Positions 1 to 64,000 of a stretch of DNA of 64,000 nucleotides are shown here, one piece after another; within the stretch, counting starts at the first letter, position 1; the number at the start of each line of letters is the position of its first letter. The notes under the pieces are model-generated. The model had not been told where the DNA came from. It was given only the letters and a program-made list of their open reading frames with translations, and did not search any database. Location: the IMG/VR virus record IMGVR_UViG_3300046737_000169, positions 9,765 through 73,764 of that record. The stretch is one strand, 5' to 3'. A program made the translations under genes and the position numbers. The DNA comes from a virus.

Positions 1-595
1 GGGCCTGGGCGCGGCTTCCGAGCTTGGCAAAGCGGGTCTCGGCGTCGAAGAGGGCGCCGCGCAACGCGCCCAGCAGCAGCGCCAGTACGGCACCACGCTG
101 GGGACCGAGATGGCGACCGGCATCGAGCGCGACACGCAGGCGCGCAAGGCGGCGAACACGATGGACCGCCAGGCGCAGGTACGGGCCAACCAGGGCCAGC
201 GTTATGGGCAGGGCATGGGCATCCAGGAAGCCAAGAGGAGCGGCGCCCTGCAAGTGGCCGAAGGCAAGCGGGCGGACCAGCGCGAGGCGCGCAACTGGCT
301 CAATACCTCGACGGCGCAATCAGCGGCTGAAGAGCAGGCCGACTACGATCGCGAGCACAACGCTTACTCGCAGCAGGGCGGGCAGATGCAGGGCACCACG
401 CAGGCACAGGCGAACCGCGATGCGCAGCCGAAGTGGTACGACAAGGTGATCAGCGCCGGTATCGGAGCCGTAGGCGCTGCCTCTGGGGCTGGCCTCATAG
501 GCGGTGCGACGAAGGCAGCAACGAAGATAGCTCCTACCGTCGCCAAGACCGCCTTCAAGAACTACGGATACGATCCCTACGGCGATCGCGGGTAA
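1..595 (+). CDS. 5'-truncated putative ejection/pilot-type virion protein
   Basis: Frame is open from base 2 through the ATG at 110; Q/A/G-rich with C-terminal GIGAVGAASGAGLIGG segment; lies upstream of the giant internal virion gene. Confidence 0.6.
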   Translation, partial: GLGAASELGKAGLGVEEGAAQRAQQQRQYGTTLGTEMATGIERDTQARKAANTMDRQAQVRANQGQRYGQGMGIQEAKRSGALQVAEGKRADQREARNWLNTSTAQSAAEEQADYDREHNAYSQQGGQMQGTTQAQANRDAQPKWYDKVISAGIGAVGAASGAGLIGGATKAATKIAPTVAKTAFKNYGYDPYGDRG

Positions 596-607
596 GGAAA
601 GGAAAAC

Positions 608-1762
608 ATGCCAACCAACTGGGTAAACGATCTACCTCCGGCGGCTCAGGCTCCGACTCAGGGGCTGGCTCCAAAACCTCCAGGGATGCAGCAGCCGCTG
701 ATGGGCCAGGGGCAGCCAAGGCCCAGGCCGATGGGACGCGCGACGGGCCAGCAGGGCCCTCCCGGTGGTGGCGGCGCTCCAGGCGCCGGACGCTGGTGGC
801 AGAATCCCGGCAGCGCGGTACGTCCTCCCGTGGGTGCGCCTCCCGGCGCTCCTCCGGCTCCGGCCCAGCAACCGGCGGCACCGCCCCCCGCGGCTCCAGC
901 CGCTGGAGCACCTCCGGCCCCGTACAACGCCGGCGCCCGTTTCAACCAGCCTCCTGCGGCGGCTCCCGCACCGGCCCCCGCCGCCGGGGCACCTCCGGCT
1001 CCGGCTCCGTACAATGCCGGTGCGCGATTCCAGCAACCGGCTGCGCCTCCTCCAGCCGCTGCACCTCCAGCGCCGGCTCCGGCGCAGGGCACCTCCCTCC
1101 AGGCTGCGCCTTCCGAAGGCAATGCCTCCCAGGCGTGGGCGGCGGCGATGCAAGGCGCCGGCAGGAACTTCGCCGGAGTGGACCCGGACAGGGCACGGCT
1201 GGATCAGATGAGCCGGATGGATGCCGCCAGGAACCCGAACGCCAGTATGTATGGCAATCCAGGCGGAATGGACCGGCCGGATATGCGGCCTGAACCGGGA
1301 GGGGATGACCGAGTGTACAGCACCGTGCAGGACCGCGATCCTGGCATGTCTGGCGGCGGCAGTTCTATCCGAGCCTGGGGACCGGGCGAGGGCGGACCCG
1401 ATGCGAGGAATCGCATGGCCCAGATGATGGAGCAACAGGATTACAACCGCCGGAGCCGCGCTTTCGGGCCGAAGCCCCCGGCTGGCGTAGCCTCCTACGG
1501 CGTGGCTCCGATGGGTGGAGGCGAGTTGGCCGACGCCGCGGGAAGCCGTGGCTCGGAGGTAGACAACGAGCGCGCGGCAGCCGAGCAGCAGCAGGAGCAG
1601 GCGGATCTACCGCAACCCGAGGCTCCTGCGCCGGAGGGCAGCATTGACCCTGGCCGTGCTGCGATGGGCCTGGGGCGTGGCCTGCCTCCTCCCCGGCGGT
1701 CCATGATGATGCAACGGCGGCCGATGCCGATGGGACGAGGCCGAGGTCCAGCTTTCTACTAA
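608..1762 (+). CDS. Pro/Ala/Gly-rich putative internal virion protein
   Basis: AAGGAAA RBS before ATG; repeated PYNAGARF; tight operon spacing. Confidence 0.6.
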   Translation: MPTNWVNDLPPAAQAPTQGLAPKPPGMQQPLMGQGQPRPRPMGRATGQQGPPGGGGAPGAGRWWQNPGSAVRPPVGAPPGAPPAPAQQPAAPPPAAPAAGAPPAPYNAGARFNQPPAAAPAPAPAAGAPPAPAPYNAGARFQQPAAPPPAAAPPAPAPAQGTSLQAAPSEGNASQAWAAAMQGAGRNFAGVDPDRARLDQMSRMDAARNPNASMYGNPGGMDRPDMRPEPGGDDRVYSTVQDRDPGMSGGGSSIRAWGPGEGGPDARNRMAQMMEQQDYNRRSRAFGPKPPAGVASYGVAPMGGGELADAAGSRGSEVDNERAAAEQQQEQADLPQPEAPAPEGSIDPGRAAMGLGRGLPPPRRSMMMQRRPMPMGRGRGPAFY

Positions 1763-1768
1763 CTACTT

Positions 1769-3361
1769 ATGGCTTACGGCGCGCCAGCATACACACCTTG
1801 GGAAGAAGACCCGCTCAATCCGAACGCTCTCGTCTCGCGACCCGGCCTTAAGCCGCTGGGCCCGCGTCCGGTGGGCGGGCTGATGGGTCCAAATCCCGGC
1901 TTCGATCCCGCGCAACAGACCATGCCGATCGACGGAAGCATGGGCGCTGGCCTGCCTGAAGTTCCCGCTGGTCCCGCCGTGCCGGCGCTGCCTCGTTCAA
2001 TGAAGCAGGATGACTGGATCTCGGCTCCGAACCCGGTTCTCGGCGATTGGAGCAACGCTCTCTCGCGCCGCGATCAGATCATCAAAGAGAAGCCTCTGCT
2101 GCACGATAAAGAATACGACATGCCTACGTGGCAGAAGGCGCTGATGACCGCCGCCAATGCCGCCGGGGCGTACGTGAACGCCGGACGCCGGACCCATGTC
2201 GATCTGATCGATCAGAAGACCTTGATGCGCCGCCCGAAGTTCGAGCAGGCGATGGACATGTGGGAGACCAAGGGCAAGGCGATCGACGCGGAGTTGCAGG
2301 GCATCCAGGCCAAGTACGGATTGCAGCGCCAGGCGAGCCAGGACGACCTGGCTCAGCGTCAGTTCAAGCGCCAGCAGGAGGTCTCGCAGGCGCAGATCGA
2401 AGAGACGCTGGCGCAGGCCGAGCAGCGGCGCAAGCTCGCCAACGCGCCGCAGAAGCCATTCGCCGACAGGTGGGGCACGATCAACCCGGAGACCGGCGAG
2501 TACTTCAAGCCGCCGGCCTGGGCGATGCCGCAGCCCAAAGCGCCGCCCACTCCCCACAACGCAACCGCGGAGGACAAGTGGTTCACCGGCACGCCGGAGG
2601 AGAAAAAGTCCGCGTTGGAGTGGAAGAAGGCCACCATGCGCCCGCGCGGCGAGGGCACTCAGGGCGCCCTGACCACCCTGCAGACGCTCAACCGGCAGGA
2701 CAAGATCGACAAGAAGGTCGAAGCGATCGACGAGGCCGAGCGCGGCAAGGCGGTAGGCCCCGGTGGAGACCGGGTTCCCGGCCTGCACGAACAGGCGAAG
2801 AAAGTCGGCCAGTTGATCGCCAAGGCCCCGCCGGGCGCGGTTCCAGAAGACCTGGTCAATCAGTTGAACCAGATCAAGCAGGAACTCGAGGCGGGCTACA
2901 AGTACAAAGCGTCCGTGGGCGCCATCACGCAGAAGGAAGCCGATTCCTACATCCAGGGGCTCCATAAGGATTGGAAGCCTTGGGAGAAGACGGAAAAGCC
3001 GGCAGTGAAACCGGAAACGAAGAAGACCGACACCTCCTCGGTGGCCGGTGCGCCGAAGCCGCCGCCAGCACAGCCCGCAGCGGCACAAACGGCAGCGCCT
3101 GGACCGTCCGCGAAGGAAACCTTCGAGAAGGTCTTCCAGAATGAGACCATCCCGCCTATCCCGGCCGCGCAGCAGCCAGCCAAGCCGCCCACGCCCACCG
3201 GGCCGGCTGGTCCTCCACGGCCTCGCGGTGGAGAGTACGGGGCTCACAACGAGCCCAAGGTGACCATCGAATTTAACGGGACGAAGTACATGATTCCCCA
3301 GTCCCAGGTGGCGGCGGCGCTTGCGGAGAACAAAGGCGCGCGGGTTGTACCAGCGCAGTAG
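1769..3361 (+). CDS. putative ejection/internal virion protein with coiled-coil centre
   Basis: 530 aa, GC3-biased codons, Gln-rich coiled coil, immediately before the giant gene. Confidence 0.65.
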   Translation: MAYGAPAYTPWEEDPLNPNALVSRPGLKPLGPRPVGGLMGPNPGFDPAQQTMPIDGSMGAGLPEVPAGPAVPALPRSMKQDDWISAPNPVLGDWSNALSRRDQIIKEKPLLHDKEYDMPTWQKALMTAANAAGAYVNAGRRTHVDLIDQKTLMRRPKFEQAMDMWETKGKAIDAELQGIQAKYGLQRQASQDDLAQRQFKRQQEVSQAQIEETLAQAEQRRKLANAPQKPFADRWGTINPETGEYFKPPAWAMPQPKAPPTPHNATAEDKWFTGTPEEKKSALEWKKATMRPRGEGTQGALTTLQTLNRQDKIDKKVEAIDEAERGKAVGPGGDRVPGLHEQAKKVGQLIAKAPPGAVPEDLVNQLNQIKQELEAGYKYKASVGAITQKEADSYIQGLHKDWKPWEKTEKPAVKPETKKTDTSSVAGAPKPPPAQPAAAQTAAPGPSAKETFEKVFQNETIPPIPAAQQPAKPPTPTGPAGPPRPRGGEYGAHNEPKVTIEFNGTKYMIPQSQVAAALAENKGARVVPAQ

Positions 3362-3367
3362 AGGGAA

Positions 3368-6300
3368 ATGGCTGATAACCCATTTGCCAAATATGGCGGT
3401 GTCCTGGTAGCGGACGGCGAGGACGAGAACCCGTTTGCCAAGTACGGCGGCGTCAAGGTTGTAGGCCCGCCCAGGCCACATGTCGAGCCTACGCCAACCG
3501 GGCCTGCTCCTGCGCCCTGGATCACCGCCGATAAGGTTCCAGGCGCCGAGCTTACCGGGCTCCCCGGCGTACAGAAAGTCCCGGCTCCATACGATCTCGG
3601 CGGTCCTGGCCGAGGTCCAGGCGCCGCGCCGCCGATCAGCCCGCTCCAGCAGCCGACGATGCGCGCTGCGACACCGCGCTCGGTCCCTGATTACCTGTCC
3701 ACAGAAGGCATCACCGGCCTGCCGTACCCTGGCTCCGGCGGGGTGGTCCCGCCCGAGCCGTACGCTCCTCCTCTGCCCAAGGACGCCGGCCTCGGCGAGC
3801 GCGTCTGGAGAGGCGTAACCGACGAAGGTTGGACGCAAGTTCAAGACTCGATCGCTTCTGGAACCCAGGTGGTGGGGCGGAACATCGATCGAGCCTTTGG
3901 TCCTGGGATGATCCGCAACGCGGGCGATAGGCTCGCCCAGTACGGCGAGGAGTTGGAGTCTGGGCGCGAGTACACGCCGCCCGCCGTAAACCTGGAAGAC
4001 TGGCTCGCCAAACCCGATCGGTCTGTCGGCGACCTCGCGACGATGGTCATCGAGGGCGGCGCGAGAACCCTGCCCAACATGCTGGCAACGGTTGGAGCGG
4101 GCATGTTGGTTCCCGGCGGCGGCGCCGTACTCTCCTACCTGATGAACTCCGGGGAGATCTTCGATAGCCAGGTTAAGGAGGGAATCCACCCTGAGCAGGC
4201 GGCGAAAAACGCGGCGGTCTGGGGCGTCCCGGCCACGATGCTGGACTACTTCGTTCCAGGGGACATCATCAAGGCTATCAAGGCGAATCCCAAGCTGCCA
4301 GCGGAGCTTAAGAAGACCCTCTACAAGCGCGTAGTGGATTTCGCCAAGGGCACCGGCACCGAGATGTTCACCGAGGGCGCCCAGAACGTCAACCAGGATC
4401 TTGCCATGTCGCAGGCGACCGGGAAGCCGATGGACTGGCGGAAGACGGGCGTAGGGGCCGCCGAGGCCGCGCTCACGGCGGCCGGCCCTGGCGCTGTCGG
4501 CCATGTGATGGAGAGCGTCGGCGAGCGCACGCCCGCCCTGGACGACGTATTGGGCGGCGGCGAACTGGCCGACTACATGCGGAAACGGCAGGAGGCCGGT
4601 TTCCAGCCTCTGGAGCAGCCGCAGCCGGAGGACGACGGCGGAACGCCTCCTCCTCCAGGAGCGCCTCCCGGTGCTCCCCCAGGAGCGCCTCCTGGGGCAC
4701 CTCCCGGCGCGCCACCGCCAGGCGCAGGCCCGTTCCCGCCTCTCCATACGCAACCGCCGCCAACCGAGCCTGGAACGATACCGACGACCGAGCCTGGGGC
4801 TCCCGACCAGACACTGCCTCCCGAGACGACGCCCGGCACCGGCGAGGCGCCTCCCCCGCCCCCTCCGGTACTGCAGGGCGAAGAGCTCTACCAGGCCGCG
4901 ACCGCCCACGTTGCCGACATCGCCGGGATCGAAGCGCCCGAGCTTGCCGCGGCGCTGGGTGTTACGCCGAAAGATGCGCAGGCGGTCCTGGAGCGCATGG
5001 TGCAGGAGGGCGCGTTCACTCCCAAGGTTCTCAAGAACGGCGGCATCTCTTACGTCAATCTACGGCTGAAGCAGGAGCGCGGCGGCATATCGCCGGTCAC
5101 CTCGCCGATCCAGAAGGGCCAGGCCGAACCGCCGCCGCCTCCAGGACCAGGAGTGCAGCAGGAGCCGCCGCCGCTGCCGACGCAGCCACCAGCGCCACCG
5201 CAGGAAGACGTTTCCCGTGGAACAGAAGAAGACGTTCCGCCGCCCGAGGTAAGAACCGAGGAGCCGAAGCAGCCCGTCCCAGACGAGGCGGCGGCCAAGC
5301 GTCAGGCGTTCATCCGGAACCGCTACGCCAACAAGCCGGAGAGTTGGTATGGAACCCTCGAAGGCGAAGGCCCCCGGCCTGAGTGGAACGACTTTGTGGA
5401 GCGCTTCGCCCGCAGCGATTACGGCGCCGACCTCCAGGAGGAAGCCAAGCGGGCCATCCAGGAGTTCCGCGGGCTCGAGCCGCCGTCCGATTCAATTCAG
5501 CAAGGAAAGGAGCCAGGAGAACAAGGAACCGCACCAAAGCCGCCAGCATTGGAGCGGGCGCCGCCGCCTGCTCCAGCGGCTCCCGAGGAGAAGGAGCCCA
5601 TCCCGTCGAGCCCAGAGGGCCGGCCTGTTCCGCCGGAGCATCCCAACGCAAAGCGGGAAAAGGTCTTCACGACGGCAGGCCGCGAAGTGCCTATCCGCTA
5701 CGAGATCCGCGAGGCAGACGACCTCGTCAACTCGTTCGAGCCTAACTATCCGCAGGAGTATCAGCCGCGCGACACCGAGCGGATCGGCACCGAGCAGCGG
5801 GTCAAGCAGCGCCAGAGCGACATGAGGCCGGAGCTATTCGCCGAGTCTCCGCTCGCCTCCGATGGCGCCCCGATCGTCCTGCCGGACGGCACGGTCATCA
5901 CCAGGAACCACGGGTCAGAAGCGCTCAAGCGGAACTACCGCGAAGGCTCGCCCAAGACCGCCGAGTACAAGCAGTGGCTCGCAGACAACGCGGCCCGCTT
6001 TAACTATTCACCCGAGCAGATTGCCGGGATGCAGCAGCCCATCCTGGTCCGCGTGATGGAGGGGAATGTCCCGGTCAGTGAGGTGATCGAGTTTGCGGGC
6101 GAAGCCAACGCGCCCAGCGTAGCCAAAATGAGCGAGGCCGAAATCGCCCAGCACATGGCTAAGAGGATGACGGGCGCCGTGATGGAAGCGTTTCATCCGA
6201 CCGAGGACGGCAAGCCCAACATCGAGTTCGTACGGGAACTGATCAAGGGCCTCACCGTCGAGGACCAGGCTACCTTCATCGACCGCAACGGCAAGCTCTC

Positions 6301-9300
6301 GCAGGAGGGCGCCAAGATCGTCCGGAACGTCATCTTCGCCAAGGCATACCCTGACATGCGCGCGATCGAGCGCATGGCCGAGACCGAGGACGCCAGCCTC
6401 CTCAACGTGACCAAGGGGATGCTCTTCTCGGCACCCAAGGTTGCCATCTTCCAGGATCTGGTTGACCGCGGCGAGCGCTTCGATCTCGGCATTGGCCAGG
6501 ACATCATCGACGTACTCAACATCCTCGATCAGATCTCGCGCGAGGGCAGCAGCATTCCGGAATGGAAAGCCCAGCAGAGCATGTTCGGGCGCGATCCGTT
6601 CCTGATCCGGCTCCTCGACATCGTCTCGGAGAACACCAGATCGGCCAGGAGAATCTCCGATGTCTTCATAGCCTACGCGGAAGTAGCCGATGCGGCCGGC
6701 TCTCCCAAGCAGGAGACGATGTTCGGCCCGCCGGAGATTCCCGGCAAGTTGGAGATACTGGAGACTGCGCATGAACGGGCAAAAGAGCAATGGGCGGCCA
6801 AGCCTAAACGGCGAGACCCGGCGACCGGCAAACCCATCGAAGAAGGCGGGCCCGAGGAACAGGCGAAACCCGCAAGTGATGGAGTGGCTAAAGGACCGGA
6901 TGAAGACGTACGACCCGAAGTACTTCGGGAAGGACCAGCCAAACCAGGAGCCCCCGGCGCCCAGCAGCCTGGAGGAGTAGAAAAAGGAAAAGGCGTACGC
7001 CGCCGGGATCGGCGGCGAGCTATAGACGCCGATGGCAAGTGGCAGGATGACACCCTCGCCGATATCCCCGGATTGACCGCGCAGGCAACGTTCAAAGAGC
7101 CAGGGGTAAGCGGCGTCGTCTGGGTGAACTACGACGGGATGCGCGTAGTGGAAGCCGCGCTGAACGAGCCGCCGCTGAACGGCATCGCACTTGACGACGT
7201 GGGCGTGGTCGACCTCATGTCGGCGCTGGAAGCGCGCCTCGCCGAAGACGGCCTGTACGAGGAAGAGCGTGCCAAGCTCCAGGAGTTTCACGACCTACTG
7301 AGCAAGCACCGCGAGAAGGTAGGGCCCGGCGCCGGTGTCGAGATCGTCATGGCCGATCCCACGGTGAATGCAGACTTCATTGGGACGGCCCGCGAAGAGA
7401 AGCTGCACGCCGCCCAGCGTCAGGCCAAGCTCTCGGACGAGACCATCGAAGACCTGATGCTTGAGCCGGAGTTCCACGAGGCATGGGGATGGCTTGAGGA
7501 TCACGGCTATCCTGATATTGACGCCAAGGGCGCATTTGAAGAGATCACCGCCAAGGTGCTCGCCGGCCAGGCAATCGGGCTCACCGAGGCCCAACGCATC
7601 AAGGTTGCCAAAGCCTACCGCAATGCGCTGATCGCGGCGCATGGCGCCGAGGCTATCGTTTTATTCCGATACATCAAGTCAGGTGAAGTGAAGGAGACGT
7701 TCCGTGGCAGAGAAGCAAAAGAGGAAGGTGCTGGACGCGCCGCCGGAGTTCAGTCGGAAGGCGGTGTCGAACTTCAACGCGGCCCAACTGGCGGCCGCGA
7801 GGGCGAAGGAGAAGGGGGAGGACGAGGACGCGGCGTTCGAGAAGTCGCTGAAAGCGAGTTGGGCGGAAAGCGCGGGGAGCAAACCAAAATCGAATTAGAG
7901 GAGCAGCCCGACGACCGGGCGATCCTCCAGGGCGAGCGTCTGACCGCAGGCTTCAACGCTCCGCTCACGCCGGAAGAGAAGCGCGCCAAGCTCAAGCCCG
8001 CCAAGGTCGAGCAGACGAGTATGTTCGGCGGCGAGGAAGAGCCCGCCGAGCGCCAGGGCCGGCTGTTCGCCAAGCGCCAGCATGAGTTCGAGGCGCCGGG
8101 GCGCCTGGTCACCTCGAAGACAGCCGAGGAGTTCGGCTCCACCGACATCCTGATGCCCGGCGAGGGCTTCCGTTTCCCCGAGGCGGTGAAGCGGGCCGCC
8201 TCGCTGATCAGGAAGTACCCAGGCTTCCGCGGCAAAGGGCTCGCCAATCCCCAGGCGGTCATCGACGACTTCGTCAAGCAGATCCGCGAGAACCTGGTCT
8301 GGCTCCACGACAAGTACCGGGAGCAGCACGGCGATCTGATCAAGCGCGCCAAGCTCTGGTACGACGGCGGGCGCAAGATCGCCGAAGGCTTCGCCAAGGA
8401 GGCCGGCGTCAAGCCTCACCAGTCCGCCGCGGTCATCGCCGTCCTCTCGCCGAAAAAAGACTGGTTCATGAACGTGGACCTGGCGCGGCGCATTCATCAG
8501 TTCATGGGCATCGCCGACACCGTGAAGTGGTCCGACAAGATGGACGCCGGGTATCGGGCCATGCAGAAATCCAAGGCCAGGAGCGATGCCAGTTCCATCA
8601 AGAAGGCCGCTGCGAAAGGGAAGGTCTTCACTCCCAGCAAGACACTCCCTAACGCCTACCGGCGGATTCGCGGGAAGGCTTTCAGCGAGATCACCAACGC
8701 GCAGGACCGGGCCTACTATCTGCGCATGTGGGACGAGGGCCACAATAGCCGGGACTTCAATGTCCTGACGCCCGAGGGCGAGTCGCGCGGCGTGGCGCGC
8801 AACAAGAAGGACACCGCCAACTCGAAGGTGGTCTGGGCCGGGTACGACGCGATCCGGAAGGCCATGTCGGTTCTCGAGGACGGTTCGGTGGAGAACATCA
8901 GCAAGCGCCTGGGCAACCGGCACAAGGTGCGCTCGTTCTACAACAACATCCTCGATCCCAACTCGAAGAACCTCCACGTCACCATCGACACCCATGCGGT
9001 GTCGGCCGGGCTGCTGCGGCCGCTTGGCGAGAGCGACCCGGAGGTCAAGCACAACCTGGGCGCGCTCTCGGTGGTAACCGGCGAGGCTCCGACCTACGGC
9101 CTGTTCGCCGAAGGCACCAGGGACGCAGCCAAGGACCGCGATCTGATCGCCCGCGAGATGCAGTCGATTACCTGGGAGGCGGTGCGCGGCCTGTTTTCCG
9201 GCGGTTTCAAGAACGACGCCAACAGAAAAACGCTTGCGGCGCTCTGGCGGGACGTTGCGCAAGGTAAAATAACGGCTGATGAAGCGAGAGAGCAAATCTT

Positions 9301-12300
9301 CAAGCTCGCGGGAGGCATTGATCGACCAGCTTGGGCAGATCGACTCCCCGATTTTGGAGGACATGATCGAGGAGGGCGCGCCGCTGACGCGCGCGGAGTA
9401 CCTGGCGAGGGCGTACCCGGAGCAAGACCCGGAGGAGCCGATGGACTCCGAGCTAGAGGCCGAGATGCCGGCGCTGTTCGTACACCCGGACCTAAGGAAA
9501 GATCTCGGCCTGGACGACAGCGAAGCGTAAGAGGCGAGCCGGTCCCCACCGGCAAGACGGTCGAGGCCCAGACCCACGCCGCCACCGGCGGCAGATTCCC
9601 AGACATCATCCGCTTCTCCGATGACCTGAAGAGGGCGATGGATGGCCTCGTCTTCCACAGCGAAAGCAAAGCGGACCGGAAGGCCGGCAAGCTCGCGGCT
9701 GGTTTTAAAACCGGGACGTGGTACATCAACCGGCGCGGGCTGAGCCTGCTCGCCAAATGGACAGGCTCCGACATGGTCGCGGGAAGCTCGTTCCCGGCCA
9801 GTACGGTCCCCCTTCTCATCAAGGTAATCGACGAGGATATTGCGTGGATACAGGCCCGCAAGCCGCTCACCCCGCAGGGCCTCGCGGAGATAACCAGGCT
9901 CCGCGACCGGCTGGAAGCGTGGGAGAAACTCCCGAAGGCGACGCCGGACGAGTCGGTGAACTTCTCCTTCTTTGAGCAGGGCGAAAAACGGCACCCTGCC
10001 ATGCGCGCGACGATCTCCGAGGAGGCGATACATGGCTTCCAGCGCCTGGCGGCACTCAAGGACGCAACCATCGACGCCCTGATGGATACCGACCTGTTCA
10101 AGCGGGCCAAGCAGACGCTCCAGAGGAACGGTTTGTACGCCGGCAAAAACAACCGTTCGGTCCTCATGGAAATCACCGCGAAGATCCTGGCGGCCGATCC
10201 GGATTACGCCCCCCATATTCCCGAGTTGTTCCGCCTGCATATCGTCAAAGCCTACCGGGATGCGATCGTTGCCGAGCACGGCGAGGACGGGATCGTTGTT
10301 TTCCGGTACATCAAAAAAGGCAAGGAGAAGGATGTCTTCCAGGGGCGGATGCAACCGCCCATGCCCACCAGACCCGGTGCGCCTACGACCGGGCCGCGGG
10401 CACCGCCGCCGCCGCCACGGCCGTCTCCAACCGCTCAGCCGGTCTGGACGCCCACGGGCAGGGCGACGCAGGCGCCCTTCGACTTCACCAAGAAAGATCC
10501 TTACGCGGGCACTACGCCCTCGCCCACGGCCAAGCCGAGTACTTCGCCCACGCGCAAGCCGGTGCAGCTTCCGCTGTTCCAGCAACTGAAGAAGGCTGGC
10601 CTGTTCGCCAGGATTGTCGAAGCGGGCAGGCGGGCGGACGAGCGGCTCCGCAAGGCCGGCATCTACTCCGGCGCCACGCTGAGCGCCAACCGGTTCCTCG
10701 ATCCGAAAGTCATCCGCGACATGGCGATCTCGATCGCCGGCTCGGTTGCTCAGGGCGTCATCGATGCGAGGAACTTCACCTCGTCGATCACCGATAAGTT
10801 CGGCAGCGGCGCCCGGCGCGTAGCTCGTCAGGTGTACCGCCGCGCGCAGGGGCAGATGAGGCACGCCGCCTCGACCGGGACGCTGAACGCACGCACGCTC
10901 GGACCCAATGCCGTGCAGGCCGCCTCGATCGGCGTGCCGCCTCCCACGACGGCGGTCGCCACCACCACGCCGCAGCAGCAGGCCGCGGCCGCCCTGGATC
11001 AGCGCGAGAAGGAAATCTGGGAGCGGATGATGCCGGCCACCAAGACCGGCGAAGACAGCCTCCTTGAGAAGGGCAGGAAAGGCTGGCAGAGCTTCAAAGC
11101 CTTCTTCGACCGGCAGTACTTCCACCTGGCTCACGGCGCCAGGTTCGCCGAGCTCCGGCAGCGCCTCAACTTCGTGGCCAAGAGCCAGGGCACGTCCCAG
11201 CACAAAGCGGCCCAGGCCATCATCGATCAACTCGAGAAGCTCGACGAGAAGGAGTACATCCAGTTTTTGAAGGTGGTGGTCTACAACGACATGTGGGCGC
11301 GCGTCATGCAGCAGACCGCCGAGGGCACGCCGGTGCTCGACAAGGATCTGTGGTGGGGCATCAAGGACAAGCACGAGCTAGCCAATGTGCGGGCGAAGGT
11401 GCGCGCCGATGCCAGGGCCAATCCCAAGGTGACCGCCGCGCTCGATATGCGCCAGCAGATGTGGCCCAACATTCGCAAGGAATACATCGCCGCCATGAAG
11501 AAGGCCGGCGTCGACGTATCGAAGAGCATCAAGCGCAAAGACTACTTCCGCCATCGCGTCATGAAGCACCAGGATGCCAAGATGGCGGGCAAGGGCGGCG
11601 GCTCGCGCTTCAAGCTGCCTACCGCGCGCGGCTGGCTGAAGAAGGCCCAGGTCAACATCCACGACTACTCGCTCGACTACATCCGCTCGGAGTTTGAAGT
11701 CCTCAACGAGATGATGTACGACACCGCACGGGCCAAATTTATCGGCTGGCTGAAGGACGAGAGCGGACACAACATCGACAAGCAACTCATGCGCCAGGCG
11801 GCGGCGCACAACAAGGCCGTCATCATGCCGACCTTCGCGCGGATGGCGCGCTACTACAACCGCAAGAACCGCGGCCGCGGCGTCTCGCTGATGACCGCCG
11901 AGTCGATGTACCAGAAGATGATGCGGCTCAAGCCGCGCGATCCAAGCTGGCGTAAGCGCCTCACCATGCGCCTGGCCGGCGCCGAGTATGTGGGGAGCCT
12001 GGAGAAGGCGCTCAATACGTTCGCCAAGGACACCCACGACATCTACCGGGCCAACGATAAGGACCACTTCTACCTGGCGGCCACGATCCCTGACGCGCTG
12101 GCGCGGGCGATCGCCGCCAACGGCACCGGCCAGGTGCTCGACACCCAACTGAAGAAGATCCTGGCCAAGGGCCAGCGCCAGGGGCAGATGGTGCTCCCCA
12201 AGGAAGTGGTCAAGACCCTGCAGGAGTTCATGCAGGGGCCGACGAGCGATGTCGGCAAATTCGTCGACTCCGTTTCCAGGTGGCCTCTCAACAAGTGGAA

Positions 12301-14008
12301 GCAACTCAAACTGATTCATCCGGCAGGCGTCGTCAAGTACAACCTGCGCAACCTGTCGGGCGATCTGGAGCGCGTGCTGGCCGTCAATCCGCACGCCGTT
12401 GCGCATGTCGGCAAGTCCATGAGCGACATCTACGATTTCGTGAAGACCGGCAAGATGCCGAGTCCCGAGTTCCAGGAATGGTGGGAACGCGGAGGCATGG
12501 ACTCCAACCTCCAGGAGGCCGAGGCCGGCGACATCGACCGCCTCGCCAAGCTGAAACGCAAGCTGGTCGATCCCGATGTCGGTGCGGCGAAGAAGACGCT
12601 GCGCTTGGGCGTGAGGGGATGGAACGCTCTGTGGAGAGGGCTCCGCACCGGCACCAACATGCGGGAAGGCATCCTGCGCTATGCCACTTTCCTCGAGTAC
12701 CAGCAGCAGATCGCGGCGAGCACCTCTGGGCGCCCGAAGAACTTTGGCGCCTCGCGCCGCGAAGAAGTGATGGCGCTCAGGAGCCGCAACGATCGCGCCT
12801 ACAAACTGTCGAACGACCTGATGCTCGCCTACGACGAGGTGGGCGTGGCCGGCCAGGAACTCCGGAAAAGGTGGATTCCCTTCTGGAGCTTCCAGGAGCA
12901 GAACGCGCGGGCCTACAAGCGGATCATGGTCAACGCCTGGAAGGACGGCCGGACCTCCGCGTTGATCGGACGAGCCATCGTGGGGAAGACCGCGCGGGTA
13001 GGCGCCTACACGATGATGAAGCTCGCCTCGACCTCGATGCGGCTGCTGATGCTCAAGACGCTCACCGAGCTCTGGAACAACTACGCCTACGACGACGAGG
13101 AAGAGGATCTGCCGGAGAGCGTGCGCAAGTCGACCCATATCATCCTGGGCCGAGACTCGAACGGCAAGGTGCGAGTGTTCTCGCGCCTGGGCACCATCGA
13201 CGATCTGCTTGAGTGGGGCGGCCTGGATGCGGCGCCGTTCTATGCGCGCGAGTACATGAACGGGCGCATGGACTTCGCCGATCTGAAGGACCAGATGATC
13301 GGCCATCTCCTGCCCAGGCTGCGCGGCGGCCTTCCGGTTCCCAAGGCGGCCTTCAACAAGGTCTGGCAGAGCATCACTCCGTACATCAAAACGACGGCGG
13401 AACTGGGCTATGGCAAGACCTCCTATCCGGACTTCTTCAAACAGCGAGAGATTCGGGACACCGGCGAGTACATCGCCCGCGAGTTGAACCTGCTTGCCCC
13501 CTACAAAGGGTTGATCAAAAAGCCGCAGCCGTCGTTCTGGACGATGGACAAACTGTCCGAGTTCATGATCTACAAGTACGATCCGAACGAGACGCAGTAC
13601 AACTCGTTCCGCTACGACAAGGTGGCCAAGTGGGCGGTGGAGAACGGGCACGACACCTCGGGCGGCGGCATGTCGCTGAAGAAGTCGGCCGAGGCGCTCT
13701 ACGATATCCGCATGGCGATCCGCTACGACGACCAGAGCGCGCTGGCCGCCGGGATACAAGCCTACAAGGATGCGGACGGCACCAAGCAGAACCTGAAGAA
13801 ATCAATCCAGCGCCTGCATCCGCTGGGCTCGCTCACCAACAAGAAGCTGAAGAAGGAGTTCGAGGACTCCCTCACCGCCCAGGAAAAACGGCAACTCGAA
13901 AAGGCTGTAGCATTCTGGGAAGAGCAATTTCATTCCAAGGAAACCGAAGTGATGGATGTCGCGCAGTCCGAAGGTCTGCCGGCCAAGAAGAAGAAGGGGA
14001 AGAAATAA
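3368..14008 (+). CDS. giant polyvalent virion/ejection protein (DdrB-type ParB-like domain, two zincin-like repeats, HhH-glycosylase-like/DUF7178-like domain, LPD38-like C-terminus)
   Basis: 3546 aa; N-terminal NPFAKYGG x2; YEIREADDL..QPRD..DGAPIV (ParB-like, ~5680-6720); EEKLH..EEITAK and EEAIH..MEITAK repeats; WYD..AAVIAVLSP..VTIDTHA..MQSITW (~8200-9340); ITPYIKTTAEL in the C-terminal region. Confidence 0.8.
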   Translation: MADNPFAKYGGVLVADGEDENPFAKYGGVKVVGPPRPHVEPTPTGPAPAPWITADKVPGAELTGLPGVQKVPAPYDLGGPGRGPGAAPPISPLQQPTMRAATPRSVPDYLSTEGITGLPYPGSGGVVPPEPYAPPLPKDAGLGERVWRGVTDEGWTQVQDSIASGTQVVGRNIDRAFGPGMIRNAGDRLAQYGEELESGREYTPPAVNLEDWLAKPDRSVGDLATMVIEGGARTLPNMLATVGAGMLVPGGGAVLSYLMNSGEIFDSQVKEGIHPEQAAKNAAVWGVPATMLDYFVPGDIIKAIKANPKLPAELKKTLYKRVVDFAKGTGTEMFTEGAQNVNQDLAMSQATGKPMDWRKTGVGAAEAALTAAGPGAVGHVMESVGERTPALDDVLGGGELADYMRKRQEAGFQPLEQPQPEDDGGTPPPPGAPPGAPPGAPPGAPPGAPPPGAGPFPPLHTQPPPTEPGTIPTTEPGAPDQTLPPETTPGTGEAPPPPPPVLQGEELYQAATAHVADIAGIEAPELAAALGVTPKDAQAVLERMVQEGAFTPKVLKNGGISYVNLRLKQERGGISPVTSPIQKGQAEPPPPPGPGVQQEPPPLPTQPPAPPQEDVSRGTEEDVPPPEVRTEEPKQPVPDEAAAKRQAFIRNRYANKPESWYGTLEGEGPRPEWNDFVERFARSDYGADLQEEAKRAIQEFRGLEPPSDSIQQGKEPGEQGTAPKPPALERAPPPAPAAPEEKEPIPSSPEGRPVPPEHPNAKREKVFTTAGREVPIRYEIREADDLVNSFEPNYPQEYQPRDTERIGTEQRVKQRQSDMRPELFAESPLASDGAPIVLPDGTVITRNHGSEALKRNYREGSPKTAEYKQWLADNAARFNYSPEQIAGMQQPILVRVMEGNVPVSEVIEFAGEANAPSVAKMSEAEIAQHMAKRMTGAVMEAFHPTEDGKPNIEFVRELIKGLTVEDQATFIDRNGKLSQEGAKIVRNVIFAKAYPDMRAIERMAETEDASLLNVTKGMLFSAPKVAIFQDLVDRGERFDLGIGQDIIDVLNILDQISREGSSIPEWKAQQSMFGRDPFLIRLLDIVSENTRSARRISDVFIAYAEVADAAGSPKQETMFGPPEIPGKLEILETAHERAKEQWAAKPKRRDPATGKPIEEGGPEEQAKPASDGVAKGPDEDVRPEVLREGPAKPGAPGAQQPGGVEKGKGVRRRDRRRAIDADGKWQDDTLADIPGLTAQATFKEPGVSGVVWVNYDGMRVVEAALNEPPLNGIALDDVGVVDLMSALEARLAEDGLYEEERAKLQEFHDLLSKHREKVGPGAGVEIVMADPTVNADFIGTAREEKLHAAQRQAKLSDETIEDLMLEPEFHEAWGWLEDHGYPDIDAKGAFEEITAKVLAGQAIGLTEAQRIKVAKAYRNALIAAHGAEAIVLFRYIKSGEVKETFRGREAKEEGAGRAAGVQSEGGVELQRGPTGGREGEGEGGGRGRGVREVAESELGGKRGEQTKIELEEQPDDRAILQGERLTAGFNAPLTPEEKRAKLKPAKVEQTSMFGGEEEPAERQGRLFAKRQHEFEAPGRLVTSKTAEEFGSTDILMPGEGFRFPEAVKRAASLIRKYPGFRGKGLANPQAVIDDFVKQIRENLVWLHDKYREQHGDLIKRAKLWYDGGRKIAEGFAKEAGVKPHQSAAVIAVLSPKKDWFMNVDLARRIHQFMGIADTVKWSDKMDAGYRAMQKSKARSDASSIKKAAAKGKVFTPSKTLPNAYRRIRGKAFSEITNAQDRAYYLRMWDEGHNSRDFNVLTPEGESRGVARNKKDTANSKVVWAGYDAIRKAMSVLEDGSVENISKRLGNRHKVRSFYNNILDPNSKNLHVTIDTHAVSAGLLRPLGESDPEVKHNLGALSVVTGEAPTYGLFAEGTRDAAKDRDLIAREMQSITWEAVRGLFSGGFKNDANRKTLAALWRDVAQGKITADEAREQIFKLAGGIDRPAWADRLPDFGGHDRGGRAADARGVPGEGVPGARPGGADGLRARGRDAGAVRTPGPKERSRPGRQRSVRGEPVPTGKTVEAQTHAATGGRFPDIIRFSDDLKRAMDGLVFHSESKADRKAGKLAAGFKTGTWYINRRGLSLLAKWTGSDMVAGSSFPASTVPLLIKVIDEDIAWIQARKPLTPQGLAEITRLRDRLEAWEKLPKATPDESVNFSFFEQGEKRHPAMRATISEEAIHGFQRLAALKDATIDALMDTDLFKRAKQTLQRNGLYAGKNNRSVLMEITAKILAADPDYAPHIPELFRLHIVKAYRDAIVAEHGEDGIVVFRYIKKGKEKDVFQGRMQPPMPTRPGAPTTGPRAPPPPPRPSPTAQPVWTPTGRATQAPFDFTKKDPYAGTTPSPTAKPSTSPTRKPVQLPLFQQLKKAGLFARIVEAGRRADERLRKAGIYSGATLSANRFLDPKVIRDMAISIAGSVAQGVIDARNFTSSITDKFGSGARRVARQVYRRAQGQMRHAASTGTLNARTLGPNAVQAASIGVPPPTTAVATTTPQQQAAAALDQREKEIWERMMPATKTGEDSLLEKGRKGWQSFKAFFDRQYFHLAHGARFAELRQRLNFVAKSQGTSQHKAAQAIIDQLEKLDEKEYIQFLKVVVYNDMWARVMQQTAEGTPVLDKDLWWGIKDKHELANVRAKVRADARANPKVTAALDMRQQMWPNIRKEYIAAMKKAGVDVSKSIKRKDYFRHRVMKHQDAKMAGKGGGSRFKLPTARGWLKKAQVNIHDYSLDYIRSEFEVLNEMMYDTARAKFIGWLKDESGHNIDKQLMRQAAAHNKAVIMPTFARMARYYNRKNRGRGVSLMTAESMYQKMMRLKPRDPSWRKRLTMRLAGAEYVGSLEKALNTFAKDTHDIYRANDKDHFYLAATIPDALARAIAANGTGQVLDTQLKKILAKGQRQGQMVLPKEVVKTLQEFMQGPTSDVGKFVDSVSRWPLNKWKQLKLIHPAGVVKYNLRNLSGDLERVLAVNPHAVAHVGKSMSDIYDFVKTGKMPSPEFQEWWERGGMDSNLQEAEAGDIDRLAKLKRKLVDPDVGAAKKTLRLGVRGWNALWRGLRTGTNMREGILRYATFLEYQQQIAASTSGRPKNFGASRREEVMALRSRNDRAYKLSNDLMLAYDEVGVAGQELRKRWIPFWSFQEQNARAYKRIMVNAWKDGRTSALIGRAIVGKTARVGAYTMMKLASTSMRLLMLKTLTELWNNYAYDDEEEDLPESVRKSTHIILGRDSNGKVRVFSRLGTIDDLLEWGGLDAAPFYAREYMNGRMDFADLKDQMIGHLLPRLRGGLPVPKAAFNKVWQSITPYIKTTAELGYGKTSYPDFFKQREIRDTGEYIARELNLLAPYKGLIKKPQPSFWTMDKLSEFMIYKYDPNETQYNSFRYDKVAKWAVENGHDTSGGGMSLKKSAEALYDIRMAIRYDDQSALAAGIQAYKDADGTKQNLKKSIQRLHPLGSLTNKKLKKEFEDSLTAQEKRQLEKAVAFWEEQFHSKETEVMDVAQSEGLPAKKKKGKK
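6771..6980 (+). CDS. nested +1-frame small protein (69 aa) overprinted in the giant gene
   Basis: GGAG 7 nt before ATG; main-frame codons switch to A/T-ending here; C-terminal half MEWLKDRMKTYDPKYFGKD is protein-like. Confidence 0.5.
   Translation: MNGQKSNGRPSLNGETRRPANPSKKAGPRNRRNPQVMEWLKDRMKTYDPKYFGKDQPNQEPPAPSSLEE
7704..7898 (+). CDS. nested +1-frame small helical protein (64 aa) overprinted in the giant gene
   Basis: AAGGAG at 7691-7696, 7 nt before GTG; GC3 bias shifts to the +1 frame; main frame becomes a G/R/E-rich linker. Confidence 0.7.
   Translation: MAEKQKRKVLDAPPEFSRKAVSNFNAAQLAAARAKEKGEDEDAAFEKSLKASWAESAGSKPKSN
9279..9530 (+). CDS. nested +1-frame small acidic protein (83 aa) overprinted in the giant gene
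   Basis: Natural-looking DSPILEDMIEEGAPLTRAEYLARAYPEQDPEEPMDSELEAEMP with strong GC3; main frame is full of rare CGA/AGA/GGA codons; TAAAAT at 9265-9270. Confidence 0.75.
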   Translation: MKRESKSSSSREALIDQLGQIDSPILEDMIEEGAPLTRAEYLARAYPEQDPEEPMDSELEAEMPALFVHPDLRKDLGLDDSEA

Positions 14009-14239
14009 ATGGTACACGGTCCCTACAAGCGGGCGACGGTGATCACGCCGCACGATACCAATCCGATCGGAGTGCCCTGCGAGGCTCTGATCGCAGACAC
14101 CGGTGGCACGGTGAATGTGGTCGACTTCGCCGGGGTAACATCCACGATCACACTGGCCACGGGCGTGCCGCTGGAGTTCACGCCGCGCATCGTAAAAACC
14201 GGCGGTGCAGCCACTGGCCTCAAGGCGCTTTGCAGGTAG
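14009..14239 (+). CDS. spike base protein-like (RcGTA Rcc01079-type)
   Basis: ITPHD..EAL..TGGTVNV..TL..G..L..R..KTGGAATG pattern and 76-aa size. Confidence 0.6.
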   Translation: MVHGPYKRATVITPHDTNPIGVPCEALIADTGGTVNVVDFAGVTSTITLATGVPLEFTPRIVKTGGAATGLKALCR

Positions 14240-14249
14240 GATATAAGCC

Positions 14250-14591
14250 ATGCTGGTCGAGGATCTGGAAATCTTTCAGGGCGACGATTACGTTGTGACC
14301 GTCACGGTCAGGGACTCGCTCGGGGCGGCGTACAACCTCGCCGGCTTCACCGCCAAGGCCCAGGTGCGCCGGCAGCCCGCCGACTCAGGCCCCGTTGTCG
14401 CCGAGTTTGGAGCCGCCGTCCAACTGCCGAATCTCGTCGTCTTGTCCCTCACCAACGCGCAGACCCTCGCCCTGGCCGGCACCTACTACTGGGATGTTCA
14501 GATCAAGAGTTCGGCCGGCGCCGTCACGACGCTGGCCAGGGGGCGCGTCCTCTCCGCGCAGGAAGTGACCCGTGAGGTGGTGATGGCGTGA
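14250..14591 (+). CDS. fibre adaptor / BppU-like beta-sandwich protein
   Basis: [30 protein letters not shown] motif; precedes the fibre gene. Confidence 0.65.
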
Positions 14592-17500
14592 CGCGGACCA
14601 TCGAGCTAGATGCGGTAATCGTCAAGCCGCGGCTGAACGTCACGATCGATCCGGCGAAAGACTTCATCGTCTCGATGGCAGCCGGGCAGCCGATCCCAGG
14701 CCCTCCTGGTCCCCAAGGAGAGCAAGGAATCCCAGGCCCGGTTGGTCCCCAAGGCCCGAAAGGCGATACCGGCGATACAGGCCCGGTTGGTCCGACCGGA
14801 AGTACCGGCAGTACCGGAGCCACTGGCCCCAAAGGCGACAAAGGCGACAAAGGCGACCAAGGCATCCCCGGAAATACCGGCAGTACCGGCGCCACCGGCG
14901 CCCAAGGCCCGCAAGGCATACCCGGCGATCCAGGAACCCCAGGCGCCCAAGGCCCCCAAGGCATACAAGGAAATCCCGGCCCCACTGGTGCGACCGGAGC
15001 CACCGGTCCGGAGGGCCCCCAAGGCATCCAAGGTGTCCCAGGTCCAGCCGGCGTCCTGGCGGTTCAGGACGAGGGTATTGCCCTGGCTGGCCGGTCCTCC
15101 CTCAACTTCGTGGGTGCGGGCGTTACTGCGACCGACGACGGCGCCGGCAACCGGACCACGATCACCATCCCCGGCCTGACCGGCACCGGCGGGCACGTCA
15201 TCCAGGACGAAGGCACGCCGCTCACCGCCCGTGCGGCCCTCAACTTCATAGGCGCTGGGGTAACAGCCAGCGACGACGTAGGCAACAGCCGTACCAATAT
15301 CACGATCGCGAGTTCTCAAACTCCCTGGCTCCAGGACATCAACGGCGGCAACTTCAACCTCGGCAACGTCAAAGCCATCGGCGTAGGAGCCAACGCCAAC
15401 CCCGTCATCGCAGGCGTCTATGTGCAAACCGCTGGCGCTGGTGCCGCCGGTTTCCGCCACTTCGACTCAGCCACGACCGGCGCTGGGAGCATCATCGTAG
15501 GCAACGACCTGGGCCACCTGGGCGGTCTCATACTAGGTGGATCTCTACTGGCCACTGTCGGCCTACGTGACGTTCTGTCCTTCTACACCCAGTCGGCCAC
15601 GCCTATCATCTTTGCGACCCAGGAAGTAGAACGCATGAGGATCACCGCCGCTGGCCTCATGGGCATCGGCAAGACGCCGGCCACTTACAAATTGGAGGTC
15701 TCAGGGGATATAGACGTGACCGGGGTATACCGGATCAACGGTGTCCCATTATCCGCTGGCGCATCGCAAACGCCGTGGCTGCAGGACATCAACGCCGCCA
15801 CCTTCAAGCTCAACAACTCTGGCGGGATCGGCATAGGCGTGGCCTCGCCCACTCAGGCTCTGCACGTAGCCAAAGCAGACAACAACGACGTTATCCTGGT
15901 TTCCGGCTCTAGCACCAGCGTGTACATGGCGTTCCAGTCGAACGCCACGTCCGGCCGCATCACGCACTTTAATGGCTCGGCATGGGGGAATATTCTCCTC
16001 GCCCCGTTCGGCGGAAAAGTGGGCATCGGCATCCCCGCTACGATCAACTACCCGCTCGACGTTGTAGGTGATGTCAACATTTCCGCCGGCAGTGTCTACC
16101 GCATCAACGGTGTCCCGCTTAGTACCGGCGTACCTACTTCCAGGCAAGTGATCGCCGGGACCGGCCTGTCTGGCGGCGGCGCACTTACCGCGGATGTTAC
16201 GCTCTCCGCGCTGCCCATGATCGCCAGCGGCGCGACTGGGCGCGGCGGCACTGTACCCACGCCAGGAGCTACGGCAGGGACAACTAAGTTCCTCCGCGAG
16301 GACGCAACGTGGGGAGTGCCGGTGGGCGCGGCCCAGACGCCTTGGCTCACCGATATCAACGGCAACGGTAAGATTCTCTACAGTGTCGCTGCCATAGGCA
16401 TCCAGGTAGCCAGCCCACAGGTTGCCCTGCAAATAGCCGGTCAAATCTGGTCAACCGCCGACACGGTCATCCTGGAATACGCCGCCCATAGTAGCGGGTA
16501 CGGGCGGGTTGGATGCATGAGCTTTCACCCGTTGACACTCTGGACCAACCAATTGGAACGTGTGCGGATCTTAGCGGATGGCAAGGTTGGTATCGGCACG
16601 GCGAATCCGCTGAATACATTTCAGGTTCATGCCGCGACAGATCAGAATTTGGGCATCCGCCATGACGGGGCCAAGATGGGTATCGGCACATACAACGACG
16701 CCGGGACGCTCGGCGTGCCAATGAGCCTCAACGCCTCGTCATTTGAGTTCTTGACTGGGTCTGTGGGTATTGGAACTGGCAACCTGAGTACGGCCAAGTT
16801 AGTTGTCCAGGCGACCGTGGACCGAGTGCTCGTTGTGCGCGGCGATCCCGCCCCATTTGGCTTTCCCGCTGGCATGTTGGGTCCAATCCTTGCAGGAGTC
16901 AGTTCCGATCACTCCACCTTCGAGCCATTCACCATCGCTGGCTCGTCCATCAATCTGATGACCGGCAACGTGGGCATCAACACGACGGCTCCCGCCCATA
17001 GGCTGGACGTAGTTGGCAACTGCAACGTGACCGGCCAGTACTTGGTCAACGGTGTCCCACTTAGTACCGGCGGCTCCCAAACCCCGTGGACGCAGGACAT
17101 TGCTGGCGGTGGCTTCACTCTCTCGAGCGCGGGCGCGGTTGGCTTCGTTAATGTCGGTGCGACGGTACCCGCAGGGCCGGCCATCATGGGTGGTTACGCT
17201 GGCGCCGTCATGCTGCTCGTCTCTGGAACCACCGCTATTCAGATCAACAATCAGGCGAACAATGTGGGAATCGCCCGTTTCCACAACAGCGCCGGGGTAA
17301 GTTTCGGCACCACTTACTACGCCAGTGATCCGGGAGCAAACGCCCTGAGCGTCGAAGGGCGAATTGGCATCGGCACCACCACTCCCGGCAGCTATAGTGC
17401 TGGATTAACGGTCCTCGCTGGAACCGCGGGCAAACAAATTCAAATTCTAGAACCCGGCGGCAATGGTCAATACCGCCTGGAAATTGGTTATGCCGTCATC

Positions 17501-18484
17501 AACGGGAACTGGGGCGGACGCATCCAGGCTCTGGTCACAGAGACGCCCTACCAACTGCACCTGAACCCATTGGGCGGCGGGGTCAACATTGGTCCCGCTA
17601 CCAACATCCCGGCCTGCGGCTTACAGGTGACCGGCGTAGGCCAAGGAACTGCCTCCCCAACCTTCCCCACTGGCGCTCAAGGCGCAACCCTGCTTGTAAG
17701 TGATTCTCTCGGGCCGGGGGCCAGCGGCGGGATGATCGTCTTCGGTGCTCGGGGCGGGGACGGATCAGGCTTCTGCGGAATCAAAGGCTATTACCTCGAC
17801 GGGGGAGGCAACACTGCCGGGGCGATGGGGTTCATGACCCGTAAAGTCAACACCGACACGGTTCTCACTAACGTGATGTGGCTTAGTACCGGCGGCTATC
17901 TCGGCATCAATACCACTGGGCCAGCCTGCCACCTGTCAACCGGCAGCGTCCTGGCCACGATCAAGGTTGCCTCATACGACCTGTCCGGTTCCATGTTCGG
18001 CATCGGCGTCCAGAGTGCCGTCCTCACCTTTGGCGCTGGCATCGGCGAGCAGGGCGCGGCAAACATGACCCTCAGTTCCTCTGGGCATCTTGGCATCGGC
18101 ATCGGCAACGCTGCGTCTGCGCATCGGCTGTCAGTGATCCCAACGGCGGGTGTTAATACCTTCGCGTTGGCATCGCAGCAGGTGAAAATCGGTGAGCCGA
18201 GTAACATCGCTGGCTATGCCATGACTCTTGGGTATGGGGCACCAAGTGGCAGATACGGCGGCACCATCCAGGCATGGGACAACGGTGCAGTGGGCACGTT
18301 ATACCTAAATCCTGGAGGGGGCAATATCGTCATGGCAAATTCGGCAGCCTGGGGAGCAGACACCGCGAATATGCCGCTTGGGACAATGATGATCTACTAC
18401 AATCATACGGACGGTCGATTGTACTTCTACGTTAAGAGAACTGATTCCCAAACAATAAGACAGACTAACTTGTTATTGACATAG
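14588..18484 (+). CDS. tail or head fibre with collagen (GXY) region and repeated modules
   Basis: GXY triplets near the N-terminus; four QTPWxxDI repeats; many VGIGT/VGINT repeats. Confidence 0.85.
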
Positions 18485-18499
18485 AGAAAGAAGGTTCCA

Positions 18500-18787
18500 A
18501 TGACTTATACAGAGAGCGCCGCCCTCATGAGCGATCCGGCGTTCCGGGGCCGTGTGCAAGTGGCCGTCTTGAAGTTCGCTGACTCGATCATGATCGAGGC
18601 TTCGAGCGTTCCGGCGCACAATACGCGCGAACGCTGGGCGATCAATACTATGCAGAACCCGCAGATGGTGGCCATGCAGATACAGCCGCCCACGGTCATG
18701 GACCCGGCGGTGCAGACGGCCGGCGGCGCCGTGACTGACGTGGAGTTGCAAGCCGCGGTGGAAGGGGTTGTGAATAAACTACTCTAA
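18500..18787 (+). CDS. hypothetical fibre-associated protein
   Basis: AGAAGG RBS; 95 aa directly after the fibre gene. Confidence 0.65.
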   Translation: MTYTESAALMSDPAFRGRVQVAVLKFADSIMIEASSVPAHNTRERWAINTMQNPQMVAMQIQPPTVMDPAVQTAGGAVTDVELQAAVEGVVNKLL

Positions 18788-19134
18788 TGCAGAGTCTGAC
18801 CTTGCCTTTTTACCAGCGCATCATGTTATGGAATGTGATCGGAAGCCATGCCGCCCCCAACCTCAAGGAAGCCAGCGTTGGCTTGCGCGTCATCGAGAAA
18901 CTACGGCTCTCCGACCAGGAGCAGACCGAAAGCGAATTTACTATCAACGGCCAGCAATACAACTGGAAGCTGCCCAGCGAAACCTACGGGACCAAGACCG
19001 TGGACTTTGAAGGCGACGAGGCGAAGGCTCTGGCCGCGGCGATCGAGGCCGCGCCTACGCGCGTGATGGACGCCGTCTGGTTGCAACCGATCGTCGACAA
19101 GCTGAAGGTCTCCCCCAACGGGGCCGGCGCCTGA
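18787..19134 (+). CDS. hypothetical protein, possible fibre assembly chaperone
   Basis: TAATG overlap coupling; helical 115 aa. Confidence 0.6.
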   Translation: MQSLTLPFYQRIMLWNVIGSHAAPNLKEASVGLRVIEKLRLSDQEQTESEFTINGQQYNWKLPSETYGTKTVDFEGDEAKALAAAIEAAPTRVMDAVWLQPIVDKLKVSPNGAGA

Positions 19135-19228
19135 AGCGCGAGACCACCAAGAGACTGCTTCTCTTTGCAATGATCCTCTACTGGCTCATCAGCCTCTCCG
19201 TCCTCTGGGTTGTGACCAAACCTGCCCG

Positions 19229-19270
19229 TTGACTTTGCGCAAGGAAACCCAGCATACTAACGTTGCGCAA
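19229..19270 (+). promoter_or_regulatory. sigma70-type promoter with two TTGCGCAA palindromic operators
   Basis: TTGACT (19229) -18 bp- CATACT (19253); TTGCGCAA at 19235 and 19263. Confidence 0.65.
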
Positions 19271-19272
19271 GA

Positions 19273-19497
19273 ATGGGCAGCAGTAATGGCTTCGGTTCCG
19301 CCTCCGAGAGGCTCGCTACTCTCAAGGCTCACCGCGGCATCCTCAGCCGCATAGCCGGGCAACTGGGAATGTCTACGGCCGCCGTGTCGCGGACGTATCA
19401 CGGCGTCACCAGGCAGACCAACCCGCGGATCGTCGAAGCCATCAGGCGAGCCCTCGCTGAAGCGCGGAAAGCGAAAGAGGTGAGGCTAAATGGCTGA
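19273..19497 (+). CDS. small HTH regulator (Cro/LacI-like)
   Basis: LSRIAGQLGMSTAAVSRTY HTH. Confidence 0.75.
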   Translation: MGSSNGFGSASERLATLKAHRGILSRIAGQLGMSTAAVSRTYHGVTRQTNPRIVEAIRRALAEARKAKEVRLNG

Positions 19498-20800
19498 TCA
19501 AGAACAGGCCCTGGTGCGGGCCGGAGGAGACGTGACGCACACCGCCTATGGCGATGTGACTCATCGCTCCGGAGTAGACGTAGCTGCTGCGACCCAGGCG
19601 GCACACGCCCAGGCCGCGGTGCAGGCGCGCTACGTGATGGCGATCCAGCGCCCGCGCAACGAGGCGAACTTCCGCTCGAAGCTCCTGCTCGAAGTGGACA
19701 ATCCGGACTTCGCGGCAATCTGTGAATATCGCAGGCCGGTGGGCAAGGAGAAGAACGCGCAAGGCCAGTGGGTCGACAAGATTGCCACGGGCCCTTCGAT
19801 CCATCTGTTGCGCACGGCGCTGAGGCTCTTCGGGAACAATGGCAGCGAGCCGGCGGTCATCACAGAAACACCGGATCTGCGGATCGGATCGATCACGATT
19901 TCTGACTATGAAAATAATTTCCACGTCGTGAGGACATTCGTCATTGAAAAAAGGATCGAGAAGCGCGGCTACGAGAACCGCCGGACCAAGCAGGTAGAGC
20001 CGCCGCCCGGCCGGGAGATCCTCGGCACGCGCATAAACACTGACGGCGAAGAAGTGTACATCGTCCGGATGAACCTGGACGAATTGAGGAAAGAGGAACT
20101 TCGTCAGACCGCGCTCGCCAAGCGCGCCGCCGCCGAGGAGTTCTTGCCCAGGCATATCATTCGGGCCGCTTTAATGAGGGCGGTAGGTGTGATGAAGGAT
20201 GCGGACGCCAAAGATCCGGCGGCCGCGAAGAACCGGATGATCGATGCCTTCGTCGAACTCAAGATCATGGCCAGCGACCTGGAACACTACCTCGGCCATT
20301 CGCTCGACCGGCTCTCGACCGACGAGTTGGCCACGCTGCGCGGTGTCTATTCCCGCCTCTCGAATGAGGAGGTCACCTGGGAAGAGTGCCTCGCCGAGCG
20401 CAACCCGGCAGGCAGTACCGAGGAAGCCGAGAAGGTGCGCGCCCAAAAGCTCGCCGCACTCACCGGCCAGGCTCAAACAGTAACCCACACAGAAGAAGCG
20501 AAGGGTAAAAGCGGGGGTGAGAATCCATCTGGCGAGGCGAAGGTTCCAACTTCGACCGAGCAAGGACCGGTTGGAACGGTCAAAACAGTGGACGCCCCCG
20601 CTCCGGACAAACGCTACATCTCGACCGACCAGGCGCAGGAGTTCGCCCAGGTGATCCACGCCAATAACCTCGACGACGAGCAGATCGCCAAGCTCGTGAA
20701 AGCCGGGGGCGCGGATCGCTACGACCAGATGAGGCCGGACCTCTTCGAGGTGGTCCTGAAGATGGCCCGCGCGACCAAGGGGAAGGGGAACAAGAAATGA
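19490..20800 (+). CDS. conserved phage protein, putative ssDNA-annealing/recombination protein
   Basis: QARYVMAIQRPR..YRRPVG..GPSIHL motif; adjacent to the SMC-like ATPase; function inferred from context. Confidence 0.5.
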   Translation: MADQEQALVRAGGDVTHTAYGDVTHRSGVDVAAATQAAHAQAAVQARYVMAIQRPRNEANFRSKLLLEVDNPDFAAICEYRRPVGKEKNAQGQWVDKIATGPSIHLLRTALRLFGNNGSEPAVITETPDLRIGSITISDYENNFHVVRTFVIEKRIEKRGYENRRTKQVEPPPGREILGTRINTDGEEVYIVRMNLDELRKEELRQTALAKRAAAEEFLPRHIIRAALMRAVGVMKDADAKDPAAAKNRMIDAFVELKIMASDLEHYLGHSLDRLSTDELATLRGVYSRLSNEEVTWEECLAERNPAGSTEEAEKVRAQKLAALTGQAQTVTHTEEAKGKSGGENPSGEAKVPTSTEQGPVGTVKTVDAPAPDKRYISTDQAQEFAQVIHANNLDDEQIAKLVKAGGADRYDQMRPDLFEVVLKMARATKGKGNKK

Positions 20801-22137
20801 CCCGCCGCCTCAAGTCTGTTGAAATAAAGAACGTTAAGGGTATCGAATCGCTCACCTTTAGCACCGGCGCCGTGACGGTCCTACGCGGGCGGAACGGCGC
20901 CGGGAAATCATCCGCCATCGACGCGCTGGTGAGTGTCTTTGAGGGAGGCCACGATCCGGCGTTGATCAGGACAGGGGCGAAAGAGGGATCTATCGCCCTG
21001 ATCCTCGACGACGGCGTGACCATCAAGAAGACCATCAAGCCGGAGCGCTCGGTCCTGGAGGTCAGGACCGCCGACAAAGGCAAGGTCTCGGCGGAAGCGA
21101 CCTACGTCAAGAAGCTCGCCAGCGGGCTGAAGTTCAACCCGGCCGCCTTCATCTCGATCTCAGGGAAGGAGCGGGCCGCCGAGCTTAGTAAGGTCATGCC
21201 GGTGCAGTTCAACGGCAAGGAGGTGAACGCCGCGGCGAACGAAGCGATCCTCTCCGAGGGCGAAGTGATCGACCAGCAACGCTTCACCCAGATCAGGGAC
21301 GGGCGCTACGCCTCCAGGACCGACGTGCGGCGCGAGCAGGAAGCCGCCGAGGGGTTCATCATCGAGACCGAGAAGAGCCTCCCCACGGGCACCAGCGCCT
21401 CCTGGCAGGGCGTCGTAGAGATGCTCCGCATCCAGGTGGGCGAAGCCAAGGCCGGCCTGGAGCGCGAGATTGCCGAGATCGATCGCATGGCTTCCCAGGT
21501 GGTCGACGGCCTGCGTGAAGAGCGCGATACCCAGGCCCGCAAGCTGGAGCAGGAGTACAGAGCCGCCCTGCTAGCCGTCGAAACCAAGTTCCGCGACGAA
21601 TATGAGCGCGTCATGCTGGGCGTGAACGTCCGGGTAACCGAGTTTCGCGAGGCGTCCGCCGCTCAACTCGAGGATCTCTCTACTTCACTCGGCCAAGCCG
21701 AGCAATCCCTCGCCGATCAGAACCGCGTCGAAGGCCAGCGCCAACAACTGGAGAAGATGCGGAAGTCTGCCCAGACCTTGCAGGCGCGGTGGGTCCAACT
21801 CGACGGCGCCGTGAAGGGGCTCGACAAGCTCAAGAGTGAGAAGCTCGCGACACTTCCCATTCCTGGCCTCGAAGTGAGGCTCGACGACCGGAACATGCCG
21901 GAGGTCTTTGTCGAAGGCACGCCCTGGCCGCACGTAAATAAGTCGATGCAGTGCAAGATCGCCATCACGATCGCCGCGCAGGCCCTCGGCGAACTGCCGC
22001 TGATGGTGCTCGATGAGGCGGAAGTCCTGGACGACGACAGTATGAAGTTACTCACCGAGGCGGCCAAAGACCTGGGGCTCCAGGTCATCATGGCGCGCGT
22101 CGAATCCGGCGCCGAGCTACAGGCGGTGGAGGCGTAA
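20797..22137 (+). CDS. SbcC/SMC-like ATPase
   Basis: LKSVEIKNVKGI, Walker A GRNGAGKS, long coiled coil, Walker B MVLDEAE. Confidence 0.85.
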   Translation: MTRRLKSVEIKNVKGIESLTFSTGAVTVLRGRNGAGKSSAIDALVSVFEGGHDPALIRTGAKEGSIALILDDGVTIKKTIKPERSVLEVRTADKGKVSAEATYVKKLASGLKFNPAAFISISGKERAAELSKVMPVQFNGKEVNAAANEAILSEGEVIDQQRFTQIRDGRYASRTDVRREQEAAEGFIIETEKSLPTGTSASWQGVVEMLRIQVGEAKAGLEREIAEIDRMASQVVDGLREERDTQARKLEQEYRAALLAVETKFRDEYERVMLGVNVRVTEFREASAAQLEDLSTSLGQAEQSLADQNRVEGQRQQLEKMRKSAQTLQARWVQLDGAVKGLDKLKSEKLATLPIPGLEVRLDDRNMPEVFVEGTPWPHVNKSMQCKIAITIAAQALGELPLMVLDEAEVLDDDSMKLLTEAAKDLGLQVIMARVESGAELQAVEA

Positions 22138-22138
22138 C

Positions 22139-22582
22139 TTGGCCGGCAGCCTCGATCAGGTATGTAGGTTCTTCGGAATAGGTAAGGCTGGTGTCTCGAA
22201 ACCGGAGGTGGTTCAACCGATGGGTATCAAAGACCAAAAACGTTTCGCGGAATTGGACGCGCTGATCAAGGCCGGCTATGGTAACACTCCGCAGGATAAG
22301 ATCCCGATCGAGGTGCTCGACGCCGTCGAAGCCGGCGAAGATATCCCTCACAAGGGGCCGGACGAACGGGACGACCGCTGGGCCAGGGAGGTGGGGGAGC
22401 CTCTCCGGCCGCCGGCCGAGCGCCCCCCGCTGCCGCCGGGCAAGCGGGTGACCACCCAGGCGCAGCGCGATCGCATCAATGAGCGCGCCAGGGCCCGGTG
22501 GTTTTACAAGTACGGGCCGCGTGACCGGCCAGAGAAGAAAGAAGGAACCAACGAATGCCAGGATGCCTGTTCCGCGGAGTAG
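22139..22582 (+). CDS. hypothetical protein (start uncertain)
   Basis: Fills the operon gap; alternative ATG after GGAGG near 22219. Confidence 0.5.
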   Translation: MAGSLDQVCRFFGIGKAGVSKPEVVQPMGIKDQKRFAELDALIKAGYGNTPQDKIPIEVLDAVEAGEDIPHKGPDERDDRWAREVGEPLRPPAERPPLPPGKRVTTQAQRDRINERARARWFYKYGPRDRPEKKEGTNECQDACSAE

Positions 22583-23058
22583 AGATACTCCACTTAGAAC
22601 TGCGGGGGATGGAGAATGCCTTCATGACCTCGATGAAGATGCGAGCCACGCTTTCCCAACCTGTCGCAAAGGAGATGGGTTGGGAGGCGCTGTTAGAGGC
22701 GGACGGCTGGGGGCCCAGTTGCGACCTCAAGTCCAGCGTGGGGAAGGGCAGCGGCACCTTTAAGCCGCATGGCAAGGGCGATGGGGCGATGTCGATCGAG
22801 TTCGATTCGATCGTCAAGTTTAAGGGGATCGAGAGCAACAACGATGCGGGAGGCAACAAGGCCAAGCATAGCGTCGAGTTCGTGCTCAAGACCTCCGGCA
22901 AGGACGCCCTGGCGACCCTCTCCCGGTACTGGATGGACAATCAGCGCATATTCCACCACCTCCAGGTAAAATTTCATGAATTATTGGACGGCCCCCCCGC
23001 GTCTGGGAAGCCCGAGGGTAAGGCCGAGGGTAAGGCCAGCGCCGGCCTTGAGGAGTAA
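22555..23058 (+). CDS. hypothetical protein
   Basis: AAGGA RBS; codon bias. Confidence 0.6.
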   Translation: MPGCLFRGVEILHLELRGMENAFMTSMKMRATLSQPVAKEMGWEALLEADGWGPSCDLKSSVGKGSGTFKPHGKGDGAMSIEFDSIVKFKGIESNNDAGGNKAKHSVEFVLKTSGKDALATLSRYWMDNQRIFHHLQVKFHELLDGPPASGKPEGKAEGKASAGLEE

Positions 23059-23922
23059 ATGAAGCTCGAACAGGTTCCGATCGCCAAGATCAAAGTAAGC
23101 GGTTTCCGGTACAGGCGGGACGCCGGCGACATCGAGGCTCTGGCGGCGAACATCGCCGAGCTTGGATTGCTCCAGCCCGTGGGTATCGACAAGTACTACC
23201 AGTTGATTTACGGGGCCCGGCGCCTGGAAGCCTGCCAGTTGCACCTCAACTGGGAGAAGATCCCGGCGGTCATCGTCGATATCGACTCGGTCTTGGCGGG
23301 CGAGTATTCCGAGAACGAGTTCCGTAAGAGCTTCACGCCGTCCGAGCGATCGGCGATCGGGGCGGCCCTCGAAAAGGAGCTTGCCGGGCGGCATGGCGGC
23401 GATCGTACAAAGGGAGCAATTGCATCTCTTGCTAAGGGGAAGACGACCACCCTCGCCGCCAAGCGGGCCGGGTTCAAGAGCCGGGATACCTACCAGCGCG
23501 CCAAGGCCGTCGTCGCCAAGGGCGCTCCCGAGCTTGTGGCCGCAATGGATGCGGGCAAGGTCTCTATCGACGCGGCCGCCAAAATCGCCTCGCAGCCGAA
23601 AGAAGAGCAGAAGCGGATCGTCTCGCTGCCCAAGGAGCGCCAGCGCGAGATCGTCAACCGCATCCGGAAAACGAAGGCCGACAAGGAGAAGAGCGAGAAG
23701 CGCTCCTTTGATCTGCGGGTCTACCGCGGGCTCCATGACGCGGTCTCGTTCGTTGCGGACCATCATCAAGATCCCAAGTCCACCTGGGAGGGCTTGCAGC
23801 GCGTGAGCGCCTATAAGTTCTCCGAGAACCTCCACCTCGCCATTGCCTGCTTAGTCAGATTACAAAAGGAGCACCCGAATGCCCCAAGAAAACCTGGGCT
23901 TGTTGCGAAGGCAACTCGTTAA
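23059..23922 (+). CDS. ParB N-terminal domain protein
   Basis: LAANIAELGLLQPV..LIYGARRLEA..EN..RKSFTPSE. Confidence 0.85.
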   Translation: MKLEQVPIAKIKVSGFRYRRDAGDIEALAANIAELGLLQPVGIDKYYQLIYGARRLEACQLHLNWEKIPAVIVDIDSVLAGEYSENEFRKSFTPSERSAIGAALEKELAGRHGGDRTKGAIASLAKGKTTTLAAKRAGFKSRDTYQRAKAVVAKGAPELVAAMDAGKVSIDAAAKIASQPKEEQKRIVSLPKERQREIVNRIRKTKADKEKSEKRSFDLRVYRGLHDAVSFVADHHQDPKSTWEGLQRVSAYKFSENLHLAIACLVRLQKEHPNAPRKPGLVAKATR

Positions 23923-24436
23923 TATCGCCAAAGAAGAGGTTCGGGCTAGTCTGCGGACTGGCAAGACCGACCGGGAGACCGTGGCGCTGAGAGTCGAAGA
24001 CCGCGCTTCGACCCTCCTCACGAAACTGGCGCCCGTGATGGTGAGCGCAGAGTTGCGTAACATCGTCGCGCACTTACTCAAGAAGACAGATATCCGCAGC
24101 GGCGAAGAAGAGGAAGAGAAGGCCACCAGCGAAACCTACCGCCAGATGGAGTTAGCTGAGATGGATGAGTTCCGGGGCATCGACCCGAATGTCACTTATG
24201 TGGACAAGCCCGGCCATGTGGCCTACATACCGTACCTGAAGACCAGGCAGGCGCAGCGCGCGGCGGCCCTGAAATACCTCGACCAGGGCATTGCGGCCGA
24301 CTTGGAGAAGCGCCAGGCGATGGAAGCCGGCAACGACTTCGCCGATACGCTGGTGGAGCTCTACGGGGACGAAGAACTCCTCGATCTCTACGTGAAGTGG
24401 AAGACCGCCGATGATGAGCGGGCGTCCAGCGAATGA
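23879..24436 (+). CDS. hypothetical protein
   Basis: AAGGAG RBS; overlaps the ParB gene end. Confidence 0.65.
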   Translation: MPQENLGLLRRQLVNIAKEEVRASLRTGKTDRETVALRVEDRASTLLTKLAPVMVSAELRNIVAHLLKKTDIRSGEEEEEKATSETYRQMELAEMDEFRGIDPNVTYVDKPGHVAYIPYLKTRQAQRAAALKYLDQGIAADLEKRQAMEAGNDFADTLVELYGDEELLDLYVKWKTADDERASSE

Positions 24437-25137
24437 ACGCCCTGGATACCTGGCGCGCGAGCCTCCCAGACACTCCCGAGGAGCGGCTTCCCAAGCCGCT
24501 CAAGTTAGTAATACCTGGCGCTCCGCGTACGAAAAAGAACAGCCCGGTCCTGATTACTGGAATGACCGATGCCTGGCTGAAGGACTTAGTCATGGACTTC
24601 CAACGGGAGTTAGTACCGATCCGGTTCCAGGAGGAGGCAACCGTCCTCGAATGGCTCCGCAACCGCGAGACGGCCCTGCCGCACCCGAAGTTACTCCCGT
24701 CCCAGGCTTACCGGGACTGGGAAGCGGCTGCGATCAAAGGTGTCTTGCCGGAGCTAGAACCGCTGCGGAAGTATTTCCCGATTAACTACTCCTGTCACTT
24801 ACTCGCCAAGGTATACCGCGAGCGCGATGCCGGCGATTGGTGCGGCTACATGCAGGGCATTGGTGACTTCCTGGAGGACATTGGCGTCCTCGAAGACGAC
24901 GTGCTCCTGCGCTCGTTCGATGGCAGCCGGCTGCTCAAAGATGCGGAGAATCCCAGGATCGAATTATGGCTCTTGCCGTATTACCAGGAAACCGGCATGG
25001 GGCTGTTCGAGCTACCAGCCAGGGAATGGGCCCAGCATGAGGAGCCGGAGCCCGAGGAAGTCGTCTCGGCCGACGAGGAGCAGCGCAGGACCGGGTCCAT
25101 CCTATACAGCATCTACGGCGGGCGCCGGCATGGATAG
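24433..25137 (+). CDS. RusA-like Holliday junction resolvase
   Basis: IPGAPRTKKN; D..GYMQGIGDFLEDIGVLEDD; DAENPRIEL. Confidence 0.65.
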   Translation: MNALDTWRASLPDTPEERLPKPLKLVIPGAPRTKKNSPVLITGMTDAWLKDLVMDFQRELVPIRFQEEATVLEWLRNRETALPHPKLLPSQAYRDWEAAAIKGVLPELEPLRKYFPINYSCHLLAKVYRERDAGDWCGYMQGIGDFLEDIGVLEDDVLLRSFDGSRLLKDAENPRIELWLLPYYQETGMGLFELPAREWAQHEEPEPEEVVSADEEQRRTGSILYSIYGGRRHG

Positions 25138-25336
25138 GCCAAAGATCATCACCGACCCGACAATCCCCGCGAACATGATCTACTTCATGCCTGACCGCGT
25201 GATCGAACAGCTAGCGGACTTAGCTCTCGCGAAGTTCTGGGGCCGGATCAGCAACGAACAGTTCGAGCGCCGCATGGACGGGATCGTCGAAGAGTACAAG
25301 CGCCATATAGGCGTCGTCAGGAACATCGGTGGATAG
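25130..25336 (+). CDS. hypothetical protein
   Basis: Internal ATG (MDRPKII..) overlapping the previous stop. Confidence 0.55.
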   Translation: MDRPKIITDPTIPANMIYFMPDRVIEQLADLALAKFWGRISNEQFERRMDGIVEEYKRHIGVVRNIGG

Positions 25337-25487
25337 CAACTGGAAGGACGCCACCGTGGACGAGATCGCGCAGGAGCTTGCCGCTGGGTTTGTTTATCTA
25401 GCGAGCAGGATTCGGCAGGAAGATACTGGCGAGGACATCGAGAGTTGTATTCGCCAAATGACAAAAGCGTGGAATAAAGGAAAATGA
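25329..25487 (+). CDS. small hypothetical protein (52 aa, below the ORF-track cutoff)
   Basis: GTG..TGA overlaps both neighbours; DATVDEIAQELAAGFVYLASRI. Confidence 0.45.
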   Translation: MDSNWKDATVDEIAQELAAGFVYLASRIRQEDTGEDIESCIRQMTKAWNKGK

Positions 25488-25879
25488 AAGAACTTACTCA
25501 GCACATAGTCGAAGGTGATTCGGCGAATCACCAACTGAAGATCCAGGTGATGGACGAGCCAGGCGCCGGCGGTGCGTGCCACCGCTACGAAGTTACTGGC
25601 TTTAACACCGAGACTAACAAGTCCAAGGAAGGGGCCGCGTCGAACGGCGTTGTGATCCTATTCCAGAACGGGCCCATCAAGGAGGTTGGCGTCAATGGCG
25701 TCACCCATGAGGCGCTCCTGACCATAGTGATCGATCGCCTCGTAGCGTTTCAGGAAGGGCCGTTCTACTGCTCTGAGAATCAGTTGGCTCTGCAGCACGC
25801 AGCGCACTGCCTGAACGCGCTGCAGCTTCGCACCAAGGCTCGCATCGCCCGCGGCGTGGAAGGGACTCACGAGAAATAA
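25484..25879 (+). CDS. tad1: Tad1-family anti-defence nucleotide sponge
   Basis: GAGGACHRY..FQNGP..GV..EALL.IVIDRL..FQ.GPF...EN..AL.H..R..RIARGVEGT matches the Tad1 pattern along its whole length. Confidence 0.85.
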   Translation: MKELTQHIVEGDSANHQLKIQVMDEPGAGGACHRYEVTGFNTETNKSKEGAASNGVVILFQNGPIKEVGVNGVTHEALLTIVIDRLVAFQEGPFYCSENQLALQHAAHCLNALQLRTKARIARGVEGTHEK

Positions 25880-25880
25880 C

Positions 25881-26090
25881 ATGGAACCTATCATGCAGTT
25901 TTTCGCCTACACACATCTGCCGCTTCACTTGCAGGATGTAAGTGAACCGTTCTGCGCGCTGGCCCAGACGATTGTGGCAAGTCTACCGAGGAACCCGGAG
26001 CGTACCGTAGCTCTGCGAAAGCTCCTCGAAGCAAAGGACGCCGCCGTACGTGCCAAGCTCTACAAAGAAAACGAAGCTCCCCAAGGCTAA
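25881..26090 (+). CDS. small helical-hairpin protein, Acb2/Tad1-hairpin-like candidate
   Basis: FAYTHLP..LA..I..LPRNPERTVALRKLLEAKDAAVRA; adjacent to tad1. Confidence 0.55.
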   Translation: MEPIMQFFAYTHLPLHLQDVSEPFCALAQTIVASLPRNPERTVALRKLLEAKDAAVRAKLYKENEAPQG

Positions 26091-26418
26091 GAGCGAGCCC
26101 GAGGAACGGTTCGCGATCGCCTGGCGCACGCTGGGCGGTCAGAAGCCCGAGCGCGAGTACCGGTTCACGCCTGACCGGAAGTGGCGCTTTGACTTCGCCT
26201 GGCCGGAGGTCCGGATTGCAGTCGAGATCGAGGGCGGCATCAACGAGGGGAAGCACCGCGGCTACCACATGCGAACAAAAGGGTTCCTCAAAGATGCCGA
26301 GAAGTATAATCGCGCCAGCACTTTAGGCTGGCGTATATACAGATTTGCCCCGAGCCAGATCCAGCCGGCGGCTCTCGAGGAAATCATCTCGGAGATCAGA
26401 AAGTCAGGGCGAGGTTGA
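26050..26418 (+). CDS. PD-(D/E)xK endonuclease (DUF559/Vsr-like)
   Basis: EREYRF..RKWRFDFAWP..IAVEIEGG..DAEKYN...LGW. Confidence 0.85.
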   Translation: MPSSTKKTKLPKAKSEPEERFAIAWRTLGGQKPEREYRFTPDRKWRFDFAWPEVRIAVEIEGGINEGKHRGYHMRTKGFLKDAEKYNRASTLGWRIYRFAPSQIQPAALEEIISEIRKSGRG

Positions 26419-26419
26419 C

Positions 26420-26632
26420 ATGGACGACAAAGAGATACTTGAGCGGGTCCGCGAGGCTATAGCCTGCCTGGACGAGGCCCAGCTTGATCTGCCGATGAAC
26501 ACGCGCGAGCAGCGCAAGCTCCACACCCGCATCCAGGACGCTGGCGATCGGCTCGTGGAGGTCAGGGAAGAACTCCAGGTCCGGATCGGCGCGCAGGAAA
26601 ACTTGAAGCGTGTGCTTGAGCGTAAATCGTGA
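26420..26632 (+). CDS. hypothetical coiled-coil protein
   Basis: GAGG RBS before ATG 26420. Confidence 0.6.
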   Translation: MDDKEILERVREAIACLDEAQLDLPMNTREQRKLHTRIQDAGDRLVEVREELQVRIGAQENLKRVLERKS

Positions 26633-26674
26633 GAAAACCCTTGCGAAACGCGCATCTGGTTTGATAAAGTTACT

Positions 26675-26788
26675 CCGTTCGACGGAAGCGGCGAGGCTTG
26701 ATCACCCCGCCGTACGAACGGATTAGCCGGGAGCAGCCAGGGGGACTCCTATACCCCTGGCTCCCCGGAAGCCCAAATAGGAGGGGCC
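26675..26788 (+). ncRNA. structured leader / possible C4-like regulatory RNA upstream of the replication initiator
   Basis: Promoter-like TTGCGA..TAAAGT at 26641-26670; stem CCGTTCG..CGAACGG with inner TTGATCA loop; second stem whose loop CTCCTAT complements the SD ATAGGAG. Confidence 0.4.
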
Positions 26789-27727
26789 ATGCGAACCCGC
26801 ATTCTGAAACCTGGATTCTTCAAGAACGAAACCCTCGCCGAGCTTGGCTCACACGCCATGCTCCTCTACCAAGGACTCTGGCTGCTAGCTGATCGGGACG
26901 GTAGATTGGAGGACCGGCCCAAACGCATCAGGGCCGAGGTCTTCCCTTACTTCGCAGATCAAAACGTAAACGGGCTTCTTGAATCCCTTGCGAAAGCCGG
27001 GTTTATCAAACGCTATGTTGTAGCGGGGAAGGGGTTCATCTCGATCCCAACGTGGCTCAAACACCAAACTCCTCACCACAAGGAAGCGCCATCAGAGATC
27101 CCCCCGAATGAGGGCGGGATTGATGCTTGCGTCAATCTTGAGTCAATCTTGAACCAAGATCAAGCCGAGCTTGAACCGAGCATGGATGAAGAGTCCATCT
27201 TGAACGGCGCGATCAAGAAGCCTCATTCCTCTATTTCTATTTCTGTTCCTGTTTCTGTTTCTATTCCTGTTTCTATTCCTGTTTCAGATTCAGTTCCTGT
27301 TGCCGCCGCTGAAGCGGCGGGGGAGATTGTTTCCTCAAAGTTTGTTCTTCTTTCTCCTGATACGGATAAGCCTTCAGTATCAGTAACCCAGCACAAACAC
27401 AAACCCGTGTACCCAAACGGATTCCAGAACTACCTCACGGTCTTCTATGCTGGCGGAAAACTCCTGAGCCCTGACGATGAAAACAAAGCCTTCAGGGCAT
27501 GGAAAAAGCTGCCACTTGCCGGTCAAATTGCAGCGGGCGAGAACGCTATTGAGATCGTCAAGGACCGCGAACCAAAATACATTCCCCTCCCGGCCAACCA
27601 TCTACGAGACAAGCCGTGGACCCGCACCGGACCTGGGCGCATGGTCCCGCTGCCACCCAAGAGCGCCCGAGAGGCAAACCAACTCGAAGCCGAGCGGCTA
27701 TTCGATGAACGGAGGAAAACGAGATGA
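26789..27727 (+). CDS. phage replication initiator (replisome organiser)
   Basis: MRTRILKPGFF..LLYQGLWLLADRDGRLED..W.KHQ N-terminal domain; internal low-complexity linker. Confidence 0.8.
   Translation: MRTRILKPGFFKNETLAELGSHAMLLYQGLWLLADRDGRLEDRPKRIRAEVFPYFADQNVNGLLESLAKAGFIKRYVVAGKGFISIPTWLKHQTPHHKEAPSEIPPNEGGIDACVNLESILNQDQAELEPSMDEESILNGAIKKPHSSISISVPVSVSIPVSIPVSDSVPVAAAEAAGEIVSSKFVLLSPDTDKPSVSVTQHKHKPVYPNGFQNYLTVFYAGGKLLSPDDENKAFRAWKKLPLAGQIAAGENAIEIVKDREPKYIPLPANHLRDKPWTRTGPGRMVPLPPKSAREANQLEAERLFDERRKTR
27120..27301. repeat. iteron-like repeats and pyrimidine tract, probable replication origin
   Basis: GTCAATCTTGA x2, GTCCATCTTGA and GAGCTTGAAC variants, then (TTCTAT/TTCTGT/TTCCTG)n. 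Confidence 0.55.
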
Positions 27728-28233
27728 CGAGGATGGAGCACGCGATCAAGAAGGCCGTAGGCGAGTTCGGAATGCTCAAGTACTTCCCGAGCGATGCGGC
27801 GTCCAAAGCGGGCGTTATGGAGCTCCTGGAGCGAATGGTGAGGACTCCAGAGGAACTGGCTTGGCTCGTCCGTACGATGGTTGATCGTGTGGGCGAATGG
27901 CGCGGGCCCAAGGAACTGCGCGGCGTGTTCTGCACCCGGTTCGCCCCAGCAGACGGCGTCGACGTGGACTGCCTGGAAACGCCCGGCTTCACACCGGAGG
28001 CGCTCGAAGGCCGCAGCGCCTACGAGCACGAGGAACACAAGTTCCTGGGCGCTGGCGCCTCAGTGGCGCTTCTGCCGGCGATGGAGGCGAAGTGGGAGGC
28101 GTTGCCGCCCGAGAACCCGCCTGAGCCGCCGCCCGTGCCTGGAGAGCGCCGAGCCGCCCGTCCGCTGAAGCAGATCACCGAGCACAGTGAAGCCGAGATC
28201 AACCAGCGGCTCCGCGACATCGGGGCCGCATGA
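27724..28233 (+). CDS. hypothetical protein, possible helicase loader
   Basis: ATGA overlap after the initiator gene; function from position only. Confidence 0.55.
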   Translation: MTRMEHAIKKAVGEFGMLKYFPSDAASKAGVMELLERMVRTPEELAWLVRTMVDRVGEWRGPKELRGVFCTRFAPADGVDVDCLETPGFTPEALEGRSAYEHEEHKFLGAGASVALLPAMEAKWEALPPENPPEPPPVPGERRAARPLKQITEHSEAEINQRLRDIGAA

Positions 28234-28526
28234 CCGAACCGAACTGGAATTGCCTGCACTGCAAGGGCAGCGCCTACGAGCGCACTTGGCTGCTCATCAC
28301 CTACACCCGCCATCCAAGCGGAGATCAGAAACACTGCGAGGAGAATGAAATCACCGAGGAGGCCGCCAAGAAGCTCATGCAAGAGGTCGACGGGCACTTC
28401 CAGAAAGTTGTCGACGCCGTGAAGTACTGCCGCTGCCACTACGGGCGGCATATCAGGCAGATGCGCCTCGCCCGCCTGTCCGAGGAAGAGGACAAAGCCC
28501 ACCGGGGCAGCAAGAGGGCCTCGTGA
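28230..28526 (+). CDS. hypothetical Zn-binding protein
   Basis: CLHCKG..CRC. Confidence 0.6.
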   Translation: MTEPNWNCLHCKGSAYERTWLLITYTRHPSGDQKHCEENEITEEAAKKLMQEVDGHFQKVVDAVKYCRCHYGRHIRQMRLARLSEEEDKAHRGSKRAS

Positions 28527-28789
28527 GCAAGCAGCGTGAGTACCGGATGGTCAACTTCGACCAGAGCGAGATCGCGGTGCGGATGATGGAGTCGCTGCAT
28601 GGCATTAAGAGGCCGCCCGGCATGAGCGCCGAGGAGGCCATCCGGCATGTGGACCCGACCGTGGCCAAAGAGTACCTGGAGGCGGCCGAGGTGGTCTTCG
28701 ACTACATGCTGGAGCAGTTGGACGCTACAGGATTTGTGAAGTGGGCCCGAAAGTACAGGACGTCGGACGAGGACGTGGGCGTTCAGTGA
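28523..28789 (+). CDS. hypothetical protein
   Basis: GTGA overlap coupling; codon bias. Confidence 0.6.
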   Translation: MSKQREYRMVNFDQSEIAVRMMESLHGIKRPPGMSAEEAIRHVDPTVAKEYLEAAEVVFDYMLEQLDATGFVKWARKYRTSDEDVGVQ

Positions 28790-28869
28790 ATCAGGGGAGC
28801 CGCTGGCGGAACGAGGTGTCACCGACATTCCGCCGTGATGGACAACGGCCGGCTCCCCCCGGTCACACT

Positions 28870-30042
28870 CTACCCTGCCTGGTTGGTCAGATCAACGCGC
28901 GTACCTGGACCGCCGGCTTTCTTCTTCCGGCCGCCTCCCTTGGGCCGGCCCTGGCGCCAGCAGTTGCTGTTGTTGAGTTGCCGGCAATGCGTCGAGCAGA
29001 ACACCGGCTTGCCATGTATCTCTTGGCGGCGGCGCTGATCCACGGTGCCCTGGAAGGCTTTCTTGCAAGTGCCGCAAGTGAACCAGAATTGCGCTTTCTG
29101 GAGGTTCTTCTGATACCACTTGTTGCGGCATTCCCGTGTGCAGAACTTTGAGTTCCAGCCCATCGGCGCCGGTTGGTAGGTCACGCCGCACCCGTCGCAG
29201 ACGCGCTCCGGCTGCACATAGACCTCGCGCATGAGGGCCTGCGCCTTGTGGAGGTGCTCGTCGGCTTCCTTGGACCGCGGCGAGCGGATCGGGTTGGGGA
29301 TGCCGTCGAAGCCGCCGCCAAAGGTGGCCCCGTGGATATGCGCGCGATCGGACAGGTGCTGCGCCACGTCCGGCGTGTGCAGGCCGGTCTTTTTGTTGAA
29401 CCCGGCGGCGCGCTTGAAGTCGACCGCCTTGATGCCGTGTGTGAAGTTGACGTGGTTCCCCAGGCGCTTGCCGACCCAGTTGCAGCCGTCGATCAGGCAG
29501 GGTAACTCGCCCTGCATGAGGAACTCGTCGTAGCACTGGGGCAGGGCGATCTCCTCTGGGTTGGCGACCCAGCGGTCGAAGCGGCCCGCCATGAAGGCCC
29601 GGTAGCAGCGGTGGCTGCAGTACTTCTTCTTTCCCCGCTGGCTGAACTCGACCTGGATCGTCGCTTGGCAGTTCAGGCACGGCTGCTCAATCGTGCCTTC
29701 GTGGAGCCGCCCGGTGCGTTTCAGGATACCGGCAGCGAGAGCCTTCTTCATGTTCTCGGCCGCTTGTTGCTTGAACTGGTCCGAACCGAGGTAGCACTTC
29801 AGGCTGCAATACCTCTTCGGCGCCCGCGAGCCGAACTCCTTGAGACAGGTTGGACAGGTGTACATGGGCAGCGGCTTGCGCTGCTTGCGGAGGCCGGCGT
29901 TGCCGCAGACCGCCGAGCAGTACCCTCGCTTGGTGCGGTTGTATTTCTTCACTTGCCAGGGCTTGCCCAGGAACTCGGCGCCGCAATGGGTGCAGGGAAT
30001 ATACTTCGGGGCCGGATAGTTGCTGCTCATGAGGGTAGCCAC
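28870..30042 (-). CDS. multi-zinc-finger (TRASH-like) protein with a central MucR/Ros-like finger
   Basis: Five CxxC..(Y/F)C(S/T)xxC units; CLIDGC..KRLGNHV..THG...DFK. Confidence 0.7.
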   Translation of the reverse strand: MATLMSSNYPAPKYIPCTHCGAEFLGKPWQVKKYNRTKRGYCSAVCGNAGLRKQRKPLPMYTCPTCLKEFGSRAPKRYCSLKCYLGSDQFKQQAAENMKKALAAGILKRTGRLHEGTIEQPCLNCQATIQVEFSQRGKKKYCSHRCYRAFMAGRFDRWVANPEEIALPQCYDEFLMQGELPCLIDGCNWVGKRLGNHVNFTHGIKAVDFKRAAGFNKKTGLHTPDVAQHLSDRAHIHGATFGGGFDGIPNPIRSPRSKEADEHLHKAQALMREVYVQPERVCDGCGVTYQPAPMGWNSKFCTRECRNKWYQKNLQKAQFWFTCGTCKKAFQGTVDQRRRQEIHGKPVFCSTHCRQLNNSNCWRQGRPKGGGRKKKAGGPGTRVDLTNQAG

Positions 30043-30665
30043 TTCTCGAACCGGGCCACGGCCTTGTGCAGCGCCTCGATCCCGCCCTTCTCGGTCCTCG
30101 CCACGGCTTCCAAAATGGGAAGTCCACTGTCGATCGAAGCCTGAACCTCAGCCCTGGTAGCGTCCCGGCCCTCGCAGATCCAGCCCACTTGCTCCGGCTC
30201 GCCCATCTGGATGAGCGGGCCCGTATCGGTGCGGAAGATCTCGTACTCGCGCGTCATCCAGAGCATGGCCACGCCTGGGTTGCGCGTGATCCCCATGCCG
30301 CCCACGTTCTCGCGCATCTGCTCGTTGTTGATGAGCTCGTCCTCGCGGCGCACCATCTTGGGGTTCGACAGGAACGGGCAGTTCTGCGCCGACCAGACCG
30401 CGCACTCCGCGTGCGACGGCGGCTCGCTCGAAGTCCGGTTGACGCCGCACATGGGACCGGCGACAAAGACTTTCCACACGCCCAGGCGTTCGCCGCAGAC
30501 CCAGCACAGACGCTGCTTGATGGCGCTGATGAACTTCTGGTTGTCCATCGCCCTGAACTCGGGCTTGCCGTTGACATAGGCGACGAACCAAGGAATGGGA
30601 ATGCCCTTGTCGGTGAGCTTCAGGGAGCGCATACGCGCGGGGAGAGTTTCCATGTTGATTGTCAT
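30027..30665 (-). CDS. conserved Cys-rich phage hypothetical protein
   Basis: IPWFV..LCWVCGERLG..EPPSHAECA..CPFL; start at MTINM overlapping the recombinase stop. Confidence 0.7.
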   Translation of the reverse strand: MTINMETLPARMRSLKLTDKGIPIPWFVAYVNGKPEFRAMDNQKFISAIKQRLCWVCGERLGVWKVFVAGPMCGVNRTSSEPPSHAECAVWSAQNCPFLSNPKMVRREDELINNEQMRENVGGMGITRNPGVAMLWMTREYEIFRTDTGPLIQMGEPEQVGWICEGRDATRAEVQASIDSGLPILEAVARTEKGGIEALHKAVARFEKWLPS

Positions 30666-31477
30666 AGCTTGATCGCGTCGCACGCCGGGTTGGCAAGGTC
30701 CACGGTGCTTTTGAGGTAGCGGTCCGTGACCGCAATGGAGGAGTGCCCCAAGGTCAACTGGATCTGCACAAGATCCGCTTTCCCTTTTAAGGCGAGCCGG
30801 GCGAACGTCCTGCGCAAATCGTGCGGCGCTAACTGGGGCACTCCGATCCGTTGGCCCGCCGCCTTTACGATCGCGTGAATGTGGTCTGCCGTCAACCCTT
30901 CCGCGCTCGCCTTCTCCTTCCAGACCCGCCGGAGCACCGGCCCGGTGGAGACCTGAGCCGCCTGCAGCCACTCATGAAGCGCCAGGATGGCCCAGGAGGG
31001 CAGCGGGACCGTCCGGACCCTGCGCCCCTTCCCTACCAGGTCGAGGAGCACCGTGCGGCCGTCGAGCGTCTGTACGTGGGCAACCTGGAGGCTGGCGAGT
31101 TCAGACCGCCGGAGCGCGGCGCCGGTCAGGAGGGCTAACAGGCAACGGTCACGCGCCCCGGCCAGTCCCGGCCCCGGCTCGAGAAGATTGCCCAACTGTC
31201 CGAGCGAGAGCCATGTGCCCATCTTCACACCCCGGACGGGGAGCGAGCGGATCGCCTCGATCGCCATCATCTCGGCGGCGGGCGCGTTCTGCCGCGCCAG
31301 GTGCTTGAGCGCGGCCAGGTGCAGGTTCACCGTCGCGGGCGCGTATCCGCCGTCGCGCCGCTCGGCCACGTAGGTCTGGATGCCGGCGGCGGTAAGCTCT
31401 CGATCGTAGTTGCGCCAGATGGCGGCGTATGCCTCGCGCGATCGCTTCGCGTTGAGGGTTTCAAGACTCGTGTTCAT
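30662..31477 (-). CDS. tyrosine recombinase (Xer/integrase family, no arm-binding domain)
   Basis: Catalytic R (ALRRSEL), K (GKGRR), HDLR, LGH, Y (TDRY). Confidence 0.92.
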   Translation of the reverse strand: MNTSLETLNAKRSREAYAAIWRNYDRELTAAGIQTYVAERRDGGYAPATVNLHLAALKHLARQNAPAAEMMAIEAIRSLPVRGVKMGTWLSLGQLGNLLEPGPGLAGARDRCLLALLTGAALRRSELASLQVAHVQTLDGRTVLLDLVGKGRRVRTVPLPSWAILALHEWLQAAQVSTGPVLRRVWKEKASAEGLTADHIHAIVKAAGQRIGVPQLAPHDLRRTFARLALKGKADLVQIQLTLGHSSIAVTDRYLKSTVDLANPACDAIKL

Positions 31478-31750
31478 TCACTGCGCTCCTTCGGTGCGCG
31501 CCAGTATCCGCACCCATTGATCGACCTTCCAGGCGATGATGAGCACCGCGGTCATCTCGATGAGCGCCACCAGCACGCGCTCCCACTGAATACTCCACTC
31601 GCGATCCTTCTGGCTCCAGTGCTGATACCAGCCCGCGAAGACCACCAATAGGCCCATCGCCATGACCAGGAGGAACAGCCCGCCGAGCGGTCCGGCCAGA
31701 TCCTGCAGCGGATGGACGGCGAGGTCGCGCAGGAGTTCAGGCGGCTTCAA
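31478..31750 (-). CDS. small two-TM membrane protein
   Basis: Two hydrophobic segments. Confidence 0.55.
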   Translation of the reverse strand: MKPPELLRDLAVHPLQDLAGPLGGLFLLVMAMGLLVVFAGWYQHWSQKDREWSIQWERVLVALIEMTAVLIIAWKVDQWVRILARTEGAQ

Positions 31751-32064
31751 GCCGCTCTCCGCTTCCGCATGACGTGGACCTTGGCGGGCGGCTCCTCCAG
31801 CCCGTACGCCCGCGCATCGAAGTAGTTCGTCAAGGGCAGGCGCGGGTTCTTCCGGCCGATATCGGTGTGCATGAACTCCTCGTAGGCATCACGCCCTGCG
31901 TCGGTGATGCGGAACCCGCGCGCCGGTTTAAACTCGATCCACTCGTGGATCAACATCGAGCGGAACGGGCGCTGATCGAAGACCTTGGCCTGCTCGATGG
32001 ACATATGCTGGCCGCTGGCGAAGAGCTCCAGGAGCGGGAACTGCCGGTTGGAGAGCCGCGTCAT
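31747..32064 (-). CDS. hypothetical winged-helix-like protein
   Basis: FRITDAGRDAY wing motif; overlap coupling. Confidence 0.55.
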   Translation of the reverse strand: MTRLSNRQFPLLELFASGQHMSIEQAKVFDQRPFRSMLIHEWIEFKPARGFRITDAGRDAYEEFMHTDIGRKNPRLPLTNYFDARAYGLEEPPAKVHVMRKRRAA

Positions 32065-32363
32065 GCTGCCACCGCCTGGGCTTCCGCCTTCCGCCTTTTG
32101 GCGGCGACTTTCATGCGGCGCCGCATCTCAGCCTTGCGCTCTGCCGGGTCATCAGACCAGCCCCGTTTGGGAGCCGCCACTATGGTATTCCCAATCGGCG
32201 CGGCGCTCTTCGGCGGCCGCCCCAGCTTCTTGTGCCCCTGGAGCGCGGCCAGTTGCTCGCGCAGCCCGTCGACCTCGCGCTGCACGATATCGAGTACGTG
32301 AACCATGCCTGGCAGCAGGGCCGCCATGCCCATCTGCGTGTACGTGGACTCCGTCGTCTTCAT
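32061..32363 (-). CDS. coiled-coil plus AT-hook-like basic protein
   Basis: KKLGRPPK; basic C-terminus. Confidence 0.6.
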   Translation of the reverse strand: MKTTESTYTQMGMAALLPGMVHVLDIVQREVDGLREQLAALQGHKKLGRPPKSAAPIGNTIVAAPKRGWSDDPAERKAEMRRRMKVAAKRRKAEAQAVAA

Positions 32364-32626
32364 CGTCCGTGCCCCGCGTTGATCGCGGCCACGATGGCGC
32401 GTTCCTTCCTGGCTCTCTCCAGGCACTCGCCGCACTGCGCGCGGGTTGAGCAGTGGACCCACGGCGTATAGAGATCCTTGAGCGCATCGCGCAGGCACTC
32501 GCGCGCCGCCGCCTCGGCCTCTTCGACAAAGGAATCGTTGATGTAGACCGCCGGTGTGGAGTAGTCGTCAACGTACGCCGTCATCGCGGGCATCAAGGTC
32601 AGTTCAGTTGCAATATAGACAAGCAA
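32360..32626 (-). CDS. hypothetical protein
   Basis: GAGGTGAAG RBS upstream. Confidence 0.55.
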   Translation of the reverse strand: MLVYIATELTLMPAMTAYVDDYSTPAVYINDSFVEEAEAAARECLRDALKDLYTPWVHCSTRAQCGECLERARKERAIVAAINAGHGR

Positions 32627-32698
32627 GTTGCTTCACCTCACTCAAAATAATACTGAAACTCTTCATTGACAAGCAAATATATTTTTGTCACCATCTGA
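32618..32698. promoter_or_regulatory. divergent promoter/operator region
   Basis: AT-rich; TTGACA at 32666; inverted TGACAA..TTGTCA; direct repeat GACAAGCAA at 32618 and 32668. Confidence 0.65.
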
Positions 32699-32707
32699 TT
32701 GACGCCC

Positions 32708-32944
32708 ATGAAAGTGATAGCCACCTCGGTCAGTGACGAAGAATTGATAGTCCTGCAGGACCGCGCAGACAAGTCCGGTCTGACGATCGCGGCGATGATC
32801 CGCGCGGGCCTGCGCTTACCAGCCGCCCGTAGGCGCGGGCGCCCAGGCGACGCGGTCAAGTGCAATATCTGCCGGCAACTGGTCAGTATCTCGTCGCTGG
32901 CCAAGCACCGGAAGGAGCACAAACTTGCCCTCGGAGCAGCCTAA
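32708..32944 (+). CDS. ribbon-helix-helix regulator with AT-hook and C2H2 finger
   Basis: VIATSVSDEE..A.KSGLTIAAMIR; RRGRP; CNIC..LAKHRKEH. Confidence 0.65.
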   Translation: MKVIATSVSDEELIVLQDRADKSGLTIAAMIRAGLRLPAARRRGRPGDAVKCNICRQLVSISSLAKHRKEHKLALGAA

Positions 32945-33164
32945 CGTACCGAGTCTCGAAGAGCGCATCCTGGCGCTCCTGAAGCATGTCGGAGAACCCG
33001 GCCGCTGCCGGGGCTGCGGATTGGCGATCTACTGGGTCCGTCACCCGGACTCCGGCCGTAACGCGCCGTACGATCCAGACGGTGTGAACCATTTCATCAC
33101 CTGTCCGCGCGCCGACGACTTCCGGAAGAAGAAGGCGTTGGCAAAACGAGCCGCCCCGGCGTAA
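32925..33164 (+). CDS. small Zn-binding phage protein
   Basis: CRGCG..IYW..P.DPDG..HF.TCP.A..FR. Confidence 0.7.
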   Translation: MPSEQPNVPSLEERILALLKHVGEPGRCRGCGLAIYWVRHPDSGRNAPYDPDGVNHFITCPRADDFRKKKALAKRAAPA

Positions 33165-33225
33165 TATCAGGAATCCAGTTTTTTTTGGAAGAGTCCCGTT
33201 TACGGGAAAGGGATGAGGAGATCAA

Positions 33226-33921
33226 ATGAAGAAGATGTTTCTCGCGTCCGCGCTGGCACTGGCCTGCTCGGCGAATCTGGGAGCCACTCTGCTCAGCACG
33301 CTCGTTGCTGGCGGTTCGCTTTCCAATGCCAACATCACCATCGATAACTTCGCGTTCACGCGCACTTGCAGCGGCGTCGGCGTATGCGCGCCCTTGGACG
33401 CCAGCGGTATTGACGTAACGCTGGTAGGCAATCAGATCCGCTTCGCCGGCGGCTTCACCGCCCTTAGCAATGGCGGCTTCGCTACCGCAGATTTCCTCAT
33501 CGCCTACGATCTTCAGTCCACTCTCGCCATTGGCGGCGTGGGTCTGCTGTTTAACGGCGCCGTAGTGGGAGATCAGTCCGCCGCCCAAGTGGTCGAGACC
33601 GTGCTGGCGACCGTGCCCTTCCTGCACGTCGCCGGTCAAGCCCAGGTCAACGCGCCCGGCGGCCCGCTCGCTGATGTGGCTATCCTCGACGCCGCCTACC
33701 AGGATCTGCGGATCGTCAAGGACATCTTCCTCGTGGGCTCCGATACCGAGGGCCTCGGCTACGCGACGATCTCGCTGATCGATCAGTTCTACGCCGGACC
33801 CGGCGTTGACCCGTTCTGCGTCGATGGGACGTGCGACGATGTGCCGGAGCCGGGCACCTACGGCCTGATGGGCTCGGCCCTGATGGGCATCTACCTGATC
33901 CGCCGCCGTAGGGTAAGCTAG
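33226..33921 (+). CDS. PEP-CTERM sorting domain surface protein
   Basis: N-terminal signal peptide; C-terminal VPEPGTYGLMGSALMGIYLIRRRR. Confidence 0.92.
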   Translation: MKKMFLASALALACSANLGATLLSTLVAGGSLSNANITIDNFAFTRTCSGVGVCAPLDASGIDVTLVGNQIRFAGGFTALSNGGFATADFLIAYDLQSTLAIGGVGLLFNGAVVGDQSAAQVVETVLATVPFLHVAGQAQVNAPGGPLADVAILDAAYQDLRIVKDIFLVGSDTEGLGYATISLIDQFYAGPGVDPFCVDGTCDDVPEPGTYGLMGSALMGIYLIRRRRVS

Positions 33922-33960
33922 AGTCTCTTCCTCCTCCAGGGAAGCGAAGCTACGAAACTC

Positions 33961-34009
33961 AAAAGGGCGTCCCGGCAACCATCATCACCGGGGAACGCCC
34001 TTTTTTTTT
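33961..34009 (+). terminator. rho-independent terminator
   Basis: AAAAGGGCGT..ACGCCC stem followed by T9. Confidence 0.8.
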
Positions 34010-34026
34010 ATTTCGAGGTGAAACAC

Positions 34027-34821
34027 ATGCTCAAAATTTCTGTCCTCGCGACATCGAGCGCCGGCAACGCTACGTTCGTCAGCGATGGAACCACCCGCCT
34101 GTTAGTCGATGCCGGACTCTCGCTCTACGACACCGCCGAGAGGCTCGCCGCGATCGGCGAAGACATCGACCGGATCAACGCCGTGCTCCTGACGCATCCG
34201 CATTCGGACCATGCGTTCGGCCTCACTACGCTCATCAAGCGCTGGCGCCGCGGCGGCGCCTTCGTGCCGGTGTACTGCTCGGCCTCCACATTCGAGGCGC
34301 TCGGCCAGATGATTCCGCCGCACTGGTATCGGCACGTTGCCCAGCACGACGAGTGGAAGGTTGGAGAATTGCACTGCGAGACGTTCGCCGTCGAGCACGA
34401 CACCGGCGAGCCGCTCGGCTTCACCGTCGCCGATACCGGGGGCAGGCGCGCCACGTTCGCGCTCGACCTGGGCAAGATCGACGGCTACCTGGGCGAGTAC
34501 CTCGCCTGTGCGGAAGTGCTGTTCCTCGAGTCCAATCACGATCCGGAGATGCTCGCGGCCGGACCGTACCAGTACAAGCTGAAGCAGCGCATCGCGCAAA
34601 CGCACTTGTCGAATGCAGCCGCCTGTAAATGGATCGAGGAGCACATGACCTCGCGTACGGGTCACTTGCTCCTCGGTCACTTATCGAAAACCACCAACGA
34701 TCCGGAACTGGTGCGCCTGATGGCCATGCGGGCGCTCAACGAGCGCGGCCTGGATTCGGGCGTCGTCGAAGTGATTGCGCCGGGAGAGCCGCCTTCAGGG
34801 CCGCTCGTCATCGACGACTAG
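34027..34821 (+). CDS. MBL-fold metallo-hydrolase (YycJ/WalJ-like)
   Basis: S.S.GN, LLVDAG, THPHSDH, HD, DLG, ESNHD, HLSN, GHLS. Confidence 0.88.
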   Translation: MLKISVLATSSAGNATFVSDGTTRLLVDAGLSLYDTAERLAAIGEDIDRINAVLLTHPHSDHAFGLTTLIKRWRRGGAFVPVYCSASTFEALGQMIPPHWYRHVAQHDEWKVGELHCETFAVEHDTGEPLGFTVADTGGRRATFALDLGKIDGYLGEYLACAEVLFLESNHDPEMLAAGPYQYKLKQRIAQTHLSNAAACKWIEEHMTSRTGHLLLGHLSKTTNDPELVRLMAMRALNERGLDSGVVEVIAPGEPPSGPLVIDD

Positions 34822-35072
34822 CACTCGCAGTTCTGCCAGGAGCGCCCGCACTCCGAGCAAAGGCCGGTGCGCGGGTGTCCAGCCGCCTGAGCGTAGGTGT
34901 CGGTCCAGGGCTCGGTCGTCGCCTCGACGGTCTGGCGCAGAACCAGGTCGTCGTCCGCCGGCTCAGCCGCCTGAGGTTCAGCCGCCTGAGTCAGCCGCCT
35001 CTTCTTCTCGGCGTTGGCCGCCTGCATCCGCGCCAGGGCCTCGCGTTGCGCGGGCGTCATCGGTATTGCCAT
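34818..35072 (-). CDS. hypothetical protein with C-terminal Cys cluster
   Basis: GAGGAG RBS; CSECG..CEC. Confidence 0.55.
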   Translation of the reverse strand: MAIPMTPAQREALARMQAANAEKKRRLTQAAEPQAAEPADDDLVLRQTVEATTEPWTDTYAQAAGHPRTGLCSECGRSWQNCEC

Positions 35073-35085
35073 AGCTTTATTCTCC

Positions 35086-35364
35086 TCACGACTTCGGCCT
35101 CTTGGGGCAGTTGGCCCAGTGCCCGCGCAGGGTCGTCCCGCTGATGATGGCTCCGCAGCCCCACCAGCACTTGACCGACACGCCCTTGGGCCTCCCCAGG
35201 TTCCGGGGATCGCCCTTCTTGCGCCCCGGCTTCTTCTTCGGCGGTCCAGCCGCCCGTGCGGCGCTCACCGAGTTCGGGCACTCGGTGTGGTGCGCCTGAT
35301 CGAGCCGCTCGAAAATGAACAGCCCGCAATTGCACTCAACCTGTTGTTGTTCCACTCCCTTCAC
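35086..35364 (-). CDS. small Zn-finger/AT-hook-like basic protein
   Basis: CNCG..H..CP; PGRKK..GRPK; CWWGCG..H..CP. Confidence 0.6.
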   Translation of the reverse strand: MKGVEQQQVECNCGLFIFERLDQAHHTECPNSVSAARAAGPPKKKPGRKKGDPRNLGRPKGVSVKCWWGCGAIISGTTLRGHWANCPKRPKS

Positions 35365-35420
35365 CTCTCATTGGGGAAATATCCCAGGAGGAGCGCTCGC
35401 AAGCGCCCTCCCTGCGATGC

Positions 35421-35591
35421 TTACCGCATGTTGGCGATCATCTGGTTCACCTTGCCTTGCCGCTTGTCCGGCGGCAGCGCGTCCATGATGTGCTGCGCCA
35501 GCATGAGCACCGCATGGGCCTCCTGCTTCGACATCTCGACCGTGATCTTGTCTGTGGTCTTCTTCAACTGGTCCTCGTTTCCCGCGTCCAT
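35421..35591 (-). CDS. small hypothetical protein (start uncertain)
   Basis: ITVEMSKQEAHAVLML..; codon bias. Confidence 0.45.
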   Translation of the reverse strand: MDAGNEDQLKKTTDKITVEMSKQEAHAVLMLAQHIMDALPPDKRQGKVNQMIANMR

Positions 35592-35652
35592 CCGGCGATG
35601 GATTCGCGCCTGGAGCCGCCCGTCAGGACGGCCCCTCGGTGCGAGCCCTCCG

Positions 35653-36438
35653 CTACCGCGAGAACGGCTCGACAAAGATCGCGTACTCGCGCCCCTTGCC
35701 AATGCCCTCGATGGTCACCGTCTCGCACGCGCCGTCCATGCCGAACGCTTCCCAGAGTTGCCGGGTCCGCTCGTCGCTCCGGCCTACGGTGAACAGTAAG
35801 CTCGGCTCAGGCGCGGGCTCGACCTTGAAGTACATGCCATCGGCGAACCACTCGGCGAGGTGGGCGTGGACGTGGAACGAGGCGCTGCCGATCTGCATCG
35901 TGGAGTACAGCGACACCGGCGCGCCCCCGGTGTCCTGGACCGGCACGCCGTCGCGGTACTCGTCATCGCCGATAGCCTCCTCGTTGACCTTCCACTCGAA
36001 GTCGCTCGCCCTTGAAATGCGCACCACGTCGTCCTCGTTGTACTCGCCAGCACGCGCACCCGGCTGCGGAATCGGCGAACAGTCCTCACGGTCGCACTCG
36101 GACACCTCGCCCGCCCAGTCGCAGTGAGTGCAGTACGCGGGCGAGTCCGGCCCCCACTCGCGCGTGTCGTCCTCGACCTCGGTTTCGACATGGTCGATCC
36201 CGTGATCGACGATGCGCGCCTCGATGTTCTGCGTCACATACAGCTTGTCGGACTTCGCGCACCTGGGGCAGCAGAAACGCGGAGTGTAGATCCCTGCGGC
36301 GTCCTTGATTCCGAGCGCCATGCCCGCCCGTTTAGCCGCCAGCCAATCGTTGTAGCTCATCTGCGTGACGTTGTGCGCCACGTCCGCCTGCCAGTCTTCC
36401 ACCGGCCACAGAATTTCAGTCGCCTGTTTTACGTCCAT
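35653..36438 (-). CDS. hypothetical acidic protein with Zn ribbon
   Basis: GAGGTGAAG RBS; CPRC..CTHC. Confidence 0.7.
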   Translation of the reverse strand: MDVKQATEILWPVEDWQADVAHNVTQMSYNDWLAAKRAGMALGIKDAAGIYTPRFCCPRCAKSDKLYVTQNIEARIVDHGIDHVETEVEDDTREWGPDSPAYCTHCDWAGEVSECDREDCSPIPQPGARAGEYNEDDVVRISRASDFEWKVNEEAIGDDEYRDGVPVQDTGGAPVSLYSTMQIGSASFHVHAHLAEWFADGMYFKVEPAPEPSLLFTVGRSDERTRQLWEAFGMDGACETVTIEGIGKGREYAIFVEPFSR

Positions 36439-36601
36439 CACTTCACCTCTTCTTCTTTCTCTTCGCCCAAAAATAGAAACAGCCAGCACTCGGTCCCTTC
36501 CACCTCCAGCGTCTCGCCGCTGAGGAGGATCACGCCGTCGTCGCCTACCCGCTCCTTGACCTTCGCCACAAACCGCCGCAACTCTTTGACCGTGACCGCC
36601 A

Positions 36602-36901
36602 TCACTTCACCTCAACCTTTCTTCGGTTCTCTAATACGTGCGCGATGGCCTGCTCGACCAACGCATCGCCCAGGCGCGCAAAGCGCCGGTCAGCCGCCTG
36701 TCGGGCGCGCTTCTCATACTCTTCGCGTGACCACGGGAGGAACACGGCCCGCCCGCCCAGGCCCTTGGCCTCGATGCGGCACTCTTCGCGCGTCATCAGG
36801 TAGCTGAGCCCCGGAGCCTTGAAAGTGTCGCGCCACCGGCCCGTGACCGGATCTCGGCGCGAGCCCTGTAGCTTGTACTCAAACACCGGCTTCTTCTTCA
36901 T
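36602..36901 (-). CDS. hypothetical protein
   Basis: Overlap-coupled; ends in EVK, which carries the RBS of the next gene. Confidence 0.6.
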   Translation of the reverse strand: MKKKPVFEYKLQGSRRDPVTGRWRDTFKAPGLSYLMTREECRIEAKGLGGRAVFLPWSREEYEKRARQAADRRFARLGDALVEQAIAHVLENRRKVEVK

Positions 36902-37443
36902 CGCTTCCCCTCCATCGGACACGCCTCGTCATGCTCTTCGCCGTACCAGGAGCGGTCGTCGCAGTCGCACACCGGGTCGTAGTCGCTCCAGTGGTTGTCC
37001 AGGTGATCGGCCAGATCCTTCGCGCCAGCCGCCCGTAGCGCGGCGAGGATAGCCGCGTGCTGCTCGCTATCGACCAGCAACTGCCGCACGCCCGTAGGTT
37101 CGTCGTCGCCCTCCTCTTCGTCGTTGGCCTTGTCCGCGCAACCGGGGCAAAGCTCGCGGTCCTCAGAGTCCCATCCCCAGTCGCCTGAGTCGGACGGGTT
37201 CACGTCCACGCGCTTGCACTCTTCGCACACGCGGATGCCCGCCTCGTCGTTGCCGATCCAGACCCACGCCTGTACGTAGGCCCCGATATCGTCCTCGCCG
37301 TCGCGCGACACCGGCGCTTCGTCGTCCACCTCCAGCGTGCCTTCGTCGTAGTGAACGCGGATGGCCGCTGCCCGGTAGGCGTTGTCCAGGAGTTCTTTGT
37401 TGTCCTCGTTCATCGGGCTCGCATCACGAACCTTCTTTGCCAT
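36898..37443 (-). CDS. hypothetical highly acidic protein
   Basis: GAGGTG RBS; GAYVQAWVW motif; CxxC pairs. Confidence 0.65.
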   Translation of the reverse strand: MAKKVRDASPMNEDNKELLDNAYRAAAIRVHYDEGTLEVDDEAPVSRDGEDDIGAYVQAWVWIGNDEAGIRVCEECKRVDVNPSDSGDWGWDSEDRELCPGCADKANDEEEGDDEPTGVRQLLVDSEQHAAILAALRAAGAKDLADHLDNHWSDYDPVCDCDDRSWYGEEHDEACPMEGKR

Positions 37444-37637
37444 CACCTCACCTCCCTGGCGCGGGCGCGCTTGCGCTCGCGCATCCAGATATCGTCGTCG
37501 CGCCGGTCGTTGTCGCCAACAAGCCAGCCCATCATCCACATGCTCTGCTCGATCTTGGAGAGCGTAGCGGGCGCTTCGCAGGGAAGTCCCCGCAGGCCCG
37601 CCGCGCGCCCGTCATCGGAGACGTTAGGCTTTGCCAT
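37443..37637 (-). CDS. small hypothetical protein
   Basis: Overlap-coupled; GRAAGLRG.PC..W..GW. Confidence 0.5.
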   Translation of the reverse strand: MAKPNVSDDGRAAGLRGLPCEAPATLSKIEQSMWMMGWLVGDNDRRDDDIWMRERKRARAREVR

Positions 37638-38124
37638 CGCCCTTCACCTCCATGTCAAGCTCCAGCCGCTCGCACAGGTCTTCGAGCGAAATGCCTTCGC
37701 AGATGTCGTCGTTTTCGAGTTCGACAACATCGCCGTCTTCGCCGAAAGCATCCTGCAACTCCTGCTCTAGTTCGTGCAGCGCATCCCAGTAGTGCGACTG
37801 CGCCGCCTGCGCCCGTTCGAGTGAATCGCGCACCTCGCGGTGTGGGTCCGGCTCCGGCTCTTCTTCTGCCGCTGGCCCCTGGTCTGAGAACACCTCGAAG
37901 CGCCCGCGCCAGTCTTCCATGAACTCGCCCAGGTTGTCGTAGATATCCGCCTCGCCGGGTTCGTCGCCCACCTGGACCTGCATACTCGCGCCGCTGTTCT
38001 CGCGCAGGTAGACCGGCAACCGGCGCGGCTCTGACTTGAGCTTGCCGTGCGCGGCGATGTCCGGGGGCAATGCCCCGGCATCGACTATGCCGATTTGAAA
38101 CGTCACTTTCTTCGCCGCCATCAC
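37624..38124 (-). CDS. hypothetical acidic protein
   Basis: GAGGTGAAG RBS; D/E-rich. Confidence 0.65.
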   Translation of the reverse strand: MMAAKKVTFQIGIVDAGALPPDIAAHGKLKSEPRRLPVYLRENSGASMQVQVGDEPGEADIYDNLGEFMEDWRGRFEVFSDQGPAAEEEPEPDPHREVRDSLERAQAAQSHYWDALHELEQELQDAFGEDGDVVELENDDICEGISLEDLCERLELDMEVKGDGKA

Positions 38125-38414
38125 TTCACCTCCTCGAAGCGGATGCGGAACTTCCGCCCGTCCTTCGTTGTGATCTCTTGGCCGTCCTCGAACTCCAGAG
38201 AGTTGATGAACATGAGCGTCCCCGGATGGTCAGGGTCTTCCTCGTCCCCCGGATACTCCAGTCCGTTCACCTCGGCCTCGCGCTCGGCCAGCCGCCGCGC
38301 CGCCCCAAATTCGTCGTCGTCCGGCTCGGCCTCCATGAGTGCGCCACTCAAGCAGTCCTCATCGGCTCCGTACTCGCGCCACTGCAAAATCGTCAATACC
38401 ATTACCGCTTTCAC
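38121..38414 (-). CDS. hypothetical acidic protein
   Basis: Follows a repeat element; D/E-rich. Confidence 0.6.
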   Translation of the reverse strand: MKAVMVLTILQWREYGADEDCLSGALMEAEPDDDEFGAARRLAEREAEVNGLEYPGDEEDPDHPGTLMFINSLEFEDGQEITTKDGRKFRIRFEEVK

Positions 38415-38474
38415 CTCGGGAAGTGTCCCAGGAGTGGCAGCCGCCCGTGCTGCTGCCCTCCCTGCGATGCTTTC

Positions 38475-39047
38475 CTAGACCGTCACCGGCACAAACTTCC
38501 AGTCCTGGCCCAGCGAGTCCTTCATGTCTTCCAGGCACGCATAGTCATCGTCGTCACCGGCCCCCTCCATCGCCACGCGCACCAGACCGTCCGAGAGCCG
38601 GTAGACCTTGAACGCAGTTCCCTCGCCGCTCTCAATCGAGCCCAGGTGCTCACCCGGATACGGCTGCGGCTCGTCGAACACAAGCACCGGCGGGTCTTCC
38701 CACGGCCCCTCGGAATCCCAGTAGTCAACCACCTTGTCAACCTCGGACATGAGCGGCTCAAGCGCCATGTGGTAGTCGTTGATTACGTCGTAGCCGGAGT
38801 TGCCGTAAATCAGGACCACTTCGCCCAGGAGCGCCAGCCGCCCGTCCGCGTCGCGCGTGGCATCCACATACAGGTGGTCGTCGTCGGTCGTCATGAGCGC
38901 GCGCATGATCTCGTTCGCCTTGCGTGATTGCCACAAGACAATCTCTTCGCCGTTGTGGACGCTGATGTTGTGGCCCCTGGCGAGCGCAGTCTGCACAAAC
39001 GTGCCGATCACATGCCGCTCGATAAACTGCCTGATTCTCACTGTCAC
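38475..39047 (-). CDS. hypothetical protein
   Basis: GTG start after GAGGTGAAG; VVLIYGNSGYDVINDY. Confidence 0.65.
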   Translation of the reverse strand: MTVRIRQFIERHVIGTFVQTALARGHNISVHNGEEIVLWQSRKANEIMRALMTTDDDHLYVDATRDADGRLALLGEVVLIYGNSGYDVINDYHMALEPLMSEVDKVVDYWDSEGPWEDPPVLVFDEPQPYPGEHLGSIESGEGTAFKVYRLSDGLVRVAMEGAGDDDDYACLEDMKDSLGQDWKFVPVTV

Positions 39048-39424
39048 TTCTTCACCTCTTCTTTCGCTTCCTGATTCAGCTTCGCTTCGAGCGCCAACTC
39101 GGCCTGGACTACCCGCCTGTACTCGCGCGTGGGCTCCCAGATGCCGCAGAGGCACTGGAGCAGGTTGTCTCCGGCTGAGTCCCACAGTTCGCAGTAGTAG
39201 GCTTTATCCTCCGGCTGAATGATGCCGCTGGGCCGGTCCAGGTGCGCGTCCTTGTCTATGTCCCACTCGAAATACCAGTCCTGATCGAGCGCGAACCGCT
39301 CAGCCGCCGCGAGCTTCTCAGCGGTGCGCACTTTGCCTTGCTCGGGCGTCTCGCGCGTGTCGTCCCAGGAGTAGCCCGCGTTGTCATAGAAGAACGCCGC
39401 CGCGCCCTTCAGAATCGTTGCCAT
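39044..39424 (-). CDS. conserved phage hypothetical protein
   Basis: FFYDNAGYSW..YRRVVQAELALE; GAGGTGAA RBS. Confidence 0.7.
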   Translation of the reverse strand: MATILKGAAAFFYDNAGYSWDDTRETPEQGKVRTAEKLAAAERFALDQDWYFEWDIDKDAHLDRPSGIIQPEDKAYYCELWDSAGDNLLQCLCGIWEPTREYRRVVQAELALEAKLNQEAKEEVKK

Positions 39425-39460
39425 CTTTCACCTCGCTGCGGGGAATGCCCGCTTACTAGA

Positions 39461-39489
39461 TTGTGCCAGGATCAATAGTCGCGTGCAAC
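39461..39489 (-). promoter_or_regulatory. sigma70-type early promoter
   Basis: Minus strand TTGCAC-17 bp-CACAAT; contains TTGATCCTGGCA, shared with the 45404-45415 region. Confidence 0.6.
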
Positions 39490-39643
39490 TATTTTCCTGG
39501 GATATTCGGAAAGAATTAGCCGCCTGTCAGCCGCCTGTCAAAGTTCAGCCGCCCGTGCCGGCAGCCGCCTGTCGCCGCGGGCTGCCGGCGCGAGCGCCGC
39601 GCCCTGGCGCGGGACCGGCGCGGGACCGGCGCGCCCTGGCGCG

Positions 39644-39820
39644 CTACCCGATGCGCGCCTCGATGGTCGAGAGCAGCAAGTCCGCCTGGATCTGCTGCGT
39701 CCAGAACGCCTGGGCAATGCGCGGCGTTTCCCAGGCCGTCTCGGCGCTCTTCTGGTAGATGTCTATCGCCACGCGCAGCGCGCCCTGAACGACGCGCAAT
39801 TGTTCTTCGGTCAAGTTCAT
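39644..39820 (-). CDS. small hypothetical protein
   Basis: GAGGTGAACCG ATG; MNLTEEQLRVV. Confidence 0.6.
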   Translation of the reverse strand: MNLTEEQLRVVQGALRVAIDIYQKSAETAWETPRIAQAFWTQQIQADLLLSTIEARIG

Positions 39821-39882
39821 CGGTTCACCTCGGGGAAAGTATCCCAGGAGGGGCACTCACCTGAGTGCCATCCCTGCGATGC

Positions 39883-40614
39883 TTATGCCGCCGCCTGCGC
39901 GCCCGCGATCTGGATGAGCGCCGCCTGCACCCGCTTCCGGCCCGCGCCGTGTGCGGCGAAGCCGATCACGATGCGCTCTTCGCGCAGCCGCGCGTCGTCC
40001 CAGCACAACCGGCAGCGGATGCACTGCGTGCCGTGGGTATCGTGCGGGCAGGGCAGCACGGTGAATCCAGCCGCATGTTTCCATGCCTTCGCGCCCGCGT
40101 GCGCGGCCACGACGAGCGCCGCCGCCCAACCTTGGGAGAGTGCCTGCGTCACGTCCGCCGCCGTCTCACACGACGCCAGAACCGACACCGCGCCCCAGGA
40201 GGCGCGCTTGACCTTGCGCCATGCGTGGGTGTAGGTCCAGGCCCGCCGCCGGTCGCGCCGCATGAAACGCTCAGCCGCCCGTGCGACGATGCGCGCCGCG
40301 CCGTTGGTCCGGCAGTCGCCCACGATATGGAGCCGCAAGTCATGCAGGCCCGACAACCGGTCAATCTCGCGCGCCTCTTGCCGCGCGATCAGGAGCGGGT
40401 CAACCTGGGCGCGCCGCCCGCCCGCCGCCGCGTTCAGCTTCGCCGTCTGCATCCCGACGCGGTCCTCTTCGCCGTAGCAGCCGCCGCCGTCAAAGAACGC
40501 GCAGCCTGGGTCACATGACGGCTGAGCCGCGCTCGTATTCGAGCACGGCCCTGTTTTCGAGTTCCCGCTAATCTCTACCGCTTTGGCGAGCGGCTCGCGT
40601 AACGTGGGATTCAC
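39883..40614 (-). CDS. DUF7227/Gp88-like Cys-rich (radical-SAM-like) protein
   Basis: NSKTG..SC..C..CY; LRLHIVGD; AWTYTH; CP..C..C.LC; IGF.AHG. Confidence 0.7.
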   Translation of the reverse strand: MNPTLREPLAKAVEISGNSKTGPCSNTSAAQPSCDPGCAFFDGGGCYGEEDRVGMQTAKLNAAAGGRRAQVDPLLIARQEAREIDRLSGLHDLRLHIVGDCRTNGAARIVARAAERFMRRDRRRAWTYTHAWRKVKRASWGAVSVLASCETAADVTQALSQGWAAALVVAAHAGAKAWKHAAGFTVLPCPHDTHGTQCIRCRLCWDDARLREERIVIGFAAHGAGRKRVQAALIQIAGAQAAA

Positions 40615-40862
40615 CGCGCCGCCTCCGCTGGCCGCTTGTCCCCGGCGAACATCGGCGCGGGCGGAATCCAGCCAAGCTGGGTTAGCACGGCTTCGAGTTC
40701 TTCGCAGTCCTCGTCCGTTGAGCACAAGCCCGCCGCCCATGCCTCACGCGGTCCGCGCGACTCATGCCCGTCAGCCTGCCCGCGCGCCCACCAGCCGCCC
40801 GCCGCGCCCAGGCCCGCGACTACCGCCGCGAGCGCGGCAACCTCAGCCACGCGCCGCCTCAT
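40611..40862 (-). CDS. small membrane-anchored or secreted protein
   Basis: N-terminal hydrophobic helix; CSTDEDC. Confidence 0.55.
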   Translation of the reverse strand: MRRRVAEVAALAAVVAGLGAAGGWWARGQADGHESRGPREAWAAGLCSTDEDCEELEAVLTQLGWIPPAPMFAGDKRPAEAAR

Positions 40863-41113
40863 CGGCCCGCCCCTTCCTTCGGAAAGTCGGTGTAGGCGTC
40901 GTCAAAGGCGCGCTTGATGACCATGCGCCCGTAGAATGGCCCATCCGTCTCGTCGGGCTGGTCCGCCTGCGCCCAGTGCATCAAGTCCTGAATCAGGTCG
41001 CGCGCCGTGTCGCCGTCGATCGGGCGCGTCTCATTCAGGTGCAGGGCATACGCCGTAAGCACCGCCCGCGCGCGCGCCGCGCAGGCTTCGTTCTTCTTCG
41101 TCAATACGTACAT
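40859..41113 (-). CDS. hypothetical protein
   Basis: N..RA..L.AY..DL..DLMHW motif; RBS. Confidence 0.65.
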   Translation of the reverse strand: MYVLTKKNEACAARARAVLTAYALHLNETRPIDGDTARDLIQDLMHWAQADQPDETDGPFYGRMVIKRAFDDAYTDFPKEGAGR

Positions 41114-41189
41114 CGGTTCACCTCGAAAGAATTGGGAGAAGCCCAGGAGGGACGCGAGCCGCCACGCTCGCGCCATCCCTGCGGTGCTC

Positions 41190-41489
41190 TCAAATCGTGC
41201 AGCAGCCGCAGCAGGGCGCGTCTTCGCACCGGCCCGCCTTGTTGCGGGTAAACACCGCGCCACTGCTGAACCGGATCACCGACACTGGCGCGTAAGCATC
41301 CCGCCAGTACGGCGAGCGCTGCCCCTTCTTCGCCCGCGCCCGCCTGGGCGCGCCCGCCTCAACGAGCGCCCGCGCCTCATCGGCCCGCGCATCGGGCACG
41401 CGCCACGCTTTGAGCGCCGCATCCCAGTCGCCGCCCATAGCGCGCAACTCGGCCCGGTGCGGGTACGTGTTTCCCGTAATCATTGCCAT
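41190..41489 (-). CDS. hypothetical protein with C-terminal RCEDAPCCGCC
   Basis: GNTYPHR.EL..MGG.WD...KAW N-terminal domain. Confidence 0.7.
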   Translation of the reverse strand: MAMITGNTYPHRAELRAMGGDWDAALKAWRVPDARADEARALVEAGAPRRARAKKGQRSPYWRDAYAPVSVIRFSSGAVFTRNKAGRCEDAPCCGCCTI

Positions 41490-41492
41490 TGT

Positions 41493-41687
41493 CTAGTCCT
41501 CCTCATCAATGGGCTCATCGGCCCAGTAGTTCGCATCAGTGAAAATTTCCGGCCTGTACTGGGCGCGTTTCTTCGCCTCGCACCGGCTGCACACGTAGCC
41601 GCAGGCAATGCCGCGTGCGTCATAGAGCACGTAGCGCGTCTGGCCGGAGCCGCACCCGCACGGGCGTATCGGAGGGAGCCAACTCAT
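41493..41687 (-). CDS. small Cys-rich protein
   Basis: CGCGSG..DARGI...VC..C. Confidence 0.65.
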   Translation of the reverse strand: MSWLPPIRPCGCGSGQTRYVLYDARGIACGYVCSRCEAKKRAQYRPEIFTDANYWADEPIDEED

Positions 41688-41917
41688 GACCGGCCCCCCT
41701 TCTTTCTGGCCGCGCGTTCTTCCCGCTCGGCGCGTGCGAGCAACTTGCTGGCTAGGTCGTAAACGGCGTCATAGGGAACCGCGAGCCTGCGCCGCGTCCC
41801 CTTCAATCGCAGTTCAATATGTGATGGGTGCAACTCGACCAGGAGGGCGCGTGTGCGCCCCTGGTCCCTTTTGAGCGTCGCCGTCTCCCGGCGGACCGGC
41901 TTATCGAGGCGCGTCAT
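41684..41917 (-). CDS. small basic protein
   Basis: MTRLDKPVRRET..IELRLKGTRR. Confidence 0.6.
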   Translation of the reverse strand: MTRLDKPVRRETATLKRDQGRTRALLVELHPSHIELRLKGTRRRLAVPYDAVYDLASKLLARAEREERAARKKGGRS

Positions 41918-42080
41918 TACAGCGGCTCCGATTCGATCAGGATTACATCGTTGACCCGGAGCCCGGTCACGCGCCGCGTTTCGCCGTCCGTCTCCACGTA
42001 CACCGGGCGCGAGCCCGCGCCCTGGACCTGAGCGGTCCAGAGCAGCTTGGCTAGCTCCGCGCCTGAGAGCGTGTCGATTC

Positions 42081-42338
42081 TCACCGTACACCGTCCGGCA
42101 GTACAGTCACCTCACCGGCGAGCGTGCCGGGGTAGCGGTCGCCCGCCGCCATGCGCCCGCCTGGGGACACCGTCACCAGTCCGCGCGCAATGTCCAGCGC
42201 GTGATGTACGCTCGGGCCTGCCTCGAAACGGAACCGCTGCGAGCCGCCGCCGTACCTGGGTTCAAAAGTTTTCTCGACCGTGACGCCCCAACGGCCATCA
42301 ATCAGGTCAAGATGAACGGACACGATTTGGTTTTCCAT
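42081..42338 (-). CDS. hypothetical protein
   Basis: GAGGTGAAG RBS. Confidence 0.6.
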   Translation of the reverse strand: MENQIVSVHLDLIDGRWGVTVEKTFEPRYGGGSQRFRFEAGPSVHHALDIARGLVTVSPGGRMAAGDRYPGTLAGEVTVLPDGVR

Positions 42339-42351
42339 CGCTTCACCTCTT

Positions 42352-42531
42352 CTAGAACAACTTCGGCTGCGGGTCCGATACCGGAGCCGCGAACAAACCG
42401 CCCTGCTCGACGCGAGCGCGCCGCAGCTTGCGGCGCTTCTCTTCCGGCGTCAAGGGACAGTCAAAACCAGCCGTCAACTGCTCGCCCAGGAGGCGCGCTT
42501 GGTCGTCCGGCTGCTCTTCTATCTCGATCAC
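42352..42531 (-). CDS. 59-aa early protein with twin QxxLF motifs, paralog of a segment of the giant virion protein
   Basis: GAGGTGAA RBS then GTG; translates MIEIEEQPDDQARLLGEQLTAGFDCPLTPEEKRRKLRRARVEQGGLFAAPVSDPQPKLF. Confidence 0.85.
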   Translation of the reverse strand: MIEIEEQPDDQARLLGEQLTAGFDCPLTPEEKRRKLRRARVEQGGLFAAPVSDPQPKLF

Positions 42532-42544
42532 GATTCACCTCTCT

Positions 42545-42598
42545 TTGACTATACGCCAGTAACAACGATTTGGTTACTAAATCTTGCGAAATATTTTC
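42545..42598 (-). promoter_or_regulatory. AT-rich probable promoter
   Basis: Minus-strand TATAGT -10; GTAACCAAATCGTTGTTAC imperfect palindrome. Confidence 0.45.
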
Positions 42599-42965
42599 AG
42601 GACTCGGCTTCAACCGTGTGGCGCTCGACTTCCTCCCCCACAAACGGCTCGCGCGGGTCCGCGTGGACCGTGACCGGCCCGCCGCCGCGCCCGTCGTCGT
42701 AGGTCAGCGACACCGCGCCCAGGCACCGGCGCAGGCCCTCGGCTGCCGCCTCCTGGTCGTTGATCCGCCGCAGGACGATGTTGTACACCTCGGACTCGCC
42801 GTCCGAGAGCGTGTGCTTTTCCACCGCCAACCGGCTGAGGTAGTCCCCGGCCTCGTCTTCGATGTAGATCATTTCCAGCGGAGTGGTGCGGGCGAGCAGT
42901 TCTAGCTCGCGCGCAAGGTCCGCCGCCGTCATCACCACGGCTGTATGCGTTCTGGTCATCATCAC
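42597..42965 (-). CDS. hypothetical protein
   Basis: RBS lies within a repeat element. Confidence 0.6.
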   Translation of the reverse strand: MMMTRTHTAVVMTAADLARELELLARTTPLEMIYIEDEAGDYLSRLAVEKHTLSDGESEVYNIVLRRINDQEAAAEGLRRCLGAVSLTYDDGRGGGPVTVHADPREPFVGEEVERHTVEAES

Positions 42966-43048
42966 GTTTCACCTCGAAAAGAATTACGGGAAAGAATCCC
43001 ACCGGCGCGGGCGCGCCCGGTCACACGCGCCCGCCCTCTGCGACTCTC

Positions 43049-43354
43049 TTACCGCTCGCCCGCCAGACACTTGCGCTGGCCTTCGCGCACCGACTCGACA
43101 ATGGCGCGATGGCGCGCCGTCTCCCAGTCCGCCTCATAGCCCGCCATGACCGGCGAGGCCGCCAATGGCCGCACGCTGGACAGTTCGACCCACTGGGCGC
43201 CGTCGCCCGCCACCGGCGCCACTTGCAGCCGCTGCTTACCCCAGGACGCCTTGACATCGATCACCCGGCAGTCAATCCACAGTTCACCGGCGCGCAACTG
43301 GCACAACTCGCCCACTGCGCCAATCATCCCCGTTGCCGTGTAGCGCGTCGTCAC
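43049..43354 (-). CDS. hypothetical SH3-like beta protein
   Basis: VIDVKASWG..RLQVAPVAGDG..WV. Confidence 0.6.
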   Translation of the reverse strand: MTTRYTATGMIGAVGELCQLRAGELWIDCRVIDVKASWGKQRLQVAPVAGDGAQWVELSSVRPLAASPVMAGYEADWETARHRAIVESVREGQRKCLAGER

Positions 43355-43863
43355 TAGCTCACCTCCGGCTTAATCAGATCGCCGCGCCCGTTGATGCGGA
43401 TTCCCTTGGACGCGCCCAACTCGGGCTCGACCGGGCACTGGATCGCCGCCGCGAGCCGCTCGGCCTTCCGGCGCTTGGCCACGTTCCAGCGCTTGACCAC
43501 CGGCGGGAATCCCGGCTTCTCTTTGAGCGGGGATATCTCACAGCCGAACTCGCACCCGATCCCGTTGCGCTGCCAGTCCAGGTCTTCCGGCTTAGCCTCG
43601 TACCATTTCGGCAACGTGACCGGGCGCGACATGATCCCCAGGTAGCCGTCCGACTCGAAGTAACCCATCACCACCGCCGGTCCGATGTCGTTCATCTCGA
43701 TGCGGACCATCTGCCCGACTTCGGGCAGCGGGTTCTCACCGGACCACTTCAGCGCAATCCCGCGCTCATTGTGGAACTCGCGCATGGGCGAGCCCTCATC
43801 GTCAATCAGCCGCCCCGTGGCCATTGGCCGGGGGATAAAAAACCGCTCTTTCATGCGTTCCAT
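43354..43863 (-). CDS. hypothetical protein
   Basis: WSG..PLP.VG..V...N.IG..V.GYF...GYLG. Confidence 0.65.
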   Translation of the reverse strand: MERMKERFFIPRPMATGRLIDDEGSPMREFHNERGIALKWSGENPLPEVGQMVRIEMNDIGPAVVMGYFESDGYLGIMSRPVTLPKWYEAKPEDLDWQRNGIGCEFGCEISPLKEKPGFPPVVKRWNVAKRRKAERLAAAIQCPVEPELGASKGIRINGRGDLIKPEVS

Positions 43864-43949
43864 AATCTGACCTTTCACCTCGACAAGAATTTCGGGAAGT
43901 CTCCCAGGAGTGGCGCGCGCGATCCGCGCGCCCTCCCTGCGGTACTTTC

Positions 43950-44132
43950 CTATTCGCCCGCCCGCGCCCAGAAGCGCACCGTACCCATGCGGTCCAACCA
44001 CTTGATTTGCGCCCGGTAGGACTCGCCGTCCGCCAGATACGCCGCGACGTTGAACAGGATCGACGCGCCCACCCCAGGCGCAACCGTGTCGATCCGCTGC
44101 AAGATGATCCCGTATGGGCTGAGGCGCGCCAT
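43950..44132 (-). CDS. small hypothetical protein
   Basis: TAATG coupling with the upstream gene. Confidence 0.5.
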   Translation of the reverse strand: MARLSPYGIILQRIDTVAPGVGASILFNVAAYLADGESYRAQIKWLDRMGTVRFWARAGE

Positions 44133-44746
44133 TAGAAGAGCCTCCCTTGATCGCCCGTCTCGACCGGCGCAGCCTGGGCCGCCTCGGCGAGCTTGACCGC
44201 CTCCGCGCCCGCCTTCGAGAGCACCCGCGCCAAGAACCCCTCGATCCGGGGAATCTCTTTGTTGAGGTACGCCACCTTGCGGTCGATATCGTCCTGGCAC
44301 CGCTTGACCCAGACCGCGCCGCCCTCGCCGCGCCGGTCCAAGCTGCGCTCATGGTCGCCGTTGCGCTCCACGTCGTACACCGGATGAAACAGCCAACTGG
44401 ACTCGGTGAAAATATCCTTCCCGCCCGCGTCCGCGATGAAATAGAGCCCGCTCCCGAAATACTCGCGCCCGCGCGGCATGGCCTCCACCGGCCCGGTGAG
44501 AATCTCCAGGTAGTTCCGGTATTTCACCAGCAACTTCGCATTCTTGCGGTAGAGCGTGCCGAGCGTGGGCGTCGCCTGGAGTATCCGGTCGATACAATCG
44601 AGCCCGTACTGCTGAACCAAGCCGTCCTTGTACGTCACGCGCGCCACATGCTTAATGCCCTGGCTGCACCGGTCGCAGCACTGAACCGGGGACGCCGTGT
44701 AGTAGTACACCGAGCGCACCGCCGTCGTTCCTAAAATCTGAGTCAT
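44132..44746 (-). CDS. hypothetical Zn-binding protein ending in QGRLF
   Basis: CDRC..IKH..G.DC; C-terminal QxxLF. Confidence 0.7.
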   Translation of the reverse strand: MTQILGTTAVRSVYYYTASPVQCCDRCSQGIKHVARVTYKDGLVQQYGLDCIDRILQATPTLGTLYRKNAKLLVKYRNYLEILTGPVEAMPRGREYFGSGLYFIADAGGKDIFTESSWLFHPVYDVERNGDHERSLDRRGEGGAVWVKRCQDDIDRKVAYLNKEIPRIEGFLARVLSKAGAEAVKLAEAAQAAPVETGDQGRLF

Positions 44747-44827
44747 AATTCCTTCCTCACCTCGAGTTTTCGGGAAGTCTCCCAGGAGGGAGGCGCGCCC
44801 ACTCGCCGCGCCCCATCCCTGCGGTAC

Positions 44828-45070
44828 TTACCGGATGCCCGCGAGCCGCTCGGCGATTTCGCGCTCGCGCTCGGCGAGCACTTCCTTGGCCCGCACAACC
44901 TGCTCAGCCGCTACCCATACCTGCACGCGCGGGGGAGGCAAACGCTTGTCCCTCCACTTGGGATGCTCCATCCGCGAATAGATCCCCGCTGCAATCAGCG
45001 AATCGAGCAGGCCCGCCGCCCGCATCCCCGTCGCCGTCTCGGCAATCAACGTCATCGTCGCCTGCGCCAT
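44828..45070 (-). CDS. DUF2007-like small protein
   Basis: L.AAGI..VQVWV...V.RAKEVL. Confidence 0.55.
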   Translation of the reverse strand: MAQATMTLIAETATGMRAAGLLDSLIAAGIYSRMEHPKWRDKRLPPPRVQVWVAAEQVVRAKEVLAEREREIAERLAGIR

Positions 45071-45073
45071 GAC

Positions 45074-45373
45074 CTACTTCACCTCCGCAGCCGCTGCCGC
45101 CGCCCACGCGCCGTTGCCCGCCTTCGCCTTCTTCGCCGCCGCCGCCTTCTCACACTCGGCGTCGGTAGTGCAAGCGGCGCGAGTGCACCTCTTGCACTCG
45201 CGCAACCCGTGCGCCTCCGCTACCGAACGCTCAGAAGTGAGCTTGTGAGCCTTCGCGCCCTTCCGGACACTGCACGTCGCGCTCAAGTGATACACCTTCG
45301 AGGACGGCCCGAAATGAACCGCCTCCCCGAACATCATGCTCGCCAAGAGCAACCCCAAAATTATCGACTTCAT
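45074..45373 (-). CDS. secreted protein with Ada-like metal-binding motif
   Basis: Signal peptide; KVYH...C..AEAHGLRECKRC. Confidence 0.65.
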   Translation of the reverse strand: MKSIILGLLLASMMFGEAVHFGPSSKVYHLSATCSVRKGAKAHKLTSERSVAEAHGLRECKRCTRAACTTDAECEKAAAAKKAKAGNGAWAAAAAAEVK

Positions 45374-45394
45374 CTCTGTCTTCTCACCTCGATC

Positions 45395-45526
45395 TAGAAT
45401 TTTCTGCCAGGATCAAACGATCCTACATACGACTATACGACAATGCGAAGGTTTTGGTTACATATCACACAAAGATTTCTCAAAATAATTTTGTGGCGTT
45501 GTAACCGGCTTTATGCTCATACATAT
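45395..45526. promoter_or_regulatory. divergent AT-rich promoter region (early operon vs terS)
   Basis: AT-rich gap between divergent genes; TATGCT about 10 nt before ATG 45527. Confidence 0.6.
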
Positions 45527-46372
45527 ATGAGCGCTCAACCCGGCGCGCTGCCGCCCGCCTTGCGCCCCGGCGCGGGTCGCCTTTGCTCTATCTGCTCTCA
45601 TCCGGACCGGGACCGCATCGATGCCGCCCTCATTCAACCCGGCGTCAACCGCGCTAAATTGGCGGGAAAATTCGGGATCAATGATACTTCCCTCCAGCGA
45701 CATATGGAAAACCACTTACCTGCTAGACTGGCTCGAAATGCGGAAGTCCTTGTACGTGAGTCAGATGCGGCGATGGTCAAGTTCGCCATCGCGGAATCCG
45801 TCAACCGGATGCGGCGCATACAGAAGAGAGCGGACGCGCTCGCCCAGGTAGTAGAGGAGCGGGCCGCCGCCGGTGACGCGAGCATCCCAGGTGACCGGAC
45901 CGGCCTGCTAGTGAAGCGCCCCCGGTCCTACCGGATCGGTAAAGACGTGTTCAGGGAAGTCATCGATGTAGAGGTTGACGCCGCGCTGCTCGCAGAAGAG
46001 CGCGCCCTGGAGCGCGCCGCCGTCCTCGAAACCGGCGAGTGGCTCGCTCAGACCGGCAAAGGCCAGTGGGGCACCGGCGCAGGCGGGAACGGTCCACTCG
46101 TTGTGGTCCTGGCCTCCGGCCTGCAGCCGCTACCGGGCGAGAGCCCCGGCGAGGCGCGCCATCGTATAACGGATGCTCGCCGCAAGGTGACCCGGACCGC
46201 CGCCGAGCAGGAAACCGTGGGGCAAACCGCCGCCCTGGCCCTCACCGATATCGAGCTACCCGGCGAAGCCGGGGAGGAGGATACCCGGCAAGGTGCATTA
46301 GCGGGTACGTCCCAGGCGAGCCAGGACGCGAGCCCAGACGTAGCCTACGATGATGACGTAGACGAGACGTAG
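45527..46372 (+). CDS. putative terminase small subunit (HTH)
   Basis: CSICSHP.R..ID.AL..LAGKFGI..SLQRH..HL; helical centre; acidic tail. Confidence 0.55.
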   Translation: MSAQPGALPPALRPGAGRLCSICSHPDRDRIDAALIQPGVNRAKLAGKFGINDTSLQRHMENHLPARLARNAEVLVRESDAAMVKFAIAESVNRMRRIQKRADALAQVVEERAAAGDASIPGDRTGLLVKRPRSYRIGKDVFREVIDVEVDAALLAEERALERAAVLETGEWLAQTGKGQWGTGAGGNGPLVVVLASGLQPLPGESPGEARHRITDARRKVTRTAAEQETVGQTAALALTDIELPGEAGEEDTRQGALAGTSQASQDASPDVAYDDDVDET

Positions 46373-47600
46373 ACTCGAGACGTACCGTAGATGAAGGTGT
46401 AGGCCCGCACGCGGAGCCCGCGCGCGAGCCAACCCCTCCCCCCGCGCCCGCGAACCGGGGCCCCCCGCGCGCCTGCCCAAGGGGTGTTGTCGAGGGCATG
46501 TGAAGTACAACGTGGGAAGTGGAGCATGTCGACGGCATGTGAAGTCCAGCGTAGGAGTCCAGTGTAGGAGGGGTCTCGAGTGAAGCGGAAGATGCGGGTG
46601 AGGTGGACGTGTTCGGACTATGAGAAGCACGAGCACAGGTGGAAGTGGGTGGCGTGGGTGTGTGGGCGGATGCAGTATTTGTGGAGGGTATTTGCGGCCG
46701 GCGCACCGCCTGGCCTGAGTTAGTTCCGGATTGTGGAGGGAGTTTTTGCGGTGTGGTGGAGGGAGTTTTTGCAGAACGGCCAAATTGGCCGATATGGGGT
46801 GGGAGAGTGTACTGCTCGGATTTGGAGGGGGATCGACAACCGCGGATGATTTTTAATCAACGGGAGTTGATACGGAGCTCGGCCGTGCCGGCCTTGCGGG
46901 TAGCTCACGGGGGGAGCTATACCCCCATAAGAGTTTTGGGTGGGGCCCCGTATTTGAGGGTGGTGGAGGGGTTTTTCCGGATCCGGATCGGGTTGAACGT
47001 AGTGTACGGTTACCCCCCCCCTCCGGCCGTTTTTCGTCTGGCTCAGACGTTGGGGGCGAGGGAATCCCAATGATTTTGACCGTCCGGCGCTTGTTAGGCG
47101 GTGCCGGGCCTCACGCTTCGGGAGTTCCGCGGATCTTATTCGCGGCCGCTGGGGTGGATTCCCCAGATAGCTTCGGGGCCCTCTTTACATGCTGGGCCCG
47201 TCCCCCTGTTGAGGCTCTCACCGCCAGGGGTTTCTATGCGTGGCTTGTCGCTGTAAATCGTACAGGTGTCCGGCTTTCGCTCAGGGCCTGTCGTACTGGC
47301 AGCGCTCAGGTTAAAGCTATTGAGGTACTGGCGGCGCTCGATCAGGCGCTGGCGGGCAAGGGCGCGGTTGACGGCCTCTTTGTTGCCCTGGCAAGCGGAG
47401 AACGCGGTCAGGTAGTCGAATTTGGGGTTTTGGGTGCGGCCCCGGTAGACGAACTTGGTGCCGTCGTTGAGGGGCTTCGGAACTTTACGGGAGGACTTTT
47501 TGCTCATAGATCGAGGCCGAACGGTGACCGTCCAGCCGGGACATTTAAACGTCACAATCATGCTCCTGAAAGCGGTTGCGGTGCAAGCGATTTCTTTTTT

Positions 47601-47630
47601 TTGCGCAAAGCGGAACAGTTGTGATACGCT
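47601..47630 (+). promoter_or_regulatory. sigma70-type promoter
   Basis: T-tract, TTGCGC -18 bp- TACGCT with extended TG. Confidence 0.5.
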
Positions 47631-47667
47631 GTGGGCGACGTTACTCATACGTCGATCGGGAACATTT

Positions 47668-47880
47668 TAAACGCACGGGTGCCCCCTATCCTGGGGGCGT
47701 TCGTGTTTCTGGGCTCATAAGAGCGGCACGCACACGCCCTCCAAGATCACTCCTTGGGGGCGTTCGTGTTTTGTGATAAGCTCCTGACTGTCTGTATTGC
47801 GGTCTTTCTGTTAGCTGGTATTGGGTAGCGCATACGCCCCGGAGTTCAAGCCATTTCTCCGGGGCGTACGTGTTTTTTGG
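47668..47880 (+). repeat. three tandem hairpins sharing a GGGGCGT(T/A)CGTGTTT 3' arm
   Basis: Copies at about 47693, 47756 and 47861, each preceded by a complementary arm. Confidence 0.7.
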
Positions 47881-47912
47881 GTGTAGAGTAAGGGGCTGAA
47901 GGAGAACTTTCT

Positions 47913-48455
47913 ATGCCTTTAGTCCATGTATCGGGCTGGTTACAGGCTTCCGAGCTTGAAGGCGGCCAGATCGACAATACTCTTCCCTCGCGGCCGGCGC
48001 GGCCGCCTCGTCCGGACAATTCCTTACCGGATAATCCCTACTATCCGGACAATTCGCTGCCTGGGTGGATCGGCAAGCCGATCGGGAAGCCTCCGGGGAG
48101 GCCGGTGTTGCCGGACAACACGTTGCCGCCGCCTTCCTCGCCTCCGCATCCGTGGCTGCCGGGCGGGTGGGTGCCGGTCGATCCTGGTTATGGGAAGCCG
48201 CCGTTGTGGGGATGGATGCCGGGGCCCGATAACGGGTTGCCGGCGCCTCCTGTGGGGCCTGGGCAGCCTCCGAGCGGTGGTGGTGGAGGGGGCTCGTGGG
48301 TGCCGACCGACCCCGATTATGGGAAGCCGGTGCATCCCTGTCCTCCGCAGGCCGGGACGAAGCCGGTGCAGCCCATCTGGATCTGGATTCCGGCGCCGCC
48401 TCCGGACCTCGCCAAGCCGTTGCCTTCTCCCACGCCCGAGCCCAAGCTCCGGTAA
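47913..48455 (+). CDS. Pro/Gly/Trp-rich repeat protein
   Basis: AAGGAG RBS; DNxLP x5; DPxYGKP x2. Confidence 0.7.
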   Translation: MPLVHVSGWLQASELEGGQIDNTLPSRPARPPRPDNSLPDNPYYPDNSLPGWIGKPIGKPPGRPVLPDNTLPPPSSPPHPWLPGGWVPVDPGYGKPPLWGWMPGPDNGLPAPPVGPGQPPSGGGGGGSWVPTDPDYGKPVHPCPPQAGTKPVQPIWIWIPAPPPDLAKPLPSPTPEPKLR

Positions 48456-48593
48456 AAGGGTTTGCGGCCGGTCCAAGCCGGGGGTAAGGGTGTACTCGTA
48501 GACGCCGGCTTCTTTTCACTGGAGCGCCGCCGGCCGCAATTCATTCATGGTAGGCTCTACTCCAGATAACGTTCTGTTGGTACTCAAGAGATG

Positions 48594-48636
48594 AAACGCG
48601 CCCGCGGGTGAAATCCCACCATCCGCGGGCGTTTTT
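48594..48636 (+). terminator. probable terminator hairpin
   Basis: CGCCCGCGG..CCGCGGGCG followed by TTTTT. Confidence 0.6.
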
Positions 48637-48665
48637 CGCGTGGAAGGCGGGATAATCCAGCCTAT

Positions 48666-48872
48666 ATGAAGGAAACCTTACAAAAAGTCCTCGAAGCTGT
48701 TCAGCCTCTTGGCTATAACGTCGAAGCCGACGAGGCCGAAGGCACGCTTCTGGTGAAAATGCGCTGCGAAAAGGGATCGACCGGCCCGGTGCTCCAAGCG
48801 GCCCTGGCGACGGGCGCCATCATCCGGAAAACGCGCGTCTCGCCCGCCGGCTACCAGCTATTCATCGACTAG
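48666..48872 (+). CDS. small hypothetical protein
   Basis: GATAAT just upstream (possibly leaderless); codon bias. Confidence 0.55.
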   Translation: MKETLQKVLEAVQPLGYNVEADEAEGTLLVKMRCEKGSTGPVLQAALATGAIIRKTRVSPAGYQLFID

Positions 48873-49311
48873 CTCTCTCTTCTTCCAGGCGCTCTCTGGC
48901 ATCGCGCGCGGTGGCATTCAGGCGTACCAACTCCGGGTCCACGCCGCGGGTGAACAGCTTCTCGCCCTCCTGCGCCGCCGAGTAAGAGAATTCCCGATCC
49001 CTGATGAGATCGAAGCGGGCGCGGCGCTGCATGAAGATCGTGCCGGCGGCGCCGCCGCCGATCGCCTCGATCGCCGCATCGCAGGCCGACTCGAATGCCT
49101 CGACCGCCAAGGTAATCTGTCCGTTCATGGGTTCTCTCTTTTCCAGTTCCTCTAACTTGATGGCGGCGCGCTGGCCGCAGTCGCGGCAGATGCCGAGTGC
49201 GCCGATGGACTTGTGGTAGCAGGTCTTCCACTCGCCGGGCTGGGGTTCGTCATTCATTTCACGGTCCTCCCTGCGCCATTCCTCGAGACGTTTGGCGAGC
49301 GGGTAGCTCAT
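48862..49311 (-). CDS. hypothetical protein
   Basis: ATGA coupling; CRDCG. Confidence 0.55.
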   Translation of the reverse strand: MSYPLAKRLEEWRREDREMNDEPQPGEWKTCYHKSIGALGICRDCGQRAAIKLEELEKREPMNGQITLAVEAFESACDAAIEAIGGGAAGTIFMQRRARFDLIRDREFSYSAAQEGEKLFTRGVDPELVRLNATARDARERLEEERASR

Positions 49312-49520
49312 AGCACCTTGTCTTCCTCGCAGAAGGTGGGATCAGGGGAGGGGGCGCGGTGCATGGCCGCGGGCGCATAGCTGATCTCGCGCACGATCCG
49401 CGCCAGGTCGCGCGACTCTACGACCGACAGTTTGATGCCGGCCGGCGCGTCGAAGACCAGCTTCCACTCATCGTTCTGTTCGAGGACCGTCGTCACTTTG
49501 ATGCCGTGAATATCCATCAC
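49308..49520 (-). CDS. hypothetical protein
   Basis: AGGAGG RBS; overlap coupling. Confidence 0.6.
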   Translation of the reverse strand: MMDIHGIKVTTVLEQNDEWKLVFDAPAGIKLSVVESRDLARIVREISYAPAAMHRAPSPDPTFCEEDKVL

Positions 49521-49771
49521 GCCTCCTTGGGAAGTAGTTCCGGCGCCGGGTCTTTCCCTTTTCGCTCGGCGAGCATCCGGCGCCGCGCGGTCAACCTCGA
49601 TAGTATGCCGCCGGCGTTACGGAAGGCGTATACCCGGTAGGGGGCCAGGTGCGAGGCCAGGCCCGCGGCGTGGCACCACGGGCACATAAATTCACCGGTC
49701 GCCGGGATGAGCGTCACTTCGCGTAAGCGGCACAGCGGGCATTCGAGGTCAGTCAAGTGATCGGTAGACAT
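49517..49771 (-). CDS. small Zn-ribbon protein
   Basis: CPLC..FMCPWC. Confidence 0.6.
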   Translation of the reverse strand: MSTDHLTDLECPLCRLREVTLIPATGEFMCPWCHAAGLASHLAPYRVYAFRNAGGILSRLTARRRMLAERKGKDPAPELLPKEA

Positions 49772-49928
49772 CGTGCTCAGAGGGCGGCGGCATCACGTCC
49801 CATTTCTCCGTGCCGGGATTCCACAGCATGGGCGCCTTACAGGTGATGCAGCAGTTGGGCAGGTTCAGCGAGGCAAAGGCGGGCGCGTGTCCGAACACCT
49901 TGCAGGCGAGGTTCTTGAGCCACTTCAT
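49749..49928 (-). CDS. small hypothetical protein (DUF1660-like C..FGH)
   Basis: LACKVFGH..CITC. Confidence 0.5.
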   Translation of the reverse strand: MKWLKNLACKVFGHAPAFASLNLPNCCITCKAPMLWNPGTEKWDVMPPPSEHDVYRSLD

Positions 49929-50176
49929 TTCTTTTTTATCCACTGCCGCCACTGCATCAGACCGAGATGCTCCATCGTCTTCGACATCGTGCCGTGGCTC
50001 GCATTCATGAACTCTTCTTCTGGGATTTCTTTCGCTTCGTCGATCGAGATGCGCGTGATCTCGAGGCCCCGGTAGGTTCGCGCCGCTTCCGGAAGATTTG
50101 GCTTCCTGACGCCGAGCGGGTCGACCTTCTGGGGCGTGGGATCGGAATGGCGGCAACCGGGGCAATGTTCGCTCAT
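49925..50176 (-). CDS. small hypothetical protein
   Basis: Overlap coupling; CPGC. Confidence 0.5.
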   Translation of the reverse strand: MSEHCPGCRHSDPTPQKVDPLGVRKPNLPEAARTYRGLEITRISIDEAKEIPEEEFMNASHGTMSKTMEHLGLMQWRQWIKKK

Positions 50177-50275
50177 TGGAGTGGGAGCCGGAGACGGGTC
50201 TGATGAAAGCGGCTAGTTAGTCAAGGTCCATCCGCTTCACCGCCCCCGGCCCGGCTTCGATCGTACCATTTTTCT

Positions 50276-50305
50276 TTGCGCAACGAAATCCTTTTGTTGT
50301 AGAGT
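50276..50305 (+). promoter_or_regulatory. sigma70-type promoter
   Basis: TTGCGC -18 bp- TAGAGT with extended TG. Confidence 0.55.
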
Positions 50306-50397
50306 GAAGAGGTCGCTTCACCTCGACATTGAGGGGCTGAGCGTGTCGCCAACGCGCTCGCCCCTCATCCCGCGCCGGGAATGGTGAAGGGCGAGAG

Positions 50398-50742
50398 GTG
50401 AAGATGGCGAAACTCAAAGACCGCGAGATGGTGACGCTCACACTCGACCTGTCCCAGGCGGCCGTGCTCACCGGCATCATCGTGAGCGCGCTCTCGCAGA
50501 TTGAAACGCTGCTCGCTCCCCTGATGTCGAGTTGCAAAACCATGTGCGAGGCCCAGCACCACCTGTTCAAGATGGCCGATGCCGTCGAGCAGGCCAGCGA
50601 AATCGCGCAGATGCTGCCCGAGTCCGGTCCCACCCGGATGCTCGAAGAGATCGAGGAGCGCCTGCTCAAGCGCCTCGCCAGCCTCATCCGCCTGACCGAG
50701 CACGATCACGCCTCGATCGACGATCTGACGGTGGTGCATTGA
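50398..50742 (+). CDS. hypothetical helical protein
   Basis: GAGGTGAAG RBS. Confidence 0.65.
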   Translation: MKMAKLKDREMVTLTLDLSQAAVLTGIIVSALSQIETLLAPLMSSCKTMCEAQHHLFKMADAVEQASEIAQMLPESGPTRMLEEIEERLLKRLASLIRLTEHDHASIDDLTVVH

Positions 50743-50966
50743 TGGGACGCTGCCGGATCTGCGGGACCGACCTTGAAAAGGATCTGTTCTCCTACGTGGC
50801 GCAAAAGCCGGTGTGTTGTATCTGCACGGCGGCGTACGTGGGCGGGGACTTCTCGGAGGCGAAGATCGAGGCGGTGCGGAAGTTTCTGCAACTGGCTCCG
50901 GGGGAGTATTTGCCGGCCGAGGCGCTGGCGATGGTGGCCGGGCGGGTGCTCAGGGGGATGCGGTGA
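50742..50966 (+). CDS. small Zn-binding protein
   Basis: CRICG..CCIC; TGATG coupling. Confidence 0.55.
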   Translation: MGRCRICGTDLEKDLFSYVAQKPVCCICTAAYVGGDFSEAKIEAVRKFLQLAPGEYLPAEALAMVAGRVLRGMR

Positions 50967-51421
50967 GTCCCTCGGATCTGGCGTTCCTCAAGGCGCTCGG
51001 CATCTCGGAGGGGGAGGTGCAGCCGGCCGCCAGGCAGTGGAACGACGAGGCGCCGGTGTATGAAACCTGTCCCGAGTGCGGAGGCAAGCGCCACCGCTAC
51101 CTCGATACGGGGCAAGTGTTCTGCCTCTCCTGCACCAACCGCAAACAGAGGGAGGAGCGCTACCAGCGGGCGCTCGAGAAGGCGCAGGCGGCGCAGCACG
51201 CCATCTATGCCCAGCGCCAGGCTGAAGAAAAACAAAGGCTGCTCGACCAGGGCCTGGCCTGGATCATCGCCGAGGCGCGGCGCGCCCGCGAGGAGCGCGA
51301 AGGCCACGTCCGGTTCCATGAGGAGCGCGACCCCGTCACCGAGAATAAGTGCCGCGGCTGCGACGCCCCCTGCGGAGCGCACCGCTGGTGCCCGTCCTGC
51401 GCCAGGGACAAGTTTCTGTGA
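50963..51421 (+). CDS. Zn-ribbon protein
   Basis: CPEC, CLSC, CRGC, CPSC. Confidence 0.6.
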   Translation: MSPSDLAFLKALGISEGEVQPAARQWNDEAPVYETCPECGGKRHRYLDTGQVFCLSCTNRKQREERYQRALEKAQAAQHAIYAQRQAEEKQRLLDQGLAWIIAEARRAREEREGHVRFHEERDPVTENKCRGCDAPCGAHRWCPSCARDKFL

Positions 51422-51744
51422 GCGTCCGCGACGATGTCGAAGCGGTCCGGCAGGGGCTGATGCTCCTGGAACTGGCGCCGGTCACCAGCCGGGTGATCAA
51501 CGGGCTGATCAAGATCGTGGAAGCCAAGAAACAGGAACTCGACCATCAGGTGGCGCTGAACACCGAGCTTCAGAAGGCGATCGGTAAGGAGCGTGACTAT
51601 CGTGCCGACCTGGAGAAAGCTCTCAATGCCGCGCTCGCCGAATGGCAGAACTACTTCAGCGCCGAGGGCGAGTTTACGGGCGATACCGAACCGGCACTCA
51701 ACTTCTACCTGGAAATCGAGAAGATCGCGGGGAAGCACCTGTGA
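51418..51744 (+). CDS. hypothetical coiled-coil protein
   Basis: GTGA coupling. Confidence 0.6.
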   Translation: MSVRDDVEAVRQGLMLLELAPVTSRVINGLIKIVEAKKQELDHQVALNTELQKAIGKERDYRADLEKALNAALAEWQNYFSAEGEFTGDTEPALNFYLEIEKIAGKHL

Positions 51745-51908
51745 TCTTCGGCAAGCAGACCCGGTACTGCCCCAATTGCGGTACACAACTCCACGACACA
51801 AAGGTCAGTATGGATCACGTCCAGTCCATGATGTGCTCCAAGGAGTGCCGGGACCAGTGGTCGATGAAGTACGCCCGTTCGATCCTGGGAAAGGATGATC
51901 TTGAATAA
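51741..51908 (+). CDS. small TRASH-like Zn-finger protein
   Basis: CPNCG..CSKEC. Confidence 0.55.
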   Translation: MIFGKQTRYCPNCGTQLHDTKVSMDHVQSMMCSKECRDQWSMKYARSILGKDDLE

Positions 51909-52233
51909 CACCGGGGCCGACATGCTGTTACTGGAATGGCGCGAGCGCTGCGCCGAGAAGGACCGCGAGATCGAGCGGCTCCGCGAGGAGAATCGAGCGC
52001 TGGAACTTCAGATGCTTCAGGCATTCCGCTCGGTGCTCTTCGGCGGCGAGTTGCCGGTGGTCTCCGCTCACGTCACCACCGAGCTCGTCTTGATCGCCAG
52101 GGAAGTCAAAGCCAAGACGCGCGAGGCGGTCATCTCCGGCACGGTCCACTGGATCAGGGAAAACCTGGTCCCATTCGTTCATGATGAGATCATCAACCTT
52201 CAATCGGCCACCTCGTCGCCGCGTAAATCGTAG
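51895..52233 (+). CDS. hypothetical protein
   Basis: KDREIERLREEN coil; overlap coupling. Confidence 0.55.
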   Translation: MILNNTGADMLLLEWRERCAEKDREIERLREENRALELQMLQAFRSVLFGGELPVVSAHVTTELVLIAREVKAKTREAVISGTVHWIRENLVPFVHDEIINLQSATSSPRKS

Positions 52234-52481
52234 ACGAACAGCGGCGTCAACTCGCCCACATAGGCGCCGAGCGTGTTGAAGTCCAAAAACTCCTCGGCCT
52301 CCTCTTCGTCCATGCCGTCGCGTTTGACGAGGATCTCCACGCACTTTCTGTAGTCGTAGCAGGCGACCGCCTGCCGGCAGGCGCCGGACACGGTGCCGAT
52401 CAGCGCCTCGTCAAAGCCGTCCGCCATCAGCAACTCTTCGTTATTCTCGGCCAGGTACTCACGGATTTCTGCGCCAGTCAT
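52200..52481 (-). CDS. conserved acidic phage hypothetical protein
   Basis: ADGFDEALIG..YD..K..L..DGM..EEA.EF..FN..GAYVG..TP. Confidence 0.75.
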   Translation of the reverse strand: MTGAEIREYLAENNEELLMADGFDEALIGTVSGACRQAVACYDYRKCVEILVKRDGMDEEEAEEFLDFNTLGAYVGELTPLFVYDLRGDEVAD

Positions 52482-52534
52482 GCTCAAGAGCATAACCCGA
52501 GGTGTTACACTTCCCCTCGAAGGAGCCACACGCT

Positions 52535-53266
52535 TTGAGCCCTGCTTACGATCCCAATCCCCGCTTTGCGAGCGATCCCAACGTTGCCTACGATCCCAAT
52601 CTCAATCTCGATCCCAACGCCGATCCCAATCTCCCCTACGATCCGCGAGCCGGCGTGGAGCCGCGCGTGGAGCCGCTCGTCGTCGCGCCCCCCACCGCCG
52701 ACCAGTTGATCGTGTTCCTGGTGGCCATCCGGCGCATTGCGCCGTTGAGCGCGCGGCGCGTCATCGAAATCATCGACGAGTTTTTCCTCCACTACTTCCC
52801 CGATGGTGTGCCCGAGCCGGCGCCGCCCGAGCCTCCCGCGCCCGTGGACGCAACGATCCCGGTCACCTCGCCGGAGATCCTCGCACTGGCGACGGCGCCG
52901 AAAGAACTCGTAGCCGCTCCCGCCGCCGGATCGCTCACCTTGAATAGCGCCGATATTTCTTACACGTTCGGGACGCTCGCCTACGTCGACGCCGGCGCCA
53001 GCGCCATGATCAAGATCATGTGCGGCGCCGTGGCGCTCACTTATGACTCGCCGGTCACGTTCATTACGGGCGGCGCTTCTTCCTCGGCGACGTTATCCCT
53101 GAGCGGCGCCGTGCCGTCCCCGAATCAGCCGCTGACGCTGGCCATCTCAGGCGGTGCGCTCACCGGCGGTGATGGCACGCTCTCGGTCATCCTTAATTAC
53201 ACCGAGGAGGCCGGCGCGGCCCTCGATGCGAGATCGATTCCCCCGTATAAGTTTGGAGTTGCCTAA
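52535..53266 (+). CDS. putative virion protein with YDPN repeats and a C-terminal beta domain
   Basis: AAGGAG RBS then TTG; DPN repeats; EILAL..P.ELVAAP.AG. Confidence 0.65.
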   Translation: MSPAYDPNPRFASDPNVAYDPNLNLDPNADPNLPYDPRAGVEPRVEPLVVAPPTADQLIVFLVAIRRIAPLSARRVIEIIDEFFLHYFPDGVPEPAPPEPPAPVDATIPVTSPEILALATAPKELVAAPAAGSLTLNSADISYTFGTLAYVDAGASAMIKIMCGAVALTYDSPVTFITGGASSSATLSLSGAVPSPNQPLTLAISGGALTGGDGTLSVILNYTEEAGAALDARSIPPYKFGVA

Positions 53267-53466
53267 TGCCTGAAGAAGTTGTTGTCGAAGAACGCGAAGT
53301 CCTGCCGCCGCCCACGATCGAGGAGCTTCACGCCTTTCTCCTCCATGTGCGCGAGGCCGCCTATATCGGCGCGCGCGAGACCGCCCTGCTGATCGATGCC
53401 TGGCTCATCAAGTATCCGCTCCCCGAGCCGCCGCCCGAGGACGAGCCCCAGGCCGAGGCGGCGTAA
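53266..53466 (+). CDS. small paralog of the helical domain of the upstream gene
   Basis: PPT..L..FL..R....AR....ID....Y shared. Confidence 0.65.
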   Translation: MPEEVVVEEREVLPPPTIEELHAFLLHVREAAYIGARETALLIDAWLIKYPLPEPPPEDEPQAEAA

Positions 53467-53568
53467 CGATTCCGGCTGGTAAGGTTCCTTCCAGCCGGGC
53501 CAACATCAAGGGCGCGGACAGTGTCCGGACGACTTGTCCGCGCTCGTTGGCTTTATACTCCTTCCTAA

Positions 53569-55542
53569 GTGGCCCGCCCCAATAAACCCGCGCTCCCTGA
53601 AAGCCAACTCCGTCTGACGCCGCACGAGCAGGCGCTCCAGGTAGGCTCCTACAACCGCACCAAATTCATTTACAACGGTCAACTGGTGTGGGAGGCCAAC
53701 CCCGGAATGCAGGAGAATATTTTCTTCTGGTCAAATCCCGAGGGCGTCACCTTCGTCGACCCCGTCACGCACTCGCCTCTCCCTCCCAATAAGAAATTCA
53801 TCTGCGATGAGATATTGGCGGGCGGCCCCCGCGGCGGCGGCAAGACCTCGGCCGGCATCGCCTGGGCCGCGGCCTACGTGCATAACCCCAAGTACGTGGG
53901 CACGCTCCTGCGCCTCTCGAACGAGGCGATGAAGGAGACGATTGAAAAAGCCTGGGCCATCTACCGCCTGATGGGCGCGGTGAAGAAGGGCAATCCCACT
54001 TCATTCCTCTTTCCCACCGGTGCGATGGTGTACACGGGTTATTTAAAAGACGAACAGTCGTTTGAGCAATACAGGGGGCACGAGTATCATAGGATCGTCA
54101 TCGAGGAAGCCGAGCAGATTAAAAGCGAAGCTCTCTATGCCGCAATCCTGTCGTCGAATCGCACCACGGTGCCGGGATTGCGCCCGCAGATCCTGTTGAC
54201 GGCCAATCCCGATGGACCCGGCGCCTCGTGGCTCAAAACGCGCTTCGTCAAAGTGCGCCGCAACGCCGATGGCGAGCTATTCCCCTATGGCACGCCGATG
54301 TTCGACCCGCACTCGAAGCGCTGCAAGATCTACCTGCACGGGCCCTTGAAAGATAACCCGCAGTTACTCGAGCAAGACCCGCATTACGCCGATCGCCTCG
54401 CCGATCCCTCGCACCCGGAGTCGCGCCGCAAGGCGTGGATCGACGGCGACTGGGACATCAGCGCGGGCATGTTCTTCCCGTCGTTCCGGCCGCGCGCGAT
54501 CTCCTCAGAGCTTCAGGATTTTCCCGAGGCGTATCACGTCATCCCCGCCTACTCGATCCCCGGCTGGTGCCACCGCTGGATGAGTTTCGACTGGGGCCAC
54601 AAGCACCATTCCGCGATTTATTGGTACGCGCTCGGCCAGGACAAGCGCATTCACGTCGAGGATGAACTGGTAGTCGCCGGTTACGGCGCCGATGAACTGG
54701 GGGCCGAGATCGCGCGGCGCTCGCTTCCCAAACTCGAGAAGATGAAGGAGCCCCGACTCCGGTGCTATCTTTCGCCGGACGCCTTCCAGGTGCGCGACAA
54801 GGATCACATGATCAGTGATCAGATCGCCTACGGCGTCCAGCGCATACTCGGCCCAGGTAGCTCGGTCATCATGGAGTTCACACCGCAGGAGCTTGCCGTC
54901 TCCAAACACGATCCCCAAGGTGCCATGAAGATGCGCGAGGAGCGCCTGGCCGGGAGCGACATCGAGGCGTCGTCGATCTGGTTCACCCGTGCCAATAACT
55001 CGCGCGAGGCGGGCTGGGAGTTCATCCGCGGGCTCTTCCGCTACCAGCCGCTCCGCAAGAAAGCCGAGCCCGACGAGAAGTACGGCGACCTCATCCTCGC
55101 CACCAAGGGGATCGTGGCCTACCAGAAGTACATGGGTCTCTTCGCTCAGCAGCACGATGAAGTCCTCCCCCGCCTGCGCATCCACGACTCGTGCCCGATC
55201 CTCATTGAAACCATCCCCAAACTCATTTCCGACTACCCCCTCAACCCCGAGGACGTGAAGAAGTTCGATAGTACCGAAACCACGATCGGCGACGATCCCG
55301 CCGACAGTTTGCGCTATGGTTGCATGGGCTTCAAGGACCACGAGAGCAAGGTGCCGCGCGAGATCTTCATCGAGGAGGAAATCGGCCGGATTGCGGCCCT
55401 CAATCCCCAGGATTCCGACTACAACATGAAGATCCTGATCGCCCGCCAGGCACAGTCAAGATACGATAAACAAAACAATGCGGCCGAATCGTGCATTCTA
55501 CTTCGTGACGCTATGCTAGCGAGAAAAGGAATTGAATCATGA
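53569..55542 (+). CDS. terL: terminase large subunit
   Basis: Walker A GGPRGGGKT; Walker B IVIEEAEQ; TANPDGPG..W; nuclease SFDWG; D..DSLRYG. Confidence 0.93.
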   Translation: MARPNKPALPESQLRLTPHEQALQVGSYNRTKFIYNGQLVWEANPGMQENIFFWSNPEGVTFVDPVTHSPLPPNKKFICDEILAGGPRGGGKTSAGIAWAAAYVHNPKYVGTLLRLSNEAMKETIEKAWAIYRLMGAVKKGNPTSFLFPTGAMVYTGYLKDEQSFEQYRGHEYHRIVIEEAEQIKSEALYAAILSSNRTTVPGLRPQILLTANPDGPGASWLKTRFVKVRRNADGELFPYGTPMFDPHSKRCKIYLHGPLKDNPQLLEQDPHYADRLADPSHPESRRKAWIDGDWDISAGMFFPSFRPRAISSELQDFPEAYHVIPAYSIPGWCHRWMSFDWGHKHHSAIYWYALGQDKRIHVEDELVVAGYGADELGAEIARRSLPKLEKMKEPRLRCYLSPDAFQVRDKDHMISDQIAYGVQRILGPGSSVIMEFTPQELAVSKHDPQGAMKMREERLAGSDIEASSIWFTRANNSREAGWEFIRGLFRYQPLRKKAEPDEKYGDLILATKGIVAYQKYMGLFAQQHDEVLPRLRIHDSCPILIETIPKLISDYPLNPEDVKKFDSTETTIGDDPADSLRYGCMGFKDHESKVPREIFIEEEIGRIAALNPQDSDYNMKILIARQAQSRYDKQNNAAESCILLRDAMLARKGIES

Positions 55543-55910
55543 GCCCATCGATGGAAGATCTGGGCGCGCCGCCGCCTTCGCTCGAAGAAGAAACCGCGGC
55601 GCCTCCCATTCCCAAGTCCAAGGCCGCCGGCCCGGTGCCCAAAGTCGGCGGGACTGAAACCACCCACGAGTCGGTCAATTACACTTCCGCGGCCGAGCGC
55701 TGCGAAACCTGCGAGTACTTCGATGAAGACGCCATGCAGTGCAAGAAGCACAAATTCGACGCCGAGCCCGAGGGCCACTGCGATTCGTTCACGCTCCTGG
55801 GCGATGCGGGCGGCGAGGAGATGCCGGCCGGCGAAGGCGAAGAGGATCTGGGCCTGGAAGACTTAGACTTCGGCGACACCGAGGACGAAGAGGAAGAAGA
55901 AGTGTACTAG
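55539..55910 (+). CDS. acidic protein with HiPIP-like four-Cys motif
   Basis: VNY..RCETCEYF..C..PEGHCDSF. Confidence 0.6.
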   Translation: MSPSMEDLGAPPPSLEEETAAPPIPKSKAAGPVPKVGGTETTHESVNYTSAAERCETCEYFDEDAMQCKKHKFDAEPEGHCDSFTLLGDAGGEEMPAGEGEEDLGLEDLDFGDTEDEEEEEVY

Positions 55911-55912
55911 CC

Positions 55913-56305
55913 ATGCAGCCCGGCCTCTGGACCTCGCTCGTCATGATGATCCCCGGCGTGCGCGCGGCATTTGAACTCGCCGAACAAAAACGCCTGGAAG
56001 CGGCGCATTTCCAGGGACAGGTGCTCGCCATGCAATCGCGCATCGATCAACTCACCAGTGAGCGCGCCTCACTCGACAGCGCCAAGGACGACGCCTACAA
56101 GCTCGTCGTCAACGTGTTTTCGCAGTATGCCTGGGGCATCAAGCAGTTCGAGGGCGTAGGCGGAATGCCGCCGCAGTTCCATCCGCAGGGCGGCGCGACC
56201 GAGCCCGATTCGGTGAATGCGAGCGAACTGGTGGCGCGGCGCTCCGGCAAAGCGATGGAAGATTTCATGCGCGACATGGACGCGATGAAGGCGGGGAGCG
56301 ACTGA
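55913..56305 (+). CDS. hypothetical coiled-coil protein
   Basis: ATG after the upstream stop; codon bias. Confidence 0.65.
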   Translation: MQPGLWTSLVMMIPGVRAAFELAEQKRLEAAHFQGQVLAMQSRIDQLTSERASLDSAKDDAYKLVVNVFSQYAWGIKQFEGVGGMPPQFHPQGGATEPDSVNASELVARRSGKAMEDFMRDMDAMKAGSD

Positions 56306-56691
56306 TGGAAGAGTACGAGGGCCGGCCCATCGCGCGCCGCGGCTCGCCGCTCACGCGCTACAACACACCGCTCTCCTGGGATGAGGAGCTTCGCTTCCAG
56401 AAGCACAAGGAAGTCCACTCGCCGCGCGATTCCGGCGAGGACTACGACGAGCGCGGCGCCTGGCTCGCCGGCCAGAAGTCCGACCAGACCAAGGGCGAGC
56501 ACGGCAACGACCTCTGGAAGAAGCCCAACCATCCGACGCAGTCCGACGAGAGCCTCTACGCGGGCTACGGGCCTGCCGGCAAGTGGCTTAGTAAAGGCGG
56601 CTACGTGCCGCACGGCGGCTTACTCAAAGCCAAGCTCACCGACGAAATCGCCGAAGCCACCAAGTACCCGCTGCCCAAGAAGAAACCATGA
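56305..56691 (+). CDS. conserved phage hypothetical protein
   Basis: YNT.L..EE..DYD.RG.W..H.ND.WKKPNHPT.S.ES.Y. Confidence 0.65.
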   Translation: MEEYEGRPIARRGSPLTRYNTPLSWDEELRFQKHKEVHSPRDSGEDYDERGAWLAGQKSDQTKGEHGNDLWKKPNHPTQSDESLYAGYGPAGKWLSKGGYVPHGGLLKAKLTDEIAEATKYPLPKKKP

Positions 56692-58949
56692 TTGCCGATA
56701 CCGATTCAAAGACCGTCGTAACGCCCGCAGACTTCGTCACAGTCCACTCGCAAGCGCTCGGCAAGTGGATCTTGGAAGATCTCGACCGGCCGCTCTCGGC
56801 GGCGCGCACCGCGCAACTCCTGCGTGCCAAAAGAGCCCTGTTTTATTGGGAGGGCAAGCAGTATGGCCATCTCAAATGGGACTCGCACACCGGCTCGTTC
56901 GATTGGGTGCCGATGGATTTCAAGGAAGAGACCCAGCGCGTTTTCTCGAACGTCTATAACATCATTTACTCGGACGGCCAGAAGTTCAATTCGCTGGTAG
57001 GCCAGCGGCGCCTGAATCAAAAAGCGGTCGCCGACGACGCGCAGAATTTCACCCAGACGCAAGTCGCCTCGAAGGCGAACACGATGGCGCGGCATCTGCT
57101 CAGGTACTGGAAACTGCAGCGCCGCGCCCCGAATGAAATTGCCGAAGTCGTCTGGAATACCGGCCCGGTCTACGGCTTCGTCGATCACGTCGTCGACGGC
57201 CGCCGGCACGGCTTCCACCAAGAGCCCATCTATGCGGTCGAACAGGTGCAGGGACTCGGCGAACAGGTCTGCAACTACTGCGGCGGCAAGAACCAGGAAG
57301 GGAGCCCGCAGTGCCAGAACTGCGGCGCGCCGCTCGATCCGGCCACCTCGCCCGTCGTGCCCGGCCCCATGATGGATCAGACCGTCGAAGTGGGTGAGCA
57401 GTCCTACGCCAAGGGAATGCCCGAGCTCCAGTTGCTCTCCTGCATCCAGGTCATGACGCCCTATGAGGCCAAGTGGATCGACGACGACTGCGAGTGGCTC
57501 GACTACTCGTTCCCGCTGAGTAAGCAGAAGGCCAAGCTCGTCCTGCAGCGGCTGAACGCGGCCAAGAAGGACATAACGCCGATCAACGACTGGGACTCGG
57601 ACGAGAACGTGGCCGAGGCCGCGCGCATCCTCGAGGAGATTCAAAACCCCAACGACCGCATCATCGATCGCGTGCAGGAAACGGTGTCGTACGGAAGAAG
57701 GTGGTTGAACCCGAAAGCCTACGACGGGATGCCGCGCGACATGCGCCGCGCCGCCGGGAAGATCTTCGAGGACGGCGTATTGATCCACCGCATGGGCGGC
57801 CGGCCGGTCATGGCCGAAGCGGCGAAGATGACCGAGCACTGGTCAGTATGTAAAACGGGAACCAACGCCTATATCAACGGGCCTGGCTTAGTGCAGAACA
57901 TCATTGGGCAGCAGGACAGTATCAACAATTTTTGGAATATGGCCGATGAGATCGTGATGAGGGGAATCCCGAAACACATCGTCGACTCGCAGATCCTGAA
58001 TCCCGAGACGGTCAAGAAATCCGGCAGCGTGGGCGAACTGCTGTTCACCAGGACGGGCGGCGTCGATCTCAGTAAGGCATTCGTCACGATCCCCACCGCG
58101 CAACTCCATCAAGGGCTGATGCCGGTCGCCGAGATGATGCGCCAGTACACGCGCGAGGCCGACAACATTCAGCCGGCGCTTTTCGGGGGCGGCGATCCCG
58201 CGCCCACCTGGCGCCAGGATCAGCAACAAAAAGCCGGCGCGTTGCAAGGACTGCAGTTGCCGTTCGAGTCGATGCAAAACTTCGTTAGCGACATTTTAGA
58301 AGACGGCATCCGGCTCGGCGCGCGGTTCGGTGTCGGTTCGGTGTCGGTTCCCTCGACCGGGTTCGGTGAGATCGGCGAGACTGTCGACCTCGAAGAGCTC
58401 GAAGAGATCGGCTGGCATATCGAAGCCGCGGACACCGCGCCCCAGTCGTTCGGCGAGAAGGTCACCAAGCTATCGGGCCTCTCGCAGGAGGCGCCGCAAC
58501 TGGCGCAATCGATCGGCCTGGGACACCCGATCAACGCGCAGCAGACCAAGGCGTATTTCGGGGTCGACGACTTCTATGCCCCCGGCGAGTTCATGTACAC
58601 GATGGTCATGAACCGCATCCAGAAACTGTTGTCCGAGCCCACAATTCCGCCCGCGCTCGATCCACTGACGCAGATGCCGGCGGTCGATCCGATGACCGGA
58701 ATGCCGGCGGTCGAAACCAGTTCGGTCCCGGTCGATCCCTTCCTCGATCAGGACCACACAACGATCGCGATGATCATCCGCGAATGGTGCATGTCACCGG
58801 CCGGCCAGCAGGCCGAGCAGGACCAGTCGCAGTTCTTCGCGAACGTGAAGTTGCACGGCCAGGAACAGGACCAGGCCGCGCAGGCCGCGGCGATGGCAAT
58901 GGCGCCCGCGCCCGAAGAACCTGCGCCCGCCGCCGCGCCACCGGCGTAA
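56688..58949 (+). CDS. portal protein with a zinc-ribbon insertion
   Basis: 753 aa between terL and scaffold; podoviral-portal-like layout; CNYC..CQNC insert. Confidence 0.75.
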   Translation: MIADTDSKTVVTPADFVTVHSQALGKWILEDLDRPLSAARTAQLLRAKRALFYWEGKQYGHLKWDSHTGSFDWVPMDFKEETQRVFSNVYNIIYSDGQKFNSLVGQRRLNQKAVADDAQNFTQTQVASKANTMARHLLRYWKLQRRAPNEIAEVVWNTGPVYGFVDHVVDGRRHGFHQEPIYAVEQVQGLGEQVCNYCGGKNQEGSPQCQNCGAPLDPATSPVVPGPMMDQTVEVGEQSYAKGMPELQLLSCIQVMTPYEAKWIDDDCEWLDYSFPLSKQKAKLVLQRLNAAKKDITPINDWDSDENVAEAARILEEIQNPNDRIIDRVQETVSYGRRWLNPKAYDGMPRDMRRAAGKIFEDGVLIHRMGGRPVMAEAAKMTEHWSVCKTGTNAYINGPGLVQNIIGQQDSINNFWNMADEIVMRGIPKHIVDSQILNPETVKKSGSVGELLFTRTGGVDLSKAFVTIPTAQLHQGLMPVAEMMRQYTREADNIQPALFGGGDPAPTWRQDQQQKAGALQGLQLPFESMQNFVSDILEDGIRLGARFGVGSVSVPSTGFGEIGETVDLEELEEIGWHIEAADTAPQSFGEKVTKLSGLSQEAPQLAQSIGLGHPINAQQTKAYFGVDDFYAPGEFMYTMVMNRIQKLLSEPTIPPALDPLTQMPAVDPMTGMPAVETSSVPVDPFLDQDHTTIAMIIREWCMSPAGQQAEQDQSQFFANVKLHGQEQDQAAQAAAMAMAPAPEEPAPAAAPPA

Positions 58950-58965
58950 AGTCATGTTATAAAGA

Positions 58966-60372
58966 ATGGCAATGGAAGAACCCGGAGCCGCTGCAGCCTC
59001 TGCCAGCCCAGTCGCAGAGTCGATCAGCAGCGAGATTGATTCGTTATTCGCCGATGCCGCCAGTGATTCTGCCTCGGAGGAATCCACTACCGCGGCGGCC
59101 GAGCCCAATCCGCAAGACTCCACCGTCCAGCCCTCGTCGCCCATCGAGTTCGAGCCGGGCGACGACGCCGTCGAAGCGGAAAAACCCGTTGCCGCCAAAC
59201 CCGCCGAGCCTGCCGTAGAGGCCGCGCCGCCGGTCGCTGAAGAGGACCGCGAGGGCGAAGAGTACGAGCAGCGCGGGAAGAAGTGGATCAGGTATCCCGA
59301 GGCGCGCGGCAAAGAAGTCTTCGCCGGCTACCAGGCCGCCAGGTCGCTCCAGAAGGAATTGAACCTGCCTGGGCCGGTCACCGCGGAAACCGTCCGGACG
59401 CTGGTGAACGACAAGAGCGTTCTCGACAACATCGATTTCGATGTCATGTCGACGGACCCGGCCGAGCAGGCCCGCGCGTTCCGGTATCTGTTCCATACCG
59501 CCAAGAAAGCCTTCGAGGGCGGGCACACCTCGCACAACCCGCACGAGACGATGGCGGACGCCTTGCTCCATGCCGCGTCGAACGCCGCGCCCGAAGTGGT
59601 CCGTGGACTCGAGCACCGGATCACCGAGAACACCTTCAACAAGCTCTACCAGAAGGCCGTCGCCGCGGGTCTCGATACCCAGGCCGGCAAAGAACTCCTG
59701 GCCTCGGTCCAGCGGGCCGACCAGGCGCTCACCGGGCAGTTCCGCAAGAGGGCCGACCTGGCGCAGCAGCCGGCGCCGGCCGCCGATGCTCTTTCGGTCC
59801 GAGCCCAAGAGGTCGAGCAAAGAGCCAACCAGATTCAAGAGTACGAGTCCCAACGCGCCCGGCGCGAATGGGATGAGTTCACCGGCGGGACCAATGTCGC
59901 TATCGACGACAACGTGAACGGCGCGATCGCGTCGATCCTCAAGCCGGTGGCCGCCTCGCTCAAAAATTTCCCTGAAACTCAGAAGAACGTGGAAATACGC
60001 CTGATTCAGGAGATCAAAGAAGCAATCGCTCAAGATCAGAAGTTCGGGATCGAGCGAGACCGTTGTTTTAAGCAAGCCTCAATTGCAGGAAGCGAAAGTG
60101 TCCGCGATGGGTGGCGAGCGCGCATCATTCAGCTATATACCTCCAAGGCGGAATCGGTCCTCAGGGCGAAAGCTCCGGCCATTCTGTCTGAGTCCGCCCA
60201 GGCTCTCAAGGCCAAAAGCGATAAGACTCACGAGAGGCTCAAAGGTACGCAGCAGCTACGCGGAACACCGGCCGGAGGCATCGCTCCGAACGGTACGACG
60301 GCGCCTGGATCAAGCGGCGGAAAATTCGATTCCCGCAGTTGGGCCCAAGAGTTCGAGTCCGCTTTCAACTAG
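58966..60372 (+). CDS. putative scaffolding protein
   Basis: Acidic disordered N-terminus, helical body; directly before the capsid gene. Confidence 0.65.
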   Translation: MAMEEPGAAAASASPVAESISSEIDSLFADAASDSASEESTTAAAEPNPQDSTVQPSSPIEFEPGDDAVEAEKPVAAKPAEPAVEAAPPVAEEDREGEEYEQRGKKWIRYPEARGKEVFAGYQAARSLQKELNLPGPVTAETVRTLVNDKSVLDNIDFDVMSTDPAEQARAFRYLFHTAKKAFEGGHTSHNPHETMADALLHAASNAAPEVVRGLEHRITENTFNKLYQKAVAAGLDTQAGKELLASVQRADQALTGQFRKRADLAQQPAPAADALSVRAQEVEQRANQIQEYESQRARREWDEFTGGTNVAIDDNVNGAIASILKPVAASLKNFPETQKNVEIRLIQEIKEAIAQDQKFGIERDRCFKQASIAGSESVRDGWRARIIQLYTSKAESVLRAKAPAILSESAQALKAKSDKTHERLKGTQQLRGTPAGGIAPNGTTAPGSSGGKFDSRSWAQEFESAFN

Positions 60373-60424
60373 CGCCTGATACGTCCGCGTGGCGTTTTCT
60401 CAACTCATCGCAGGAGAACACCAC

Positions 60425-61681
60425 ATGGCGACCGACTTAGTATTTGCGCAAATGGAAAAAGTTGCGCCCAAGCTCCCCGACTGGTTCGGGCGCTTTGACA
60501 CGATCGTAAATATGATCAACTCCAAGGCCGACGTAGAGAAGGTCTCGGAGCGTGATTTCAGAGCCACTTATCTGACCACCAATGGCGGAAGAGTCGGCAC
60601 TTACAATCCGGATGGCGGCGGGCTCGGACTGGGAAGCGCGCAAGAGGGCGGCGTGATGATCACGACCTACTTCCCTTTCTCGTTTCGTGGTCAGATCACG
60701 CAACTGGCATCCCGTGCTACTGCGGCTGCCGAGCAGAGCCGTTTGCAGGGCTTCAAGAAGCTCCTGAAAACGATGATTCCCGATTTCGCTGACTTCCTGG
60801 ACCGCGCCTGGCACATGGGCGACGGCACGGCGGTCCTCGGCACGGCCATCTCGTTTTCCACGGTTGCCTCGAAGACCGTGTACGTCATGGACACCACCAA
60901 CGGCGTCCAGGGCTTCCGGCGCGGCGAGTGGTATCAGGTATACGACTCGGCGCTCGCGGCTCCGAAAGCGGGCGGCCCGTTCAAGCTCGCCTCGATCAAC
61001 TATTCGACTCGCGCACTCACCTTCGCGGTGACGATCGCCGGCGCCGCGTCGACCGACAAGATCGTCTTCGAGGGCACTTCCGGGGCAACCCCAGCGGGCC
61101 TGAAGGGATTGCTCTATCACAACAACACTGCGACGAGCGGCACTACGCACGGCGTCAACAGAGCCAATGAGCCGGAGATCCTCGTCAATGTAAGAGACGG
61201 CGGCAATTCGGTTCCCACAGTGCAAATGGGAATGCAGATTGCCCATCAGATCATCGAGCGCCGCAAGATCGATCAGGGGACGCCGAGCGGCATGATGGCC
61301 CTGGTGAACCAAAAGCAGCAGGCCAATATTCGGCAGAACGTGTACGATATTGCGCACTACGACCTCACCAACGGCAAGGCTAACGCCGATATCGGCGTGA
61401 AGGTCGACATGAAGTTCATGTTCGCCGGAATCCCCGCCACGGTCGATCCGCACCAGGCCACCAACCGCATCGATTACATCACTCCGCAGGACTGGTCGAT
61501 CGCCGAAATCGATCCCGTGGGCTGGTTCGAGATGAATGGCAATAAGTTGTTTCCTTTGTACGCTCTAGACGGGTCACCCGCTGCGACGGCGTGGTTCGCT
61601 CTTTACGTGTTGAGGGACTATTTGTGTCAGAATTTTGGCAACGCCGGGGTGATATATAACCTCGCGCAACCGACCTATTAG
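60425..61681 (+). CDS. major capsid protein
   Basis: GGAG RBS; ~418 aa; position; GDGTAVL, GLKGL, NFGNAGVIYNL patterns. Confidence 0.8.
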   Translation: MATDLVFAQMEKVAPKLPDWFGRFDTIVNMINSKADVEKVSERDFRATYLTTNGGRVGTYNPDGGGLGLGSAQEGGVMITTYFPFSFRGQITQLASRATAAAEQSRLQGFKKLLKTMIPDFADFLDRAWHMGDGTAVLGTAISFSTVASKTVYVMDTTNGVQGFRRGEWYQVYDSALAAPKAGGPFKLASINYSTRALTFAVTIAGAASTDKIVFEGTSGATPAGLKGLLYHNNTATSGTTHGVNRANEPEILVNVRDGGNSVPTVQMGMQIAHQIIERRKIDQGTPSGMMALVNQKQQANIRQNVYDIAHYDLTNGKANADIGVKVDMKFMFAGIPATVDPHQATNRIDYITPQDWSIAEIDPVGWFEMNGNKLFPLYALDGSPAATAWFALYVLRDYLCQNFGNAGVIYNLAQPTY

Positions 61682-61769
61682 CCATTAGGTCTGACGGGGC
61701 CGGCAATGCCAGGCCGGCCCTGCCTTTCAAGAGGTGCGATTGCACCTCTTCCTCCTCAGGGGATCAAAA

Positions 61770-62372
61770 GTGGATCAAAAGTTACTCGGCGAATTGAACT
61801 CGCGTCTCGCTTCCGAGTTCGGCCGGAACCATTTCGGCGAACCGAATTATAAATGGAGCCTGACCCAGGATCTGTGGGGCTTCGAGCACAAAGGCAACCT
61901 CACGCCGCGCCAGGTTGTCACCTCAAGCGGTGAAACCATCTGGGCCGTCGAGTCGCGCTACGAGCGCTTCACCGTCGCCGAGATCGTGGGCGCCAATCGC
62001 TGGGCGCTCTCCAAGTGGCAGCACATGCGGCGCGGGGAGTGGCTCGCCATCTTCGGCGAGTCCTGGCCGTATCCCAACCGCGGCGAATACCACCTGGTGG
62101 GCTCGCCGATGCCGGACGGCGAAGAGCCTTGCCGCAAGTCGACCGAGACGCTGATCTTCCACCTCCGCGTTCACCTGGGGATGACGCTCGAGCAGCATGA
62201 GCAGGATCTGCTTGTGGCGCTCGAAGAGAAGAAGCGCATCGAGAGCGGCCCGGTGGCCGATGCCGTCGAGGACGAGTTCTTCGCCTTCGATCACTTGCCC
62301 GGCGCCAAGGATTACGTGTCGATCCCCACCAAGGAATTTAGAGAGAACTATCAGGAGCAACCGAGTGAGTAA
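61770..62372 (+). CDS. hypothetical virion-module protein
   Basis: Codon bias; follows a post-capsid hairpin; start uncertain (61734 also possible). Confidence 0.6.
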   Translation: MDQKLLGELNSRLASEFGRNHFGEPNYKWSLTQDLWGFEHKGNLTPRQVVTSSGETIWAVESRYERFTVAEIVGANRWALSKWQHMRRGEWLAIFGESWPYPNRGEYHLVGSPMPDGEEPCRKSTETLIFHLRVHLGMTLEQHEQDLLVALEEKKRIESGPVADAVEDEFFAFDHLPGAKDYVSIPTKEFRENYQEQPSE

Positions 62373-63033
62373 GACTATCGTTTCTATCTGGCCGATGCAG
62401 GAGCAGGCATACCGCCCGCTGCACAAGCCCAAGACCGCGGCCGACTCGAACCTGTTCATCCTGCAGCCAGGCTCGATCGAAATGCCGTTCCTGTTGAAGG
62501 TGGTCGACTTCGACAACGACGTTTACATGGGCAAGGGCACCTCGCAGACGATCACCATCCCGGCGTATGAAATCGCGCTCGACCTGGTGCATCAGTGGCG
62601 CGACAACAAGAACATGCCCGAGGACGCCGGCGTCCCAGGCATCTGGCTCTGCTCGGTAGACAACCCGTCTCTCGATCAGATTTACTCGATGCCCGAGACC
62701 CACGAAGCCCAGGAGAAGCAGACGACCTTCGCGGCCTCGAAGGTGAGGGAGGCGCGGCTCCACGCGGCCCAGAACGAGTGGCGCAACATCACCAAGCTGC
62801 ACCTCTATATGGGCAAGCTCCTCAACATCCAGGGCGAGCCGTGGCAGGACTTCGATGCCAAGGCCAAACTCGGTAAGGTGCGCTGCCCGTACTGTGACGC
62901 TCCGATGACGATCGGCGTAGCCATCTGCGGCATGTGCCGCGAGATCGTGGACCTCGGCAAGTACAATCAGATTCGAGAGGCGCAGGGCCTTCTCCCGAAG
63001 CCAGTGCCCGCCGCTGCGCCCAAGCCGAGCTAA
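62365..63033 (+). CDS. hypothetical protein with C-terminal double zinc ribbon
   Basis: AGGAG RBS then GTG; CPYC..CGMC. Confidence 0.65.
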   Translation: MSKTIVSIWPMQEQAYRPLHKPKTAADSNLFILQPGSIEMPFLLKVVDFDNDVYMGKGTSQTITIPAYEIALDLVHQWRDNKNMPEDAGVPGIWLCSVDNPSLDQIYSMPETHEAQEKQTTFAASKVREARLHAAQNEWRNITKLHLYMGKLLNIQGEPWQDFDAKAKLGKVRCPYCDAPMTIGVAICGMCREIVDLGKYNQIREAQGLLPKPVPAAAPKPS

Positions 63034-63045
63034 GGAGTTTCCGCT

Positions 63046-63747
63046 ATGGCCATCCCCACCGTTGAGCAGGCGATCGAAGAGGCGGCTTTCCATCTCGGCG
63101 ATATCAAGAAGCGCCGGTTTACCATGCCGGATCTTCAGGCGGCGGTGGGGCTTGCCTGGCGGGAAATGATCGACGAGATGGTGCTCTGCCAGGACTCGCA
63201 CGTCGAACTCAGGACGATCTACATCCTGCCGGTCGACAAGACCACACTGACTCCGCTCGAAGCCGGCATCACCAACTTTGGTTCGCTCATCCGGCTCGAG
63301 GAGCGCCCGGCCGGCAGCGACAAGAACACGGTGTTCTTTCCGCTCGATTACACCGAGATCCTTCCGGTCCCCTGGTCTCCGACCGACCGGCTGGTCTACT
63401 ACTCCTGGCGGTCGAGCACGTTCGAGTTCCCGCCGGCCACCAAGCCCATCGAGCTACGCTTCACCTACCTGGCGAGCGGAGAAGTGCCGACCTCCGGCAC
63501 GCTCGGCATCGACAACTGCCTCACCGTAGTCGGCAAGCTCGCCGCGGCGCTGGTTGGCCCCACCAAGGGCCTGGAAAAGATTCCCGACCGGCTTCGTAGA
63601 GAAGTCTACGTGGCCCCCAATCACATGCAGGCGCTGATCCAACCCTCGCTGCGGATGCAGCAGGAGAGGCGCGTGCAACCGGCCGCGTACGCAGTCGGCT
63701 CCAACCGGCGCCGGCCACGCGGGCACCATCCCATCTTTGGTCCGTAA
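63046..63747 (+). CDS. putative head-tail adaptor protein
   Basis: AAGGAG RBS; helical ends with a beta centre (YYSWR..FEFPP..RFTY). Confidence 0.6.
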   Translation: MAIPTVEQAIEEAAFHLGDIKKRRFTMPDLQAAVGLAWREMIDEMVLCQDSHVELRTIYILPVDKTTLTPLEAGITNFGSLIRLEERPAGSDKNTVFFPLDYTEILPVPWSPTDRLVYYSWRSSTFEFPPATKPIELRFTYLASGEVPTSGTLGIDNCLTVVGKLAAALVGPTKGLEKIPDRLRREVYVAPNHMQALIQPSLRMQQERRVQPAAYAVGSNRRRPRGHHPIFGP

Positions 63748-63780
63748 GCGTTTTTCGATACTGGAGAAAATGGAGACCCC

Positions 63781-64000
63781 ATGTCCTTTCAAACCGAGAA
63801 AATTCCCGGCACGCCTCTCTTTAAGTCGCGCACGCCGCAGATCGCGCAGGGCAACCTGCTCCTGGCCGACCTGAACGCCGGCCTCGTCATCGTGGCCCCG
63901 GCGGGTCGCATCATTCAGTTGACCGGGTTCCTGTTTCACATGAACGGCACCTTCGGCGGCCTCACCGATCTGCGCCTGCAGACCACCGAGACTCCGACAC
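63781..64000 (+). CDS. 3'-truncated putative virion protein
   Basis: GGAG RBS; frame open to the window end. Confidence 0.55.
   Translation, partial: MSFQTEKIPGTPLFKSRTPQIAQGNLLLADLNAGLVIVAPAGRIIQLTGFLFHMNGTFGGLTDLRLQTTETPT

Follow-up and report, generated by a model that had tools for sequence, protein, structure and literature searches.

A giant gene of a virus sampled in IMG/VR probably codes twice at three of its inter-domain linkers. Each of these linkers would hold a small gene in the +1 frame with its own ribosome-binding site and start codon, while the main frame over it would be little-constrained hydrophilic filler, which need only stay open. The acidic product of the third small gene (n3) is, by structure modelling, predicted to bind the domain encoded directly upstream of it. 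A preliminary description had taken the three ORFs for small genes that standard gene callers would miss. On the sequence comparisons given here the case for conserved, separately initiated genes is very strong for n3, a member of a large undescribed family, good for n2, known only from a small clade, and moderate for n1, a probable gene with weak ties to a class that follows ddrB-ParB domains in nested form; n1 and n2 are probably genes of the same kind as n3.

The window, meaning the whole stretch of DNA analysed, comprises 64,000 nt (positions 9,765-73,764 of IMG/VR record IMGVR_UViG_3300046737_000169), and all coordinates follow its numbering (Table 1). Homologous DNA was drawn from IMG/VR and JGI scans. 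The stretch is no assembly artefact, because contigs of another soil study are identical over all three nested ORFs. Tail-fibre-like genes lie directly downstream of the giant gene, its neighbours match tail-fibre PHROGs, and relatives of its product carry LPD38, ArdC-N and similar polyvalent domains. Having a ddrB-ParB domain and many others in one virion-module polypeptide, the product belongs to the polyvalent proteins of Iyer et al. 2017 (PMC5512222), a paper in which the words "overlap" and "frameshift" are absent and no nested genes are described. No paper on small genes nested in the linkers of polyvalent genes was found in the literature.

Table 1. Features of the giant gene and its nested ORFs (window numbering)
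Feature	Position	Strand	Basis or remark
Host gene, 3546-aa polyvalent virion-module protein	3368..14008	+	ORF list; Pfam ddrB-ParB and DUF7178
ddrB-ParB-like domain with helical extension, aa 754-1143, main frame	5627..6796	+	PF18763 E 1.5e-25; phrog_5143 matches aa 754-1143
SD-like site GGAG, 7 nt before n1 ATG	6760..6763	+	Sequence; same context in L083
n1, 69-aa basic protein, pI 10.1, +1 frame, nested in linker 1	6771..6980	+	Probable gene
Repeated ~200-aa domain, first copy (aa 1245-1445; earlier "zincin-like")	7100..7702	+	Internal repeat, matches in L003-L005
SD site AAGGAG, 7 nt before n2 GTG	7691..7696	+	AAGGAG-N7-GTG kept in 4 copies
n2, 64-aa protein, pI 9.4, +1 frame, GTG start, nested in linker 2	7704..7898	+	Clade-restricted gene
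DUF7178 module, aa 1540-2000, main frame	7985..9367	+	AF2 pLDDT 87.9; predicted HhH-GPD DNA-glycosylase-like fold
n3, 83-aa acidic protein, pI 4.1, net charge -14, +1 frame	9279..9530	+	Overlaps last DUF7178 codons and whole of linker 3

The preliminary description had placed all three ORFs in the +1 frame of the giant gene, with a move of the GC3 bias from the main to the +1 frame over each, rare codons in the main frame, and SD sequences 7 nt upstream of two of them; these observations were all confirmed, coordinates included. The ORFs lie within linker-coding stretches, and main-frame GC3 falls from 0.85-0.95 to 0.36-0.50 over 6750-6990, 7600-7850 and 9190-9480, where GC rises to 0.9 at the first codon position of the main frame, which is the third one of the +1 frame. 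Against synonymous resampling, the drop has z = -5.7 for n1, -5.9 for n2 and -8.7 for n3. In the +1 frame, the nested ORFs have a codon usage near that of genuine genes, at -3.85 to -3.94 log frequency per codon; real frames give -3.70, and +1 frames of the ordinary kind give -4.69. The 219 codons of the nested stretches contain 11 of the 19 CGA, 5 of the 15 AGA and 24 of the 47 GGA codons of the whole gene. A variant of the same lineage, 1-2% diverged, differs at 1 of 394 nested bases versus 30 of 1622 elsewhere (Fisher p 0.02), the sole nested change turning P into H in the main frame and L into M in n3. Comparing pairwise identity between alternative frames was uninformative, because strong shared codon bias makes all frames look conserved.

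The evidence is strongest for n3. When 81 DUF7178 loci were searched with an HMM built from 12 seeds, 76 of them gave a single matching ORF each, in every case in the +1 frame, with scores of 38-108 bits and one locus at 17.9. The window copy (itself a seed, 103 bits) aligns over its full length with 42 others and fits the core motif ..G.DP.(L/V)..L.K...P(L/V)TRENYL..AYP.G.P....E.E..LP, which is encoded at or overlapping the 3' end of DUF7178. The per-frame check of selection across homologues, suggested in the preliminary description, bore out constraint on the +1 frame: over the same nucleotides of 55 held-out loci the score was 57 bits for the +1 frame, as against 28 for the main frame and 25 for +2, and per-position entropy places the passage of constraint from main to +1 frame at the end of the DUF7178 domain. 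Of 69 copies, 67 start with ATG, and in many of them GGAGG or GAGG precedes it by 5-7 nt; the window copy has only a weak, distant SD (AAGG, 14 nt upstream). The spacing of these ATGs is fixed, and a +1-frame stop often comes immediately before them (e.g. ...ggaggaataaATG). Mostly strongly acidic (median pI 4.6), the family numbers 2108 predicted protein cluster representatives at E<=1e-3 (538 when E<=1e-10 is required). Most are 55-120 aa long, and among them are a form with the domain in tandem and fusions with other sequence. Like n1, n2 and their relatives, n3 has no family in Pfam, PHROGs or NCBIfam, and neither Foldseek against the PDB nor tblastn against GenBank phages found anything for it. 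Ankyrin-repeat proteins among the profile matches are taken as summed weak repeat matches, and no relationship is claimed. DUF7178 occurs without n3 in a cultured relative, Roseobacter phage CRP-738, and in the AT-rich loci L078-L082.

Across 73 distinct loci, comparison of the reading frames shows a range of n3 layouts, from free-standing, through nested in the tail, to nested in a linker behind DUF7178. The DUF7178 ORF ends ahead of the n3 core in 18, stops 23-53 nt past the n3 stop in 35 and 206 nt past it in one more, and continues beyond n3 in 19. Because of this range, we infer that the partner gene already lay downstream, and that the DUF7178 gene came to run across it in a different frame as it was extended and subsequently fused into polyvalent proteins. 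The structured small protein would then be the older frame, and the linker the younger, overprinted one, which offers a concrete route for the origin of multi-domain giants and their disordered linkers.

The evidence for n2 is of a narrower kind. The element AAGGAG-N7-GTG is invariant in all four copies known as DNA (the window, L003, L004 and L005), and it is still kept in L005, where the upstream context differs. Six distinct homologues, confined to a few related contigs, share 48-63% identity, and 18 columns of their alignment do not vary. Over n2 the main frame varies little at its third positions (32/25/31 variable columns, versus 23/11/40 just upstream), and its synonymous sites are suppressed.

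For n1, the nearest relative (L083) shares the SD and start context, ctggagacggcctATG, and the +1-frame alignment of the two scores 61 (shuffle p<0.0005), a pairwise result that is the sole selection evidence for the window copy. A leave-one-out HMM did not recover window n1 or place it in family B, and its best phmmer matches were not significant (E 0.23-0.69); in the ESM Atlas there was no usable match to n1 or n2. The class as a whole is better documented. Two +1 families, A and B, stand behind ddrB-ParB domains in about half of 160 loci, with 24+16 matching ORFs in one set of 80 loci and 26+15 in another. Apart from one marginal A match, every one of these ORFs occupies the equivalent place in the +1 frame. 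SD and ATG are present in 15 of 15 n1-type ORFs examined, and main-frame third positions are again the least variable, in a pattern weaker than that of n2 and n3.

The further proposal that each nested protein tracks the domain before it survived only in part. It stands for n3 and DUF7178 (the 76 of 81 loci above), reaches only about half of the loci for n1 behind ddrB-ParB, and fails for n2. The ~200-aa domain has a second copy in the window (9707-10357) and further copies in L003-L005 with no n2 behind them, and the n2 of L005 follows a Pro-rich linker, with no such domain upstream. The "zincin-like" label given to this domain was not borne out either, as neither copy has a Pfam match at E<=1 and no HExxH was seen in the translation; used as a single-protein locus query, the domain returned zero loci.

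Two rival readings do without separately started small genes. By the first, the signal would be an artefact of composition: rare codons ending in A (GGA, CGA, AGA, GAA) would be used in the linkers, for example slowing translation between domains, and the +1 frame would be open since the hydrophilic residues there have no T at codon position 2. The probability of an open +1 frame given the amino-acid sequence is indeed 0.60-0.75 over the three ORFs, and for that reason openness was dropped as gene evidence. Likewise, the GC3 dip alone is no proof of a nested gene, because Pro-rich linkers of the same gene (e.g. 4583-4793) dip too. Window n1, moreover, is without a significant relative by HMM or phmmer. 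Against composition stand the conservation of the +1 peptide families across GC3 of 0.16-0.94, with the main frame scoring no better than +2, the retained ATG and SD, the 18 loci in which n3 is free-standing, the thousands of predicted n3 homologues and the confident AF2 fold of n3 (core pLDDT 78-89). For the three ORFs together we regard an artefact as extremely unlikely; for n1 alone it is possible.

By the other reading, programmed +1 ribosomal frameshifting at the domain end would release the domain with a short alternative C-terminal module, and no separately started protein would be made. Such a mechanism would fit the passage of selection from main to +1 frame exactly at the domain end, and also the SD-like element just upstream, since the prfB frameshift has an internal SD-like element in that place. 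It would fit the database protein P0305, in which the DUF7178 C-terminus is fused in frame to n3, although a natural fusion or a sequencing error fits P0305 equally. However, a frameshift needs no start codon, and the near-invariant ATG of n3 often comes right after a +1 stop; the n1 and n2 homologues keep an SD with ATG or GTG, and P0217 and P0249 are n3-family members without a DUF7178 part in the same protein. Frameshifting is very unlikely, and separately started small proteins remain the preferred reading. No RNA run was listed that contains the stretch.

What n3 does is approached through its neighbour. The preliminary description had called the domain before n3 glycosylase-like, and modelling supports this: the AF2 model of DUF7178 appears to have a two-lobed helical fold of the HhH-GPD glycosylase kind, with 3n0u as its best VIA-align match (Z 9.2, rmsd 3.6, 184 aligned). 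A Z of about 9 is middling for helical proteins, and the weight of the call lies in the consistency of the match list, whose 23 top entries comprise 20 that are either glycosylases of the HhH-GPD kind or DUF2419, an enzyme of queuine salvage. The fold came only from this wide VIA-align search. Foldseek against the PDB gave nothing, there was no profile match to Pfam HhH-GPD, and the DUF7178 profile gave only chance matches to solved structures, with no related structure and no solved glycosylase among them. The domain has invariant HK and DTH motifs, which we take to recall K120 and the VDTH motif of endonuclease III.

The complex model proposed earlier for n3 and DUF7178 likewise came out in favour of binding, with an ipSAE of 0.78 (runs 0.81, 0.78 and 0.77), while the best of three controls reached 0.08. 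Of 80 solved complexes 58 reach the ipSAE mark, as do 2 of 110 mismatched pairs, counts that apply only roughly here because our own alignments were used. The runs have at least 88% of contacts in common, with a partner pLDDT of at least 78. The pass is unlikely to reflect structures known to the model in training, since no solved structure related to DUF7178 turned up in the profile search. In the predicted complex, acidic n3 would cover a surface of DUF7178 that includes residues adjoining the invariant HK and DTH motifs.

The function we tentatively favour, though at less than even odds, is that n3 acts as the cognate inhibitor or chaperone of a DNA-directed domain: translated from the late mRNA that also encodes this domain, it would keep it quiet or folded until packaging. 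Uracil-DNA glycosylase is inhibited by the DNA mimics Ugi and p56, and n3 resembles these in being a small, very acidic phage protein that is predicted to sit near the putative catalytic motifs of a domain with a DNA-glycosylase-like fold. It differs in that no sequence or fold similarity to them was found, and its candidate target is the phage's own HhH-GPD-like domain, not the host UDG. A plain structural or assembly subunit role for n3 is about as likely as that of inhibitor or chaperone. More broadly, the small proteins may all be real and none an inhibitor, acting instead as helpers of assembly, packaging or ejection, or as subunits required for activity that ride in the capsid with the giant protein. 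The complex model gives binding only and not effect, the predicted interface has no surplus of strictly conserved DUF7178 residues (about 6 of 38 versus 78 of 402 overall), the gene lies in the virion module, and n1 and n2 are basic, unlike DNA mimics. On the other side stand the strong acidity of most n3 members, its modelled placement against residues adjoining HK and DTH, and the analogy with glycosylase inhibitors such as Ugi, and we rate the non-inhibitor role as somewhat less likely than not. If the partners do regulate injected effector domains, they would help to explain why polyvalent proteins do no harm to the phage itself, and perhaps also how these proteins are assembled and packaged.

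A close known arrangement is that of the lambda Rz/Rz1 spanin genes, in which a small gene lies wholly within the +1 frame of a larger gene on the same strand and is started separately; the proteins made from the two genes interact. The likeness extends to frame, strand and start, and for n3 to predicted partner binding. Here, however, three unrelated nested genes would share one 10.6-kb gene, each in an inter-domain linker, and the host frame would be unconstrained filler and not a functional domain, with soluble, non-lysis products. The iddB gene of P1 was also considered, but it lies on the opposite strand and is irrelevant. Gene callers exclude long overlaps between genes of the same strand, which are regarded as rare in DNA phages, and up to three would occur in this one gene. 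Still more speculative, and on balance doubtful, is a general rule by which polyvalent virion and conjugation proteins are built by out-of-frame read-through of small partner genes. Many linkers would then be dual-coding, and each effector domain would have a hidden cognate partner (inhibitor, chaperone or adaptor) translated from the mRNA that it shares with the domain. The layouts of n3 would capture stages of this process, and the n1 types and n2 would be independent instances. Genes of the n1, n2 and n3 types could be recovered by annotation pipelines with the profiles built here.

The three small ORFs n1, n2 and n3 are nested in the giant gene of a 73.8-kb IMG/VR viral contig, complete by CheckV, of which the window is a part; the phage comes from soil and sediment metagenomes. 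The ddrB-ParB domain, encoded just before n1, occupies aa 771-897 of the giant protein (its phrog_5143 match reaches aa 1143), and the DUF7178 module is encoded just before n3. Relatives of this protein are also giant, with ArdC-N, LPD38 and similar domains, and tail-fibre-like genes lie directly downstream. Nested same-strand genes are a known kind, Rz/Rz1 being an example. The present case shares this nesting, but has several such genes, and they lie in the linkers of a polyvalent protein. New here are the polyvalent-linker setting, the number of nested genes in one gene, the n3 family and its gradation from free-standing to nested copies. Full-text literature searches turned up nothing relevant on DUF7178, or on polyvalent proteins in combination with nested or overlapping genes, and the founding paper on polyvalent proteins (PMC5512222) does not mention overlapping genes.

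Positions of the giant gene, the nested ORFs and neighbouring or related features (window coordinates unless a homologous locus is named)
Feature	Position	Strand	Remark
Polyvalent gene	3368-14008	+	3546-aa product; contains ddrB-ParB and DUF7178
n1	6771-6980		+1 frame
n2	7704-7898		+1 frame
n3	9279-9530		+1 frame
Repeated ~200-aa domain, first copy	7100-7702		nested ORF behind it
Repeated ~200-aa domain, second copy	9707-10357		no nested ORF behind it
Main-frame segment aa 1508-1567	7889-8068		adjoins n2 on its downstream side
59-aa gene	42352-42531	-	early region; free-standing copy of segment aa 1508-1567
Pro-rich linkers	4583-4793, 5123-5258, 5468-5603		low main-frame GC3, open +1 frames
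132-codon +1 ORF	4671-5069		overlaps main-frame domain; looks spurious
Family A ORF, locus L094	3636-3794
Family A ORF, locus L128	3669-3839
n3-like ORF, locus L247	2498-2740		+1 frame; unannotated

The preliminary description had placed the three ORFs in the +1 frame of the giant gene and had seen the GC3 bias move to that frame over each. Both observations hold: the ORF positions agree, and across n1, n2 and n3 main-frame GC3 falls from roughly 0.9 to roughly 0.4 while GC climbs to 0.9 at main position 1 (third position in the +1 frame). The rare codons CGA, AGA and GGA are indeed concentrated in the main frame of the nested stretches, and the two SD sequences reported 7 nt upstream are present, GGAG before the n1 start and AAGGAG before that of n2; for n3 in the window the sole such element is a distant AAGG. 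An open +1 frame is no surprise: when synonymous codons were resampled with the main-frame protein held constant, its probability was 0.67 (n1), 0.60 (n2) and 0.75 (n3), because a +1 stop requires T at main codon position 2, which is scarce in these hydrophilic linkers. Against the same resampling, the drop in GC3 has z values of -5.7 (n1), -5.9 (n2) and -8.7 (n3). Additionally, the nested ORFs resemble real genes in +1-frame codon usage: their log frequency per codon lies between -3.85 and -3.94, close to the -3.70 of real genes and well above the -4.69 of ordinary +1 frames. Pro-rich linkers of the same gene show GC3 dips too, so composition alone is no proof of a nested gene. All three ORFs are identical in contigs from a separate soil study, and assembly indels are thus not responsible.

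Conservation is most extensive for n3. An HMM built from 12 seed +1 peptides was run on 80 DUF7178 loci from IMG/VR (81 with the window), and in 76 of the 81 it matched exactly one ORF (38-108 bits, one locus at 17.9), always in the +1 frame and immediately at the end of the DUF7178 domain, over a GC3 range of 0.16 to 0.94. The proposed co-occurrence of n3 with its upstream domain is thereby borne out. Over the same nucleotides of 55 held-out loci, median scores were 57 bits for the +1 HMM, 28 for the main frame and 25 for the +2 frame, and the main frame is therefore conserved no better over n3 than a non-coding frame. Per-position entropy shows main-frame constraint where the first ~20 codons of n3 coincide with the conserved DUF7178 C-terminus. 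Past them it flips sharply to +1 constraint: variability peaks at +1 position 3 and is lowest at position 2. The ATG is retained at fixed distances in 67 of 69 distinct copies, many of which have GGAGG or GAGG 5-7 nt before it, and in some a +1-frame stop directly precedes it. Among 73 distinct loci, the layouts form a series. In 18, the DUF7178 ORF terminates just past its conserved C-terminus and the n3 core is an ordinary free-standing gene, across which the main frame has many stops. A further 35 have a DUF7178 ORF that ends 23-53 nt past the n3 stop (206 nt in one more), n3 being nested in its C-terminal tail. In the remaining 19, the window's layout included, the main frame continues past n3 into further domains. 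The cultured Roseobacter phage CRP-738 has a DUF7178 protein, gp40, with no n3.

At E<=1e-3 the n3 profile matched 2108 cluster representatives among 1.84 billion predicted proteins, and at the stricter E<=1e-10 it matched 538; most are 55-120 aa long. P0217 carries two n3 domains in tandem, P0249 combines one with 125 aa of other sequence, and P0305 (190 aa) continues in frame from the DUF7178 C-terminus into an n3 domain. A frameshift product or a sequencing error could account for P0305, as could a natural fusion, which would be Rosetta-stone support for the n3-DUF7178 pairing. The profile also picks up a few ankyrin-repeat proteins, whose scores we read as sums of weak repeat matches. The family has no entry in Pfam, PHROGs or NCBIfam. 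It is acidic (median pI 4.6; window copy pI 4.1, net charge -14), and the AF2 model of n3 is a small helical domain (core pLDDT 78-89) with no look-alike in the PDB.

The n2 peptide is kept in the +1 frame of three related ~73-kb contigs. Two small predicted proteins match it as well, bringing the total, with the window's copy, to six distinct sequences; their identity is 48-63%, and 18 columns of the alignment are invariant. AAGGAG-N7-GTG is retained in all four DNA copies, including locus L005, where a Pro-rich linker replaces the repeated domain upstream. Variable columns number 32/25/31 at +1 positions 1, 2 and 3, the main-frame third position being the least variable, whereas in the 56 codons just upstream they number 23/11/40 at main positions 1, 2 and 3, the third being the most variable. 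The pairing of n2 with a 'zincin-like' domain did not survive: n2 is absent behind the second copy of this repeated domain in the window and behind further copies in relatives, so it goes instead with the beginning of the DUF7178 module, and the 'zincin-like' label has no Pfam support. In the relatives L003 and L004, too, the repeated domain occurs twice. The 59-aa gene of the early region is 67% identical to its main-frame counterpart over 48 aa (E 1e-21).

A sediment variant (run X3), diverged by 1-2% and covered outside n1, differs at 1 of 394 bases in the covered nested stretches and at 30 of 1622 elsewhere (Fisher p 0.02). Beyond the nested ORFs, 20 of the 21 differences listed are synonymous in the main frame; the lone nested change, at 9402, replaces P by H in the main-frame protein and L by M in n3.

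For n1, two sets of 80 ddrB-ParB loci were gathered, one from IMG/VR and one from JGI metagenomes (160 in all; the sets share some contigs), and searches of ~15,000 six-frame ORFs defined two +1-frame peptide families immediately behind the domain. Family A (..TLEK.RKL..RL..NP.MRRA..AALKAMGLP) has 24 and 26 matches in the two sets, and family B (..LRFS.TRP.VV..L...M..) has 16 and 15, all in the +1 frame and at the same place except one marginal family A match (main-frame ORF, E 0.006). SD and ATG were found in 15 of 15 copies inspected, main third positions are the least variable, and all copies are fully nested. Family A, absent from Pfam, PHROGs and NCBIfam, comprises well-conserved basic proteins of 50-65 aa in the two loci of the table and about 50 other ParB loci, and in many of those examined a second, classical ParB/Srx-like domain follows. 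The window's n1 is a weak member of this nested class. HMMs built without it miss it, and phmmer gives it no significant match, the best (E 0.23-0.69) being the ORFs at the equivalent position in L083/L084 and L236/L239. Aligned in the +1 frame with its nearest relative, L083, whose own n1 belongs to family B (E 4e-4), it scores 61 and needs one gap per sequence (shuffle p<0.0005); the main-frame alignment is gappy and scores 59 (p 0.026). Overall, n1 in the window is probably a gene.

A pure composition artefact is excluded for n3 and n2, and is possible only for n1. Programmed +1 frameshifting, in place of separate initiation, would be consistent with the switch in selection and with P0305, but it leaves the conserved ATG and SD unexplained, as well as those family members with no DUF7178 part in the same protein, and we regard it as very improbable.

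The n3 protein is predicted to contact its upstream domain. The DUF7178 module was modelled with confidence (pLDDT 87.9), and in a search of 48,161 PDB representatives, 20 of its 23 top fold matches were HhH-GPD DNA glycosylases or the related queuine-salvage DUF2419 enzyme, the best being Tm1821 (3n0u; Z 9.2, rmsd 3.6 A, 184 aligned). Foldseek and sequence profiles gave no match for the module, so the HhH-GPD assignment depends on the consistency of this list. The n3-DUF7178 complex model scored 0.78 (runs 0.81, 0.78 and 0.77) against 0.08 for the best of three controls, with contact agreement between runs of at least 88% and partner pLDDT of at least 78. Of 80 solved complexes, 58 reach this mark, as do 2 of 110 mismatched pairs; both counts are rough because our own alignments were used. 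A look through solved structures revealed no related complex, so the model is unlikely to be reproducing a known one. The best-defined predicted contacts join n3 P24-I25 and A45-Y46-P47, its most conserved residues, to domain residues 286-295; others involve 156-157, 307-312 and 336, adjoining the invariant SP, HK and DTH motifs. By our own count, strictly conserved residues are not enriched at the predicted interface. The modelling supports a predicted binding of n3 to the DUF7178 domain. n3 may further act as an inhibitor that silences the domain while virions assemble and is itself left out of them; a non-inhibitory partner role stands level with this idea in the evidence here, and we hold it possible, if on the unlikely side. 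Rhodobacteraceae phage LS06-2018-MD07 (L247) carries a weak n3-like ORF (E 5e-4) within a giant CDS named 'methyltransferase' in its GenBank record.

Follow-up and report, generated by a model that had tools for sequence, protein, structure and literature searches.

Comparable intercistronic elements

The RNase III sites of phage T7 resemble in size and shape a helix of about 20-24 bp with internal loops; sites of this type have about two helical turns (roughly 20 bp or more) of irregular duplex, with an internal loop where the cut is made. They punctuate the polycistronic T7 mRNAs (PMC6938266, citing Dunn and Studier 1983), and in T7 the upstream product keeps the hairpin at its 3' end. The PeSLs (promoter-early stem-loops) of T4-type phages are defined by a strong and demonstrably active sigma-70 early promoter, with a -35, a -10 and an AT-rich upstream region (PMC2839356, PMC4122927). 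For the SAS/ESAS elements of the Cluster K mycobacteriophages, the authors favoured DNA-binding sites; the ESAS arms are sequence-conserved inverted repeats of 17 bp, and deviations within them lend no support to RNA pairing (PMC3203893).

A structured element of about 55 bases is located between seven neighbouring pairs of early genes in a soil phage (G000). It shares several features with the T7 sites (R0.3, R0.5, R1, R1.1, R1.3 and others), which are also irregular intercistronic hairpins in an early polycistronic transcript. All seven copies are intercistronic and lie just before the next ribosome-binding site (RBS), the upper stems differ from site to site, and the lower part is broken by bulges and internal loops. 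However, the element is related to the T7 sites neither by sequence nor through Rfam, its helix 1 is shorter (13-15 bp) and would reach a comparable length only with a weak pairing of the flanks, and its single-stranded flanks are strongly conserved. The REP/BIME, ERIC and Correia palindromes of bacteria can stabilise the upstream mRNA or serve as substrates of RNase III or RNase E, and those lying no more than about 15 nt from the stop codon can stall terminating ribosomes. These are likewise transcribed imperfect palindromes just past stop codons within operons; whereas they are near-identical and found chromosome-wide in both orientations, the centres of the element all differ, and the copies are found in one phage operon, in one orientation and tied to the next RBS.

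The element and the PeSLs (PMC2839356, PMC4122927) both have a stable stem-loop with G·T pairs, flanking ORFans, a plastic region and some mosaic boundaries, and here too the stem-loop is followed by a Shine-Dalgarno sequence (SD) and a start codon between ORFans. However, a strong sigma-70 promoter was not detectable in the element; its stem covaries, whereas in a PeSL it is the promoter that is conserved; and no element-mediated indels were seen between G001 and Ga0247746, two lineages that are 98% identical. The SAS/ESAS elements (PMC3203893, PMC12699233) are also multicopy (about 10-19 per genome are given for both, and the element has 7 copies in G000 and 8-9 in G001). Both are restricted to the non-structural half of the genome, in one orientation and immediately before start codons, and in both a GGGA...CCC-type motif beside the SD is combined with an inverted repeat that lies further upstream and encloses a variable spacer. 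In contrast, the 13-bp SAS consensus GGGATAGGAGCCC is absent here: 23 matches with up to 3 mismatches were found versus about 26 expected, none at a start site, and the two SAS-like matches overlapping elements are on the opposite strand. Moreover, the arms of the element vary while the pairing is kept, unlike the conserved arms of ESAS, and the phage belongs to another lineage with a probably different host. The integron attC and folded single-stranded att sites are also strand-specific imperfect palindromes 3' of cassette ORFs; their paired outer boxes are conserved, they contain extrahelical bases, and their centre varies in sequence and length; whereas this phage has no IntI-type integrase, and the element has neither R/L boxes nor a fixed crossover, its stable strand being the coding-sense one.

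Distribution and setting of the seven copies

The window, a stretch of 64,000 nucleotides of viral DNA (IMGVR_UViG_3300046737_000169:9765-73764) to which the positions below refer, contains seven minus-strand copies between stop codons and RBSs at 35360-44830, all present at the place given by the first-pass annotation. A covariance model built from the copies gave exactly seven sense-strand matches in the whole genome of 73,764 bases and zero elsewhere, and the loose pattern CGCAGRGNNGG..CYCCTGG gave six matches, versus 0.03 expected from shuffles. All copies are on the minus strand, inside a leftward array of small, overlapping early genes that are co-oriented with them. The spacing is 6-10 nt from the stop codon to the element in every copy, -1 to 12 nt from the element to GAGGTGA, and a further 3-11 nt from there to the start codon. 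According to the ORF map, the element-free junctions of the array consist of overlapping or tightly coupled genes, except for two promoter-like spacers and one gap of 85 nt. The family search revealed no matches for the genes flanking the elements and no RNA-binding protein among the array genes, most of which are without a family match; no RAYT or transposase gene was seen in the gene and family searches. The phage appears to be temperate, as an integrase gene is present.

The copies, all on the minus strand, differ in their details. W1 (44771..44829; covariance-model match 61.2 bits; minimum free energy (MFE) -30.2 kcal/mol) follows the ORF 44828-45070, whose stop codon ends 6 nt before the helix, and precedes an SD at 44757-44763 and an ATG at 44746; it is composed of the 5' flank AAGUACCG, the basal stem CAGGGAUGG/UCCCUCCUG, an upper stem of 8-9 bp and the 3' flank GGGAGACUUCCC. 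W2 (43893..43947; 67.9 bits; MFE -32.0, z = -3.7) has a G-type basal stem (CAGGGAGGG/CCACUCCUG) below a GC-only upper stem, with the SD at 43875-43881 and the ATG at 43863. The degenerate copy W3 (42988..43048; 42 bits; MFE -38.4, z = -3.6 with the flanks paired) has a divergent basal stem (CGCAGAGGGCGG../..CCGCGCCGGUG) and a complete flank pairing of 7 bp (GAGAGUC/GAUUCUU), and is followed by an SD at 42969-42975 and a GTG at 42965. In W4 (41132..41189; 58.3 bits; SD 41118-41124; ATG 41113), the basal stem is of the T type, the 3' flank is GGGCUUCUCCC, and the flank pair 1-57 is G-C rather than A-U. The upper stem is GGCACUCA/UGAGUGCC in W5 (39833..39884; 66.6 bits; MFE -25.1, z = -3.1 with the flanks paired; SD 39825-39831; ATG 39820) and GGCAGC../..GCUGCC in W6 (38417..38472; 71.7 bits; ATG 38402), where the SD at 38411-38417 shares the last base of the element. 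W7 (35373..35422; 67.1 bits) is the shortest copy, with the upper stem GCGCU/AGCGC, an SD at 35361-35367 and a GTG at 35355.

Structure and covariation

The element folds into one GC-rich irregular hairpin (hairpin 1), composed of a variable upper stem of 8-11 bp over a bulged basal stem, and the fold energies range from -24 to -38 kcal/mol (z = -1.6 to -3.7). Helix 1 alone comprises 11-15 pairs, and the centre of the element varies in length from 27 to 41 nt. It had been noticed earlier that the upper stems differ yet stay paired, and that the bulged basal stem is conserved in six copies; both observations were confirmed. The sequence of the upper stem differs from copy to copy with the pairing kept in all, and the conserved basal stem is CAGG(G)AG/CUCCUG, usually in the form CAGG(G)AGG/CCNCUCCUG; the outer paired boxes of the element are CAGGGAGG/CUCCUG. 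In several relatives, the basal stem is swapped for other paired sequences.

The alignment of hairpin 1 has 95% of its cells paired, with double changes in 11 of the 14 pairs and 69 cells changed on both sides. The covariation score was 0.49, versus 0.17 for the shuffled controls (0 of 500 reached it) and 0.07-0.12 for the slid controls. Compared with its orthologue in the related locus L015, W4 shows three differences in 140 nt, all within the element, and two of these form a compensatory swap of G-C to A-U; W5 shows two compensated pair changes and a loop insertion, with identical flanks. The pairing of hairpin 1 is under selection, and the first-pass claim of selection on structure holds in this respect. 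There are 38 G·U pairs in the sense folds versus 4 in the antisense folds, and the sense hairpin is the more stable strand in 25 of the 28 unique copies (p = 4.6e-5). Since the G·U pairs are almost confined to the mRNA-sense strand, the element acts at the stop-to-RBS junctions as a single strand of mRNA polarity. This asymmetry is compatible with an RNA-level role, which might be processing and stabilising or translational; the first-pass annotation had proposed roles of both kinds.

No part of the element is more conserved than its flanks, AAGCAUC and GGAYAYUU, and the 5' flank adjoins or overlaps the upstream stop codon. The flanks were initially treated as unpaired; however, they are complementary to each other, and their pairing competes with a small GGGA/UCCC hairpin (hairpin 2). 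Of the covarying two-hairpin element proposed at first, hairpin 1 does covary, whereas hairpin 2 shows no covariation; its pairing is unproven because the GGGA..UCCC sequence is invariant across the copies. The flank pairing can form a lower stem (P0) of five conserved pairs around a 2-nt internal loop, in which only one or two covarying events are seen. P0 excludes hairpin 2 and vice versa, and the two conformers are near-isoenergetic (means of -26.7 vs -26.8 kcal/mol). With the weak P0 formed, the helix extends to about 20-24 bp with internal loops. Sequestration of the SD or the start codon was absent in both conformers.

Family, promoter and terminator searches

The search against Rfam 15 gave zero matches in the window at gathering thresholds, and only three chance-level matches, none at the elements, in the region 35000-45200 at E up to 10. 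The element belongs to no catalogued RNA family, as had been supposed from the first reading of the sequence.

A sigma-70-type consensus scan found no site at any element and no conserved -35. The 3' flank TG-N-GAYAYT matches 3-4 of the 6 positions of a -10, including the key A at position 2 and T at position 6, and resembles CCTGGCACAAT at a promoter-like site near 39460; the phage's own promoter-like sites use CGTATAGTC. A transcript start 6-8 nt past GAYAYT would hit or enter the SD in W5, W6 and most of the G001 copies. At the elements, the terminator scan flagged hairpin 2 in W2 and W3 alone, where it is small and has weak T-rich tails; the phage's own terminator-like hairpins at 47683-47880 have T tracts. 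Helix 1 is followed by GGGAYAYUUCCC and not by a U tract, and the lack of a T tract at the element hairpins is evidence against simple termination. The element thus differs from an intrinsic (Rho-independent) terminator, which consists of a GC-rich hairpin with a directly adjoining U tract.

The tyrosine recombinase at 30662-31477, which is conserved in both phage lineages, best matches the XerC/XerD models (107 and 94 bits). With the integron-integrase model TIGR02249, whose cutoff is 265, it scores 36.1 bits, and this match covers only residues 196-254 in the catalytic C-terminus. The attC-type boxes RYYYAAC/GTTRRRY are absent from the elements.

Comparison with related phages

Related soil phages carry 8-9 further copies per genome (8-9 in G001), and orthologous junctions have kept the element in lineages with just 40-55% protein identity. 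W2 is identical in L015, and the homology between L015 and the window stops at the 5' edge of W2; the L015 orthologue of W3 has differences confined to the element. In L016, 97% identity starts exactly at the 5' edge of W6. The homologues of the 278-aa gene upstream of W7 in G001, L017 and L019 also precede similar hairpins, and the homology of L019 ends shortly past the RBS of W7. L112 contains a distant homologue of the gene that W2 precedes, with a canonical terminator and a TTGACA/TATATT promoter in the same place.

The synteny breakpoints at the elements, which the first-pass annotation had connected with a recombination role, were not significantly enriched: 3 of the 7 homology breakpoints versus close relatives are at elements, and 7 of the 31 junctions carry an element (binomial p = 0.20). 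The breakpoints fall at gene borders generally, with element-free borders equally represented, and those associated with elements occur at either edge (at the stop codon on one side, past the RBS on the other), with no single crossover point.

Alternative explanations

The element is unlikely, though conceivably, a PeSL-like cassette, in which the hairpin would attenuate or terminate upstream transcription, TGGGAYAYU would restart it as a weak extended -10, and flanks of about 20 nt would serve as recombination linkers shuffling the ORFan cassettes. The succession of stop codon, stem-loop with G·T pairs and SD/start codon between ORFans in a hyperplastic region is as described by Arbiol et al. 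(PMC2839356, PMC4122927); TG-N-GAYAYT retains two key -10 positions and resembles the sequence near 39460, three homology breaks versus close relatives are at element edges, and L112 has its terminator and promoter before the orthologous gene. However, the sigma-70-type scan was empty and the conserved -35 is missing, the promoter-like sites of the phage use CGTATAGTC, the predicted transcript start falls on or inside the SD in W5, W6 and most G001 copies, the T tract is missing, the breakpoint enrichment is non-significant, and the 98%-identical lineages lack element-mediated indels. It is improbable that the element is a translational operator or bistable switch, whose flanks would be read by a phage or host RNA-binding protein or by the terminating ribosome. 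A ribosome at the stop codon would cover AAGCAUC and block P0, the 3' flank would fold into GGGA/UCCC beside the SD, and downstream initiation would be coupled to or uncoupled from upstream translation. The outstanding conservation of the flanks, the position of the 5' flank on a stop codon that helix 1 follows after 6-10 nt, the exclusive and near-isoenergetic conformers, and the SD within -1 to 12 nt are consistent with such a switch; whereas neither conformer hides the SD or the start codon, covariation is nil in hairpin 2 and very little in P0, and no RNA-binding protein was recognised among the array genes, of which most lack a family match.

The first-pass annotation had also suggested a ssDNA-hairpin recombination site, which would be similar to integron attC or the folded attP of CTX phage and would allow the recombinase at 30662-31477 to capture or shuffle cassettes. 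The form is attC-like (conserved paired outer boxes, extrahelical bases, and a central stem variable in sequence and length), the copies are just 3' of ORFs in one orientation with strand asymmetry, the tyrosine recombinase is kept in both lineages, and some mosaic boundaries are at elements. This idea is nevertheless disfavoured and very improbable, because the recombinase is Xer-like (36 bits vs the cutoff of 265 for an integron integrase), the favoured stable strand is coding-sense, and the breaks fall at either element edge and as many at element-free gene borders, without enrichment (p = 0.20); the RYYYAAC/GTTRRRY boxes are lacking, and an RNA-level role accounts more simply for the tight coupling to the stop codon and SD. 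There is as little to commend a palindromic repeat of the REP/MITE kind, selfish or neutral, that spread from gap to gap between genes and whose effects on expression, if any, are incidental. Like bacterial REP, the element is a multicopy imperfect palindrome with conserved ends after stop codons; however, every centre is different, unlike copy-and-paste spread, the copies are limited to one operon and one orientation and are kept at orthologous junctions where the proteins are 40-55% identical, and no RAYT or transposase was found. Stoperator- or ESAS-like regulator sites on duplex DNA, where a repressor at GGGA-N4-TCCC and the flanks would modulate or block transcription of the early array in the lysogen, seem hardly credible. 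The short intergenic gaps, the one orientation to transcription and the restriction to the non-structural genome half are as in SAS/ESAS (PMC3203893), and the phage is apparently temperate (integrase); whereas pairing-preserving covariation and one-strand G·U pairs are unexpected for such sites, and a centre of 27-41 nt would shift the flanking half-sites relative to each other.

Proposed function in the early array

We tentatively favour, at somewhat less than even odds, an intercistronic RNA processing and stabilising site comparable to the T7 RNase III sites. The element would act in cis as an RNA structure within the long polycistronic mRNAs of the early array, in which P0, formed by the flanks AAGCAUC and GGAYAYUU, would alternate with the small GGGA/UCCC hairpin. 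Cleavage, the nuclease and the stabilising effect are what we infer within this reading. The cut might be made by a host or phage endoribonuclease, either of the RNase III type in the irregular lower helix or of the RNase E type in the AU-rich 3' flank. The stable hairpin would be left as a 3' cap, which might shield the upstream cistron against exonucleases; the downstream cistron would receive a short leader bearing its own GAGGUGA ribosome-binding site.

Several points stand against RNA processing. Helix 1 alone is short for an RNase III of the E. coli type; P0 is weak, has little covariation and is on average isoenergetic with hairpin 2; a weak extended -10 promoter is another possible reading of TGGGAYAYU; and the terminator and promoter of L112 are at the equivalent place. 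A purely structure-reading nuclease would not need conserved flanks, which hints at a sequence-specific partner.

The most likely role of the element is mRNA punctuation, in which it would serve to cut apart, protect or insulate the messages of the individual genes. With a cut, a 3' cap and a short leader at each copy, the early array of this phage would be divided into separately stable and separately translated segments.

Occurrence of the element in the early gene array

Reading of the minus strand revealed seven intergenic copies of the hairpin element, at 44771-44829 (W1), 43893-43947 (W2), 42988-43048 (W3), 41132-41189 (W4), 39833-39884 (W5), 38417-38472 (W6) and 35373-35422 (W7). A loose pattern produced 6 matches where 0.03 were expected. 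The covariance model R1, trained on 20 element copies, gave exactly seven sense-strand matches over the whole genome (42-72 bits) and none in the remaining 64 kb; on the opposite strand only palindromic echoes were obtained (12-24 bits). These results bear out the seven copies and the layout described in the first-pass annotation. A stop codon lies 6-10 nt ahead of every copy, the ribosome-binding site (RBS) GAGGTGA follows -1 to 12 nt past it, and the start codon is found 3-11 nt beyond GAGGTGA. In the ORF map, the array junctions free of the element are overlapping or tightly spaced genes, with three exceptions: the promoter-like longer spacers at about 42532-42596 and 39425-39643, and one 85-nt gap.

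The Rfam search returned no family for the element at gathering or permissive thresholds; it belongs to no catalogued family, as the annotation had supposed. A sequence within the recombinase coding region partly resembles the basal stem (CGCAGGG..CCCTCCTGG, about 30998-31024, minus strand); it is probably due to chance, since it has no 3' motif, no RBS and no covariance-model match. CRISPR-repeat mimics were dropped because every stem is different, and so were stimulators of stop-codon read-through, because no frame is conserved past the stop.

The window spans bases 9765-73764 of a virus record that comprises 73,764 bases with 63% GC; no tRNA genes were found in the record. No nucleotide relative was detected by megablast among the 50,697 deposited phages of INPHARED, and its large terminase matched those of deposited phages only below 27% identity. 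The identifiable products include the terminase, a major head protein, tail fibres, a 3546-aa virion protein, an HNH endonuclease and a 271-aa tyrosine recombinase. The element array is composed of about 30 small minus-strand (leftward) genes, from about 45373 down to 34818, most of them without a family assignment. The sole array gene with a family match encodes a DUF7227 protein (39883-40614, minus strand; 80 bits); it occupies the interval between W4 and W5, and its conservation in the lineage of the related fragment L015 is 99%.

Several neighbouring features were also observed. The plus-strand gene at 33226-33921 encodes a 231-aa protein with a C-terminal PEP-CTERM sorting motif (PF07589, 28 bits, residues 205-228), a feature suggestive of a Gram-negative soil host with an exosortase and of a surface protein of lysogenic conversion. 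The metallo-beta-lactamase-fold gene at 34027-34821 (plus strand) is the best conserved of the region between the two phage lineages (72% nucleotide identity), and is a candidate anti-defence gene. In the minus-strand reading, a gene-free stretch at 46690-46990 contains at least four spaced repeats of the type AAAAACTCCCTCCAC, adjoining a RepB/ParB-like gene (45443-46372); these repeats look like iterons or partition sites.

Copies in related phages

Relatives were located by exact-pattern scans. The element is carried by G001, a complete IMG/VR phage of 74,233 bases, whose similarity to the window (about 68-75% at the nucleotide level) is detectable only in scattered early-region segments. 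G001 has 8-9 copies, all on a single strand and inside one 8-kb early array. The element is also present in a near-identical soil contig of 73,180 bases (L018, L020), in fragments (L015, L016, L019) from a lineage that shares 92-97% identity with the window, and in three more fragments (L017, L021, L022).

The other matches are attributed to chance. Those in viral contigs L002-L014 fall within coding sequence and lack both the 3' motif and an RBS, and a second flank-only viral scan added two further chance matches. The flank-only pattern gave 87 single matches over unrelated phyla among bacterial genome contigs, which score 20-30 bits with the covariance model, whereas true copies reach 40-75 bits; in these contigs no prophage copy was detected by the flank-only scan and the covariance model. 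The RepB-like neighbour, used as a query for related loci, gave no match.

Covariation and folding of the element

In the model-based alignment (35 matches, 28 distinct), hairpin 1, which consists of the variable upper stem and the bulged basal stem, is paired in 95% of cells. Two-sided changes occur in 11 of its 14 pairs (69 cells). The covariation score is 0.49 versus 0.17 for shuffled alignments, none of 500 shuffles reaching the observed value, and slid-partner controls score 0.07-0.12. The usual basal stem is CAGG(G)AGG/CCNCUCCUG; some relatives swap it for other self-complementary types, such as GCGG/CCGC or CCGG/CCGG. The folding energies of the hairpins range from -24 to -38 kcal/mol.

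The cleanest evidence for pairing selection comes from orthologue comparisons. W4 shows three differences from its L015 orthologue in 140 nt, all within the element, and two of these turn a G-C pair into A-U. W5 and its orthologue have identical flanks and are distinguished by a loop insertion and two compensated pairs; the differences of W3 are likewise restricted to the element. A hypermutable hairpin was dropped as an explanation: between two 98%-identical lineages the elements make up 4% of the sequence and account for 10 of the 177 differences, which is no excess. The element is real and under selection for pairing, and the selection on structure proposed earlier is supported for hairpin 1. 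The same annotation described two hairpins. Hairpin 2 (GGGA/UCCC) is invariant, and therefore the alignment can neither support nor refute its pairing.

The 5' flank AAGCAUC is complementary to the 3' flank GGAYAYUU, and the two could form a lower stem, P0, of five mostly conserved pairs surrounding a 2-nt internal loop. Within it, W4 has G-C in place of A-U at position 1-57, and position 4-54 is U-A or A-U in W1, W2, W3 and the fragment L017. P0 and hairpin 2 are mutually exclusive and on average isoenergetic (means of -26.7 and -26.8 kcal/mol). P0 is a reasonable but weakly supported feature; if it truly alternates with the small 3' hairpin, the element would be a simple sensor of upstream translation.

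The mRNA-sense folds contain 38 G·U pairs, compared with 4 on the complement, and the sense hairpin is the stabler one in 25 of the 28 distinct copies (Wilcoxon p = 4.6e-5). Such a bias would not be expected for duplex DNA or for the opposite strand, which indicates that the active form of the element is a single strand with the polarity of the mRNA. It works in the sense strand, between stop codon and RBS at junctions of the early operon. RNA is the simple reading of the folding molecule; sense-strand ssDNA would formally also be admissible.

Possible functions of the element

The best explanation, which we hold tentatively and at slightly under an even chance, is that the element serves to process and stabilise RNA between cistrons; both the cleavage step and the nuclease are presumed. 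The metallo-beta-lactamase-fold protein was rejected as that nuclease, since among solved structures its best relative is the anti-Pycsar phosphodiesterase Apyc1 (7u2r, E = 2.4e-5) and its gene lies on the opposite strand.

The element could instead be a combined terminator and promoter, and this role is kept as an open rival because of an arrangement in L112, a locus of a distant, AT-richer phage. There, a canonical intrinsic terminator and a TTGACA-17-TATATT promoter (5860-5995) replace the element upstream of a homologue of the gene at 43354-43863; the element is absent from the distant homologues of this gene downstream of W2 in unrelated phages (L112 and L113). The 3' flank is also readable as TG-N-GAYAYT, a weak extended -10. 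However, a start 6-8 nt past this motif would fall on or inside the Shine-Dalgarno (SD) sequence in W5, W6 and most G001 copies; a consensus scan detected no sigma-70-type promoter at any element, and the phage's own promoter-like sites use CGTATAGTC (near 45440 and near 42560, minus strand). Moreover, helix 1 is followed by no T tract, unlike three plus-strand terminator-like hairpins at 47683-47880. A sigma-54 promoter in CTGGGAC..TTCCC was dropped for its wrong spacing and the lack of a GC element at -12. Hairpin promoters for an N4-type virion RNA polymerase were rejected, as the 3546-aa protein matches no RNA polymerase family; the loops and stems of N4 promoters are far less variable than those of these elements.

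The three hairpins at 47683-47880 lie in a non-coding stretch, have a conserved 3' tail (GGGGCGTTCGTGTT or GGGGCGTACGTGTTTTTT), and are a second repeat family different from the element. The two longest array spacers, at 39425-39643 and 45400-45450 (minus strand), share an exact TTGATCCTGGCA (39464-39473 and 45405-45414), and the former also contains direct repeats, two of CCGGTCCCGCG and three of GACAGGCGGCT. The spacers with TTGATCCTGGCA or CGTATAGTC and direct repeats may be promoters plus operator sites.

It was also proposed that the elements are folded single-strand recombination sites. In such a phage-borne, integron-like cassette system, the Xer-like tyrosine recombinase would recognise the sense-strand hairpin, which has conserved bulged basal boxes, and would carry out both excision and insertion of the small early-gene cassettes. 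Several mosaic boundaries of the relatives exactly at element edges would be explained in this way. However, the recombinase best matches the XerC and XerD models (107 and 94 bits), and its match to the integron-integrase model is confined to the catalytic C-terminus (36 bits; cutoff 265). Seven homology breaks were counted between the window and its 92-97% relatives: three at element edges (5' edge of W2, 5' edge of W6, and just past the W7 RBS) and four at element-free gene borders. As 7 of about 31 junctions bear the element, the p value for breaks at elements is 0.20. Several pieces among the DNA contigs of four soil runs also end at element edges (35374, 38472 and 39884); they were not counted as independent evidence because they probably derive from the L016 and L019 lineages. 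The sequencing runs listed for this region included no RNA run. Two lineages with 98% identity to each other display no element-bounded indels and no excess element divergence. The variable hairpin goes with the gene that follows it in two cases and with the one that precedes it in one, and homologues of a 278-aa gene are followed by a similar hairpin in four lineages. No fixed crossover site is indicated by the breaks, the indels or the hairpin linkage. We regard the recombination proposal as highly improbable.

Comparison with known systems

For the processing and stabilising reading, the T7 RNase III sites are the closest functional analogue by position and general form (PMC6938266). The PeSLs of T4-type phages share the stop-codon-to-ATG layout and the ORFan association, and are defined by an active strong promoter (PMC2839356, PMC4122927). 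The SAS/ESAS of Cluster K phages resemble the element in copy number and orientation, are likewise restricted to non-structural genes and have a GGGA..CCC motif adjoining the SD; their consensus is absent from this phage, the ESAS arms do not covary (PMC3203893), and their function was still unknown in 2025 (PMC12699233). The attC sites are similar in folded form, whereas none of their defining sequence or enzyme features is present here.

Detailed knowledge of the structured RNA signals that organise the expression of early operons in phages is confined to a few models, T7 and T4 among them. The element constitutes a new structural family, compact and well supported, from uncultivated soil phages; its covariation is clear and its stop-to-RBS position strict. 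It also lends itself to a concrete test of whether intergenic elements that are conserved act as linkers for modular ORFan gene exchange. If it is a processing and stabilising site, it would be a short, portable intercistronic insulator, and T7-style mRNA punctuation would have arisen independently in an unrelated GC-rich lineage.

Follow-up and report, generated by a model that had tools for sequence, protein, structure and literature searches.

Why does a phage encode, as a free-standing gene for 59 amino acids, a segment that it also carries inside a protein of 3546 residues, and what could this segment do in both places? The question is raised by a reading frame in a window of 64,000 nucleotides, bases 9765-73764 of a complete 73.8-kb IMG/VR record (63% GC) from soil metagenomes. 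The phage encodes an integrase, a large terminase, a candidate major head protein and a collagen-like tail fibre. The frame, P0002, lies within a block of small minus-strand genes (34.8-45.4 kb) headed by a divergent gap, rich in AT, at about 45.4 kb. Table 1 lists the features of the locus.

Table 1. Features of the two module copies and of their surroundings, in positions of the window.
Feature	Position	Strand	Remarks
3546-aa polyvalent protein P0001	3368..14008	+	within structural gene block
Domain X copy 1 (EEKLHAAQ motif)	6968..7807	+	ahead of module
Embedded module copy	7889..8068	+	giant residues 1508-1567
Embedded motif 1, QTSMF	8012..8026	+	QQDLF in G001 orthologue
Embedded motif 2, QGRLF	8054..8068	+	QGTLF in G001 orthologue
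Domain X copy 2 (EEAIHGFQ motif)	9590..10372	+	followed by QLPLF..AGLF
QLPLF	10565..10579	+	~180 residues past second domain X; QMTLF in orthologue
Copies of GGGAAGTCTCCCAGGAG ... CCCTCCCTGCGGTACTTTCC element	35370-35430, 38414-38480, 39830-39860, 41149-41194, 43890-43952, 44768-44832		
Cassette absent or replaced in other metagenomes	42341..42531	-	
AGAGGTGAA copy	42342-42350		before gene next to 59-aa ORF; repeat family D3
59-aa gene P0002	42352..42531	-	GTG start, TAG stop
Motif 2, QPKLF	42355..42369	-	last five residues of 59-aa protein, free carboxyl end
Motif 1, QGGLF	42391..42405	-	residues 43-47 of 59-aa protein
Conserved module core	42424..42510	-	residues 8-36 of 59-aa protein; helices LLGEQLTAGF, then PLTPEEKRRKL
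AT-rich gap (35% GC)	42532..42596	-	inverted repeat AGTAAC-N9-GTTACT and TATAGT
Shine-Dalgarno GAGAGGTGA	42535..42543	-	3 nt 5' of GTG of 59-aa gene
204-aa early-region protein	44132..44746	-	disordered C-terminal tail ending QGRLF (44135-44149)

Two copies of one module in a soil phage

The giant protein P0001 carries a ddrB-ParB domain (residues 771-897, E 1.5e-25) and DUF7178 (residues 1648-1714), and its gene sits between head genes and a downstream tail fibre gene. With multiple unrelated domains, a DdrB-like ParB domain and virion genes as neighbours, it has the characteristics of a polyvalent protein, and the position of the gene suggests a virion protein. BLASTP aligns the 59-aa protein to giant residues 1508-1555 without gaps (32/48 identities, E 1e-18). 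In a MAFFT alignment of the full 59-aa sequence with the embedded copy, the identity is 59%, with one indel of two residues and both Q..LF motifs aligned. These pairwise alignments bear out the relation between the 59-aa gene and the giant-gene segment 7889-8068 that an earlier note on this DNA had described. Searched in all six frames, the complete record contains the module in these two places and nowhere else.

At the DNA level the module cores of the two copies are approximately 75% identical. Within the ungapped 42-codon core, dN/dS is 0.38 at a dS of 0.67, and the pair is thus no chance match but an old paralogue under purifying selection. The nearest relative of the phage is G001, a syntenic phage of 73.2 kb with about 72% nucleotide identity over the structural genes. 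The 59-aa gene agrees with its own giant gene in 29/42 positions and with that of this relative in 28/42; these nearly equal distances mean either an old duplication or a donor from another phage.

The small frame itself shows a GC content of 0.72/0.42/0.80 at the three codon positions, which is the pattern of real genes in this genome. The sequence GAGAGGTGA in front of it is the ribosome-binding sequence common to the neighbour genes, and an identical 59-aa protein is present on a second contig (Logan). Reading frame, Shine-Dalgarno sequence and codon bias all support the gene that had been proposed here, and judged from its sequence the predicted frame is confirmed as a real gene and a selected copy of the giant-protein segment. 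It could instead be argued that the frame is a non-functional leftover, i.e., a piece of a giant gene that ended up as a copy in the early region, as it is missing in the nearest relative as well as in a near-identical variant, and module-bearing fragments of giant genes do exist in Acidobacteriota MAGs and metagenome contigs. We regard this as highly improbable: the frame is coextensive with the module, opening at its first conserved position and closing with the last LF, its start codon is its own and its Shine-Dalgarno sequence resembles those of the neighbours, the codon bias is gene-like, and all conserved family residues are kept under the purifying selection estimated above. Moreover, other free-standing versions (67-76 aa) exist, one of which ends at the second motif.

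The frame is the first gene past an internal gap of 65 nt, the third most AT-rich stretch between 28 and 53 kb. The gap was earlier described as an AT-rich, promoter-like region. Its base composition agrees with this description, whereas a scan of the gap with the sigma-70 consensus finds no promoter match, so that the term "early" for the gene is read from its position. An internal promoter or operator is possible. Between other minus-strand genes of the early region, an intergenic element, GGGAAGTCTCCCAGGAG ... CCCTCCCTGCGGTACTTTCC (plus strand), is repeated (Table 1); the gap before the 59-aa gene is without this element and AT-rich instead.

Several alleles of the locus were found on metagenome contigs. 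The X2 contigs cover the 59-aa gene, which is unchanged. The X5 contig (200 nt, from another soil metagenome) has flanks of about 98% identity and joins 42340 to 42532, and it thus lacks the frame together with one of the two AGAGGTGAA repeats; the next gene then follows the same AT-rich gap. The X3 contig, from a sediment metagenome, keeps the upstream gene and the gap and diverges at 42531 into a different frame starting MTKKVQ. Since these alleles are represented by single low-depth contigs, the evidence is moderate; it fits an accessory cassette that can be present, absent or replaced. With regard to moron-like traits, the gene is polymorphic on these single low-depth contigs and has an AT-rich gap upstream, but the gap persists in the gene-less allele and no terminator follows the 59-aa gene. 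In G001 and in four other complete phages the module occurs only inside the giant protein. The double supply of a free and an embedded copy is hence specific to this phage, and the view that the module is supplied twice does not hold as a general, conserved design.

The module family and its clamp-type motifs

The 59-aa sequence by itself reveals few relatives. Searches for near-identical DNA and tblastn against a GenBank phage collection give no match, a word-based protein search returns the query only, and single-sequence pattern scans of viral contigs find nothing. Neither Pfam nor PHROGs holds a family for it at an E-value of 0.01 or better; a PDB profile search with the module gives only a chance match (E 2.6), and the ESM Atlas gives no usable match. 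With a profile built from both copies, the module was detected in 28 out of 1.8 billion representative proteins at an E-value of 0.001 or better. About 20 of these have 1000-4000 residues, four have 59-76, and a few are of medium size and probably represent fragments. The small homologues besides ours are P0006, P0017 and P0024 (67-76 aa), free-standing genes on contigs of 0.9-4 kb, and P0017 (68 aa) stops exactly at its own second motif. The module was found on seven viral contigs, always inside proteins of 2000-3700 residues. Among 22 module-bearing giants, a DdrB-like ParB domain is present in 10. A metagenome scan with the alignment A7 returned only fragments or giant genes, and one with the alignment A1 had no match.

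The family consensus reads D-R-x-x-L-x-G-E-R-L-T-A-(Q/G)-F-x-x-P-L-T-x-E-E-x-x-x-K-L-K-R and is followed by the motifs: motif 1, Q-x-x-L-F, lies 25-26 residues past the RLTA core and motif 2, Q-G-x-L-F, at +36 to +39, with a spacer of 7-9 Pro/Glu-rich residues between them. Most members carry an additional x-x-S-L-F exactly 27 residues ahead of the core, which is absent in the subgroup of this phage. The best conserved part are the helices (L14, G16, E17, R18, L19, T20, A21, F23, P26..E31 and L36 in the numbering of the 59-aa protein). L19, A21 and Q43 are invariant across the 32 aligned sequences. Motif 1 has Gln in 32/32 and Phe (F47) in 31/32 sequences, motif 2 has Gln (Q55) in 29/32 and Phe (F59) in 26/32; position 4 of both is L, M or F and the inner positions vary. 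A lack of motif conservation among homologs, which the earlier note had named as grounds for giving up its idea, is therefore not what the family alignment gives. The 59-aa protein retains every conserved residue of the family. Motifs of homologues include QTDLF, QSDMF and QGSLF, and their flanks are rich in E, D, G and P throughout the family. In the G001 orthologue of the giant protein all three sites retain the motif with changed inner residues (QTSMF/QQDLF, QGRLF/QGTLF and QLPLF/QMTLF).

The motifs are also more frequent than expected. The pattern Q..[LMF]F occurs 66 times in the 22 giants compared with 8.3 times in shuffled sequences, and 10 times in the proteome of this phage, where 2.2 +/- 1.5 are expected. 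Two of the 78 predicted proteins terminate in the motif (0.009 expected, P about 4e-5).

Two further observations concern such peptides. An unassigned 753-aa protein encoded between terminase and head genes (56688-58949, plus strand) contains QPALFGGGD at residue 495, which is kept in its G001 orthologue. The terminase of G001 begins with MSGQFSLF; that of our phage does not.

For the 59-aa protein, AlphaFold2 predicts helices at residues 8-23 and 29-35 with low confidence (pLDDT 60-70) and no secondary structure past residue 35, which places both motifs outside the helices. Clamp-binding motifs follow the rule Q-phi-x-[L/M]-[F/L], with the Gln and the final L-F as main determinants. Position 2 tolerates substitution at the cost of affinity, and even a bare LF can bind. 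Binding is improved by acidic flanks or by a free carboxylate at the C-terminus, and avidity increases where several motifs are present (PMC11139829). Among the proven variants, QADMF of Pol III alpha and QTSMAF of epsilon have a non-aliphatic residue at position 2, the latter binding the clamp with a KD of ~210 uM (PMC11139829). Phage Mu MuC, with QHDLF and QPDLF, and the Mor/C family, with the consensus Qx[D/E][L/M]F, bind DnaN (PMC12867686).

Measured against this rule, QGGLF, QPKLF, QTSMF and QGRLF all have Gln at position 1, L or M at position 4 and F at position 5. They lie in predicted disorder or at a terminus, next to acidic residues or a free carboxylate, motif 2 being the C-terminus of the 59-aa protein itself. 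An aliphatic residue at position 2 is missing: motif 1 has T, G, Q, S or P there and motif 2 mostly G. The earlier assignment of these motifs to the clamp type is in good agreement with the published motif and with the validated phage and polymerase variants. The N-terminal domain of DnaN (Pfam PF00712) has no match in the complete 73.8-kb record, so that a clamp partner would be that of the host; a Pfam scan of the 22 module-bearing giants likewise gave no match to DnaN families.

The likeness to clamp motifs could be convergent, with the module docking on another hub such as a recombination or repair factor, the pocket of a protease or chaperone, or a ParB- or SMC-like protein of the phage. 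In favour of this are the helices, which are better conserved than the inner motif residues, the non-aliphatic position 2 and the fixed motif spacing, and an SMC-like ATPase and a ParB-N protein are among the products of the window. Also, no match to a family or structure (Pfam, PHROG, PDB, ESM Atlas) restricts the choice of partner. On the other hand, the invariant Gln, the acidic flanks and the preference for the C-terminus are hallmarks of clamp motifs. The module furthermore occurs in phages of very different gene content (records of 45-74 kb), which favours a universally conserved host partner. We know of no other hub that is bound through Q-x-x-L-F peptides combining these three hallmarks. 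Altogether we consider docking on a different hub somewhat unlikely.

Information on the hosts comes from two bacterial MAGs. In an Acidobacteriaceae MAG chromosome (L020, 4749-5474) a 241-aa frame with the module lies among genes for ABC-type permeases and PadR, and a Bryobacteraceae MAG (L021) holds a module-bearing frame of 196 aa. Both appear to be what is left of giant genes of prophages, and this hints at Acidobacteriota as hosts of the phage group carrying the module. Within the early region of our phage there is a plus-strand island encoding a PEP-CTERM-tagged protein and a protein of metallo-beta-lactamase fold (33226-33921, 34018-34821); the tag points to a host with an exosortase.

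Domain X, terminal peptides and a grafted tail

In the giant proteins the module is accompanied by a domain of about 250 residues, here called domain X, with the signature (H/E)ExxHxxQ and a C-terminal pattern ..AYRxAL..HG..AIVxFRYxK.G. It lies 165-205 residues ahead of the module in 14/22 giants. Our giant protein has a second copy, and QLPLF..AGLF follows it at the same distance at which the module follows the first. Most copies of the domain read EExxH and three read HExxH. We found no relative in Pfam or the PDB and no match to a peptidase family.

This arrangement allows for a different interpretation, in which the module is a signal for processing or assembly, i.e., the site of a phage peptidase (domain X or the prohead protease) or a capsid-loading tag, and the free 59-aa protein acts as decoy substrate, regulator or cargo peptide. 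The location at a domain joint behind the (H/E)ExxHxxQ domain would suit a cleavage site, and processing ahead of packaging, probably by the protein's own metallopeptidase domain, is described for polyvalent proteins like DdrB of phage P1 (PMC5512222). Three LF peptides at fixed spacing would suit a structured recognition site as well, and small proteins that stop exactly at LF resemble a cleavage product. However, domain X is mostly EExxH and lacks a peptidase match in Pfam and the PDB, and the free gene carries no cargo and is located among small non-structural genes far from the head genes.

The giants also possess another candidate for a packaging signal, which argues against such a role of the module. 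Module-bearing giants start with tandem short aromatic peptides: NPFAKYGG twice in our phage (3377-3451, residues 4-28), LGFKP twice in G001 and pairs of the PPGFxLE type elsewhere, P0009, P0016, P0025, P0027 and P0028 being further giants with such peptides. Judged by their sequence, these may be a signal that addresses the proteins to capsid or portal.

The same type of tail also occurs on a 204-aa protein of the early region. Its C-terminus, ..AAPVETGDQGRLF, follows the last helix and is modelled by AlphaFold2 with lower confidence. The protein belongs to a family of 25 members, and its 24 homologues all end approximately 20 residues earlier, without the QGRLF tail. Since the tail is lacking in all homologues of this protein, it is hard to explain as a tag for head cargo. 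The cargo-free copy, the tail of the 204-aa protein, the end of P0017 and the separate N-terminal signal together favour docking to a host partner over a head-cargo tag, and we hold both the processing signal and the matching roles of the free protein to be unlikely.

The remainder of the 204-aa protein has no match in Pfam or PHROGs. It is predicted as an N-terminal Cys-rich beta unit (CxxC...C) followed by a long helical hairpin (AlphaFold2 pLDDT 92), for which Foldseek finds nothing significant and VIA-align only generic helical matches below Z 7. The QGRLF tail of this gene has no similarity at the DNA level to either copy of the module and is thus not detectable as a further copy.

The idea that giant proteins and early genes exchange such modules, put forward in the earlier note, gains from the small versions P0006, P0017 and P0024, from the allele polymorphism and from the tail of the otherwise unrelated 204-aa protein.

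Proposed docking to the host clamp and related systems

The reading we prefer, with a probability of roughly 0.5, is that both copies are clamp-docking modules: the embedded copy would tether enzyme domains to DnaN and the free copy would compete for the pockets of the clamp. The module would thereby be a portable docking unit of about 60 residues, composed of a two-helix core and two clamp-type motifs Q-x-x-(L/M)-F. In the giant protein it would be placed in a flexible joint past the (H/E)ExxH domain and would hold the delivered ParB-like and other DNA-acting domains at host DnaN rings on DNA. The 59-aa peptide has no enzyme domain and would be made from the leftward operon just past the AT-rich gap. 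Occupying the clamp pockets as a competitor, it could block the access of host polymerases, Hda or repair proteins to the clamp, or it could drive out the injected giant protein as soon as expression of phage genes has begun. Such competition has a precedent in MuC, a small two-motif phage protein which sequesters the clamp and derails the control of host replication, and whose overproduction is lethal (PMC12867686).

It was originally proposed that the two motifs might occupy both pockets of the dimeric clamp. In the E. coli beta ring the pockets are about 50-60 Å apart. F47 and Q55 are separated by seven residues, which reach no further than about 30 Å, so that one peptide is unlikely to fill both, and we rejected the bridging of the ring by the twin motifs on this inferred distance. 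For two weak, closely spaced motifs, a gain in apparent affinity through rebinding (avidity or allovalency) is more plausible.

Several facts count against docking to the clamp. The helices would be idle in a model based purely on clamp motifs, and the fixed motif spacing suggests a composite surface, whose partner need not be DnaN. Position 2 is G, P, T or Q, and motifs like that of epsilon, the closest natural counterpart, are weak. The position of the module past the (H/E)ExxH domain in 14/22 giants fits a processing site as well, and the free copy is dispensable, since both the nearest relative and a near-identical variant do without it.

A bolder version, which we find quite doubtful as a whole, sees in the 59-aa peptide a purpose-made decoy of the module of injected polyvalent proteins, which would compete for their site on the host clamp. 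Made early or from a prophage, it might act as a timer that frees the phage's own giant enzyme from host DNA, or it might exclude superinfecting phages by barring their giant proteins from docking. The module would then be a new composite ligand lying across the face of the ring, in which the helix pair joins with LF anchors, two or three in number, whose spacing is fixed.

Polyvalent proteins are believed to enter the cell along with the phage DNA in order to disarm the host. If the module is a clamp dock, their enzyme domains would find DNA targets by riding on DnaN, and the natural 59-residue version without an enzyme would be a minimal reagent for testing the clamp hypothesis of polyvalent proteins. 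The same protein would also be a candidate natural competitor for the clamp pocket, which is an antibiotic target. The alleles and the grafted tail show motifs being exchanged between genes of the virion and of the early region. Should the partner be something other than the clamp, the module is nonetheless an undescribed family, widespread in soil phages, and its partner could be identified with the help of the small soluble member.

That phage proteins can carry clamp motifs is already known from MuC. New, as far as the predicted proteins tell, are the module of 60-85 residues with its helices and fixed motif spacing and its free-standing forms in small genes; new as well are the polymorphism of the cassette, the tail graft on the 204-aa protein and a genome that holds the module both free and embedded. 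To our knowledge, no clamp client has the two-helix element of the module.

The known clamp clients (Dalrymple QL[S/D]LF; Pol II, Pol III alpha/epsilon, Pol IV, UmuC and Hda) served as comparison set. With these the module shares the Gln, L or M followed by F, a small or acidic position 3, the disordered context with acidic flanks or a free carboxylate, and the presence of more than one motif. It differs from them in G, P, T or Q at position 2 and in motifs that keep a fixed spacing to a conserved two-helix element. The polyvalent proteins (Iyer, Burroughs, Anand, de Souza, Aravind 2017; PMC5512222) are like our giant in multidomain composition, the DdrB-like ParB domain and the location among virion genes, but the paper mentions neither clamp, DnaN or linker motif nor such a module or a free-standing copy.

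The small phage protein Gp168 of Twort, which halts host replication through DnaN, is comparable insofar as the 59-aa protein, in the reading proposed here, is also aimed at DnaN (PMC8565349). The comparison is by description only, and Gp168 binds the DNA channel of the clamp and not the pocket of the partners (PMC8565349). In fission yeast, Spd1 is described as a short disordered protein with tandem PCNA-binding motifs that acts by competition (cited in PMC11139829). As a eukaryotic protein with PCNA as its target and a sequence unrelated to that of the 59-aa protein, it provides an analogy only.

A parallel in function is again MuC with its relatives. In Pfam and PHROG searches (E 0.01 or better) the 59-aa protein, with its two short helices, gives no match to the Mor/C DNA-binding fold, it shows no DNA-binding domain that could be recognised, and the likeness is functional only. 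MuC is a folded DNA-binding transcription factor with motifs about 130 residues apart, whereas those of the 59-aa protein are separated by 7 residues. In both cases, however, a small phage protein carries two clamp-type motifs that differ from the consensus, in MuC only at position 2 (QHDLF and QPDLF; PMC12867686), and one of them lies near the C-terminus.
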